Virus record (IMG/VR): IMGVR_UViG_3300025033_000042
Span: 1-36,296 of that record
DNA length: 36,296 nucleotides
From: a virus
Taxonomy: Duplodnaviria > Caudoviricetes
Reading direction: 5' to 3' (one strand)
Made by a program: the position numbers and the translations under genes
Notes under the pieces: model-generated
What the model saw: only the letters and a program-made list of their open reading frames with translations
Told to the model about the DNA's origin: nothing
Databases searched by the model: none
In this document: piece by piece, positions 1 through 36,296 of the stretch
How the letters are laid out: each line of letters begins with the position of its first letter
Numbering within the stretch: the stretch's first letter is position 1

Positions 1-11
1 GTAGTCTTCCC

Positions 12-530
12 TCACCGGATCACCCTCGTTCCGCCGGTGCCGGGCGCAAGTAGCGAAACCATATAAGCATCCGCTACAGGGTATGAGCGAAACGAGTTAA
101 TTCGTCCGCTGCCCATGACCTTGAATTCTTTCTCGATCGGGCCGATAACCTTCTTGGTGACCACAGTAGCGACGCCGTTAGCGTCCACCGTCGGGTCGGG
201 CAGTAGCGGTCCGTCATTAGCGCGCAGCGCATATTCGGCGGTCGCTTTCTGCAACGCAAGAGGGACGACCGTATGGAGATGCGGGTCCGCATAGTAGCGG
301 GGCCAGGAAAGCGCCTGGCTGATCAGAACCATGTCGCCCATGAACCGACGGGCATACACAAGTTCGATATAATCGGTAGCGCGGATCAGGAGTTTCTCCT
401 TGTCCGCAGGGCCAGCGATCGCAGCCCAAACCTCGTTGCCGCGTTCCTCGAAATAAGCATCTGCAAATTCGACGGAAGCGTAGCTGTTGGCGCCTGCGAC
501 CCCTGTCCCGTCTTCAACTACGAAAGCCAT
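12..530 (-). CDS. Head completion / head-tail adaptor protein (DnaT-like family)
   Basis: N-terminal VEDGTG..ANSYASV..ADAYF, internal QALSWPR and LQKATAEYAL are typical of phage head-tail adaptors; lies downstream of the capsid gene. Confidence 0.75.
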   Translation of the reverse strand: MAFVVEDGTGVAGANSYASVEFADAYFEERGNEVWAAIAGPADKEKLLIRATDYIELVYARRFMGDMVLISQALSWPRYYADPHLHTVVPLALQKATAEYALRANDGPLLPDPTVDANGVATVVTKKVIGPIEKEFKVMGSGRINSFRSYPVADAYMVSLLAPGTGGTRVIR

Positions 531-533
531 GCC

Positions 534-668
534 CTATACCTCGGGTTCGGGCTCTGACTCTTCTTGCTGCTGGGCAGCTTGACGAGCTCGGCGCCGCTTC
601 CTCGCATAGTAGAGAGCGGTCTGCATCCCTTGAGTGAATGCTTTCGGGCGTGCAGACCGCTCTGCCAC
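534..668 (-). CDS. Small hypothetical protein, 44 aa (MAERSARPKAFTQGMQTALYYARKRRRARQAAQQQEESEPEPEV)
   Basis: Hand-translated from GTG 668 to TAG 534; fills the gap between the 672 and 530 genes; not in the ORF track. Confidence 0.5.
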   Translation of the reverse strand: MAERSARPKAFTQGMQTALYYARKRRRARQAAQQQEESEPEPEV

Positions 669-671
669 TGT

Positions 672-2015
672 TTAGACTCGCGACGGACGCTGACCGCCCC
701 GACCAGTCTTGCGAGACATGGCCTGGTCGATCGGCGACTTCTGCACGCCCTTGAGAACGTCGGCGAGGTTGACACCAGCATCCTTGAGAGCCTGCTGGCG
801 CTGACCGCGTTCGTCGAGCTGCTTCTTGCGCGACTCGAGGTAGTTCTTCACCGTTCGAGTGCTGCCGTCCGTGGGCCGCAGCTGAGCGATCTTGGTGCGG
901 ATAACATCCGCATCCTGCTCAGCCTCGCGCCACTCCTTGTTGGCCTCGTCGGCCTTCATGCGGAGCTGTACGATGTTCTTTTCCCGCGAACGAAGTTCCT
1001 CTTCCAGCGACGCGACCTCATCGGCACGATCGTTGGCGCTTGCCACTTCGGACTGTTCGGCTTCGCCATTTCCGGCAGGGCCACCCGCTCCGCTCTCGGA
1101 AGTGTCATCGTCTTCCGTGGCCCCCGCTTCGCGAGAGGAAGCGATCTCCGAACCGGACTGCGACCGCGGAGCGTGCGCAGGGTTGAAGGGGGCAGCGTGG
1201 AGGTTGAAGTCGCCCTCCGACACGGTCGTCGGAATGCCCGACGGCTTGTCGTTGACGTCGACGTTGTCCCCATCGTTGCCGGGCGTAACCACCTCGGCAC
1301 GGTCGATCGGATCGTAGGTAACAGGCGGGATGCGAACACCCGACACGTCACCTTCCGCATTCAGACCCGGCAGGTCGTCAGTGACGGAGGGATCGATCTT
1401 CTGCGCACGGCCGTTGGCATCAGCACGCGGATCGTTGACAGTCTTCTGGCCCTCGGGGCTATCGACCGGAACAGGACGGTCGGTCCCGCTCTTGACGACA
1501 TTCTCCCAAGGCTTTGAAGCCTGTTCGACCGCCGCAACGTCCTCGCCCTGCGTTGCATCCACAGCACGCGGGTTCTCCGCGGTGGACGCAGCCTGGCGCC
1601 CGTCATCGATGCGCTCGCTACCCTGCGAGATATCGGTGTCGGGGAGACGGGCGTCCTGATTGACAGTGCGTCCATCTTCGTCGGTCGTGGTGCCGGTTGG
1701 CGCGTCGGCGCTGGGCTCTTCCGAGCCGTCCGCCTTCGTGCTTGTGCCGGGAACGTCCAGCTTGCCTTCCGCATCGGTGCCGGCCTTGACGTCCTTCTTG
1801 GACCCGTCGGCCTGCTTGCTACCAGTGGTCATAAAGAACCCCGGCGCGGTATCGCGGGTGAAGCCTTCGGCAGCACCATCGATATCGTCACGCGATACGG
1901 ATTCACCGTGTAGTTCGGAAACCGCAGCGACCGCAGGCTTCTTGTCGGAAGTCCAGTGGTCGTCGTTCTTCGGATCGAGCTTCTTGAGCGCGTCCGTGAT
2001 ATTCTTCTCAGCCAT
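672..2015 (-). CDS. Hypothetical head-module protein, acidic and largely disordered, C-terminal coiled coil
   Basis: 447-aa ORF with AGGAG RBS directly after the capsid gene. Confidence 0.8.
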   Translation of the reverse strand: MAEKNITDALKKLDPKNDDHWTSDKKPAVAAVSELHGESVSRDDIDGAAEGFTRDTAPGFFMTTGSKQADGSKKDVKAGTDAEGKLDVPGTSTKADGSEEPSADAPTGTTTDEDGRTVNQDARLPDTDISQGSERIDDGRQAASTAENPRAVDATQGEDVAAVEQASKPWENVVKSGTDRPVPVDSPEGQKTVNDPRADANGRAQKIDPSVTDDLPGLNAEGDVSGVRIPPVTYDPIDRAEVVTPGNDGDNVDVNDKPSGIPTTVSEGDFNLHAAPFNPAHAPRSQSGSEIASSREAGATEDDDTSESGAGGPAGNGEAEQSEVASANDRADEVASLEEELRSREKNIVQLRMKADEANKEWREAEQDADVIRTKIAQLRPTDGSTRTVKNYLESRKKQLDERGQRQQALKDAGVNLADVLKGVQKSPIDQAMSRKTGRGGQRPSRV

Positions 2016-2047
2016 CGAATTCTACTCCTGTTGGCGATCAAGCGGTT

Positions 2048-2071
2048 GAGGGACGCCCGAAAGCGCCCCTC
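2048..2071 (-). terminator. GC-rich hairpin after the capsid gene (terminator or stability element)
   Basis: GAGGGGCGC-TTTCGG-GCGTCCCTC on minus; no clear U-tract. Confidence 0.45.
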
Positions 2072-2078
2072 TCCCTGC

Positions 2079-3125
2079 TTAGAACTCGCGGGTGACCAGG
2101 CGGGCGATCCGGATGGCCTTGCGATCGGTCCAGACGCGCGACCAGGAGTCGGCGTGGGCCAGGTTGTTCGCCGTGGTGGCGTTGCTCGGACCACCCTTCG
2201 GGGGCGTTCCAGCGTAGGCGTAGCCGGCGGGGGCAATGACCCATTCGACGCGGTTGTGCAGCACGTCCTGGCCGCCACCGTTACCAGCCGCAGGCTTGCG
2301 ATCGGTTTCGGTCGGGACCTTGGGCGAACCAGCACCCCACCGAACGGCGCCACGACCGAACAGCCAAGTGTCGAACACGCCTCCGGTATGCGGAAGACCG
2401 TCGTCCACGACCACGGTGCGGCCGAGGAAGGTCGGAATGCCGGCAGCGGCCGGGTTGATCGCATCCGGAATGAAGTCGATCAGGTTGTTCTTCAGCGCGC
2501 GGCTGTAGACGACCGAGTGCATCAGAACGAGCGTGAGCTCTTCCATGCTGTCGCCCATGGTCGTGGTCGCGTCGATAAACGCTTCCGCGCTGAAGTTGGT
2601 CGTGCCGTCCGCGAACACGCCGCCGTTGAGAACCGACAGATCGTGCGTCATGTCGTCTTCGACGTGCGTATCGTTACCCGCCGGAGCCGCAGCGTTGTCA
2701 GCGAAGACGCCGTTCATCGTGGCGACGAACGCAGCCTGCTGGCGACGGACCCAATAGTCGGAAACGCGATTGGCGATTGCATCCATGGGATCGACGCCGA
2801 TCAGGTCGGCGGTGAGGTCCATGGAGCTCCAGGAGTTGTTGCGCGACAGGCGAACCTGGATTTCGGTCGCTGCACCGATCTTGTTCGGAGTCGAGCTGAC
2901 GTCGGGATCGTCCGTGGAGACGTTCTCGGCATCGTCATCGAGATCCTTGAAGGACGGTTCGTTGAAGGTAAGGCCGCCGCCGTCGAGGTTGTTCGACAGC
3001 GTTTCATCGGCGACCATTGCACCCGAACGGAGCAAACGCGACTTGGTCTGCGTCAGCTGCTGAGTGTAAGGCGAAAAGACCGACGGTTCGATGACGTCGG
3101 AAAGACGAGTAACTCCGGAAGCCAT
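2079..3125 (-). CDS. Major capsid protein
   Basis: 348 aa; TRLSDVIEPSVF, DPMDAIANRVSDYW and MHSVVY resemble siphophage coat proteins; AGGAGG RBS; follows scaffold. Confidence 0.9.
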   Translation of the reverse strand: MASGVTRLSDVIEPSVFSPYTQQLTQTKSRLLRSGAMVADETLSNNLDGGGLTFNEPSFKDLDDDAENVSTDDPDVSSTPNKIGAATEIQVRLSRNNSWSSMDLTADLIGVDPMDAIANRVSDYWVRRQQAAFVATMNGVFADNAAAPAGNDTHVEDDMTHDLSVLNGGVFADGTTNFSAEAFIDATTTMGDSMEELTLVLMHSVVYSRALKNNLIDFIPDAINPAAAGIPTFLGRTVVVDDGLPHTGGVFDTWLFGRGAVRWGAGSPKVPTETDRKPAAGNGGGQDVLHNRVEWVIAPAGYAYAGTPPKGGPSNATTANNLAHADSWSRVWTDRKAIRIARLVTREF

Positions 3126-3250
3126 GGGGTAGGTCCCCTCCTGCTAAGTTGGTGGAAAGCGACCCCGTCCCATGGACCCGAGTCTGAAAGCTGGCCCATG
3201 GCCCCGCTCGGGTAGGAGCGTTACCATGAGGCCAGCAACAGTGTCAACGA

Positions 3251-4063
3251 TTATTTTTTCGGCTGAGGCTTTTGACCGCCAACGGTCGTTCCGGCCGCTT
3301 TTGCGAGGGTTTCTGCCCGCTGAGGATTCTCGCGGTTGATCTTGCCCTGTTCGGTGAGGTTCCAGTTTTCTGCCGTCCACGGATTCTTGCCCGAACCGCC
3401 AGCGCCGCGCTGTCCACCAGCACCGCCGCCGCTTGATTCACCCCACCAGTGAGGCCGCTTCGTCTGGAGGTCTGCCAACCAGTCCTTCGGCTGCAAGCCT
3501 TCGCTGAACGACGTTCCCTGCTTGACCACAGCAACGCCGTCCTCGGTGAGTTCGAAAGTGCGGTCCGCAAGGAGCAGCGCGTCTTCGACCGCTTCATCGA
3601 GCAAGCCAGCGCTCTTGGCAGCTTCGCGGACCTGCCGGTGGATTTTGCGGACGTTCTCTTTCGTCTCAAATTCCTGGATCCTCTGTTCCGCTTGGCCGAC
3701 CTGTTGCTTGAGCGTATCGCGTTCGCGTTCGACTGGCGCCACGAGTTGCTTGGCCCGTGCTTCCGCAAGCTGCTTGATCTTGTCCTCGTCAAGCTTGCCT
3801 TCCGCGGCAGCTTCGAGCTCGGGGATGCGGTCGAGCAGGGTGACAACGTCCTCAACCTTGCGGTCGCCGAGCATCGCCAGCTTGGCTTTGAAGCCTTGGG
3901 CCTCTTGCCGTGCAGCGTTCAGCGACTGCTGAACCTTGGCGACGTCATCCGCCGTCTTCATGCCCTCGACCTGGATGTGGAACTTCCCATCCTTTTCGAC
4001 GTATTCCTTCGCTACGTCATCCGGCAGCCCCTCCAGGCTGTCGAGCACCATCTTGAACGCCAT
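3251..4063 (-). CDS. Head scaffolding protein
   Basis: Coiled-coil; LEGLPDDVAKEYVEKDGKF start and Gly-rich linker plus KNPW..ENWNLTEQ end; between portal and capsid. Confidence 0.85.
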   Translation of the reverse strand: MAFKMVLDSLEGLPDDVAKEYVEKDGKFHIQVEGMKTADDVAKVQQSLNAARQEAQGFKAKLAMLGDRKVEDVVTLLDRIPELEAAAEGKLDEDKIKQLAEARAKQLVAPVERERDTLKQQVGQAEQRIQEFETKENVRKIHRQVREAAKSAGLLDEAVEDALLLADRTFELTEDGVAVVKQGTSFSEGLQPKDWLADLQTKRPHWWGESSGGGAGGQRGAGGSGKNPWTAENWNLTEQGKINRENPQRAETLAKAAGTTVGGQKPQPKK

Positions 4064-4105
4064 TGTTACTTCTCCTATGGTATGCCCCCTCGGGCGTTGG
4101 TGAAC

Positions 4106-5689
4106 TTATTCGGTGTCAGCAGGGTTGCTAGGGTCTTTCGGAGCAGGGCCGGGGTTAAGCGGTCCTGGCTGCTTAGCACGCTTCTCTGCCAGCTCCCTCG
4201 CAAGTGCGGCCTCAGGACTTTCGAACGGATCTTCGCCCTTGACCTTTTCCTGCTCTGTCATGAAGTCGAACTGTGTGAGGTTGCCCTGCACCATCAAGCG
4301 GTGGATGCTCTCAAGCGACAGCGGGGCGCCTTGCGTCCGCTTGGCGGTCATAAGGTTGACCAAATCCTGCCCGCTCATCTGGTAGTCAGCAAACTCGAGG
4401 TTCGGCGTGACCTTTACCTTGCTCTCGTCTGCGCCCATCCAGCGAGCAGCCGTTTTCAACTGCATCTCAAGCGCCAGCGCACCTGTCTTCGCAATCTGGT
4501 TCAGGGTCGCCGTCTGCGCGCCAACGCGCGTCTTGAGTGCGGTGCCACTCTCTTTGTCGCCCTTGGCAGCATCGATAAGTTGGCCTGACCGAGACTCTGC
4601 TCTCTTTCGATCATTCTCTAGGGCGTAGCGCTGCTCGGTCAGGCCTTGGCTTTGGACACCGACGTATTTCGCGTCGCCGCCGGTCTCAAGTTCGATACGA
4701 CTACCGGCGCCAGTGCGCAGTGGCTCTTCGGCAGTCGGTTGCGTCGGATCCTGGATCGGCTTTGCCCGTTCGCCGATAACGACCAGCGTGTCCTGGCCCT
4801 GCATGAACAGGTTCTGACGGTAGTCGGCTTCGCCACGATATATGGCAGCGCACAAGCGCGCAAGGCCAATCAACGGCGGTTCATCGCAGTCAGGGGTGAT
4901 ATCCCGCGAGTTGACAAACAAGAACGGAATGCTCTCCAACGTCTTACCGCGGAGCGTAGGCGTGCGCAACTGAGTAGGATCGTAGTTCGGAGTCCCGCCT
5001 TGGTCTTCATACACGCCACAGCGATAAACGCGCCCGTTCTCGGTGTCAAGGATAAGCACACGATACTTCGAAACAGTCACCCATTCGAATTCTTCGTTAC
5101 GCTTCGCTCCCGACTCGTCGAGGACCACAAGGTTGAGCTCGGCACGCTCATCGCCGATCGTATCGTTGTCCCAGTTGCGCCCAGCTTCGGCAATATAGAC
5201 TGCAATGAACGGAAGCGGGTTACGGGGATCGGGTTTGACCGGCAGATCGACTAGCAGCCCGAGCCTACCTGTGGTCAGCTGCTCCAAGTTGATTCGCTGA
5301 AGAAGTAGTTCGAGCGGCTCACCGAGTTCGGTTGCCTTCTCGCGCAACGGTTCCAGCTCCGGCGGCAGTTCGATCACTGCCGATTTGTTGTGCAGCATCC
5401 CCATGAAGATTTCAAGGGCATCGCTGATGTATTCAGGGAACACGGCTCGCAGCAGATAAGCCTGATATGCAGCCTCGCCGAGATTGGTTCGGTTCGAAGT
5501 CCCCGCGCCGTTACCAGCCGCCGGGTCGTAACTGCGCCCGCCAAACCCATCAAGGATCATCCCCTGCGTGGCAGGAAGATAGTCAGTTCGCTTGGCCTTG
5601 ACTGCACGCTCGCCCTTCGCGAAATCGCGCAGCATAGCCCAATCAAGGGAATGAACAGCGTATTGCGGATGAACGGAGTCTAACGCCAT
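4106..5689 (-). CDS. Portal protein (DUF4055-type)
   Basis: 527 aa directly after TerL; HPQY, YQAYLLRAVF, IPFLFVN and PPLIGLA..YRGEADY motifs. Confidence 0.88.
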   Translation of the reverse strand: MALDSVHPQYAVHSLDWAMLRDFAKGERAVKAKRTDYLPATQGMILDGFGGRSYDPAAGNGAGTSNRTNLGEAAYQAYLLRAVFPEYISDALEIFMGMLHNKSAVIELPPELEPLREKATELGEPLELLLQRINLEQLTTGRLGLLVDLPVKPDPRNPLPFIAVYIAEAGRNWDNDTIGDERAELNLVVLDESGAKRNEEFEWVTVSKYRVLILDTENGRVYRCGVYEDQGGTPNYDPTQLRTPTLRGKTLESIPFLFVNSRDITPDCDEPPLIGLARLCAAIYRGEADYRQNLFMQGQDTLVVIGERAKPIQDPTQPTAEEPLRTGAGSRIELETGGDAKYVGVQSQGLTEQRYALENDRKRAESRSGQLIDAAKGDKESGTALKTRVGAQTATLNQIAKTGALALEMQLKTAARWMGADESKVKVTPNLEFADYQMSGQDLVNLMTAKRTQGAPLSLESIHRLMVQGNLTQFDFMTEQEKVKGEDPFESPEAALARELAEKRAKQPGPLNPGPAPKDPSNPADTE

Positions 5690-5703
5690 GAACTTATCCT
5701 TGA

Positions 5704-7038
5704 CTAGAAGTTGCCAGTGACCTTACCACTCTTTATAGCGGCTCGTCCAGCGGGCCAATGCACATCGACAAAATAACCTATCGCAGTCGTAATATGCTGA
5801 TATTGATTCCGCTGGTCTTCTTGGAAGGTTGACCCCTCCTGCAATTGAACTGTCGCCAGACCCTTGTGGCTCCAAGGCGCTGTGATAGGGTTGACGAATA
5901 GTGAAGTCTCGCCCGCAGCATTGAGGATCTTGGCACGGACCGCATTCTGCCTATCCTTAATCGAAGGGTGCTGCGGACGCACACGCCTTTCGAACTTCCA
6001 GTTATGCTGCCGAAGCACATCTTCGATTTCATTGTAATCGGACTTATGACCGTGCTTCTCACCCGCACGACCGGCAGGGTCACCGTAGATATAGACGAGC
6101 TTGTTTTTGTGCTCCTTATACTTCTCCACGAATTCTTCAGCGGACTCGCGGCTGACAGCGCTCGTGAGCACAATCTCGTCAACGATATAAGGCTTGCCGT
6201 CCCTGACCACAGCAATGGCACTGCTCAACGGAGTGTAGTTCTGATCGTGCATCCAGAACAGAGCTTCGTGAGGCTTGACAACAGCATCAGTCCAGTTGCG
6301 GCCACCTACCTTTCCGTCGTAGTCTTCATAGATGCGACCAGTAGCGGTTTCGAAGCTCGCACGGTATTCTTGGTCGTATTGCTTTCTGGACATAGTCCTT
6401 TTCGCGGACGCAATAACGTCCTCGGGCAGGATTTCTTCTGAGGTCCAGTGGAAGTAGGCATAGTCGGGGTCTCCGCTAGTGCGAGCATACTCAGCCATGT
6501 CGTAATAGTGATTTAGACCATCGGGCACGCCAATGAACCAGCACCAGGCGCGATAATCGGGTCGCGTTGGATTGACTGTATTAAGCGCGGGCATGATATT
6601 TGCCTCTAGCGCTTCGGCCTTGATATCTGCAATTTCGTCAATGCCCCCGCCGGTCCATTCGATACCCTCAATCCGCTGAGGTTGGTCCAGCCCAAGGATA
6701 TGGATCTCGGTGCCGTTGGGCATAAAGATCTTCAAGTCCGATTCGCTAGGCTTGCGCGAGTGCAGCACGCTCAGGGTCAACATCTTCATGTCGTCCCAAA
6801 AGATCTTCTTCGCTTGATTGTAGGTCGGTGCGCCTAGGAAGTAACGCTCGTTCGGGTTCTTCATCGCCTGCTTAGCAACGAAGCGCTTCAACCGCTCAGT
6901 CTTACCCGAACGGCGCCCAGCTGGCACAATGGGAAAGCGGACGCCGTTCGGGACTGCATCAAGGAGCCTGAGCTGCTCAGGATGGTCAATTAGCTTATAC
7001 CATCGAGCCTGCTGCCGCTTAAGAAGGAGCTCGCTCAT
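5704..7038 (-). CDS. terL: Terminase large subunit
   Basis: Walker A AGRRSGKT, APTYNQAK, Walker B GGIDE, QEYRASF, nuclease-domain IYGDPAG. Confidence 0.95.
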   Translation of the reverse strand: MSELLLKRQQARWYKLIDHPEQLRLLDAVPNGVRFPIVPAGRRSGKTERLKRFVAKQAMKNPNERYFLGAPTYNQAKKIFWDDMKMLTLSVLHSRKPSESDLKIFMPNGTEIHILGLDQPQRIEGIEWTGGGIDEIADIKAEALEANIMPALNTVNPTRPDYRAWCWFIGVPDGLNHYYDMAEYARTSGDPDYAYFHWTSEEILPEDVIASAKRTMSRKQYDQEYRASFETATGRIYEDYDGKVGGRNWTDAVVKPHEALFWMHDQNYTPLSSAIAVVRDGKPYIVDEIVLTSAVSRESAEEFVEKYKEHKNKLVYIYGDPAGRAGEKHGHKSDYNEIEDVLRQHNWKFERRVRPQHPSIKDRQNAVRAKILNAAGETSLFVNPITAPWSHKGLATVQLQEGSTFQEDQRNQYQHITTAIGYFVDVHWPAGRAAIKSGKVTGNF

Positions 7039-7466
7039 GCAGGGGCATTGTTAGCGAAGGTCTCCAAAGCCTCGATGAGCTTGGCAGTTTGGATCTCGTC
7101 CTTGCTGCCTTCCTTCTCGATGTAGCCTTGTGCCTCCATATACTTGGTCGTCGCTGACGCTCGCACTGCGGGCGAACCGTTAAGCGCTAGCCAGCGCAGG
7201 TTCTCCAGCATCGCCCGCTTGTCTTCTTCGGGGTCCGGAATCGCAGAGCGAGTCATGTGATCGATCTTGCGCAGAACGTAGCCGTCGCTCATGAAGATCT
7301 TGGCCTGGTCGATCGCAAACGCCGCAAGGAAGCCCATCCGGATGCACGCACGGTAGGCGTCAAAATCCTTCACGTATTCGTTCACAAAGAAGTCGCGCAC
7401 AGCGATCTCACGCTCGGTGAGCGGCTGCTCGGTGCGCTGAGGATCGAGACTAGGATCGAGTGCCAT
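7035..7466 (-). CDS. terS: Terminase small subunit
   Basis: ATGA overlap with TerL; FVNEYVKDFDAYRACIRMGF HTH-like motif. Confidence 0.8.
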   Translation of the reverse strand: MALDPSLDPQRTEQPLTEREIAVRDFFVNEYVKDFDAYRACIRMGFLAAFAIDQAKIFMSDGYVLRKIDHMTRSAIPDPEEDKRAMLENLRWLALNGSPAVRASATTKYMEAQGYIEKEGSKDEIQTAKLIEALETFANNAPA

Positions 7467-7508
7467 AATCGGTGGGCCTTCCCCGAAGTGAACTACTGTT
7501 CGACTGTG

Positions 7509-7537
7509 AGCATACAGTTACGAATCGGTCTTTGCAA
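7509..7537 (-). promoter_or_regulatory. Sigma70-like promoter upstream of terS
   Basis: TTGCAA-N17-TATGCT. Confidence 0.6.
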
Positions 7538-7553
7538 GCAGCTTCGTTATCTC

Positions 7554-7862
7554 CTAATTACGATGCGTCATAATGTGGATATCCGTGTTCCTCTGGAGAG
7601 CGGCAGTATTCTCTCTAAGCGCTCGAGTTTTATCTTCAAGCGCTGCTGTGTTTTCTTTTAGCTGCTGGCTTAACATGTGAATACTTGCGTTTTCAATTAA
7701 CGACGCGCCAACGATCGAAGTGATTTCAGATTTGCCTTCTTCTACCTTTTTCTTTCCTTTTTGCGCCCCTTTTAATGTTAGATATAAAGTTCCTGCGAGA
7801 GTAGCAATAGCTGCGGCGACAGTTTGCCAATCCACACTAGCCAGCGGTGATACTACGGACAT
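7554..7862 (-). CDS. Single-TM coiled-coil protein (holin/antiholin-like)
   Basis: ATG 7862 with AGGAG RBS (track start at 8036 is too far upstream); one TM, basic patch, repeated ENTAAL. Confidence 0.7.
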   Translation of the reverse strand: MSVVSPLASVDWQTVAAAIATLAGTLYLTLKGAQKGKKKVEEGKSEITSIVGASLIENASIHMLSQQLKENTAALEDKTRALRENTAALQRNTDIHIMTHRN

Positions 7863-8349
7863 TGGCTCCTGCCCTTTGTGATTGATCAGGAGTTGGGAAA
7901 GGCTGCATCTTTTTGATACGACGCTGAGTCTCAGCTTCGATAAAATCCGTTGCAGAACGATAAGCTGAATACATATCCGCAAGAATATGCCAGCCATAAA
8001 TAATAACGCCAGTGTTCCAATGATTACTGCTGGCAAAAGCAGCAGTAATGCTAAACCACATGAATATGCTAATCATTGTGGTTAACCATCTTACCGCAGG
8101 CGTGCGATACCATAAGCCATTCACGAATAAAGCACAAAGGCGAATAGTTCCTGCCAGTAACGCAACTAATCCCCAAACGTGCTGCGGAGCGAAATCCAAT
8201 AACGCATGAGCAGGAGCAGAGTTAGCAAAAACTCCCGGAACTGCTGTAACGAACAATCCCCAGGAAGCCATGGCTCCTGCGCTCCACCATTCAATTGCTC
8301 TTAGCTGGAAGTGGCGCCTCATCTCCACAATAATCATCTCGTTTTCCAC
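7837..8349 (-). CDS. Multi-pass membrane protein in lysis cassette (holin candidate)
   Basis: About four hydrophobic segments; start GTG 8349 or ATG 8337. Confidence 0.7.
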   Translation of the reverse strand: MENEMIIVEMRRHFQLRAIEWWSAGAMASWGLFVTAVPGVFANSAPAHALLDFAPQHVWGLVALLAGTIRLCALFVNGLWYRTPAVRWLTTMISIFMWFSITAAFASSNHWNTGVIIYGWHILADMYSAYRSATDFIEAETQRRIKKMQPFPTPDQSQRAGANVRSITAG

Positions 8350-8367
8350 TCTTTTTGCCTCGTTTGT

Positions 8368-8712
8368 CTACTGAGATTTTGCAAGCTCAGCTTCGTAAGT
8401 CCGGCGCCACTGCATATTCGTTTGGCAAGTAAATAGCTTGCCTTCGATACGCATAATATAAGCGGCAATGACACCTTCGCGATTGCGAACTGAGGCGATA
8501 TATTTTGTATGCTCATCCCGGGCTTGATTGACAGTGACCACACTAGCCCAGTCGATAACATGCTCGGCCGGGACGGCAGGACGTTCACCTGCCGCTTCGC
8601 ATACCAGCCGCTCCGGTGGAGTCGGCAGATGTTCCACAACCTTGTCGGGCCCGCAGCTACTCAGTAGCGAACAGGACATCGAAAGGGCTGCTACCAGTAG
8701 CAATCGCTTCAT
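8368..8712 (-). CDS. Outer-membrane spanin (Rz1-like lipoprotein)
   Basis: Signal peptide with LLSS-C lipobox, Pro-rich segment, overlaps upstream i-spanin. Confidence 0.75.
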   Translation of the reverse strand: MKRLLLVAALSMSCSLLSSCGPDKVVEHLPTPPERLVCEAAGERPAVPAEHVIDWASVVTVNQARDEHTKYIASVRNREGVIAAYIMRIEGKLFTCQTNMQWRRTYEAELAKSQ

Positions 8713-8995
8713 CTACTTTCTCCTTTTCAGCTTCAACTTCTGCAAAATGGTCTAGCTGCTGAGCCAGTGCTTCGGTGTCAGCTACACCTCCGGCCGCAGC
8801 TGATTCAGCAAGCAACTTTTCGTGAGCGATCTTCCACGCCATGTTCGTTTCGATTTTACCGGCGTCATAACGGCTGTCACCATAAGCGTCGAGCATAAAA
8901 TAAAACGCGAGTAGAATTATTACCGGAATTCCGATATAGGCAAACAGCTTGGCGACCTTTTCGGTCAAACCAAACCCTGTCAGAAAAGAAATCAT
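8657..8995 (-). CDS. Inner-membrane spanin (Rz-like)
   Basis: N-terminal TM then helical domain; overlaps the lipoprotein gene. Confidence 0.7.
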   Translation of the reverse strand: MISFLTGFGLTEKVAKLFAYIGIPVIILLAFYFMLDAYGDSRYDAGKIETNMAWKIAHEKLLAESAAAGGVADTEALAQQLDHFAEVEAEKEKVDEAIATGSSPFDVLFATE

Positions 8996-9462
8996 CCTGC
9001 GTCCTCCAATGTTGGTTCTTCGCTCGTTCCGCGTCTACGGCGTCGGCGTGTTCGTGTTTGATTAGGCGTCGGTGGTTCAACTGGCAGAGGGTTGTCGGGA
9101 ATGTCTTCGCCAGAACCAAACGACACTTCTTTGTCCCCAACCTTGGCGCGGAAGTAATCAGCTCCGAATACAATCAGTCCCATGATAACAGCGAACCATG
9201 CAATCAGACCCGAGTTGAACCGCATTTGCTCTTGGATCAGATCAAAGTAGGCGCGGAAGGTGTCCCCCTTCTCCACAGCGCTCTTGGCCACATACGTCAA
9301 TGCGACATTCTGGAAAGACAGGGTAATCATCCCGCCAAGCATCGCAAGTGAGAACAGCGCCTTGATCTGTCGCGACGACAGATTCACCAGCAGGCGAAAC
9401 GCATTTGTGATTGCGCGGAATGGCGTCCCTAGCCACGTGAAGAAGGCGCTGACCTTGCTCAT
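8992..9462 (-). CDS. Membrane protein (holin candidate)
   Basis: Two TM segments and charged C-terminus; ATGA-coupled to the endolysin. Confidence 0.65.
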   Translation of the reverse strand: MSKVSAFFTWLGTPFRAITNAFRLLVNLSSRQIKALFSLAMLGGMITLSFQNVALTYVAKSAVEKGDTFRAYFDLIQEQMRFNSGLIAWFAVIMGLIVFGADYFRAKVGDKEVSFGSGEDIPDNPLPVEPPTPNQTRTRRRRRRGTSEEPTLEDAG

Positions 9463-10097
9463 GCTTCGTTACTTGATATCGTGCCGCGCGGCAGCGTAGG
9501 AAGAAGCATTTGCCCACGCGGAACCAGCGGGGCTCCTGCCGGCCAACGGATTGCATCAACATCCACCTTTCGGATATCCATGATCGTGACAGCGTTACCT
9601 TGGTTCCCGCCAAGAGCTTTGTAGTAGATCTTGTCTTCGGTCTGGCCAACAATGAAAAAGACGTGGTTCCCGCCCTTGCGCGCCTTCACGCCGATAGCGC
9701 CAAGCTGCGCGGGGCACGCCGTTCCATACGTCTTGAAAGAAGAAGCGCGAGGAAACATCTTCGGATAGGTCAAACCTGCCTCGTTGAGGCACCATGCAAC
9801 AAACCCTCCGCACCAAGGCGTCTCGTCGTCGTTGAACCAAGAGGCTCCGAGCCGCTGCCAGAAGCCAACGATCCACGGATTGTTCCGCGAGCCAGGGATC
9901 TCCCTCTCACCAAGCTTTGATCGCGCCGCAACAATCCAGGCAGGTTCAGGTGCCCCGCTGAGTGCCGGTGAAGAACGCGCTCGAGCGTCCCATTGGGAAG
10001 CCAGCTGATTGATTAGTGGCACATCTTCGCGCTTTAATTTACCGCCTGGCGCAATCGGGCGAAGAGCAACAGCAATATCATTGGCAGTAGTTGTCAT
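9459..10097 (-). CDS. Endolysin, TIGR02594-type NlpC/P60-like peptidoglycan hydrolase
   Basis: GEREIPG..NNPWI, DETPWCGGFV, GNHVFF, ALGGNQGNAV; ATG 10097 preferred over TTG 10142. Confidence 0.85.
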   Translation of the reverse strand: MTTTANDIAVALRPIAPGGKLKREDVPLINQLASQWDARARSSPALSGAPEPAWIVAARSKLGEREIPGSRNNPWIVGFWQRLGASWFNDDETPWCGGFVAWCLNEAGLTYPKMFPRASSFKTYGTACPAQLGAIGVKARKGGNHVFFIVGQTEDKIYYKALGGNQGNAVTIMDIRKVDVDAIRWPAGAPLVPRGQMLLPTLPRGTISSNEA

Positions 10098-10329
10098 AAC
10101 ATGCTCGCTATTTAGGGCGTGATAAATTACACTACCGATCAAGGATTAGCATGATAACGAGAACGTCCACAAGTGACTAAAGTTAATTTACACGGTATGG
10201 GCCGCTGTGGGCCGCTACAGCAGCGCAAAGCGCTAAGGGGTGGCTAGGGTGGCGAACCGCGTTGCAGCGCTACCAGCGGGGCGGCTGCGCGGCCTGTGCA
10301 ACGCATCCCCGCGCCACCATTTGCTGCCG

Positions 10330-11916
10330 CTATTCGCCGCCGGCCTCGATCAGATAAAGAGCAGTTTTGGCGCGGGTGGCGGCAACGTAGCAGAGGTGAA
10401 TTTCTTCTTGCTTCTGCCACTGCTGGCGGGCCCACTGCGCAGGGCACTCGGAACGGCCGAGCCACCACACGCGATCCGCTTCCAGCCCCTTCGACTTGTG
10501 GATAGTAGCGAGCTTGACAGCATTCGCTTTGTCCTTGAAGAGGTAGTCGATCCCCGCGTCAAGACCTTGCAGGTTCCGCCGGTCCTCTTTGAGCGCGTCA
10601 ATGAGAAACAACAGCGAGCCAACCTTGTCCTGGATGGATTCAACCTTCTTCTCGTTGTCCTCTTTGAGGGCTTTGGCGACTTCGCGCTGCTGATAGGCTT
10701 CAAGCTTGACGCCGAGCTGGTCGATATCGCGGGCGTTCATCTTCTTGATAAGCGCTTTCAGACCCTGTCGGATATCGCGTCCCATAACCTGAGCGGGCAC
10801 GTTGTAACGGATGCACTTGAACGCAAGGCTGATAAGCGGGGCTGTCTTACGGCATACGACCAAATCGTTCGGCTGGAAATCTTCCGGCGTCCAGTCATAA
10901 CCCTTGTCCTCGACGATACCCTCAGGCGCACCGTCGCGCGCTTGAATGTGGTCAACCCATTGCTGGGCATACCTGACCACACTAGCAGAGCAGCGATAGC
11001 TGATGCTCAGCGGCAGGGTGACAGCGTTAAACTCCTTCCCGATAAGAGCGAGGGAGCGCGCGTCCGCACCGCGGAAGCCATAGATCGCTTGTGCAGGGTC
11101 GCCGACTGCTACCATGCGAGCACCGGGCCGCAGAATCATTCGGAGGATCTCACGCTGGATCATATTCGTGTCCTGCGCTTCGTCCACGAACACGAAGTCG
11201 AATGTGGGCAAGCGGAGGCGGTCGCGAACAGCGATGTAGAGCATATCGTCAAAGTCGACGCGACGTGTATCTGCGTTCGACCGCTCAAGCAGGATGCGAG
11301 CGATAGCGATACCGCGCATGATGTCAGCACCTTCGGTCTCGGGTGCGATATCATGGTGGTCGCAGATGTCGACCCAGGCTTGCAGGTTGTCCTCGGTCAG
11401 GAAGCCCATGCCAACCTGCTTCGCCAATCCGACAAGGCGCATTGCGAATGCGCCATAGGTGCGCTCTTCGGCGGGCGTCCAGGTTTGGATTGTCTGAGCG
11501 TTGACACCTTCGCCGATGGTGATCTCCGCGTCGAGTGCCATATTTTCCTTAAGAAGCTTCTTCAGCTTGTCCATTTCAAGAACAGCGTTGAGGTGCTTCA
11601 GGACCACACCGAAACAGAGTGAGTGGAAGGTGCGGGCATTGACACCCTTCTTCTTCAGCTCCTCTGCGATCGCTTTGTTGAACGCAAGAAAGATTGCAAG
11701 CCCACGGACCAGCTTCATCGCTTCAACGATTGTGGTGGACTTGCCCGATCCCGCAACAGCTTCAACGATGGCGTTACCTTGCCCGCTTTCAACGAACGCG
11801 AAAATTGAGGTTTGGAACGAGCTCCAGCGCGTGCTAGTGTCGCGCGGCTCGTCCTCAATGTTCCCGACCCCTTCAAAGGGCGTAACACCTGCGACGTTGA
11901 CGTTAAGATTACCCAT
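10330..11916 (-). CDS. UvrD/Rep-like SF1 DNA helicase
   Basis: AVAGSGKST, VDEAQD, VGDPAQAIYGFRGA, TIHKSKGLE, YVAATRA. Confidence 0.95.
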   Translation of the reverse strand: MGNLNVNVAGVTPFEGVGNIEDEPRDTSTRWSSFQTSIFAFVESGQGNAIVEAVAGSGKSTTIVEAMKLVRGLAIFLAFNKAIAEELKKKGVNARTFHSLCFGVVLKHLNAVLEMDKLKKLLKENMALDAEITIGEGVNAQTIQTWTPAEERTYGAFAMRLVGLAKQVGMGFLTEDNLQAWVDICDHHDIAPETEGADIMRGIAIARILLERSNADTRRVDFDDMLYIAVRDRLRLPTFDFVFVDEAQDTNMIQREILRMILRPGARMVAVGDPAQAIYGFRGADARSLALIGKEFNAVTLPLSISYRCSASVVRYAQQWVDHIQARDGAPEGIVEDKGYDWTPEDFQPNDLVVCRKTAPLISLAFKCIRYNVPAQVMGRDIRQGLKALIKKMNARDIDQLGVKLEAYQQREVAKALKEDNEKKVESIQDKVGSLLFLIDALKEDRRNLQGLDAGIDYLFKDKANAVKLATIHKSKGLEADRVWWLGRSECPAQWARQQWQKQEEIHLCYVAATRAKTALYLIEAGGE

Positions 11917-11943
11917 CTGACTGCTCCTTGTGCCTATGCAAAG

Positions 11944-11972
11944 GGTATGCCCCCACTGGCGCAGGAACGCAA
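11944..11972 (-). promoter_or_regulatory. Putative promoter for the helicase gene
   Basis: TTGCGT-N17-CATACC (weak -10) followed by the shared AAGGAGCAGTCA leader. Confidence 0.4.
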
Positions 11973-11996
11973 GCTCTATTTGCTGACAATATAGAA

Positions 11997-12269
11997 CTAA
12001 TGCGGCATGTCGGTCACGCTGTTTGCGATCTCAACCTGATCGCGCTTCAGCTGGGCAATCATAGCACCCGAGTCGAGGATAATGTCGACGGTCGAATGCA
12101 GAGCGTCCCTATGCTGTTGCATCGCCTCTTCGTCACCGGCACTAGCCGCGACATTGAAGAGGGTCATGTGAGCTTCATAGGTGCGCGAGGCACGTTCGGC
12201 AGCGTTCGAGTGCTCGACCATCTTGTTTCCGATGTCACGCACCTTAACAACAGCGTCCTGATACTTCAT
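11997..12269 (-). CDS. Hypothetical protein
   Basis: ATG 12269 with GGAG RBS and ATGA overlap with upstream gene. Confidence 0.7.
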   Translation of the reverse strand: MKYQDAVVKVRDIGNKMVEHSNAAERASRTYEAHMTLFNVAASAGDEEAMQQHRDALHSTVDIILDSGAMIAQLKRDQVEIANSVTDMPH

Positions 12270-12652
12270 AGCTTCCTCCGCTTGAAGCGCTCTTCCGCTC
12301 GGCGTTGCTGCCGGCTCGGTTGATAGCGCCAATAAGGTTCGATTGACGTGGCGAGGTGGGACGTATCGCGTTCGGTCTTATACGACAGGTCGTCCATGTT
12401 GTAATATGCGATGTCTTTTCGCTCCTCGCCATCAATCCGGACGCCGACCCGAATGTAGCAAGGATGAAAGTCGGGGCTCATCGGTTCGAGCGACAAGCGG
12501 CGGGGAGGCTTCTGCTCACCGCTAAGGTTTTCTGCGTCCACAATCTCATTCCCTGTTGCAGCGTTAATGACTCGCTCGCCCCGCGCCAGTGCAGTGGCAA
12601 CGGCTTGCTTGATCAGTAGCGTCTTGCCACTCTGGCGCGGGCGCTGCTCCAT
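12266..12652 (-). CDS. Hypothetical protein
   Basis: Stop/start coupled on both sides; N-terminal RQSGKT may be a P-loop remnant. Confidence 0.7.
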   Translation of the reverse strand: MEQRPRQSGKTLLIKQAVATALARGERVINAATGNEIVDAENLSGEQKPPRRLSLEPMSPDFHPCYIRVGVRIDGEERKDIAYYNMDDLSYKTERDTSHLATSIEPYWRYQPSRQQRRAEERFKRRKL

Positions 12653-12846
12653 TAGCTTATCAGCACCGGAGACGTTTCGAGGATAATGGCACGCCCCCGA
12701 GGGTCCTCCATCATTTTGACCTGAGCTACACGCTTCAGCGGGCCGTCGCTGCCCTCACGGACATAGATGTAGGTGTGAGGGGTTGCGCCGTGGGACACGA
12801 CGCATTCCTTGATGTAGTCGACCAGTTGGCCCGCTTTGTCAATCAT
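12652..12846 (-). CDS. Hypothetical protein
   Basis: Stop/start overlaps on both sides. Confidence 0.65.
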   Translation of the reverse strand: MIDKAGQLVDYIKECVVSHGATPHTYIYVREGSDGPLKRVAQVKMMEDPRGRAIILETSPVLIS

Positions 12847-13316
12847 GTTCTATATTCCGTTCCATTTTGAAGTTTGCCAGTCACCCAAGCTTTGAACCAT
12901 TGCTTGAATGTGGCTTCGTCGATTTCCATGACAGCTTGCACGCTCGACCAACCGCCGTTCGTGCCGGGCGCATGAAGGAACCCGTATGTCCGGATCCGCC
13001 AGGGCTTCCGATTCTGCTTGAAGATGAGCACTGGCAGCTCGTTGTTCTTCTCCGCAGACTTCTTGGTCTGCTCCCACCATGTATTGATGGCAAGCTGTTC
13101 CTGCCGCTTGACCTCGATTGCCATGCCGAACGTGTTCGTGAGGTCGCAACCGCCGACGGCAGTCTGATTCTGATTGCGCTGCACCATTGTTTTCGCTTTC
13201 TCGACCTCTTCGGGAGGAAAGCTGAGCGCGGCCATTACCTCGACAATAATATCGTTCAGCATCTTATATATTTGCCGCTCACCTTCGGCGCCCTTAGTGC
13301 GAGGATTAACTCCCAT
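12843..13316 (-). CDS. PD-(D/E)XK nuclease, Holliday-junction resolvase-like
   Basis: RTKGAEGER..GGCDL..IEVKR..WWEQ..PVLIFKQNR. Confidence 0.8.
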   Translation of the reverse strand: MGVNPRTKGAEGERQIYKMLNDIIVEVMAALSFPPEEVEKAKTMVQRNQNQTAVGGCDLTNTFGMAIEVKRQEQLAINTWWEQTKKSAEKNNELPVLIFKQNRKPWRIRTYGFLHAPGTNGGWSSVQAVMEIDEATFKQWFKAWVTGKLQNGTEYRT

Positions 13317-13449
13317 TTGGTTTCACCTTTATCTTTCCTGTGCCCTTACAGTTGCCACATTTGCGTTTAGCCATATGACCTTTTTCACCAGTGCGAGTTC
13401 GACCCCAATACCAACCTTTGCCTGAGCACGAGATACATTTCTTTAGCAT
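13306..13449 (-). CDS. 47-aa zinc-finger microprotein with two CxxCxGxG motifs
   Basis: Hand-translated MLKKCISCSGKGWYWGRTRTGEKGHMAKRKCGNCKGTGKIKVKPNGS; bridges flanking genes. Confidence 0.7.
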   Translation of the reverse strand: MLKKCISCSGKGWYWGRTRTGEKGHMAKRKCGNCKGTGKIKVKPNGS

Positions 13450-13670
13450 TTAGGCTTTTTCCAAAATTCACTGTTCCATGCGCGTCGGATAACATAACTG
13501 CGTAGGATTGAAATAACTGTCATCCACCAGACAATAATAGCGTTATCTTCCCACGTCAACGGAATGTCGTTTAGCCAAACAATAATCATCTGCGCTGTAA
13601 ACGCAATAACGAGACCGACACCGGTGTTAACCACAGCCTCCACAAAGCTCGCTGCTTTAGATTGAGTCAT
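13443..13670 (-). CDS. Small two-TM phage membrane protein
   Basis: ATG 13670 with ATGA overlap; MTQSKAASFVEAVVN..SILRSYVIRR pattern seen in many phages. Confidence 0.75.
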   Translation of the reverse strand: MTQSKAASFVEAVVNTGVGLVIAFTAQMIIVWLNDIPLTWEDNAIIVWWMTVISILRSYVIRRAWNSEFWKKPKC

Positions 13671-14074
13671 ATTTGCATAGTGCTCTGGCCGGTTGCCTCC
13701 TGCTCCATAGCAGCGCGGGTCATGATTAGCACGCCGCGCAGCTCGATCAGGTTGTTGATGTCGTTTCCACGGCACCAGTCAATAAGGCGCCACGCTACGA
13801 CGTTCACGGACTGGTCAACGCCCTTGAGCAGCGGCGTGAAGAAGTCGTCCTTCGGGATGTCAAGCAGACACCTGAACCCCTTCTTGGCAAGCATGATCTC
13901 ACGGTCGAGATACCAGATGGACTTCCCTACCTCGATCAGTGGATCGTCCTTCTTGCCCAGGCGCCAGTTATACTTGAGCACCTGATAGCTGTTGGCGGTA
14001 AGACGCTCACCGATCTGGGCGCAAGCGGTCCCATCGTAGTGAGCAGGGTTGATAGGGTCGTTTACAGCGCCCAT
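13667..14074 (-). CDS. DUF3310 family protein (related to T7 gp1.7 nucleotide kinase)
   Basis: DPINPAHY..KYNWRLGKK..KSIWYLDREI. Confidence 0.75.
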   Translation of the reverse strand: MGAVNDPINPAHYDGTACAQIGERLTANSYQVLKYNWRLGKKDDPLIEVGKSIWYLDREIMLAKKGFRCLLDIPKDDFFTPLLKGVDQSVNVVAWRLIDWCRGNDINNLIELRGVLIMTRAAMEQEATGQSTMQI

Positions 14075-14265
14075 ACAAGCACTCCTATGAATATGAGAAG
14101 GAATACGATCACGACAACAAGCCCGACGCCAGGATCGCCGTCAATTCCTGTCCGATTACAGCTTGTGCATTCATGCTCGTAGGTTTGGCCCCGCATGGTG
14201 TAGCGGATGCGAGTCGTCCCCTTGCAGTAGCGGCATGGAATTGACATTCGAAAACGAGGGTGCAT
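14062..14265 (-). CDS. Small zinc-finger protein with C-terminal TM
   Basis: CRYCKGT..CTSCNRTG then hydrophobic tail; GGAG RBS. Confidence 0.65.
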   Translation of the reverse strand: MHPRFRMSIPCRYCKGTTRIRYTMRGQTYEHECTSCNRTGIDGDPGVGLVVVIVFLLIFIGVLVWAL

Positions 14266-14278
14266 TGGACGTCTCCGG

Positions 14279-14557
14279 TTATGCGAGCCTTTCGAGGCTG
14301 GCGATCAGTAAAGCTAGCGCGAGTTCACGCAGTTGTCCAGCGCGAGGGTCCTTGAGCCCCTCAAGAAGCTGTGCTTCGGAGAGCATCTTGTTGCGCACCC
14401 GATCGGCTTTAGTCATGCAGTCGTCCCTTCCCCCATAGCCCATCGCATAATCGCGCAAGGGCGGTTTCCTCGAATAGCTGACGAACGAGCCAGCGGGCAC
14501 CTTGCTAGGCGCCCGCGGCTTCTTCGGCTTGCGAGCTTGCTTCGGCTTTCTAGCCAT
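14279..14557 (-). CDS. Basic hypothetical protein
   Basis: K/R-rich N-terminus; overlaps upstream gene. Confidence 0.6.
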   Translation of the reverse strand: MARKPKQARKPKKPRAPSKVPAGSFVSYSRKPPLRDYAMGYGGRDDCMTKADRVRNKMLSEAQLLEGLKDPRAGQLRELALALLIASLERLA

Positions 14558-15038
14558 TGGCAATCAGCCAGAGTAGTGTGGTCAGCGCCGATCCCACCAT
14601 CGCGGAGAGGAGCGAAGTATGAATCATCGCTTGGCGGTAGATACGCCACGACCAATAGATCTGATAGTGCAGGTCGCTGCCGGCGCCGAGGAAGCGCTGC
14701 CACTTGCTCCAGCCAGGATTGCCCGGACCGATCGCATCGGGCTTGTCTTCGAGGTTATCGAAGTGCCATTGCAGGAAGAGCTGATACTTGTGCTTCTCGC
14801 GCTCAAGGACCCAAGGCGCACCGTCGAGCCCGTTCAGCTGGAAGAACACACGGCAAGCGGCGCTAAGGTCTGCGACCTCTTCCCCTGCACGGCGGAGCAG
14901 GTTCGTTCCGTCCCAATGCTCGGGCTCACCGCCAGTCCCCATTATCTTTCCGCCGACCTGCACGACCTCGCCTGCTTCTTCGACCAGCTTGCTGAGGCCG
15001 GGCCAGACTCTACTGCCTAGATTGTATGGTGCGCTCAT
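14550..15038 (-). CDS. MazG-like nucleotide pyrophosphohydrolase with hydrophobic C-terminus
   Basis: KLVEEAGEVVQ..EEVADL (EXXE..EXXD). Confidence 0.7.
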   Translation of the reverse strand: MSAPYNLGSRVWPGLSKLVEEAGEVVQVGGKIMGTGGEPEHWDGTNLLRRAGEEVADLSAACRVFFQLNGLDGAPWVLEREKHKYQLFLQWHFDNLEDKPDAIGPGNPGWSKWQRFLGAGSDLHYQIYWSWRIYRQAMIHTSLLSAMVGSALTTLLWLIANG

Positions 15039-15505
15039 ATTCCGTCTCCATGAAGTATTTCGAGTGGCTCAAGGGCCCATTGCAGAAGCCCCTGCTTGAC
15101 TACAGCAGACGCGTCACCTTTGCGGTGCATCTGCGTTCGCGCATAGCGACCCCACCGCTGGCGATAGTGATTGTGTCGGTGAATCTGGTGCGCGTCCCTG
15201 CTATGGCGGCGCCCGCTGCTGAATCGGCAATACCAGTGGAACCAACCAAGAGGGTCTTCGGGGAAGATCCATCCGTTGCGCATCCAATCCTCGTAGGACT
15301 CACCTGCACGAGCCAGATAGAAGTTCTTGTTCTTGTCGAACGGCTCGGTATTGAGTAGCGCAAGCTTCACAATGCTCGGACGCATGTGCATATAGTCTTT
15401 GTCCGACGCATTGTGAAAGTAGTTCCGGCCGAACACTCCCCGCTCGAGCATTTCCTCGGGCGTGAGCATCGGCGCGAAGCCAGGAGCTGTGGTCAGCAAC
15501 GTCAT
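15035..15505 (-). CDS. Conserved protein of unknown function
   Basis: LTPEEML..GVFG, GWI..DPLGWFHWYCRF..GRR, QGLLQWA. Confidence 0.8.
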   Translation of the reverse strand: MTLLTTAPGFAPMLTPEEMLERGVFGRNYFHNASDKDYMHMRPSIVKLALLNTEPFDKNKNFYLARAGESYEDWMRNGWIFPEDPLGWFHWYCRFSSGRRHSRDAHQIHRHNHYRQRWGRYARTQMHRKGDASAVVKQGLLQWALEPLEILHGDGI

Positions 15506-15816
15506 TCTCGGCGCAACACAGGGCCCATGTCGAACCCGTCCTTGGCGCCGAGTTCCTCGGTCAGTTCAGGGCTGAATACACCCAAGTTGATAACAGGATG
15601 AGAAGTGCCCATAATCCCAAGGCGCAGAGCGCCACCTCGTCGAAGCGCATCAATGTCCGCTTCAGTAGGCTTATAGAACGAATACTGAAAGTTCTGACCG
15701 CTTTGAAGGTCAACGTGGTCGACGACATACAGCACTCCGCATTCACCATCGAGTTCATTATCCCATCCCTTCGGAGCACCGAGCGGGCGGGAGCCGGGGA
15801 CGACTAAGGTCTTCAT
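15502..15816 (-). CDS. Hypothetical protein
   Basis: ATGA-coupled on both sides; GGAGG RBS. Confidence 0.75.
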   Translation of the reverse strand: MKTLVVPGSRPLGAPKGWDNELDGECGVLYVVDHVDLQSGQNFQYSFYKPTEADIDALRRGGALRLGIMGTSHPVINLGVFSPELTEELGAKDGFDMGPVLRRE

Positions 15817-16037
15817 CCGAGAACCTCCAGCGCGTCCCCGTCGATACGTTCAAGGGCGAAGCTGCGAGCAGCACCGCGCGAGGGGTCGTGGGCGCGGAGG
15901 AGCCACTGTGGCTCAGGATACCATTCGTTTGCTCCGTAGTCGAGCCCGCGGAAGATAACCTCTCGGGTTTCGCTTTCACCCTTGTGGTTGACGTAGTCGA
16001 AACGAATCTTCGTTCCGGGCAGGATTACTTTGAACAT
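15813..16037 (-). CDS. Stand-alone WYL-domain-like protein
   Basis: IRFDYVNHKGE..REV..QWLLRAHD..RGAARSFALERI matches the WYL pattern. Confidence 0.7.
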   Translation of the reverse strand: MFKVILPGTKIRFDYVNHKGESETREVIFRGLDYGANEWYPEPQWLLRAHDPSRGAARSFALERIDGDALEVLG

Positions 16038-16240
16038 TTCTTTCTCCGGATAGCGCGCTTGACAGATATGTTGTCAACGCCTTTGCTTGTGACGCGGATA
16101 CGCCCGCTCTGCCCCTGGCGGGAGAAGGCGACCCATTGAGCACCGTTGGCGAAATCGCGCTTAGCGACGAAGCCTGCAGCTAGGAGCGAATCGAGCGCTT
16201 GCTGAACGGGGACCCATTCATCTAAAATTATATTTGACAC
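16025..16240 (-). CDS. Hypothetical protein
   Basis: GTG 16240 directly after AAGGAGCAGTCA. Confidence 0.7.
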   Translation of the reverse strand: MSNIILDEWVPVQQALDSLLAAGFVAKRDFANGAQWVAFSRQGQSGRIRVTSKGVDNISVKRAIRRKKCSK

Positions 16241-16263
16241 TGACTGCTCCTTGCCCATGCTAC

Positions 16264-16292
16264 AGCGTAGCGGCCTAATTCTGATGTTGCAA
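16264..16292 (-). promoter_or_regulatory. Sigma70-like promoter
   Basis: TTGCAA-N17-TACGCT. Confidence 0.6.
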
Positions 16293-16505
16293 GCGACCTG
16301 TTCGCGTCCGACTCGTATGCCAATGACCACACTTGCCCTTGTAGGCGTGCATCGGAGTGCCACGATTGGTCGCTTTGCGTGCGGAGCGCATAGCGTCTAG
16401 CTCGTTGGCAAAGATCACCTTGTGGTCAACAGTGCAGCGCAGCCGCAGATCAGGCTTGCCCCACCAGCCTTCGCGGTCGACAGGGATATAGGTCTTAGCT
16501 TTCAC
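16275..16505 (-). CDS. Small hypothetical protein with possible Zn ligands
   Basis: GGAG RBS; C..K..F..A..AY..KCGHWH pattern. Confidence 0.65.
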   Translation of the reverse strand: MKAKTYIPVDREGWWGKPDLRLRCTVDHKVIFANELDAMRSARKATNRGTPMHAYKGKCGHWHTSRTRTGRLQHQN

Positions 16506-16977
16506 TGCGTTTCTCCGCAGCTAGCACACGGCTAAATGATTTGAACTTCGGTTTAACGAGCGTCTCCTTGTTGCCCGAGAAGCCAAGTTGAATCGGGTGC
16601 TGGAGAATACGGTCGAGGGCTTGAACAAGGGACTTCTCGGTGATGTGCTGCGGCACCTTGCACTCAACGACAGCTCGAATCGTTTTGAACTCCTGAACAG
16701 GAGTCTTCGGTAGATCGTGCGACCAGAAGACCTTTGCCGCCATTCGGTCAGCAAGCTTTCGGGCAAAGGTTAAAGCTTCCTGTTTCGTTTCCTCGAGGGG
16801 TTCGATAGTGCAATGCCACGAGTTGAATCCACCTACTTCGTGAACTACACTTGCGTCGCTTGGAGGATCGGATAACGAGTTTAAGACATGGACTCGATAG
16901 TCCTTGTAAGGATGCCTGTTCCGATCCCTGTCGCCCCTCGGACCTGTTTTATCAATCGGTTCGATAACGACAATCAC
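16495..16977 (-). CDS. Hypothetical protein
   Basis: GTGA-coupled to upstream gene; GAGGAGG RBS. Confidence 0.7.
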   Translation of the reverse strand: MIVVIEPIDKTGPRGDRDRNRHPYKDYRVHVLNSLSDPPSDASVVHEVGGFNSWHCTIEPLEETKQEALTFARKLADRMAAKVFWSHDLPKTPVQEFKTIRAVVECKVPQHITEKSLVQALDRILQHPIQLGFSGNKETLVKPKFKSFSRVLAAEKRSES

Positions 16978-17684
16978 TTGAGCCTCCTCTGGCCGGCCGC
17001 AGCACCCGTCTGCAGATTCAGTCCGATACCTTCGGCAATCTTGCGAGCGCCGGAGTTCGTATAATAGGTCCCACCGATGGGAGCGGAGTCGGGGTGACGT
17101 TCCTGATAGACCGCTGCGACACGGTCGAGCGTGATCAGCGCGTTCTTGCCAGATGCCGTAGTGGGCTCGGGCTTGTGCTCTGACGCTGCCAGTGCGTTCA
17201 ACCTACTGCGAAGCGCATTGCCGATTCGGCGCGTGCATTGGTCCGCGTTCATGTGCCCGATCACGTCGCCCCACCTGTCAACGAGCATAAAGCCGGGCGT
17301 TCCGACCGCTTCGCGACCAAGCCGACGCACAGTCTTGACAAGGTAGGCGTGCATCTCCTTGGCGGTGATGCGTGCGGACTCCCGCCCGACAAGGTCCATG
17401 GACCACTTCTTACCGTCCGAGGTATAGCAGCGGCACGCCTTACATCCGAAGTATTTGGCAACAGCGAAGACGAGCATTGTGTCCCAGTCCGGAGAGGCCT
17501 TCGTGCTGCCCTTCTCGTAGTAGCGCTCACCGTCGACAGGGTCGTCCCGTTCGAGGTCTTCGACGTTCAGCTGGTGCTTTTCGAGGAGTTCGTGCGCTTT
17601 GGCGAAGAATACCTCGGCTTCGTGCTGGCTGTCGGTTGATGCGGCCTTTGCCAGTAGGGCTTTGATCTTTTCAATGATGGTCAT
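16974..17684 (-). CDS. DUF2786-domain protein
   Basis: IIEKIKALLAKAAST..HEAE..FAKAHELLEKH. Confidence 0.85.
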   Translation of the reverse strand: MTIIEKIKALLAKAASTDSQHEAEVFFAKAHELLEKHQLNVEDLERDDPVDGERYYEKGSTKASPDWDTMLVFAVAKYFGCKACRCYTSDGKKWSMDLVGRESARITAKEMHAYLVKTVRRLGREAVGTPGFMLVDRWGDVIGHMNADQCTRRIGNALRSRLNALAASEHKPEPTTASGKNALITLDRVAAVYQERHPDSAPIGGTYYTNSGARKIAEGIGLNLQTGAAAGQRRLK

Positions 17685-17710
17685 GTGACTGCTCCTTAAC
17701 TTGCAAGCTT

Positions 17711-17749
17711 ACAATAGCAGTTCCACGGACCCATGCAAGTGAAAAGTTC
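17711..17749 (-). promoter_or_regulatory. Promoter with upstream GAACTTTTC element
   Basis: GAACTTTTCAC-TTGCAT-N16-TATTGT; near-identical architecture at 28402-28440 (+). Confidence 0.65.
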
Positions 17750-17752
17750 GTG

Positions 17753-17950
17753 TCAATTTACACGGTTGCCCGGCTGGATCTCGGGCACAAATCGAATTTT
17801 CAGCCCTGATCGGTAGGTTACGTGAATCCCATCCTTGAGCGCCATGATGCCAACGACGGCATCACTCCGATCCTCGCCCCAATGAGCTCGAAATAGCTGT
17901 TGCGTCTGAGGCTCGATCGGTGGCCCAGTGACCTTTTTCGTCGTGTTCAT
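17753..17950 (-). CDS. Hypothetical protein
   Basis: ATGA-coupled; GGAG RBS. Confidence 0.6.
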   Translation of the reverse strand: MNTTKKVTGPPIEPQTQQLFRAHWGEDRSDAVVGIMALKDGIHVTYRSGLKIRFVPEIQPGNRVN

Positions 17951-18180
17951 GGCTTGCAGACTCCCGGATACATGGCTGCGATGTCATCTGCCGCCTTTTG
18001 CAGTGACTTCTTCGAGCTCGTGTAGGTGAGGCCGGTGATATTTCCGGCAGTTCGAGCCATGTTCTTGGCGGTATAGGCGCGATTCGCCTTCATTCCCGTC
18101 TGGACCCATAGCAAAATCGCTCGGCGCAGCACAATCGCCTGATAATCGGGCACTTGGTCGCCTGTGAACACTGTAGCCAT
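17947..18180 (-). CDS. Hypothetical protein
   Basis: ATG 18180 in TAATG overlap; GGAGG RBS. Confidence 0.7.
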   Translation of the reverse strand: MATVFTGDQVPDYQAIVLRRAILLWVQTGMKANRAYTAKNMARTAGNITGLTYTSSKKSLQKAADDIAAMYPGVCKP

Positions 18181-18629
18181 TACTTCCTCCGATGAGGCAA
18201 GAGGGAACCATCGGGGTGATGGTGAGCGCCGGGCAGCGTGCCCTTGACGAAAGTGAAGGCTTCCCACACTTCCTTCGGGACAGCCCACCCCTTAATCGTG
18301 TTGACGCCCCTCTTCCACCAGAACCATCGGCGGTGAGCGCCATCGATCAGGATATGCGTCCCGCCAGGCCACAGGCCCACGATGACAGGTTCCGACGCTT
18401 CGAGCAGGGTCATGCTGTCCATGCGCGGCTGCTCGAGACCGTGCCGCTCAATGAGCTGCTCCTCGGTCTCGTCGCCAGGGAAAGTGAGGTTGATCACCTT
18501 GTCCTTCGCATTGGCGAGCAGCCACTGGCGCAACTGGCCGCTGAAAATTGTGACCTCTTCGTCCCCGTCGTTCGGCGTGAACGTATATGTCTCTTCGCGG
18601 ACCGTCATGGTAATGAGCTCCAGCGCCAT
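18180..18629 (-). CDS. Hypothetical protein with ParB/Srx-like motif
   Basis: EPVIVG..ILIDGAHR. Confidence 0.65.
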   Translation of the reverse strand: MALELITMTVREETYTFTPNDGDEEVTIFSGQLRQWLLANAKDKVINLTFPGDETEEQLIERHGLEQPRMDSMTLLEASEPVIVGLWPGGTHILIDGAHRRWFWWKRGVNTIKGWAVPKEVWEAFTFVKGTLPGAHHHPDGSLLPHRRK

Positions 18630-18832
18630 CAGTAGTTCTCCGACAGGTAGGTGATCGCCGCGTTATGGCCGAGACCATACTGGTCGGGCAACGACGCGAA
18701 CTCGTGCGGCTGGTGAGTGAGCGGGCGACCCGCTTCACGGTCGGTTGCGTTCTGCTCCTGCATCGACGCAAGGTGCGCTTGCATACAGGCAGCTTGAGTA
18801 ATCAGGAACGCGGCTCGTGCGTGCTGGTCCAT
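18629..18832 (-). CDS. Hypothetical protein
   Basis: ATG 18832 in TAATG overlap; GGAGG RBS. Confidence 0.65.
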   Translation of the reverse strand: MDQHARAAFLITQAACMQAHLASMQEQNATDREAGRPLTHQPHEFASLPDQYGLGHNAAITYLSENY

Positions 18833-19077
18833 TAGCTGATCCTCCAGACCATAAGGATCGGACCATCGCGCAGCGTGCGCCAACGGCGTCCGGCCGCATT
18901 GTTCTTGTTCAGGCTGTAGATGCGCGACCGCAAGCGCTTCATCTCCTTGTCCGTGAGCTCATACTCGCCGGCTCGGGCAAGCGGGATACGGTGAATGTCG
19001 GACTCGCTCGGAAGCCCGCGCTGCACCTTCGTATGAGGGAGCTTGCTCACATCGGGCAGACGGACCACGTTACCCAT
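18832..19077 (-). CDS. Basic hypothetical protein
   Basis: GGAG RBS; coupled to neighbours. Confidence 0.7.
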   Translation of the reverse strand: MGNVVRLPDVSKLPHTKVQRGLPSESDIHRIPLARAGEYELTDKEMKRLRSRIYSLNKNNAAGRRWRTLRDGPILMVWRIS

Positions 19078-19330
19078 TGACCATCTCCATCATAATGCCG
19101 TGCGAAATCGGCTGCACCGAGGCAAACCGAGTCCCGAACGACGTGCTCCGGCTGACGGTCATTGCGGCGAGTCCCTTTATGCGTGCGCCGCGCTCCGTCG
19201 GCACCGAGCTGCACCCGTCCTCCTTGTTGTGGTCACCCACGAACTTCCGGGCGCGATCTGCACCCTCCTCGAACGAGCCCACAATGCAGACCTCGTCGTG
19301 GTGTTTGGTCTTCTGTCGGTATAAGAACAT
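19070..19330 (-). CDS. Hypothetical protein
   Basis: ATG 19330 after AAGGAGGCAGTCA. Confidence 0.7.
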   Translation of the reverse strand: MFLYRQKTKHHDEVCIVGSFEEGADRARKFVGDHNKEDGCSSVPTERGARIKGLAAMTVSRSTSFGTRFASVQPISHGIMMEMVNG

Positions 19331-19394
19331 TGACTGCCTCCTTGCAATACCCGAACAACGGGCGTTGCTATTGTATTGCACACGCCCGCCTGAT

Positions 19395-19613
19395 TTACAA
19401 GGGGCCTTTTACAGGTCGCCCGATTTCACGGTTTTCGGGGAGGGAGGCCGGTGATGACCACAGTCCAAGCTCACGACTGCCGTCAGTGTCCGTGCGGACC
19501 CTATGCAGGTTGGCAGCGTGGTGGATTAACTCGAGCGGAGTAATAGGTGCCCACTCCGCGTCTGGCTCATCGTCAACGAAGCTAAGACCCATGTAGCTCC
19601 AGGAAACTTGCAT
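19395..19613 (-). CDS. Hypothetical protein
   Basis: ATG 19613 with AAGGA RBS. Confidence 0.5.
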   Translation of the reverse strand: MQVSWSYMGLSFVDDEPDAEWAPITPLELIHHAANLHRVRTDTDGSRELGLWSSPASLPENREIGRPVKGPL

Positions 19614-19895
19614 ATAGAACGATCCTTTACTTAGATGCACGCTATAGCATAGCAGCGGCACACACTGGAGCACAAGCGGAACTGTTAGATGAAACTACTG
19701 TCTCGGGAGGGCCTACAGTATGAGCAACAGACGTTGTAGAGGAAAAACATACGCCAGCTGGATCACCTCGGGATGCCGGGCTCCGAGGCCCGAGAATTGA
19801 CATCCTAGCCCGAGGGCTCGGTCTTCGTCATGAAGGTGAGTGAGTCGTCCTGATCGCGCCCCAGCGGGCCTTGTATCGGCCTACAGCTAGTCATG

Positions 19896-19920
19896 AAAAG
19901 GGGCGCCCGAAGGCACCCCT
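19896..19920 (-). terminator. Rho-independent terminator
   Basis: AGGGGTGCC-TTCG-GGCGCCCCT-TTT. Confidence 0.75.
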
Positions 19921-19949
19921 CTTGATGGTGTAGGCTGTGGAGGTGGAGC

Positions 19950-20237
19950 TCAGCGACCCCTGTCCTCCACGTGGCGGATCCGCTCCACAGGCTTGCCCGT
20001 CGCCTCAGCAATCTCGAAGCGAGCCGTCAGGTTGAAGGCAGCGTAGAGAGCCTGATACTGGCGGAGCTCGTCCACCATGCGGTGAGCCCGTTCGTAGTCC
20101 TCTGACTCAACAGCGCTGGCGATCCAATTCTTGAGCGCCTGGGAATGGCTGTCAACAACCTTGTGGACATTCCGAGCCTGTTCCTCCGACATGGTGAACT
20201 GGAAGTCAAATCCTGATAGCTTGATGGGGTCGGTCAT
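19950..20237 (-). CDS. Hypothetical protein
   Basis: ATG 20237 with GAGGA RBS. Confidence 0.7.
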   Translation of the reverse strand: MTDPIKLSGFDFQFTMSEEQARNVHKVVDSHSQALKNWIASAVESEDYERAHRMVDELRQYQALYAAFNLTARFEIAEATGKPVERIRHVEDRGR

Positions 20238-20248
20238 GATGTGGTTCC

Positions 20249-20452
20249 TCAATTGTGTTGGCGGATAGCGTCAAAGCGAGCCATCCAGTTGCTGATTCGA
20301 GCATTCGAAATGAGCTGCTGGCGTTCCGCGTTGCGGCGCACCTGCTGGCGCTGATCGGCCCAAGAGGTAAGCGCCGCAGAAACTCGTTGCCGGCGTTCCA
20401 GGGTGATTCGCTCGTCAAGAAGAACGGCAATAGGTTGATTGGTCATGATCAC
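20249..20452 (-). CDS. Hypothetical protein
   Basis: TAAGGAG RBS; start GTG 20452 or ATG 20446. Confidence 0.6.
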   Translation of the reverse strand: MIMTNQPIAVLLDERITLERRQRVSAALTSWADQRQQVRRNAERQQLISNARISNWMARFDAIRQHN

Positions 20453-20462
20453 TACTCCTTAG

Positions 20463-20492
20463 AAAAGTGAGGGGAGCCGGGTGGCTCCCCTC
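20463..20492 (-). terminator. Rho-independent terminator
   Basis: GAGGGGAGCC-ACCC-GGCTCCCCTC-ACTTTT. Confidence 0.75.
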
Positions 20493-20502
20493 GGGTTGGC
20501 GG

Positions 20503-20934
20503 TTACTCCGCTTCGGCAGGCGCAGCGGCCTTCTTCTGGCGTCCGGTGATCCCGTTAAACTTCCGCCACTGATAGAATTCGATGCTGGCGTTGTTCGGGT
20601 TCCATCCATTTTCCTCGGCAAGCATCTTTACGAACTGGGCATCGGGGATCTCACCCTCGTTCTCGCGATACTCGTCCAGGGCGTCCCACACTGCGCGGCA
20701 GCGACCACCCGCGGACGGGCGCTTGATACCATTCTGCTCCGGACGATTCTTCTCGATCTTCAGGCCGACCGCCACCTGAGTGGGCTTCGTGCTGACCGGC
20801 AGCGGCTTGCTGGCGGTGCTACCAGCGGGAGCGGTTGCTTCAGCGAGCATCGTCTCCAGCGTGGCGAGGTTGGCCTTCTTCGGAGCTTCGACATTGAGGT
20901 CCGAAAGGGCGGCACGGATTTCATTCTTGGTCAT
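20503..20934 (-). CDS. Putative DNA-binding early protein, first gene of left arm
   Basis: ATG 20934 with AAGGA RBS; HeH/SAP-like N-terminus and helical C-terminal domain; own promoter and terminator. Confidence 0.75.
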   Translation of the reverse strand: MTKNEIRAALSDLNVEAPKKANLATLETMLAEATAPAGSTASKPLPVSTKPTQVAVGLKIEKNRPEQNGIKRPSAGGRCRAVWDALDEYRENEGEIPDAQFVKMLAEENGWNPNNASIEFYQWRKFNGITGRQKKAAAPAEAE

Positions 20935-20986
20935 GTTGACTTCCTTCTTGCTTGCATCCGGTCTAGCAGGTTGCTGCCGGTTCCCC

Positions 20987-21019
20987 ATTATACTCGCGGA
21001 ACTATTAACAGCACATTAA
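20987..21019 (-). promoter_or_regulatory. Promoter with perfect -10 and a CtrA-type box over the -35 position
   Basis: TTAA-tgtgctg-TTAA-N12-TATAAT. Confidence 0.7.
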
Positions 21020-21132
21020 TAGCAGACCCATTCTTTTGCCAGCCGGCGCCAGCCGACCTATCAGGACGAAAGCGCCAGTTCCGTTACGCGGGTAATATCG
21101 CACCGGCGGGCGCCCGCATAGGTCCGCAGACC

Positions 21133-21148
21133 TTAACATACCATTAAC
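21133..21148 (+). promoter_or_regulatory. CtrA-type box
   Basis: TTAA-catacca-TTAAC. Confidence 0.7.
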
Positions 21149-21428
21149 AGCCCGCACGATTTCCAGACTTATTTTGCCTCAGGGCGAATGGGTCCGTTAA
21201 GTCATTGAATTAAAAGGGAAATCGCAATCAGGAGGGCTTCGCCACTAGGGGTCGGAAAATGCGGATCAGGGCTGTAGCCCGGCTTAAATCGGCCTACAGC
21301 CGGATGTCCCATCTTGGCGACGTATTCTTCTCAGGACAGGTCGGCTCGCTCGAGCTCATGGGCATAGGTCTGTGATCGACAAGCGATTTGTGCGACCGAA
21401 GCGCACTTTAGGCGTAACGGCCGCAATC

Positions 21429-21457
21429 TTGCAACAGGGGCCGGCCGGTGCTATACT
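21429..21457 (+). promoter_or_regulatory. Rightward sigma70-like promoter inside the control region
   Basis: TTGCAA-N17-TATACT. Confidence 0.6.
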
Positions 21458-21543
21458 GTGTTATGGATGCGACACCTACCTCGATGCGCCACAGGGGCGT
21501 CATGACGATACCGGTCGCATCATGGCGACTCGCTCGATTCATG

Positions 21544-21559
21544 GTTAACGCGGCGTTAA
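21544..21559 (-). promoter_or_regulatory. CtrA-type box, with extra half-sites to 21600
   Basis: TTAA-cgccgcg-TTAAC on minus. Confidence 0.65.
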
Positions 21560-21627
21560 TCATATCTGTTAAGGTTAACTCTCTCGAGCAAAAAATTAAC
21601 CCGATTCGGTGAAATCGGTCGAGGCCG

Positions 21628-21670
21628 CCCACCTACTATTTTTTGAATCCCCCACCTACTATTTTTTGAA
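21628..21670. repeat. Perfect 20-nt direct repeat, two copies
   Basis: CCCACCTACTATTTTTTGAA at 21628-21647 and 21651-21670. Confidence 0.95.
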
Positions 21671-21697
21671 CCGACTTGGTGCAGGCGGGACCCATCG

Positions 21698-21730
21698 AAA
21701 AGTGGGCCCGCCGGGGGTATGGCGGGCCCA
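21698..21730 (-). terminator. Terminator closing the candidate ncRNA
   Basis: TGGGCCCGCC-N8-GGCGGGCCCA then CTTTT. Confidence 0.65.
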
Positions 21731-21732
21731 TA

Positions 21733-22112
21733 GGTGCAAGCGGGCAGTCAACCCCTCTTGGCGCCACCGCATTGAGCTTAATGGCGCCTCACGGAGCGAA
21801 GGAGATACCCCGAGCGTCTGCAACTTATTGACGCATCCACCTGTCCATCCGGTGGATAGGCGCCCTGCCGATGGACAGCAGAGACGCCCACTGATGACCA
21901 CATGCCTACCGTGCCAAGCGCCTGTCAGCTGTGGCTTCAGCATTTGCCATTCGACTTACGTCTAGCGGCTGTTCAGTTCATTCTTCGCCACCAATGGATT
22001 ATCTGGTCAGGTCCCGCACTGGCACGGCTGTCTGATCCCACCCGATAGCGTCATACGAACTTGTAACCCCCTGCAGAGGTGTCCCCATCAACTACCGGAT
22101 TAACCAGCTTGC
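21733..22112 (-). ncRNA. Candidate ~380-nt structured non-coding RNA
   Basis: Bounded by promoter and terminator; nested 5'/3' helices with G-U pairs valid only on minus; GNRA loop; no convincing ORF. Confidence 0.65.
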
Positions 22113-22116
22113 CCTT

Positions 22117-22145
22117 ACAATAGGGAGCGCTTTCGGATGTTGCAA
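22117..22145 (-). promoter_or_regulatory. Promoter of the candidate ncRNA
   Basis: TTGCAA-N17-TATTGT; shares TTGCAACATC with the 16292 promoter. Confidence 0.65.
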
Positions 22146-22169
22146 GCACTTTCTTACGATAGAATAAAT

Positions 22170-22580
22170 CGTGCCAATTATCTGCCAATTTTCTCTAGAC
22201 ATATAGAACTCAGATATCATCCGAGGGAGGGGCGAACTGTATTAGGGGAGGGACCCTAACACAATACTGTCCGGGGCCCTGAAAACAGTATTTAGGTCGA
22301 CTTACTACACATCTATACAGTGAAAATAACACCTCCTTTACCCTATAGGGTATAGAAACAAAGAAACATAGATACCATTATAGTGAAAGTGGCACAATTT
22401 TGTGCCATCGGGGGGAGGACCCGAGAGCCACTTGTGCTGGTGCCAAGGGGTTTAGCGTTTTCGTGTTTTGCGTTTCACAGCATTACTGTATAGGGGGCCT
22501 CCCCTTAGCACAGTATTGTTCGCCCTCCCCCTACAGTATTGCCTGTTTCTGCTACATCGGACACTTCTATTGCCAATTTT
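22170..22580. repeat. Inverted-repeat and palindrome cluster around an AT-rich core (origin or packaging-site candidate)
   Basis: Mirror-image arms 22225-22292 and 22482-22540; palindromes TACCCTATAGGGTA (22339-22352) and TGGCACAA-tt-TTGTGCCA (22390-22407). Confidence 0.55.
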
Positions 22581-22629
22581 CAATCACATAGCAGGTTTCA
22601 CTTACCTATACGGGAGGGGCACAAGCCTG

Positions 22630-22658
22630 TTGCGATACGAGCGCCAACCCGCTACACT
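22630..22658 (+). promoter_or_regulatory. First promoter of right arm
   Basis: TTGCGA-N17-TACACT. Confidence 0.65.
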
Positions 22659-22695
22659 GCAACACGACCAGTGTGGTCACGCAGGGAGTCAAGCA

Positions 22696-22917
22696 ATGCT
22701 ATCATCTGATTCAAGGTGTTCAGCTAGAGTTAAGTATAAAAACTCATTTGGTGGGCATAACCAATGTTTGAACAAAGCCCAGCCCGGAAAAGACTTATGT
22801 GCAGTTCACTTGGCACGAAAGATTGCAATGGCTCGAAGGAAGGAGAAAAGTAATGGATTGGCTTGTGGTTGGCCCGATGCTGTTTATTGGAATAGCGGCG
22901 GCTGCGTTGCTCAGTGA
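22696..22917 (+). CDS. Small Cys/His-rich hypothetical protein
   Basis: ATG 22696 with GGGAG RBS just after the promoter. Confidence 0.55.
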   Translation: MLSSDSRCSARVKYKNSFGGHNQCLNKAQPGKDLCAVHLARKIAMARRKEKSNGLACGWPDAVYWNSGGCVAQ

Positions 22918-23128
22918 ACGCATCCTGCACTGGATGTTCTTCAAGAAGCCGGATTCAAACTTGTGGATGGGTCCGGATGGTGTGCTTCTTGATAAAACAG
23001 AACAGTGCTCGGAATGCTGGTGCCCGTGGAAGTGCGTCAATCCGACGCTATGTCCGCGCTCAGATATGTATGCGCCGGCGGGCATAGCTGGTGCGCTCGA
23101 GAGAAGGCACCGCAATGACCACACTTGA
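22853..23128 (+). CDS. Small membrane-anchored Cys-rich protein
   Basis: ATG 22853 with AAGGAG; N-terminal TM; CSECWCPWKC..C. Confidence 0.6.
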   Translation: MDWLVVGPMLFIGIAAAALLSERILHWMFFKKPDSNLWMGPDGVLLDKTEQCSECWCPWKCVNPTLCPRSDMYAPAGIAGALERRHRNDHT

Positions 23129-23333
23129 GCAGATGATCCAGCGGTCCGTGCCTGTCGCGCCAATGGCAAGCCCGAACACTACCTCGCCGGCGTCAACGTA
23201 GCGGAGGCCCACGCTGCGGCTGAGCAGTTGGAGGCCATGCGTGCTACGATGCAGACGTTCGTCGACAGGATGGGGCAAAGGCGAGGTCCGCAGTCGGCGC
23301 ACCTATGCGCAGTTCAAGGAGTTGCTGAAATGA
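23115..23333 (+). pseudogene. Small gene broken by two compensating frameshifts (or sequencing errors)
   Basis: ATG 23115 and TGA 23333 share a frame but TAG 23199 interrupts it; the middle reads as protein in another frame. Confidence 0.5.
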
Positions 23334-23851
23334 GCACGATTCTGGATATATATCTTGAGCAGCGCGGACGGATGGTGCAAGCATATATCATGCCAACCTT
23401 CGTTAGCTTCAACTATGAGGGGTATTCGCAGGCGCTGGAAGCTATGCTCAAGGACGGTGCAGAGCTCAATCAGGAGGTCCGAACCTATTGCGGGTTGCCT
23501 TACTTCCTAAAGCGCGATCAGGAAGAGCTTATCAAGCTGGGCTCGTCGTGCGAAAGCCCTCCACTACCTAAGCTGGTGGAGGTCAACGACAACAGGTGGC
23601 ACCTGCCTAGCGTCAACGAAGGGTTGCGTCTGGCGCGCTTGTGCAATGGCCACGCAACGCCGCACGACATCGCGGAGGGGAAGAAGAACGTTAGCCCGAC
23701 CGACGATGCTTATATGCGCGCTTGCCGTGCCCTCAACTGGCGCAACGCTGAGCTCCGGTTCTATGGGCTCGAGCCTATTGCGCTGCCCGACGATGCTCCA
23801 CACTACCCTCCGGACGACTTTGACTTCGGAGCTGCGCATGACGGACGATAA
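23330..23851 (+). CDS. Hypothetical protein
   Basis: ATG 23330 with AAGGAG RBS. Confidence 0.7.
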   Translation: MSTILDIYLEQRGRMVQAYIMPTFVSFNYEGYSQALEAMLKDGAELNQEVRTYCGLPYFLKRDQEELIKLGSSCESPPLPKLVEVNDNRWHLPSVNEGLRLARLCNGHATPHDIAEGKKNVSPTDDAYMRACRALNWRNAELRFYGLEPIALPDDAPHYPPDDFDFGAAHDGR

Positions 23852-24125
23852 GATACGCCCGCTGCGGCAGGGTATCGTTGGCTCACCTGACAAGCAACAG
23901 TTTCTAGATGCGGTCGCTACTGCATACGACAAGCTGACGGGTGGGCCCGGTCCACCTGTTGCACTGGTCTTTGCCTTCGTCGCTGAGACAGGGGAGGCCA
24001 ATCCTAGCTACATCACACTCTCGAAGGTGGACGACCGAAACCTGCTCTACCTTGCCCGCGCTGTAATGGCGCTCAACTCCGACTATCACGTATGGGACAG
24101 GGATGCCAATGATACAAATAGTTGA
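23838..24125 (+). CDS. Hypothetical protein
   Basis: ATG 23838 with GGAG RBS. Confidence 0.7.
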   Translation: MTDDKIRPLRQGIVGSPDKQQFLDAVATAYDKLTGGPGPPVALVFAFVAETGEANPSYITLSKVDDRNLLYLARAVMALNSDYHVWDRDANDTNS

Positions 24126-24792
24126 GAACCCTCGTCTCGGGAGACTGAAAGACCGTCTGCTTCAACGCGACGTAACGGTTGAGGAGGTGTGGGAATACAT
24201 TACCATTCAGCATCAACCTCACGCTGGGCAGACGCCTCAGAGCCCTGCAAGCTTCGTGACGCAAGAGGACCTTGTCCACTTCTGGTCGCTTCACGACTGG
24301 TGGGAACCTGTCAAAGATAAGCCTACGAACGCACCTACGCCTCTGATTAGTCAGTTCTGCTGGTATGTGAACACACCTTCGAACACTACGCCAGTCACGT
24401 TTATGGACGCTATGATGCAGTTCTATAACCGTGCGCTGGCATGGTGCGAAGCTAACGAGCTTGACCCTATCAATCCCGGTGAAACAGCAGCGCAGCGCAA
24501 GCGCAGATTGAATCGTGAGCGGATGGCTAAAGTGCGCGAGCATCGTGCTACGCCTAAGAAGGCGCTGGAAGGAGATTCTGAACTAGCTGCGCAGGTGAAG
24601 GCGCTGGAGGACCAGTGCTCGGATCTTAAGGTCGAAGCCAAGCTGGCTGAGGAATGGGCTAAGGGTGAAGTGCTTCGGCACCAAGAAGCCATGATAGAGG
24701 CAGCAGCCAAGCGAAAAGAAATCGCAGCTGACTTCAAGACACGCATCGAAAAGTTGCGCACAGAAATTCGCACTTTGATTGCAAAACAGTAG
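24103..24792 (+). CDS. Hypothetical protein with basic patch and C-terminal coiled coil
   Basis: 229-aa ORF; QRKRRLNRERMAKVR. Confidence 0.75.
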   Translation: MPMIQIVENPRLGRLKDRLLQRDVTVEEVWEYITIQHQPHAGQTPQSPASFVTQEDLVHFWSLHDWWEPVKDKPTNAPTPLISQFCWYVNTPSNTTPVTFMDAMMQFYNRALAWCEANELDPINPGETAAQRKRRLNRERMAKVREHRATPKKALEGDSELAAQVKALEDQCSDLKVEAKLAEEWAKGEVLRHQEAMIEAAAKRKEIAADFKTRIEKLRTEIRTLIAKQ

Positions 24793-24821
24793 TTGCGATT
24801 TTTATGCCAGCCGCTTATGCT
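24793..24821 (+). promoter_or_regulatory. Promoter of HTH-primase operon
   Basis: TTGCGA-N17-TATGCT. Confidence 0.6.
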
Positions 24822-24900
24822 GTGCGTGATACGGCCAGCCCCTCTTTCACCGCCGCGATGGTGATACGGGCTGGTCTTCTTGACAAGGGATGGGGCGGTC

Positions 24901-25134
24901 GTGTCGTTGCAGCAAGCTTTTGACGAAACCTACATTAGTTCCACAGAAATATGCCAGCGACTAGACGTTAACCGAAGCACCATCTTTAACGGTGCCCGCG
25001 CCGGCAAGCTTCCTGAAGCTATCGTAATCCGGCGTGCCGACGGTGGCACGCATATCCTCTTATGGCTGCGAGCCGAAGCTGAACCCATGATGGAAGAGTG
25101 GGCCAAAGCTATCGCATCGAGGAAAGGGTTGTGA
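24901..25134 (+). CDS. AlpA/excisionase-like HTH DNA-binding protein
   Basis: YISSTEICQRLDVNRSTIF..AGKLPEAI; start uncertain (24880 or 24901). Confidence 0.75.
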   Translation: MSLQQAFDETYISSTEICQRLDVNRSTIFNGARAGKLPEAIVIRRADGGTHILLWLRAEAEPMMEEWAKAIASRKGL

Positions 25135-27650
25135 TTCGCGCTCAACGATGGGGCAACCTACCCGAGGAAATGAGAGAACGTCCACAGTGGGCCATCGCGG
25201 GTGCTAGCAAAGCGCCTATGACGGTCGGTCCGCAGGGTGGGCTACGTCTTGTCAAGGTAACAGAACCTTCGTCCTGGATGACCTTCGAGGATGCGTGCGC
25301 TGTAGCGTGGTCAAACAGGGAAACAGTGACCACACACGTCACAGCGGAAGGCGTTACGGTTCGGCAGACAGGTTTGGACGTCGGGTATATCCTCAATCAA
25401 GGAGACCCGTTCACCTGCATTGACCTGGACGTCAAGGACGCGGAGACGACTCCCAACAATCCCGAGAAGTGGACCACAGCAGATGACTTCCAAAGGTATG
25501 TATCTATTGTCGAGCGCTTTGACTCCTACACGGAGCGCTCCAAGTCCGGCAAAGGGCTCCACATTTGGGTCCGCGGAAATATCGGTAGAGGTTTCCGCAG
25601 GGACGGCATCGAAATCTACTCGCAAGAGCGCTTCATCATCTCAACGGGCGACGTCTATGTCCCGAAGCCAGTAGCCGACCGGGAATACCTCCTAACGAAT
25701 ATGATCCACCAAATGCGCCCGCTACAGAAGCAGGTGGAGTTGGAGGAGCTACCCGAGGAGGCAGATGACTGGTATATCCTTCAGGTTGCAGTGAGCGCTG
25801 CGAACGGAGAGAAGTTCAGCAAGCTGTGGAAGGGGCTGTGGCGCGAAGAGGAATTCAACTTCCCCTCCCAATCCGAAGCAGACTTGGCGCTCATGTCCAT
25901 GTTCACCTTCTACAGTGAATCGAACGAGCAGTGCCGCAGGTTGTTCCGCGAGTCGGGTCTAGGGAAGCGCGAGAAAGCTACCAAGAACGACGCCTACCTT
26001 AACAATACCCTCAAGACTATTCGCGAAAGGCAGGAGCGCGAGCGCAGCGTTGAGTTGAGCGGTATTCTGCAAGCTGCGGACAATATGCGTCAGCTTGCGC
26101 AGGAAGGCATTCAAGCGCTACAGGGCGGCGTGCCGCCGGCACAGCAGGTGGCAGGGGCTTTCGGTGCTGTTACCCCTCGCACGGTTTCTCCGCTACAGGT
26201 GCTCGGCACAGGCGAGCCTGTGGTGACTGCGCCGCCGCCAGAGGCTGCACTGGCACAAATGGCTCCCGTCACCGACTCAGCACGCCAAGCGGGTTCGGAT
26301 GGGCTACCCTGGCCTCCAGGGTTCGTAGGCGCGCTGTCGCAGTTCATCTATAACAACAGCTTCCTTCCGATCAAGGAGGTCGCAGTCACAGCAGCGCTCG
26401 GCCTGATGGCAGGCATCACAGGCAAAGCATGGCACATTCCGAAGTCAGGTTTGAATCTGTATATCGTTCTTGTGGCTCGCAGCGCTATCGGCAAGGAGGC
26501 GCTGCACACCGGCATCTCAACTGTCGTCAGCTCGTGCATTCGTGAGTTTCCGCAGTTCGGCAACTTCGTGGACTTTACCGAGTATGCGTCCGGTCCTGCA
26601 CTAATCAAGGCGTGCGCGCAGAATACGTCCTTTGTTAATGTGTCCGGTGAGTGGGGGCGCCGTATGAAGCGCATCGCCATGGAGGACGACCGTGAGGGTC
26701 CGATGACCACACTACGGACGCAAATGACGAACCTGTATCAAAAGTCAGCTCCTATGTCCATCGTTGGCGGTATCGGCTACAGTTCCACAGAGAACAACAT
26801 CGAGGCGCTCCAGTCCGTTGCCTACAGCATGGTCGGTGAGAGCACGCCGCAGACATTCTATGACAGCTTAACCGAGTCTATGATGGAAGACGGGTTCCTT
26901 TCGCGCTTCCTTGTCATTCAGTATGACGGGGACCGGCCTGAAGAGAACACGAACATGATTGAGTATCCCGACAGCGCTCTTACGCGCTACCTATGCGGGA
27001 TGGCCTTTCAGGCGGATGCTAACATAGGGAACGGCACCGCTCAGCCAGTTGGACGCACAGAGGAAGCAGCTAAGACGCTATCGGCGTTCAGCTACAAGGC
27101 GGCGGACATGATTCGCGGCACTCAGGATGAGTCTCGACGCCAGATGTGGAACCGTGCGACATTGAAGGTCTTGCGTGTCGCAGCCATCCTAGCGGTGGGC
27201 GATAACTACATGCACCCGATCATTCAACAGCATCACGCAGACTGGGCCATCAAGCTCATTATGGCGGACATTGAGATTATGCGTAAGCGCATCAGCAGCG
27301 GTGACGTTGGGCTTAACGACCAGTCCCGTGAACGCAAGGCGGTTGCAGTCATTCAAGACTACCTCACCAAGCCCATTCCGAAGAGCTACAAGATTCCGGA
27401 TGGTATGCGCGAAGCTGGCATCGTCCCGCGTCCATACCTCCAGCAGCGCACGGCTCGCGCATCAGCGTTCTACAAACATAAGTTCGGCGCCAACAAAGCG
27501 CTGGAAGAGACGCTGATGAACCTTGTCAACTCTGGATACATTATGGAGGTTAAGGGAGACAAGCTGGTCGATATGTTCAGCTATCACGGTAAGGCGTTCC
27601 GCGTGATTAAACTGCCTGACTACGAGGCAATGGCAACGGACCGCGATTAG
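25131..27650 (+). CDS. Primase-polymerase fused to helicase-like (DUF3987-type) domain
   Basis: CIDLD, YTERSKSGKGLHIW (AEP primpol), SQSEADLAL, VARSAIGKE, DGFLSRF; GTGA-coupled start 25131. Confidence 0.85.
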   Translation: MIRAQRWGNLPEEMRERPQWAIAGASKAPMTVGPQGGLRLVKVTEPSSWMTFEDACAVAWSNRETVTTHVTAEGVTVRQTGLDVGYILNQGDPFTCIDLDVKDAETTPNNPEKWTTADDFQRYVSIVERFDSYTERSKSGKGLHIWVRGNIGRGFRRDGIEIYSQERFIISTGDVYVPKPVADREYLLTNMIHQMRPLQKQVELEELPEEADDWYILQVAVSAANGEKFSKLWKGLWREEEFNFPSQSEADLALMSMFTFYSESNEQCRRLFRESGLGKREKATKNDAYLNNTLKTIRERQERERSVELSGILQAADNMRQLAQEGIQALQGGVPPAQQVAGAFGAVTPRTVSPLQVLGTGEPVVTAPPPEAALAQMAPVTDSARQAGSDGLPWPPGFVGALSQFIYNNSFLPIKEVAVTAALGLMAGITGKAWHIPKSGLNLYIVLVARSAIGKEALHTGISTVVSSCIREFPQFGNFVDFTEYASGPALIKACAQNTSFVNVSGEWGRRMKRIAMEDDREGPMTTLRTQMTNLYQKSAPMSIVGGIGYSSTENNIEALQSVAYSMVGESTPQTFYDSLTESMMEDGFLSRFLVIQYDGDRPEENTNMIEYPDSALTRYLCGMAFQADANIGNGTAQPVGRTEEAAKTLSAFSYKAADMIRGTQDESRRQMWNRATLKVLRVAAILAVGDNYMHPIIQQHHADWAIKLIMADIEIMRKRISSGDVGLNDQSRERKAVAVIQDYLTKPIPKSYKIPDGMREAGIVPRPYLQQRTARASAFYKHKFGANKALEETLMNLVNSGYIMEVKGDKLVDMFSYHGKAFRVIKLPDYEAMATDRD

Positions 27651-27660
27651 AACTGCACGC

Positions 27661-27689
27661 TTGCGATACTGTGGCCATCGCTATACAGT
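27661..27689 (+). promoter_or_regulatory. Sigma70-like promoter
   Basis: TTGCGA-N17-TACAGT. Confidence 0.6.
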
Positions 27690-27714
27690 AGGCCACTCAA
27701 CTAGGAGACAAAGC

Positions 27715-28392
27715 ATGGACGTAACGCATCCTCAGCTCGTGGCAGCGCTGGTCAAGAACCCGCGCAGCATTATCGAGACGCTATCCGACCACACTACCGA
27801 CCTCTGGCACGGTGCGACGGGTGTCGCTGGTGAGGCGGGCGAGCTGCTCGAAGGTATCATGATTACGCAGGATTTCCGGGGCGACAACGTCTTCGAAGCC
27901 GGCAAGGAGAATTTGCTCGAGGAAAGCGGAGACCTATATTTCTACATCGAGCAACTCGTGCAGCGCACAGGCATTGAGCTCGACTGGGATGCGATTGCAA
28001 CCTTCGCTCGCAATCAACATATCGGTCCCGACGTGATGGTGGGCTATGCTATCATTGTTGCGGTCCGCGGTTCGCAGGTGCTCGACACGGTCAAGAAGGC
28101 TGCTATCTACAATAAGGAGCTCGACGCCAAGCTTCTGACGGTGCAGTTGACCGAGCTCAGCAAGTTCCTGATGACGTTGGGCTATATGTTCGGTTTCGAA
28201 CGGCAGGATGCGCTGCGGGCTAACATCGCCAAGCTGAGCAAGCGCTATGAGGGTCTGCAATACACCGACAAGGCTGCTCAGCTTCGTGCTGACAAAGAGC
28301 CTGAGCGTAGCTACTTTGGGAAGGAGCCGCCCGTCGGCACCCCTGTCAAGCAGCCGATTCCGACCTCAGGACTCGAGACCCCCGAGGAATAA
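27715..28392 (+). CDS. MazG-like pyrophosphohydrolase with internal duplication
   Basis: GEAGELLE..EESGDLYFY and ANIAKLSKRY..AQLRADK; ATG 27715 with AGGAG. Confidence 0.8.
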   Translation: MDVTHPQLVAALVKNPRSIIETLSDHTTDLWHGATGVAGEAGELLEGIMITQDFRGDNVFEAGKENLLEESGDLYFYIEQLVQRTGIELDWDAIATFARNQHIGPDVMVGYAIIVAVRGSQVLDTVKKAAIYNKELDAKLLTVQLTELSKFLMTLGYMFGFERQDALRANIAKLSKRYEGLQYTDKAAQLRADKEPERSYFGKEPPVGTPVKQPIPTSGLETPEE

Positions 28393-28401
28393 TTCGGAAG
28401 T

Positions 28402-28440
28402 GAACTTTTCGCTTGCATTGTGCGCCTGTGCGCCTATTAT
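28402..28440 (+). promoter_or_regulatory. Promoter with upstream GAACTTTTC element
   Basis: GAACTTTTCGC-TTGCAT-N16-TATTAT. Confidence 0.65.
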
Positions 28441-28472
28441 GGGTTGCACAATGCAAGCAAAGGAGCAGTCAA

Positions 28473-28919
28473 ATGGTAGATATATCTGAAGAGGTAGCTG
28501 TTACGCCGCAGGACCTCGTAACGTGGTTCAAGAAGAAAGCTCAGCTCGCTAAGCTGAAGGGCGAAGAAGCAATGCTTCGCTCGCGCATCTTCAAGCACTA
28601 CTTCCCGAACCCGACCGAGGGCTCGAAGGAAAACAAGGTTCCGTTGAACGACGGCACCGGCGCGATCCTCCAAGCGGATCACGTTATCAACCGCACGGTT
28701 GATGAGCAGCAGCTTGAGGGACTCAAGGAGGCAATGTTCGCCGAGGGTTCCAATCTGCCGCAACTGGACCTCACCAAGCTCATTCGGTGGAAGCCCGAGC
28801 TCAACAAGGCGGAGTATAACAAGCTCACTGCCGACGAGAAGCTGGTGTTCGATCGCTGCTTGATCATCAAGCCGGGTTCCCCGCAGATGGAGATCAAGAT
28901 CCCCAAGACTCCGCAATGA
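28473..28919 (+). CDS. Hypothetical phage replication-module protein
   Basis: ATG 28473 after AAGGAGCAGTCA; LIRWKPEL..IKPGSPQMEI. Confidence 0.8.
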   Translation: MVDISEEVAVTPQDLVTWFKKKAQLAKLKGEEAMLRSRIFKHYFPNPTEGSKENKVPLNDGTGAILQADHVINRTVDEQQLEGLKEAMFAEGSNLPQLDLTKLIRWKPELNKAEYNKLTADEKLVFDRCLIIKPGSPQMEIKIPKTPQ

Positions 28920-29383
28920 GGGTCACAATCATTGCCGACGCGTCCCATTGCACGCAGTCAGGCGCTGCCGGATACGGCTGGTGGACTGCCTGCGAGCGTG
29001 GGAAGCGCGGTGGAGGTGGAGAGGTCAAAGAGAAGGTTGACAGCTCCAGTGCAGCGGAAATGATAGCAATCGTTAACGCGGTTCATATCTCAGTGAAGGG
29101 GGAATTAGTTCAGGAGGGGGATCACATCCTGCTCCAGACAGATTGCCAGGGGGCCATTGACGCGTTTATGTCGACGCGCAACCGCCTGACAAAGGACGAG
29201 AAGCGTGCTAAGAGTGCGTTCTTCGACCTCAAGAGGAAGGTGGGCTTTACGTTCACCTTCAAGCATGTCAAGGGGCACACGTCGCGTCCCGAAGCACGTT
29301 ACGTCACAAACAACCTCTGTGATGCGCGTGCTAAAAAAGGAATGAGGTTGGCCCGCCAGCGTTTGGCGAACTCTAAGGAGTAG
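28916..29383 (+). CDS. Ribonuclease HI-like protein
   Basis: IIADAS..GYG, AAEMIA, QTDC, KHVKGH, NNLCD. Confidence 0.9.
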   Translation: MRVTIIADASHCTQSGAAGYGWWTACERGKRGGGGEVKEKVDSSSAAEMIAIVNAVHISVKGELVQEGDHILLQTDCQGAIDAFMSTRNRLTKDEKRAKSAFFDLKRKVGFTFTFKHVKGHTSRPEARYVTNNLCDARAKKGMRLARQRLANSKE

Positions 29384-29388
29384 AAGTC

Positions 29389-30024
29389 ATGAAGCATAAG
29401 CATATGTTCTCGCTGTTGGACAATTCGTTCACGACTGTCCACGTTACGTTCGACAACACGGTCGACGATCTGCCGCCCGGCCGCTACGATATGAAGGTCG
29501 AAAGCATCGACTACCCAGGCGTAGCATCGCGTGATCGCGCTCGCCAATCTGCACTGCATCGGCTGGATCGTGGGAGCCCCGAAGCCGAAGCAATGACCCT
29601 GCGGATGCGCTTTGCCAACGAAGATGCGCCTGGCCAGCGGTATATCTACAAAGTGCCGAAGACCTGGAACGTCGAAGCTGGCGATGCGCTGGTCGTGCTG
29701 AACACGAACAATCAGCTGCGGATCGTCACTGTGGTCAAGGTCGACACTGCGCCCGATATCGATCCTGACGCCGACTTCACCTATAAGTGGGCGGTCGGCA
29801 AAGTCGATCTGCACGAATACAACGATCTCGTCAACAAGGAGAAGCGTTTCAGCGACTCCATGCTCGAAATCGAACGGACGAAGCAGCGCGAGTCGCTGGT
29901 GAACTCGTTCCGCGATTCGCTGCCTGAGGGGTCCGAAGCGCGCAAGCTGTTCGAGCAGACGACCGCTTCGCTCAGCCCGCCGCCCCCGCCCCCGTCGGCG
30001 CCGGAAGGCGGAGCGCAAAGCTGA
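29389..30024 (+). CDS. Hypothetical phage protein
   Basis: TAAGGAG RBS; YIYKVP..GDALVV..YKWAVGKVD. Confidence 0.8.
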   Translation: MKHKHMFSLLDNSFTTVHVTFDNTVDDLPPGRYDMKVESIDYPGVASRDRARQSALHRLDRGSPEAEAMTLRMRFANEDAPGQRYIYKVPKTWNVEAGDALVVLNTNNQLRIVTVVKVDTAPDIDPDADFTYKWAVGKVDLHEYNDLVNKEKRFSDSMLEIERTKQRESLVNSFRDSLPEGSEARKLFEQTTASLSPPPPPPSAPEGGAQS

Positions 30025-30671
30025 TGGAAAACCATTCTGTCAAGTTCGTGCATAGCACGCCTGACGGGGACAAGCTGATCGCAGACATTGCCAGGGTGAG
30101 TAACCCTGGCAATCGCGACGCAGATGCTTCCCGCCTGATCCGTTACCTCATCACTCACAATCACTGGTCGCCTTTCCAGATGGCCAGTATGTGTCTCGAG
30201 GTGACCACAACCAGAGACGTCGGCCGGCAGGTGCTCAGGCATCTATCGGCGATCGGGTTCCAGGAGTTCAGTGGGCGTTATGCGGAGTATGAGATGCTCC
30301 TGCGGACGCGCCAGTGCCGCTTTCAGCATCCGACGAACCGCCAGCTGTCCCGTTTGCCGGAGACAGCTGAGGAGCACGCGATCGCAGCTGAGTGGGATGC
30401 CTATGTCAAGTCCAAAGCGGAGCAGGACGAGCGCGACTACAAGTTCTGGCTCGGTCGGGGTGTCGCCAAGGAAGTGGCTCGCACGGTGCTGCCGGAAGGG
30501 TTGGTCCCGACCGTGATGTATCTGCACTTCTCGGTTCGCACGTGGCTCCACTACATCAAGGAGCGAACTGCCGAAGGGGTTCAAGCTGAGCATCGGTTCA
30601 TTGCTGAAGCATGTCGGGATGAGCTGGAAAATCACTTCCCTAACACATCGGAAGCGTTCTTCGGTGACTGA
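30024..30671 (+). CDS. thyX: FAD-dependent thymidylate synthase
   Basis: HWSPFQ, QVLRH..FQEFSGRY, GVAKEVARTVLP, QAEHR. Confidence 0.92.
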   Translation: MENHSVKFVHSTPDGDKLIADIARVSNPGNRDADASRLIRYLITHNHWSPFQMASMCLEVTTTRDVGRQVLRHLSAIGFQEFSGRYAEYEMLLRTRQCRFQHPTNRQLSRLPETAEEHAIAAEWDAYVKSKAEQDERDYKFWLGRGVAKEVARTVLPEGLVPTVMYLHFSVRTWLHYIKERTAEGVQAEHRFIAEACRDELENHFPNTSEAFFGD

Positions 30672-31017
30672 CGTCATTGCGGATGAAATCTGGTATCGGG
30701 GCTACCGTATTGCCGTCCTTGCGCAAGACGGAGTCCCGGCATCAGTTATGGCGGACTTCCTCGACGACTTGTCGAACGGGGAGCTGTTCAGCGGAGTCGT
30801 AGCAAAGTGCGAGGAGTGCAATGCAGAAGCGGTCATTCTTCATCTGCACGACTGCAAGTCTTACCAGCCGGAGAAGGAAGTCTGCAACAAAGCGGAGGCC
30901 TATGAAGCGGCAGCGGATGACATCCTCATGGATACGAAACCGTTCACCAAGGCCGGTCTTATTCGGCGTGCAGATCTTGAGCGGGTCTGTAAGGAATTGA
31001 AGGAAGAGACTCCATGA
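30664..31017 (+). CDS. Hypothetical protein
   Basis: GTG 30664 overlapping thyX end; ATGA-coupled to ligase. Confidence 0.65.
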   Translation: MTDVIADEIWYRGYRIAVLAQDGVPASVMADFLDDLSNGELFSGVVAKCEECNAEAVILHLHDCKSYQPEKEVCNKAEAYEAAADDILMDTKPFTKAGLIRRADLERVCKELKEETP

Positions 31018-31964
31018 AACCTATGCTAGCGAGCGACTATGTCGAAGCGAAGCTCAAGTTCCCTGTGATGGCGCAGCCGAAGATCGACGGCGTCCGTGCG
31101 CTGCACACGACAGGGGCCTTCACTGGACGCAGCTTGAAGAAATTCAAGAACGTCCATACGACACAATTCTTTGGGCACAGTTCCTTGGCGGGGCTGGACG
31201 GTGAGCTAGCAGGTGAGCGGGAGAACCATCCCGACCTCTGCCGCATCACGAGCAGCTTGGTAGGGACGATCAAGGGGATGCCGTGGCTACTGTGGTGGCT
31301 GTTCGACTACGTCACCCCTGAAACGAAGGACAAGCCCTACCTTCACCGTTTCGACGAACTGCTCCCGCGGAGGTTCGAGGAGCTAAGGCTGGAGGTTCCG
31401 CACCTGTTTCCTCACCTGCGCCTGATGCCCTACAAGATCGTCGCCAACATGGACCAGCTTCTCGAATATGAGAACGAACTGCTCGTGCTCGGGTTCGAAG
31501 GTGTCATCCTACGGGGGCTCGGCGCCAAGCATAAGCAAGGGCGCAGCACGCCGACAGAGGGCGGGTTGCAGCGGATCAAGAGGTTCGTTGACTTCGAATT
31601 CCGCGTGCATACCATTATCGAAGGCGATGCTAATGAGAACGAAGCGCAGATCAACGAGCTCGGCCAGACGTTCCGTAGCAGCCACCAAGAGAACAAGGTG
31701 CCGAACGGGATGGTGGGCGCAATGCTCGGCACGGTGCTAGGTGTGGTCAAAGACCCCATTACTGGCGACGTGCTGTTTGAAGACGGGCAGGAGGTCCGCG
31801 TTGGCGCAGGGTGCCTCAACCATGATCAGCGTCGGCATTATTTCCAGAACCAAGCCGAATTTATGGAGCTCATTTATAAAGCAAAGTTCTTTCCAAAGGG
31901 GATCAAGGACAAACCGCGATTCCCGACCTGGCAAAGCTTTCGTGATGCGAGTGACATTTCTTAG
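31014..31964 (+). CDS. ATP-dependent DNA ligase
   Basis: KIDGVR, LDGEL, FDY, FEGVILR, KPRFP. Confidence 0.93.
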   Translation: MKPMLASDYVEAKLKFPVMAQPKIDGVRALHTTGAFTGRSLKKFKNVHTTQFFGHSSLAGLDGELAGERENHPDLCRITSSLVGTIKGMPWLLWWLFDYVTPETKDKPYLHRFDELLPRRFEELRLEVPHLFPHLRLMPYKIVANMDQLLEYENELLVLGFEGVILRGLGAKHKQGRSTPTEGGLQRIKRFVDFEFRVHTIIEGDANENEAQINELGQTFRSSHQENKVPNGMVGAMLGTVLGVVKDPITGDVLFEDGQEVRVGAGCLNHDQRRHYFQNQAEFMELIYKAKFFPKGIKDKPRFPTWQSFRDASDIS

Positions 31965-31973
31965 TGTTTAATC

Positions 31974-32002
31974 TTGCTTCTCGCAGCAAAGGCCGCTAGG
32001 CT
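31974..32002 (+). promoter_or_regulatory. Sigma70-like promoter
   Basis: TTGCTT-N17-TAGGCT. Confidence 0.55.
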
Positions 32003-32031
32003 ATGCAACCGCAATTGACAAGGAGATCGGG

Positions 32032-32757
32032 GTGGCGCTTAACTTCACAACTGCACAGGACGCGTCCAGTATGTCTGGCGTGAAGGTGCTCGTCTATGGG
32101 GATGCGGGCGTCGGCAAGACGGTCCTGATGGCCACAGCGCCAAATCCCCTGCTCATCAGTGCCGAGTCCGGTGCGCTGTCCCTTCGGCAGCAGAACCTCG
32201 AGCGACTCTACGGTGCCGGCAATCCTCACATCTGCTATAACATGCCGATGATTGAGATCCGCACCGTCGAAGACCTCACGGACGCCTATAACTGGTGCGC
32301 TACCTCCCCGCAAGCGGGGCAGTTCCAGACTATCTGTTTGGATAGCATCAGCGAGATCGGCGAGGTCGTGCTCAACAATGCCAAGCGGCAGGTCAAGGAC
32401 CCGCGCCAGGCATACGGTGAGCTTATCGAAAAGATGGAGTCGGTCGTGCGCTTGTTCCGCGACCTGCCGAATCGGAATGTTGTTATCAGCGCCAAGATGG
32501 AGCCGTCGAAGGATGAACTCACTGGCGTTGTGAAATATGGTCCGTCCATGCCGGGCGCTAAGCTTGCCAATAAGCTGCCATATTTCTTCGACGAAGTTTT
32601 TCGTCTTGGGATCGGTCAAACGCCCCAAAACGAGAAATATCGCTTTCTGCAAACTCAACCGGATTTGCAGTTCCAAGCGAAGGACAGGAGCGGGGCGCTG
32701 GCACCTGTCGAAACTCCAATCTTAAGCGCTGTTTTCGCGAAAATCCTCGGCGGTTGA
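32032..32757 (+). CDS. AAA ATPase, Sak4-like recombination protein
   Basis: YGDAGVGKT, ICLDSISE, AKDRSG; adjacent to SSB-like and exonuclease genes. Confidence 0.85.
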   Translation: MALNFTTAQDASSMSGVKVLVYGDAGVGKTVLMATAPNPLLISAESGALSLRQQNLERLYGAGNPHICYNMPMIEIRTVEDLTDAYNWCATSPQAGQFQTICLDSISEIGEVVLNNAKRQVKDPRQAYGELIEKMESVVRLFRDLPNRNVVISAKMEPSKDELTGVVKYGPSMPGAKLANKLPYFFDEVFRLGIGQTPQNEKYRFLQTQPDLQFQAKDRSGALAPVETPILSAVFAKILGG

Positions 32758-32785
32758 TCGCCGCCACAACGGAGTATAGAATACC

Positions 32786-33709
32786 ATGGCACAACTGAAC
32801 TTCGACGCCACTCAGGTCGAGCCGGATACCGGCTTCGATACTGTCCCCGCTGGCTGGTATAACGTCGCGATGGACGAGTCGGACCTCAAGCCGACGAAGG
32901 ATGGTGCGGGCACCTACCTTCAGGCTCGGTTCAACATCCTCGACGGCCAGTATCGCGGTCGCAAGCTGTTCGCGCGTCTGAACATCCGCAACGCCAACGC
33001 CCAAGCGCAGGAGATCGCTCTCCGTCAGCTGTCGGCGATCGGCCACGCGGTCGGTGTCCTGCACATCCAGGACAGCCAGCAGCTTCACGGTCTGCCGTTG
33101 AAGGTGAAGGTGAAGATCCGCAAGGGTGATGACAACTACGAAGACCAGAACGACATCATCTCCTACAAGAACATCAACGAGCAGGTCGAAACCGTCGGTT
33201 CCGGCAATGCTGCCGGTGGCGTTCCGCAGCAGGGTTTCACTCCGCCGGCCCAGGGCTTCCAGCAGCAGCCTCAACAGGGCTTCCAACAGCCCAATCAGCA
33301 GCCGCAGCAGCAGTTCCAGCCTCAGCAGAACCCTCCGCAGCAGCAGACGCAACCGTTCCAGCAGCAACCTCAGCAGCAGCCGGACCAGTCGCAGCAGCCG
33401 CAGCAGCCGCAGCAGAATCCGGGCGGACAGCAGCCGTGGCAGAACCCTCCGCTGAACAATGCTCCGCCTCCGCAGCAGGACCAGAGCAATCCCTTCCAGG
33501 GTCAGCCTCCGCAGCAGAACCAGCAGCCGCAACAGCAGCCGCAGGGTGACGCTCAGCAGCAGCCGTGGAATGGTGGGGCAGCTCCGCAGGGTCAGCCGCA
33601 GGGTCAGGCACAGCAGCCGCAGGGTCAGCCCGACCCGAATGCTGCCGCCGCTGCTCAGGCCCAGGGAGCCAATCCGCCCTGGGCCAATCAGGGGCAGGCC
33701 GCTCAGTAA
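32786..33709 (+). CDS. DUF669-type ssDNA-binding protein with long Q/P-rich tail
   Basis: FDTVPAGWY..GQYRGRKLF..LN..QLSAIGHAVG; ends NPPW. Confidence 0.82.
   Translation: MAQLNFDATQVEPDTGFDTVPAGWYNVAMDESDLKPTKDGAGTYLQARFNILDGQYRGRKLFARLNIRNANAQAQEIALRQLSAIGHAVGVLHIQDSQQLHGLPLKVKVKIRKGDDNYEDQNDIISYKNINEQVETVGSGNAAGGVPQQGFTPPAQGFQQQPQQGFQQPNQQPQQQFQPQQNPPQQQTQPFQQQPQQQPDQSQQPQQPQQNPGGQQPWQNPPLNNAPPPQQDQSNPFQGQPPQQNQQPQQQPQGDAQQQPWNGGAAPQGQPQGQAQQPQGQPDPNAAAAAQAQGANPPWANQGQAAQ
33226..33706 (+). repeat. Coding low-complexity CAG/CCG repeats (Gln/Pro)
   Basis: Runs such as CAGCAGCCG throughout the SSB tail. Confidence 0.9.
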
Positions 33710-33715
33710 ACGACA

Positions 33716-33739
33716 CAGCCGGGCCTTCGGGTCCGGCTG
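33716..33739 (+). terminator. UUCG-capped hairpin after SSB
   Basis: CAGCCGGGCC-TTCG-GGTCCGGCTG; no U-tract. Confidence 0.5.
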
Positions 33740-33814
33740 CTAGTTGAGGGGTGGGACAGTTCACCATGGGCGGCACCCGCTGATCCACCTCTCTACCAGC
33801 AGCCGGAGATTTAA

Positions 33815-34768
33815 GTGGGACACCTAACGCACGCGATTAAGACCATGCGTCTGATCGATAGCATGATAGCAGCTGATCAGGGCGCAGCGTTCCGCGGGTG
33901 GCTAGGTCGTGTGTTACCACACATCGGCGACGCATATCGCAGCGAGGAAGAAAGCTTCCGGAGCCATATGGGCGCTTCGCTCATGGGTGAGGAATGCGCT
34001 CGTCGCATCTGGTATAATTTCAGGTGGACAACAAAGCCTAAGTTCGACGGTCGTTTGTTGCGCTTGTTCAACCGGGGGCACCTCGAGGAAGGGCGTGTCA
34101 TAGCGCAACTTCTGATGATCGGTGCGCAGGTCTGGCAACAGGACGAGCACGGCAAGCAATTCCGTATCTCATGGGCTGAGGGGCACGCTGGCGGGTCAGG
34201 GGACGGGTTAGCGCTTGGCATTCCTGATATTCCGGAGCAGGTATGCTTACTTGAGTTCAAGACGCACAGCGAAAAGTATTTCATCGAAATGGCCGGGAAG
34301 CTGCCGGATTGGCGTAACTATGTCCTCGGGAAGGGTTCGTTCACCGGCAAAGGGGTGAAAGCGTGTAAGCCCGAGCACTATATTCAGATGCAACTTTACA
34401 TGCGCAAGATGGGCTATCCCGTCGCGCTATACGTCGCAGTCTGCAAAAACACTGACGACCAGTATATGGAAATTATTACGCTTAACGCCGAGCTTGCGGA
34501 TCAGTTCCTCGATCGGGGTGAGAAGCTGGTCTGGATGGACGTTCCTCCGCCAAAAATCAATCCGAGCCCAGGATTCTTCAAGTGCCGCTTCTGTGACGAC
34601 AAGCCAGTCTGCCATCTGAATGCGGCTCCCGCTGTCAACTGCCGCACCTGTCAGTTCGTCAAGCCCATTGCGGACGCTAAGTGGTTCTGCAATCGGCATA
34701 ACATGGAGCTGAGCAAAGAGAAGCAGCAAGTGGGGTGCCCGGACTGGCATAAGAACGAAGACATCTAA
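33815..34768 (+). CDS. Cas4-like PD-(D/E)XK exonuclease
   Basis: ECARRIWY, RGHLEE, GSGDG, LEFKT, QMQLYM, C-terminal CRFC..C and CRTC. Confidence 0.88.
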   Translation: MGHLTHAIKTMRLIDSMIAADQGAAFRGWLGRVLPHIGDAYRSEEESFRSHMGASLMGEECARRIWYNFRWTTKPKFDGRLLRLFNRGHLEEGRVIAQLLMIGAQVWQQDEHGKQFRISWAEGHAGGSGDGLALGIPDIPEQVCLLEFKTHSEKYFIEMAGKLPDWRNYVLGKGSFTGKGVKACKPEHYIQMQLYMRKMGYPVALYVAVCKNTDDQYMEIITLNAELADQFLDRGEKLVWMDVPPPKINPSPGFFKCRFCDDKPVCHLNAAPAVNCRTCQFVKPIADAKWFCNRHNMELSKEKQQVGCPDWHKNEDI

Positions 34769-36296
34769 TGATCTTTCAAGACCGCCCCTACCAGACCGAA
34801 GCGACCAATTCGATTTGGGATTACTTCCGCGCCGAGCAAGGCAATCCCCTTGTCGCGATGCCGACCGGCACGGGCAAGAGTGTGGTCATTGCTCGCTTCT
34901 TGCAGTCGGTATTCATCCCTTACCCGACGCAACGAATCATCCTACTTACGCACGTGAAGGAGCTTATCCAGCAGAACTACGAGAAGCTTATGATGCTTTG
35001 GCCGTTCTGCCCTGCTGGCATCTATAGTGCGGGACTAGGCGAGAAGAACGCTACTTGCCCGATCACCTTTGCCGGTATCCAGTCCGTCTGGAAAAAGTGG
35101 ATGATCTTCGGGCACATTGACCTTGTGCTTATTGACGAAGCGCACCTGCTCAGTCCGAACGACCAGACAATGTATCGCGCGTTCCTTGCGGGACTGAAGT
35201 CGGTGAACCCCTACCTGAAGGTTGTCGGCTTCACTGCTACACCCTGGCGGCTCGGGCACGGTCACCTTACAGATTCATCCGAAGACAGCAAGGGGAACAT
35301 CATCCCACCGTTGTTCACTGATGTCTGCTTTGACATTACAACGATGGATGCGTTCAATCGGCTGATTGCTGAAGGGTATCTGCTGCCCCTTGTGCCTAAG
35401 AAGACGAAGCTCGAGTTGAGCACCGACGGCTTGCATATCCGCGGCGGCGAGTTTATCGAAGGCGAGATGCAGCAGCTTTTCGATAAGGATGAGATCACCG
35501 AAGCTGCTCTGCGTGAAGCAATGCACATCGCAGCGGAGCAGAACAGAAAGCGTTGGCTCATCTTTGCATCGGGCGTGGACCATGCAGATCACATTGGTGA
35601 GATGCTTGACCAGTTCGGTGTCCCGACAGGGGTCGTTCATAGCAAGCGCGCAGGGCGGGACGAAACGATCGCTGCCTTTAAGCGCGGTGAGTTAACAGCC
35701 GTCGTGAATAATAACGTGCTGACCACAGGCTTCGACTATCCCGGCATCGACCTTATCATTGTTCTGCGTGCTACAGCGTCGTCCGTGCTATGGGTTCAGA
35801 TGCTAGGGCGTGGCACCCGTCCTGATTATGCGCCGGGGTTCGATTTGAGCCAGATTGGCGGGAGGTTGGCTGCTATCGCAGCGAGCGATAAACAGAACTG
35901 CCTTGTTCTGGACTATGCGCGCAACACGTCCCGACTCGGGCCTGTCAATGACCCTGTGGTGCCGCGTCGCAAGGGTCAGGGCGGGGGAGAAGCTCCCGTC
36001 AAGGAATGCCCGAAGTGCGAATGCTTCGTTCATGCAAGCTTGCGCTTCTGCAATGGTATCCTTCCAAACGGTGCGCCATGCGATAACGAATTCACATTTG
36101 AAGTTAAGTTCAAAGCTGATGCTGCGAGCGACGATCTTATCAAAGGAGAGATGCCCGAGACGGCGGTATTCGCGGTCGATCATATTTCCATTGATGAGCA
36201 CAGGAAGCTTGGCAAGCCGCCAAGTATGAAGGTGAGTTATTATTATGGATACAAATCGATCGCAGAATACGTGTGCCCCGAACACGCAGATTGGGC
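34768..36296 (+). CDS. SF2 DEAH helicase (RadD/YejH-like), truncated by window end
   Basis: Hand-translated MIFQDRPYQ..MPTGTGKS..IDEAH..GFTATP..LTTGFD..QMLGRG..KECPKC; absent from track because it has no stop. Confidence 0.92.
   Translation, partial: MIFQDRPYQTEATNSIWDYFRAEQGNPLVAMPTGTGKSVVIARFLQSVFIPYPTQRIILLTHVKELIQQNYEKLMMLWPFCPAGIYSAGLGEKNATCPITFAGIQSVWKKWMIFGHIDLVLIDEAHLLSPNDQTMYRAFLAGLKSVNPYLKVVGFTATPWRLGHGHLTDSSEDSKGNIIPPLFTDVCFDITTMDAFNRLIAEGYLLPLVPKKTKLELSTDGLHIRGGEFIEGEMQQLFDKDEITEAALREAMHIAAEQNRKRWLIFASGVDHADHIGEMLDQFGVPTGVVHSKRAGRDETIAAFKRGELTAVVNNNVLTTGFDYPGIDLIIVLRATASSVLWVQMLGRGTRPDYAPGFDLSQIGGRLAAIAASDKQNCLVLDYARNTSRLGPVNDPVVPRRKGQGGGEAPVKECPKCECFVHASLRFCNGILPNGAPCDNEFTFEVKFKADAASDDLIKGEMPETAVFAVDHISIDEHRKLGKPPSMKVSYYYGYKSIAEYVCPEHADW

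What the first reader, a model, noticed from the sequence alone, without database searches (positions are those of the whole stretch)
21698..22145. Phage-encoded ~380-nt structured ncRNA with its own promoter and terminator
Seen: a minus-strand promoter (TTGCAA-N17-TATTGT, 22145-22117) points into an ORF-poor stretch ending at a 10-bp hairpin plus CTTTT (21730-21698). The transcript pairs 5' to 3' in nested order (plus coordinates): 22107-22112 with 21736-21741; 22097-22105 with 21746-21754 (three G-U); 22078-22086 with 21801-21809; 22071-22077 with 21817-21823; 22048-22053 with 21829-21834; 22020-22027 with 21909-21916; 22008-22011 with 21921-21924; 21987-21993 with 21963-21969. There is also a GAC-GUAA-GUC tetraloop (21953-21962) and a side hairpin (21760-21766 with 21782-21788). 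The G-U pairs would be A-C mismatches on plus, which favours a minus-strand RNA over DNA palindromes. I do not recognise it as tRNA, tmRNA, RNase P, 6S or an intron. Inference: an undescribed large phage ncRNA.
Basis: partly seen in the sequence, partly recalled or inferred. Interest (0 to 1): 0.9.

Follow-up and report, generated by a model that had tools for sequence, protein, structure and literature searches.

The report
New phage pseudoknot-core large RNA family
This phage carries a gene for a ~400-nucleotide non-coding RNA whose base-paired core is conserved across related phages of several bacterial groups and matches no catalogued RNA family; the RNA likely joins with copies of itself into an RNA-only complex and is predicted to act as a decoy or scaffold during infection.

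Summary
The minus strand 22112-21698 folds better than 100 of 100 shuffles (z -3.43) and matches no Rfam family. The phage is Queuovirinae-like. Homologues occur in metagenomic phages and in cultured phages MMDA13, NP1 and other Nipunaviruses, HD01 and probably Vid5. Their shared core is a 41-nt H-type pseudoknot (22030-21990): 275 of 286 cells pair and 11 of 13 pairs show compensatory change in 22 sequences. The 5' domain is a local hairpin and the 3' half a set of adjacent hairpins, which excludes most of the proposed nested long-range helices. Contigs from 3 of 3 RNA runs fall inside the RNA (21809-22098), a weak hint of expression. Self-complementary hairpin tips that switch sequence (12 of 12 MMDA13-type copies, background 15 of 108) and a compensated loop-loop match (window, L030) suggest kissing-loop multimers like ROOL/GOLLD/OLE. 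Function is inferred, not shown. I found no description in print, but could not read the alignments of one large phage RNA screen.

The parts
22117..22145 (-). sigma70-type promoter-like site TTGCAA-17-TATTGT; predicted start near 22112
   Evidence: sequence; same spacing in 14 of 14 homologues; function not tested
21698..22112 (-). ncRNA: 377-nt body (22112-21736) plus terminator, about 415 nt
   Evidence: z -3.43; homologues 364-437 nt; single copy in the record
21736..22112 (-). P1 closing helix, 22112-22108(07) with 21740(41)-21736
   Evidence: 5' GCAA-like and 3' UUGC ends recur in the homologues; base 22107 is shared with P2
22032..22107 (-). 5' hairpin domain (P2): 22107-102/22037-32 and 22100-091/22049-40
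   Evidence: L030 forms the same local helices with other sequence; a hairpin closes at the same G in the divergent members folded; L068 folded otherwise
22071..22076 (-). self-complementary tip CUGCAG, candidate symmetric kissing loop
   Evidence: 6-nt palindrome at index 28-41 in 15 of 15 full-length copies: CUGCAG 13, UUGCAA 1, GGAUCC 1
21990..22030 (-). conserved H-type pseudoknot core: 22030-28/22010-08, 22027-25/22016-14 (3-nt bulge 22013-11), U22024, 22023-17/21996-90, 11-nt loop 22007-21997
   Evidence: 156 of 156 cells paired in 12 sequences; 275 of 286, 11 of 13 pairs compensatory, in 22 sequences; slid controls 31-44% paired
21946..21969 (-). hairpin with GAC-GUAA-GUC tip
   Evidence: kept in L030 with a GUAG loop; strain variant GUAA to GCAA stays GNRA
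21890..21941 (-). long hairpin with CUUG-type tip; its 3' strand carries the conserved UGUGGUCA (21902-21895)
   Evidence: 21941-37/21894-90 kept in L030 with other sequence; UGUGGUCA invariant in 11 of 11 MMDA13-type copies at another position
21835..21889 (-). two abutting hairpins (21889-58, 21857-35) whose loops are complementary: 21877-70 with 21849-42
   Evidence: L030 keeps both stems and a changed but fully complementary loop pair GUCACU/AGUGAC; only two independent sequences
21760..21788 (-). side hairpin 21788-80/21768-60
21698..21730 (-). intrinsic terminator-like hairpin and U-run
   Evidence: hairpin after P1 in 14 of 14 homologues, T-run of 3 or more in 12 of 14 (read)

Best explanation
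This is a stand-alone phage gene for a ~400-nt RNA built around a conserved pseudoknot core, and the RNA likely assembles with copies of itself through kissing loops into an RNA-only multimer that is predicted to present the core as a decoy or binding scaffold for a host or phage protein during infection. Shown: the gene, its family, the pseudoknot and several peripheral helices (covariation). Hinted: a discrete, accumulating transcript. Inferred: oligomerisation (about 0.6), from palindromic tips that switch sequence and a compensated loop-loop match between abutting hairpins that probably cannot meet within one molecule. Inferred with least support: the in-trans decoy or scaffold role (about 0.4), from an invariant core carried by interchangeable peripheries and placed at three different genome positions. 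Confidence below is for the combined statement; that it is a real structured ncRNA I put at 0.95.
For: Core covariation: 0 of 500 shuffles reach the observed score; slid controls fail. Own promoter-like and terminator-like sites across homologues. No conserved reading frame: single-base indels in close strains (L076, X21, X23); longest sense ORF varies 29-69 aa. RNA contigs of X22, X23, X24 lie within 21809-22098, with upstream ends at 22093-22098, while DNA run X21 goes on. Palindromic tip in 12 of 12 MMDA13-type copies with three central tetramers (CGCG, UCGA, GGCC), against 15 of 108 other 3'-domain loops and 20% at random; palindrome switching is the sign used for intermolecular kissing in OLE and GOLLD (10.1101/2024.12.08.627333, passages). 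Position varies: in the divergent-promoter gap (window, MMDA13), after two small genes (NP1, HD01), downstream of the primase next to tRNA-Ser (Vid5).
Against: No experiment on the RNA. The RNA runs were chosen for holding 21000-22800, depths are 3-6, and contigs give no strand, end or level. The 12 palindromic tips stand for perhaps 3-5 independent changes. That hairpin tip has no clear counterpart in the window's own subtype, whose case rests on CUGCAG and one loop pair seen in two independent sequences. No clear palindromic tips were seen in the Nipunavirus-type folds (by eye). No partner protein was identified. Not detected in MiCath, R7M, Iggy, slur01 or 7 of 12 near-complete IMG/VR relatives, so it is probably dispensable or diverged there. 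2 of 9 strain variants break pairs of my peripheral MFE model.
Confidence: 0.4

Rival explanations
1. The pseudoknot core is a ribozyme (self-cleaving or acting on another RNA) and the peripheral hairpins are scaffold.
For: Compact core with 9 invariant columns in 22 sequences, four of them unpaired in the model (A9, C34, A36, A40), a fixed 3-nt bulge and fixed spacing without indels; Vid5 copy ends beside a tRNA gene.
Against: No Rfam ribozyme or intron match at E up to 10 or up to 5 in six homologous loci; no interrupted host gene; RNA contigs run across the core. Topology differs from HDV-like, twister, glmS and group I cores as I recall them (not tested by a call).
Confidence: 0.15
2. A cis-acting nascent-RNA element (put-like antiterminator or ligand-sensing leader) controlling read-through into the downstream early genes.
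For: It lies 50-120 nt behind a promoter-like site at the head of a gene block; in Nipunavirus-type copies a gene follows the final hairpin directly, and that hairpin repeats a 10-nt piece of P2.
Against: In the window the next same-strand ORF starts about 710 nt later (20988), in MMDA13 about 340 nt later; downstream genes differ between phages; the P2-terminator repeat does not co-vary in L042 or L106 (by eye); no Rfam riboswitch match.
Confidence: 0.15
3. A replication- or packaging-associated RNA (origin primer or ARRPOF-like; phi29 pRNA-like ring).
Against: NP1, HD01 and Vid5 copies are away from that region; the phage encodes its own primase and both terminase subunits.
Confidence: 0.15
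4. A monomeric structured RNA acting in trans; the palindromes are chance or serve intramolecular contacts.
For: Few independent palindrome switches; the window subtype lacks the best one.
Against: Two separate loops are enriched, and a perfect palindrome at a loop centre cannot pair within one chain.
Confidence: 0.13
5. Not an RNA: DNA palindromes, a small ORF, or chance folding.
For: A 94-aa ORF (21943-21659) overlaps the 3' half; L078 folds no better than shuffles.
Against: G-U-containing covariation in a pseudoknot; strand asymmetry in 13 of 13; frame-breaking indels in close strains.
Confidence: 0.02

Closest known systems
ROOL and GOLLD RNAs
   Same: Large phage-encoded RNAs with many hairpins, pseudoknots, a conserved core with variable periphery and no known function; kissing loops build multimers (10.1101/2024.12.08.627333, passages and Discussion). 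Vid5 copy lies beside a tRNA.
   Different: No Rfam match; about 220-470 nt against 550-800+; the window has no tRNA; found in lytic Queuovirinae-like phages of Proteobacteria; multimer not shown.
OLE and ARRPOF RNAs
   Same: Symmetric dimers through kissing loops (PMC12990946 passages); OLE switches palindromic tetranucleotides.
   Different: Cellular or plasmid-borne; no Rfam match; no plasmid hit for this RNA.
phi29 prohead RNA (pRNA)
   Same: Phage RNA whose two loops pair between molecules (recalled; listed as an oligomer in PMC12990946).
   Different: No Rfam match; this phage has small and large terminase; over twice the length (recalled).
Candidate viral structured RNAs of Fremin, Bhatt and Kyrpides 2023 (PMC10690425)
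   Same: Same source collection (IMG/VR intergenic regions), covariation-based.
   Different: Candidates are 29-151 nt (part 1 of the text), so none is the whole RNA; one could be the core. Alignment files were unreadable; readable tables had 0 hits for 6 core motifs and 6 contig ids.

Membership tests
ROOL / GOLLD | match to the Rfam covariance models | tested here: not met
   0 matches at gathering in the window; 2 unrelated chance hits at E 3-3.5 in 21000-23000; none over the RNA in 6 homologous loci
ROOL / GOLLD | length of about 550 to over 800 nt | tested here: not met
   364-437 nt in 14 copies; lengths of the known families
ROOL / GOLLD | often near tRNA islands | tested here: inconclusive
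   no tRNA in the window (record 62% complete) or in MMDA13; Vid5 copy abuts tRNA-Ser
ROOL / GOLLD / OLE (works like) | RNA-only homo-oligomer held by kissing loops | not testable with these tools
   sequence signs only
tmRNA | tRNA-like domain with T-arm and CCA, plus conserved tag frame | tested here: not met
   ARAGORN 0 genes; Rfam none; an Ala-Asn-starting frame at 21945 is not kept in L030 (by eye)
RNase P RNA, 6S, SRP, group I/II introns | match to Rfam models; for introns an interrupted gene | tested here: not met
   intergenic position
small self-cleaving ribozymes (HDV-like, twister, hammerhead, pistol, glmS) | match to Rfam models | tested here: not met
   (a hammerhead hit at E 0.3 in L064 lies 1 kb outside the RNA)
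small self-cleaving ribozymes | self-cleavage | not testable with these tools
   needs an in-vitro assay
riboswitch (for example preQ1) | aptamer directly ahead of a regulated gene, Rfam match | tested here: not met
   no Rfam match; no adjacent gene in the window or MMDA13; a gene does follow in Nipunavirus-type copies
phi29 pRNA | Rfam match; phi29-type packaging motor without small terminase | tested here: not met

The most novel reading that the evidence does not exclude
A new class of RNA-only assembly made by lytic phages: modular peripheral hairpins with exchangeable kissing loops build a ring or cage that displays many copies of an invariant pseudoknot, which is catalytic or neutralises a host defence or RNA-processing protein. 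It would be the first member of the ornate multimeric RNAs in small, culturable, lytic phages, where deletion and rescue can reveal a function.
Probability: 0.3. Interest if true: 0.92.

Novelty: new variant of a known kind. Interest (0 to 1): 0.8.

Why it matters
Large ornate phage RNAs (ROOL, GOLLD) have solved structures but no known function. This family is unrelated to them by Rfam, smaller, and sits unannotated in cultured phages: MMDA13 (NC_072503 about 48225-48607), NP1 and other Nipunaviruses (19 records), HD01 and probably Vid5, where it is annotated as nothing or as hypothetical ORFs. That makes the open question of what such RNAs do testable by deletion in laboratory hosts, and its natural variants (about 220-470 nt around one 41-nt core) already mark which part matters.

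Tried and rejected
No match: blastn of the window RNA against 50,697 phage records and 72,556 plasmids; a window-specific 17-mer in viral contigs; four look-ups of earlier scan findings. Pairing of the RNA's 3' segment with the start region of the 20988 gene (repeat I3): not among the 12 best duplexes and no such site in L030's locus; rejected. Pairing of core loop ACCA with the distal UGUGGUCA: possible in sequence, but UGUGGUCA has a local partner in both subtypes and no covariation was seen; left open. A first descriptor script found nothing through a parsing fault; the repaired one gave 34 hits in 1.02 Mb, 32 of them family copies with many duplicates, against 8 hits in reversed sequence, so it is used only with the covariance model. 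MFE helices 21989-83/21801-795, 21981-79/21807-05 and 21976-73/21813-10 are not kept in L030 and are not claimed. Laying the three RNA runs on 1-17000 gave one 205-nt contig in X22 and none in X23 or X24; absence of cover proves nothing and is not used as support. The small word shares of X22-X24 (0.10) are not used for habitat. Weak model hits L113 and L115 are not counted. Nine paper searches found no description of this RNA; most subscription journals are outside the library.

Full report
Observation. All 9 helices are complementary, one with a mismatch, and the promoter-like and terminator-like sites read as given. The strand 22112-21698 folds at -183.1 kcal/mol, z -3.43, with 0 of 100 shuffles as good. 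Rfam 15 gives nothing at gathering threshold in the whole window and two chance hits on the terminator at E 3-3.5. ARAGORN finds no tRNA or tmRNA. The element is single-copy in this 62%-complete virus record.

Context. The RNA lies in a roughly 1.8-kb gap without credible genes between two divergent gene blocks. The window encodes capsid, portal, both terminase subunits, a primase, Sak4, a Cas4-like nuclease and others. Its primase is 73% identical to that of Sphingomonas phage MMDA13 and about 56% to Nipunavirus phages such as NP1 (Queuovirinae). The host of the window's phage is unknown.

Family. nhmmer over 62 fetched loci found the RNA in L030 (E 2e-11) and weakly in L031-L033. A degenerate core pattern gave 14 metagenome loci and 4 viral loci. 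After dropping duplicates I kept 14 full-length copies of 364-437 nt, including MMDA13 (L063:4226-4608, no annotation there). All 14 have a TTG hexamer 17-18 nt before a TA hexamer and a hairpin behind the 3' end; 12 of 14 have a T-run (read). A covariance model then found the core at the syntenic place in Nipunavirus-like loci, NP1 and Acinetobacter phage HD01; the NP1 region is shared by 19 phage records of Pseudomonas, Xanthomonas and Variovorax. A second model matched 12 of 47 related records at E up to 0.05, 10 of them at E up to 5e-4; five of these were training members or identical to one, while G006, G019, G040, G041 and Pantoea phage Vid5 were not in the model. It was not found in MiCath, R7M, Iggy, slur01 or 7 of 12 near-complete IMG/VR relatives. 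A pattern scan of 185,579 prokaryote genomes gave 1 hit, a 57.5-kb contig that holds the same sequence as an IMG/VR phage contig. At this stringency the family is phage-restricted.

Structure. The core aligns without gaps: GA-CWS-SCS-U-X7-SGS-(3 nt)-SWG-11-nt loop-X7'. Counted as an H-type pseudoknot, 156 of 156 cells pair in 12 sequences and 275 of 286 in 22 distinct sequences, with compensatory change in 11 of 13 pairs, all 7 of the X/X' helix among them; 0 of 500 shuffles reach this, and slid partners pair in only 31-44% of cells. The structure was read from these same sequences and they are related, so the controls flatter it somewhat; the unselected Vid5 and G006 copies keep the X/X' helix. 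Upstream, a local hairpin closes at the invariant G before the core. Downstream, abutting hairpins radiate from one large junction closed by P1; in the 11 MMDA13-type copies 48 of 85 consensus pairs have a double change (on an imperfect alignment). The window and L030 form a second subtype with other spokes; Nipunavirus-type, HD01 and Vid5 copies differ again and run from about 220 to 470 nt (estimated by eye). Of 9 substitutions in a close strain, 4 fall in those helices and 3 break them, 2 break peripheral pairs of my model, and none falls in the core.

Expression. Three metatranscriptome runs of three studies hold about a tenth of the words of 21000-22800. Laid on 17000-27000, their contigs cover 21899-22098 (X22), 21809-22097 (X23) and 21899-22093 (X24); X22 has two further short contigs elsewhere; DNA run X21 covers all 30 bins. 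Three contigs stopping 14-19 nt from the predicted start is a weak hint of a discrete transcript. The runs were picked for holding this stretch, and contigs give no strand or level.

Signs of oligomerisation (inference). In 12 of 12 MMDA13-type copies the hairpin ending in GUGGUC has a centred self-complementary tip, with central tetramers CGCG, UCGA or GGCC; 15 of 108 other 3'-domain loops do, and 20% of random loops. With three to five independent changes that is roughly 1 in 100 to 1 in 3000 by chance. The 5' domain has a 6-nt palindrome at a similar place in 15 of 15 copies (CUGCAG, UUGCAA, GGAUCC). In the window two abutting hairpins have complementary loops (21877-70 with 21849-42, 8 pairs); L030 changes both loops and stays complementary. 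Kretsch et al. use palindrome switching as evidence for cross-chain kissing in OLE and GOLLD (10.1101/2024.12.08.627333; I read passages and the Discussion). The window's subtype lacks the best-supported tip, and I saw none clearly in Nipunavirus-type folds.

Mechanism. I commit to a promoter-driven, self-terminating RNA that accumulates in infected cells, folds an invariant pseudoknot on a variable scaffold, oligomerises by kissing loops and acts in trans as a decoy or scaffold for a protein. Gene, family and core are shown by covariation; accumulation is hinted; oligomerisation and role are inferred. Rivals are a new ribozyme, a cis antiterminator or leader, a replication or packaging RNA, and a monomeric RNA; none is excluded.

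Novelty. No Rfam match for the window or over the RNA in six other loci. [quoted passage not shown] For PMC12990946 and 10.64898/2026.07.01.735769 I read passages only. Nine searches found no description. The core could be among the 8,495 short candidates of PMC10690425, of which I read part 1 of 5 of the text; its alignment supplements could not be read. I put 'undescribed as a family' at about 0.8. Comparisons with ribozyme, pRNA and put topologies are from recall.

Verdict. A real, apparently undescribed family of large structured phage RNAs, of the same broad kind as ROOL and GOLLD but not a member of either. Interest 0.8.

Noticed in passing
window 21628-21670 and 21541-21563, 21429-21457 (+): Right after the RNA's terminator: a perfect 20-nt direct repeat, GTTAAC-type repeats and a plus-strand promoter-like site pointing at the RNA, conserved in L030 and partly in MMDA13-type loci; candidate origin or operator region.
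   Followed up: partly
window 22170-22580: AAAATTGGCA three times and an AAACCCCTTGGCAC motif conserved in L030 upstream of the RNA; likely regulator sites or further promoters.
   Followed up: no
window 20990-21110 region of the gap, L030 3983-4050: A second strongly conserved non-coding block with a hairpin (around 21230-21300) between the RNA and gene 20988; possibly a separate element.
   Followed up: no
window 21910-22085: In DNA run X21, 9 of 10 substitutions and 2 of the indels of a 2.4-kb contig fall inside the RNA, none in its core: the periphery varies faster than the flanks.
   Followed up: partly
L082, L041, L044, L042, L106 (3' part of Nipunavirus-type RNA): A hairpin with an invariant UGUGGG loop followed by CCCACA suggests a second pseudoknot; the final hairpin keeps a CUGGUG loop and repeats a 10-nt piece of P2.
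   Followed up: partly
L087:12112-12668 (Vid5): Two annotated hypothetical genes on the opposite strand overlap the probable RNA, which runs up to tRNA-Ser; the ORFs may be false calls.
   Followed up: partly
L088:4268-4733 (slur01): A 465-nt gene-free gap at the place where NP1 and HD01 carry the RNA, but without the core.
   Followed up: partly
L102: A Queuovirinae-like phage contig is binned in a Halothiobacillaceae MAG in GTDB.
   Followed up: yes

What the first reader, a model, noticed from the sequence alone, without database searches (positions are those of the whole stretch)
21735..21751. ncRNA 3' segment is antisense to the RBS leader shared by several phage genes
Seen: plus 21735-21751 reads TGCAAGCGGGCAGTCAA, so the minus RNA carries UUGACUGCCCGCUUGCA. 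The leader of gene 19330 (19346-19330) is TGCAAGGAGGCAGTCAA, 15/17 identical, covering the Shine-Dalgarno and the A of AUG. Other leaders keep both flanks around the SD: TGCAAGC-aaagga-GCAGTCAA (28452-28472), TGCAAG-ttaagga-GCAGTCA (before 17684) and TGCAAGC-aagaagga-AGTCAAC (20956-20935). The GCAGTCA half also precedes 11916 and 16240. In the folded RNA this segment is masked by the RNA's own 5' end (GCAAGCUGGUUAAUCC), which resembles the leader. Inference: a switchable trans-acting antisense RNA that co-regulates translation of operon-leading genes on both arms. An alternative is that the motif is a protein-binding site and the RNA locus is a decoy.
Basis: partly seen in the sequence, partly recalled or inferred. 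Interest (0 to 1): 0.85.

Follow-up and report, generated by a model that had tools for sequence, protein, structure and literature searches.

The report
Large phage RNA mirroring ribosome-binding leaders
This phage carries a conserved gene for a predicted 415-base folded RNA that matches no Rfam family, whose tail is complementary to the ribosome-binding leaders of the first genes of several of its own operons and changes in step with one of those leaders across related phages, so it likely switches such genes off by base-pairing.

Summary
Observation confirmed and extended. The segment is the 3' module of a predicted ~415-nt RNA (minus strand, ~22113-21697) between the two arms of a Queuovirinae-like phage. 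The RNA has a promoter, a terminator and a pseudoknot core with strong covariation (30 distinct cores; 11 of 14 pairs compensatory); no Rfam match. In 13 related phages the segment pairs better with the same phage's leader of gene 20934 than with the others' (-3.5 kcal/mol, p=5e-5). The AGUCA flank occurs in leaders almost only where the RNA has UGACU (10/129 against 1/522). Best reading: a trans-acting antisense repressor of promoter-proximal genes (0.55). Caveats: many motif leaders also pair in cis with their own -35 region, which explains the GCAAG half without the RNA. Only that half is masked by the RNA's 5' end, and masking is not conserved. Multi-target binding is strong here and in the closest relative but weak in the MMDA13 group. 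Distant members lack the module. Expression evidence is one unstranded metatranscriptome contig.

The parts
22117..22145 (-). Predicted promoter of the RNA: TTGCAA, 17 nt, TATTGT; start predicted at about 22113-22110
   Evidence: Sequence; a TTG(C/T)(G/A)A-N16-18 -10-like element stands at the same place in 14 of 14 homologues of the alphaproteobacterial-type group
21697..22113 (-). Predicted ~415-nt structured non-coding RNA
   Evidence: Fold z=-3.8, 0 of 100 shuffles as stable; homologues; UUCG/GNRA-type loops read on this strand in homologues; one RNA-library contig inside it
21990..22032 (-). Conserved pseudoknot core: a bulged stem, its 7-nt loop paired downstream, an A-rich joining strand
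   Evidence: 30 distinct cores: 97.4% of cells paired, 11 of 14 pairs compensatory, 0 of 500 shuffles; 12-sequence version
21742..21755 (-). Small GGGG..GCCC hairpin that displays UGACU (complement of AGUCA) in its loop
   Evidence: Constrained fold; a GGG..CC hairpin at this place in most homologues
21735..21751 (-). The finding: anti-leader segment UUGACUGCCCGCUUGCA
21729..21734 (-). Extension CCUAUG, complementary to CAUAGG (leader 11916) and, with one G-U pair, CAUGGG (leader 16240)
   Evidence: Sequence; duplexes
21697..21730 (-). Terminator-like hairpin and U tract
   Evidence: a hairpin at this place in 14 of 14 group homologues
19330..19346 (-). Predicted target leader of gene 19330 (best duplex); also the 3' arm of a cis hairpin over its promoter region
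   Evidence: (rank 1 of 52)
20935..20956 (-). Predicted target leader of gene 20934 (conserved unknown protein, phrog_21588, three-helix C-terminal domain); no long cis arm; co-varies with the RNA
28452..28472 (+). Predicted target leader of gene 28473 (DUF7173) on the other arm and strand
   Evidence: rank 2 of 52
28411..28458 (+). Perfect 13-bp inverted repeat (28411-28423 / 28446-28458) between the -35 region and the leader, -10 box TATTAT (28435) in the loop; predicted to hide the SD in read-through mRNA
   Evidence: compensated in G001; z=-4.4
17685..17705 (-). Predicted target leader of gene 17684 (DUF2786/DUF7168)
   Evidence: rank 6 of 52
11917..11938 (-). Predicted target leader of the UvrD-like helicase gene 11916
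   Evidence: rank 5 of 52
16241..16259 (-). Predicted target leader of gene 16240
   Evidence: (duplex -30.7 kcal/mol)
21429..21457 (+). Conserved promoter-like site facing the RNA gene (convergent)
   Evidence: 91% identical in L003; similar site in MMDA13 and L006
21005..21559 (.). Three CtrA-type boxes TTAA-N7-TTAA (21005, 21133, 21545); the first lies just upstream of the TATAAT (20992) of gene 20934
   Evidence: motif as given in PMC9437464

Best explanation
The locus is a conserved phage gene for a predicted ~415-nt folded RNA with a pseudoknot core, and its 3' module is complementary to the ribosome-binding leaders of promoter-proximal phage genes, so it likely pairs with them in trans and blocks their translation. 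Shown by sequence comparison: promoter- and terminator-like boundaries, the covarying core, complementarity to six leaders in this window on both arms, and co-evolution of the module with the leader of gene 20934 across 13 phages. Inferred: the RNA is made from a host-type promoter and accumulates; the loop UGACU nucleates on AGUCA just before the start codon; the duplex extends over the Shine-Dalgarno and displaces the RNA's own 5' GCAAGC. Many of these genes also appear silenced in cis in read-through mRNA by a hairpin whose 5' arm is their own -35 region, as in T4 genes e and soc. Transcripts from the internal promoter lack that arm, and the RNA would supply it in trans, acting as an off-switch for the heads of early/middle operons. 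The job of the core is not shown; most likely it is a scaffold or protein-binding module that predates the antisense module.
For: Motif 5 vs 0.17 expected. Core: 11 of 14 pairs compensatory in 30 cores. Of about 920 RNA words, the one most enriched in start regions lies in the segment in 5 of 6 group genomes (second in the 20-kb G003), and the word differs by genome: TGACTGC here, CCTTGCTA in G001, TCCTTTG(C) in G002, G008 and MMDA13. Cognate vs non-cognate pairing with the gene-20934 leader, 13 phages: -3.5 kcal/mol, p=5e-5; MMDA13-like group alone p=0.005 (11) and 0.004 (8 distinct leaders). Private matches: L094 AUAUGA/UUAUAU; L119 and L105 gain 2 nt in both RNA and leader; L099 GUGC/GCAC; G003 and G008 UAUGGGC/GCCCAUA. 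AGUCA before starts 10 of 129 in the two UGACU phages vs 1 of 522 in seven others. Net binding after refolding ranks motif leaders 1,2,6,7,12,13 of 59 here and 1,2,4,5,7,9 of 85 in G001. 24 of 25 motif leaders follow a gap of 45 nt or more vs 122 of 363 others. Orthologous leaders of phages without the module mostly lack the flanks. One 200-nt RNA-library contig lies wholly inside the RNA.
Against: 13 of 20 non-20934 motif leaders sit in strong cis hairpins (z<-2; 10% of 364 others), so their GCAA(G/A) flank has a cause without the RNA. In the MMDA13 group net binding is weak (ranks 5,11,23,30,39 of 94 in G002; 4,16,20,47,74 of 89 in G008; 2,7,15,22 of 86 in MMDA13), and the enriched word there contains the SD itself. 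A composition-blind energy scan put the segment first in only 1 of 11 genomes. The cognate leader ranks first for 6 of 13 RNAs. The strand test does not favour this orientation: true better than mirror in 1 of 13. One of 25 control windows also gave p=0.0003. The 13 phages are related and the tree is largely unresolved, so p-values overstate independence; the AGUCA contrast rests on two related genomes. Five genomes of other groups show no leader match. No stranded expression data and no experiment.
Confidence: 0.55

Rival explanations
1. Pairing is real but essentially single-target: the RNA regulates gene 20934 (its neighbour 0.8-1.6 kb downstream), and the other leaders match only because their promoter hairpins force a similar flank.
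For: Detailed co-evolution was tested only for this leader. It lacks the long cis arm. Other motif leaders have cis hairpins (13 of 20) and bind weakly in the MMDA13 group.
Against: Here and in G001, five leaders each carry AGUCA, which cis arms pair only partly, and they rank at the top for net binding. MMDA13-group promoters carry GAC/GAAC-TTT arms without AGUCA in their leaders. In this window 19330 and 28473 bind better than 20934.
Confidence: 0.17
2. By-product: the -35 box (CTTGC) forces GCAA(G) into the start of many transcripts, the RNA's own included, and the RNA's 3' end pairs with its own 5' end; the match to leaders follows with no trans pairing.
For: Promoter inverted repeats. GCAA/UUGC can pair in 13 of 14 RNAs. 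P=1.0 for that stem here. Strand test inconclusive.
Against: It does not explain the loop half, which is unpaired in the RNA and tracks the leaders letter by letter. The closing stem reaches P>=0.5 in only 4 of 14 RNAs and has no compensatory change.
Confidence: 0.1
3. The direction is reversed: the leaders are signals that bind the RNA and switch its fold, termination or activity (sponge or trans anti-termination), and the core has the real job.
For: Complementarity runs into the 5' arm of the terminator in G003, G008, MMDA13, L122 and L134. The core is conserved in phages that lack the module.
Against: The duplex covers the SD and the region before the start codon in every case shown, which would still block ribosomes. 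The terminator-arm match is lost in L112, and part of it is GC-rich hairpin similarity.
Confidence: 0.1
4. The motif is a binding site for a phage protein (RNA or DNA level) and the RNA locus, read on the plus strand from the convergent promoter at 21429-21457, is a decoy or the leader of a small antisense ORF.
For: A conserved convergent promoter. ATG/TTG stands 20-23 nt after GCAA on the plus strand in 14 of 14.
Against: The ORFs run 5-92 aa with no shared frame or length. The SD is degraded here. Spacing between the flanks varies from 2 to 8 nt. Lineage-private letters co-vary.
Confidence: 0.05
5. The RNA is a replication primer or other origin element of the central gap, and the match is incidental.
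For: It lies in the divergent gap next to repeats (21628-21670), and the phage encodes RNase H and a primase.
Against: It has a terminator hairpin; in the NP1 group it is followed directly by a gene; this reading does not account for the covariation with leaders.
Confidence: 0.03

Closest known systems
c4 antisense RNA of phages P1/P7 (77 nt, trans; passages of review PMC12197685)
   Same: Phage RNA encoded apart from its target, pairing around the ribosome-binding site through sequences displayed in loops; RNA and target specificity differ together between related phages.
   Different: This RNA is five times longer, has a pseudoknot core, gives no Rfam match, and is predicted to hit several operon heads on both arms rather than one antirepressor mRNA.
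Start-Associated Sequences (SAS) of Cluster K mycobacteriophages (passages of PMC3203893)
   Same: A repeated, oriented motif over the SD of non-structural genes, with one copy in the opposite orientation not linked to a gene start; the authors left open whether an RNA or protein binds it.
   Different: Different sequence and phage group. Here the reversed copy is shown to lie in a conserved structured RNA and to co-vary with a leader; the motif has two flanks with variable spacing.
Cis RBS-sequestering hairpins of T4 genes e, soc, 49, I-TevI (passages of PMC3014915)
   Same: A promoter lies in the 5' arm, so read-through mRNA hides the SD and the internal transcript does not; the same architecture is predicted for many motif leaders here.
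   Different: T4 uses late promoters, and that review states no trans-acting small RNA had been characterised in T4; here a separate RNA carries a copy of the anti-RBS arm.
Large structured phage/bacterial RNAs such as GOLLD and ROOL (search listing and start of abstract of 10.1101/2024.12.08.627333)
   Same: Long, highly structured RNA with a covarying core.
   Different: No Rfam match; much of this RNA is variable hairpins, and it has an mRNA-complementary module.
tmRNA
   Same: Similar length and a pseudoknot in the 5' third (resemblance recalled, not from a call).
   Different: ARAGORN finds none in 7 loci; no tRNA-like ends or conserved tag frame were seen.

Membership tests
C4 antisense RNA family | Match to the Rfam C4 models | tested here: not met
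   No such match in the window, in 21600-22200 at E<=10, in the MMDA13 RNA region or in five loci at gathering score
C4 antisense RNA family | About 77 nt, upstream of an antirepressor operon | tested here: not met
   About 415 nt; no antirepressor among 55 proteins scanned against PHROGs
Trans-encoded base-pairing sRNA (mode of action) | Own promoter and terminator, encoded apart from targets | tested here: met
   Predicted elements conserved in 14 of 14 group homologues; target 28473 lies on the other strand
Trans-encoded base-pairing sRNA (mode of action) | Imperfect complementarity over the ribosome-binding site that co-varies with the target | tested here: met
Trans-encoded base-pairing sRNA (mode of action) | Transcript exists on the predicted strand | tested here: inconclusive
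   One unstranded 200-nt contig in one RNA run
Trans-encoded base-pairing sRNA (mode of action) | Represses target translation by pairing; chaperone dependence | not testable with these tools
   Needs reporters and toeprinting
tmRNA | tRNA-like domain and tag reading frame | tested here: not met
   ARAGORN 0 genes in 7 loci; no Rfam match
Known riboswitches and ribozymes in Rfam 15 | Covariance-model match | tested here: not met
   (only weak chance-level rows)
SAS of Cluster K mycobacteriophages | Oriented repeat over the SD with a lone reversed copy | tested here: met
   Architecture met; compared with PMC3203893
SAS of Cluster K mycobacteriophages | The 13-bp SAS consensus | tested here: not met
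   By inspection the leaders here differ from the consensus quoted
T4-type cis RBS-sequestering leaders | Hairpin whose 5' arm holds the gene's promoter and whose 3' arm holds the RBS flank | tested here: met
   13 of 20 motif leaders z<-2 vs 10% of 364 others; folds; in this window 2 of 4 scored

The most novel reading that the evidence does not exclude
The pseudoknot core is an ancient functional module (catalytic, or a protein or ribosome dock) of Queuovirinae-like phages, and the Sphingomonas-type lineage has joined to it a retargetable guide that reads SD flanks and possibly the AUG itself. The RNA would then be a guided ribonucleoprotein or ribozyme that actively shuts down or cuts a whole class of operon-leading mRNAs, supplying in trans the anti-RBS arm that the same genes use in cis.
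Probability: 0.12. Interest if true: 0.92.

Novelty: new variant of a known kind. Interest (0 to 1): 0.74.

Why it matters
Trans-acting RNAs by which phages regulate their own genes are known from few cases, and SAS-type leader motifs have lacked a demonstrated binding partner. This is an RNA family with no Rfam match, with a well-supported core and a natural compensatory-mutation series between RNA and target. It is present in cultured phages: MMDA13 has the module, the NP1 group lacks it. That makes 'one RNA controls a class of phage genes' directly testable. It also points to a two-layer design (cis promoter hairpins plus a trans copy of the arm) and to a conserved pseudoknot of unknown function in the central gap of these phages.

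Tried and rejected
Exact-word scans gave chance hits in coding DNA that were dropped: L039 and L041-L044. Of the 64 collection hits of the core pattern (17 viral, 43 metagenome, 4 genome), those failing the stem or pseudoknot check were dropped (e.g. L103, L106-108, L111, L118, L120, L123, L135, L137, L139, L140, whose output was cut); 30 distinct cores remained, counting earlier loci. From the covariation test L102 was left out (locus too short to hold the leader), and L113/L132 and L096/L124/L126 as duplicates of L119 and of the window. blastn of the RNA against named phages finds nothing beyond itself; the NP1 RNA finds only its own group. Covariance models found no core in 17 and 33 more distant loci; these are partial loci, so this is not proof of absence. 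GUGGUCAU as an anti-start-codon site: not accepted, because TGTGGTCA is very common in these genomes and is paired in a hairpin. A leader match in non-group RNAs: none; the G006 hint fell on inspection; the NP1-group U tract matches the ribonucleotide-reductase leader over 7-10 nt, but the leader stays fixed while the tail varies. The G-U strand test was uninformative. The segment as a promoter: no -10 box follows it (sequence). Gene 20934 protein: no Pfam hit above cut-off, no fold match at E<=0.001, only weak LexA/homeodomain-like rows, unnamed Atlas clusters. Lack of RNA-run cover elsewhere in 1-25000 is not used as evidence. Paper searches found no description of this RNA; one search was uninformative. 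PMC7472734 (passages) and PMC9437464 (passages) describe the MMDA13 gap with repeats, promoters and CtrA sites but no RNA in the passages seen. The alignments of PMC10690425 could not be read (three of six supplementary files searched, no core word found), so the core may be among its unnamed candidates.

Full report
Setting. The window is a 62%-complete virus record with head genes, a UvrD helicase and small genes on the minus arm and primase, RNase H, thymidylate synthase, ligase, Sak4 and SSB on the plus arm. Its primase is 73% identical to Sphingomonas phage MMDA13 and 56% to NP1-group phages (NP1 is filed under Queuovirinae). Three TTAA-N7-TTAA boxes in the central gap match the CtrA motif described for MMDA13 in PMC9437464 (passages), so the host is inferred to be an alphaproteobacterium.

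The observation. All coordinates and matches check out. The two-flank motif occurs 5 times against 0.17 expected; four copies precede start codons and the fifth is the segment. The half-motif GCAGTCA is only marginally enriched overall (12 vs 6.4).

There is a conserved structured RNA gene. On the minus strand a TTGCAA-17-TATTGT element (22145-22117) precedes about 415 nt that fold better than all 100 shuffles (z=-3.8) and end in a terminator-like hairpin. Homologues lie at the same place in L003, MMDA13, L004, L006, the NP1 group and more distant phages. A degenerate core pattern gave 17 viral, 43 metagenome and 4 genome hits; after a structure filter and with earlier loci, 30 distinct cores remained. 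They form a pseudoknot with 97.4% of cells paired and 11 of 14 pairs compensatory; no shuffle and no slid register comes close. The stem pairs and conserved letters were part of the search and filter, so the 30-row figures lean towards the structure; the 12 cores found by sequence profiles alone give the same answer (10 of 13 pairs). Rfam and ARAGORN find nothing relevant. One RNA-library run holds three short contigs in window 1-25000; one (21899-22098, no differences) lies wholly inside the RNA. Contigs show neither strand nor level, so this is a weak hint.

The segment tracks the leaders. In the MMDA13 group the segment reads UCCUUUGC and the orthologous leaders read GCAAAGGA; in MMDA13 that word occurs 4 times in the 39.5 kb examined, three at leaders and one in the RNA. 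Using whole records and a simple gene caller, the RNA word most enriched in start regions lies in the segment in 5 of 6 group genomes and second in the sixth; five genomes of other groups show no such word (best p=2.9e-4 among about 920 words). For gene 20934, which lies in the same locus as the RNA, 13 RNA-leader pairs could be compared. Cognate pairs are 3.5 kcal/mol better than expected (p=5e-5, the floor of 20,000 permutations), also within the MMDA13-like group (p=0.005; 0.004 for 8 distinct leaders); 1 of 25 non-overlapping control windows reached p<0.01. The matches include letters private to a lineage: AUAUGA against UUAUAU in L094, a 2-nt gain on both sides in L105 and L119, UAUGGGC against GCCCAUA in G003 and G008. 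AGUCA before a start is found in 10 of 129 starts of the two UGACU phages and 1 of 522 starts of seven others. With the longer 3' region, five motif leaders take ranks 1, 2, 3, 5 and 6 of 52 here (16240 fell below the score cut-off of that run) and six take ranks 1, 2, 3, 6, 7 and 8 of 77 in G001. Motif leaders are operon heads: 24 of 25 follow a gap of 45 nt or more, against 122 of 363 others.

Results against. A plain energy scan puts the segment first in 1 of 11 genomes. After refolding costs, motif leaders rank high here (1,2,6,7,12,13 of 59) and in G001 (1,2,4,5,7,9 of 85) but not in G002, G008 or MMDA13, where the anti-SD part sits in a small hairpin. The cognate leader is best for 6 of 13 RNAs, and G-U content does not tell which strand pairs. 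The phages are related and their tree is mostly unresolved, so the p-values overstate independence.

The GCAAG flank of many leaders is the 3' arm of an inverted repeat whose 5' arm is the gene's own -35 region, with the -10 box in the loop. At 28473 it is a perfect 13-bp repeat (28411-28423 / 28446-28458), compensated in G001; helicase leaders show G-U against A-U changes. 13 of 20 such leaders fold at z<-2 against 10% of 364 others. This is the architecture reported for T4 genes e, soc, 49 and I-TevI, where read-through mRNA hides the SD and transcripts from the internal promoter do not (PMC3014915, passages). It explains the upstream half of the shared motif without the RNA. It does not explain the gene-20934 leaders, which lack the long arm, nor the AGUCA half. 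On masking: with the core fixed, only GCUUGC pairs with the 5' end and UGACU is open in a loop; such masking reaches P>=0.5 in 4 of 14 RNAs, although GCAA/UUGC can pair in 13 of 14, without compensatory change.

Mechanism. Most likely (0.55) the RNA represses translation of promoter-proximal genes in trans: loop contact at AGUCA, extension over the SD, displacement of its own 5' end. These steps are inferred; complementarity and co-evolution are shown. It would supply the anti-RBS arm that internal transcripts lack and so close the window of expression of these genes. The targets are a helicase, DUF7173, DUF2786 and unknown proteins; the best-conserved one, gene 20934, has a confident three-helix C-terminal domain without a significant fold match and a CtrA-type box just upstream of its -10 site. 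A link to CtrA-timed development is a guess. Rivals: single target (0.17), by-product (0.10), leaders acting on the RNA (0.10), protein decoy or antisense ORF (0.05; ORFs 5-92 aa, unconserved), primer RNA (0.03).

Comparison. It works like c4 of P1/P7 (PMC12197685, passages) but is not a member; the layout resembles the SAS motifs of Cluster K mycobacteriophages with their lone reversed copy (PMC3203893, passages). ONT-cappable-seq of six Pseudomonas phages lists ncRNA candidates but no phage of this group (10.1101/2023.10.13.562163, passages). Earlier notes of this scan report similar anti-RBS RNAs in unrelated phages; these are unchecked leads, not support, but they suggest the theme is recurrent, which lowers uniqueness. 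No note covers this sequence. Ten paper searches found no description; the alignment files of PMC10690425 could not be read, so the core may already be an unnamed candidate there.

Verdict. Real feature, RNA family without an Rfam match, unusually good comparative evidence for trans pairing with at least one leader, good evidence for several targets in this sub-lineage. New variant of a known kind; interest 0.74.

Noticed in passing
window 28411-28458, 19330-19402, 16241-16293; G001, G002, G008 and MMDA13 promoters: Early/middle promoters are enclosed in long inverted repeats (-35 region against leader, -10 in the loop) with compensatory and G-U changes; also seen before MMDA13 genes that lack the motif. 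A general cis control, or a DNA hairpin feature, of this phage group.
   Followed up: partly
window 28393-28417, 17731-17750; G002, G008, MMDA13 promoters: A recurring element (T)GA(A)CTTT(T)C-GCTTGC just upstream of and over the -35 box; could be an activator box. The window's segment resembles it in the same sense.
   Followed up: no
whole window and relatives: TGTGGTCA is strongly over-represented on both strands (20 or more copies in 36 kb; TGGTCA/TGACCA 36 times), mostly inside genes.
   Followed up: no
window 21628-21670: Two exact copies of CCCACCTACTATTTTTTGAA, near-identical in L003, one similar copy in L105, just past the RNA terminator, followed by a conserved GACCGATTT.
   Followed up: no
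window 22220-22545 and 19696-19720: G-rich/C-rich inverted repeats (AGGGGAGGG.. / ..CCCTCCCC, TACAGTA motifs) in the gap, conserved in L003; possible origin or packaging signals.
   Followed up: no
window 21756-21874: In runs X23 and X20 this 117-nt stretch of variable hairpins is replaced by diverged sequence of the same length, the swap ending at the edge of the segment hairpin.
   Followed up: no
L049 ~8500-8530, L014, L017, L015, L087, L114: In NP1-group and other distant RNAs the last hairpin has a conserved loop CUGGUG(C), and the RNA is followed directly by a variable gene.
   Followed up: partly
window ~21965-21980 (minus) and MMDA13-group homologues: A tiny AUG-(UUG)-AAC-stop follows the pseudoknot in several group RNAs but not in all.
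   Followed up: no
base of the hairpin before the segment (window ~21758-21761, minus): An invariant CA (CAU in 12 of 14) lies 20-23 nt 5' of UUGC and could pair with the AUG of a bound leader; no covariation to test it.
   Followed up: partly
L125 ~480-620 nt downstream region of the core: A core homologue is followed by tRNA-like sequences.
   Followed up: no
L011 (orthologues of 28473 and 20934): Leaders carry GCAAAGGA / CACAAGGA although no RNA core was found in this partial locus.
   Followed up: partly
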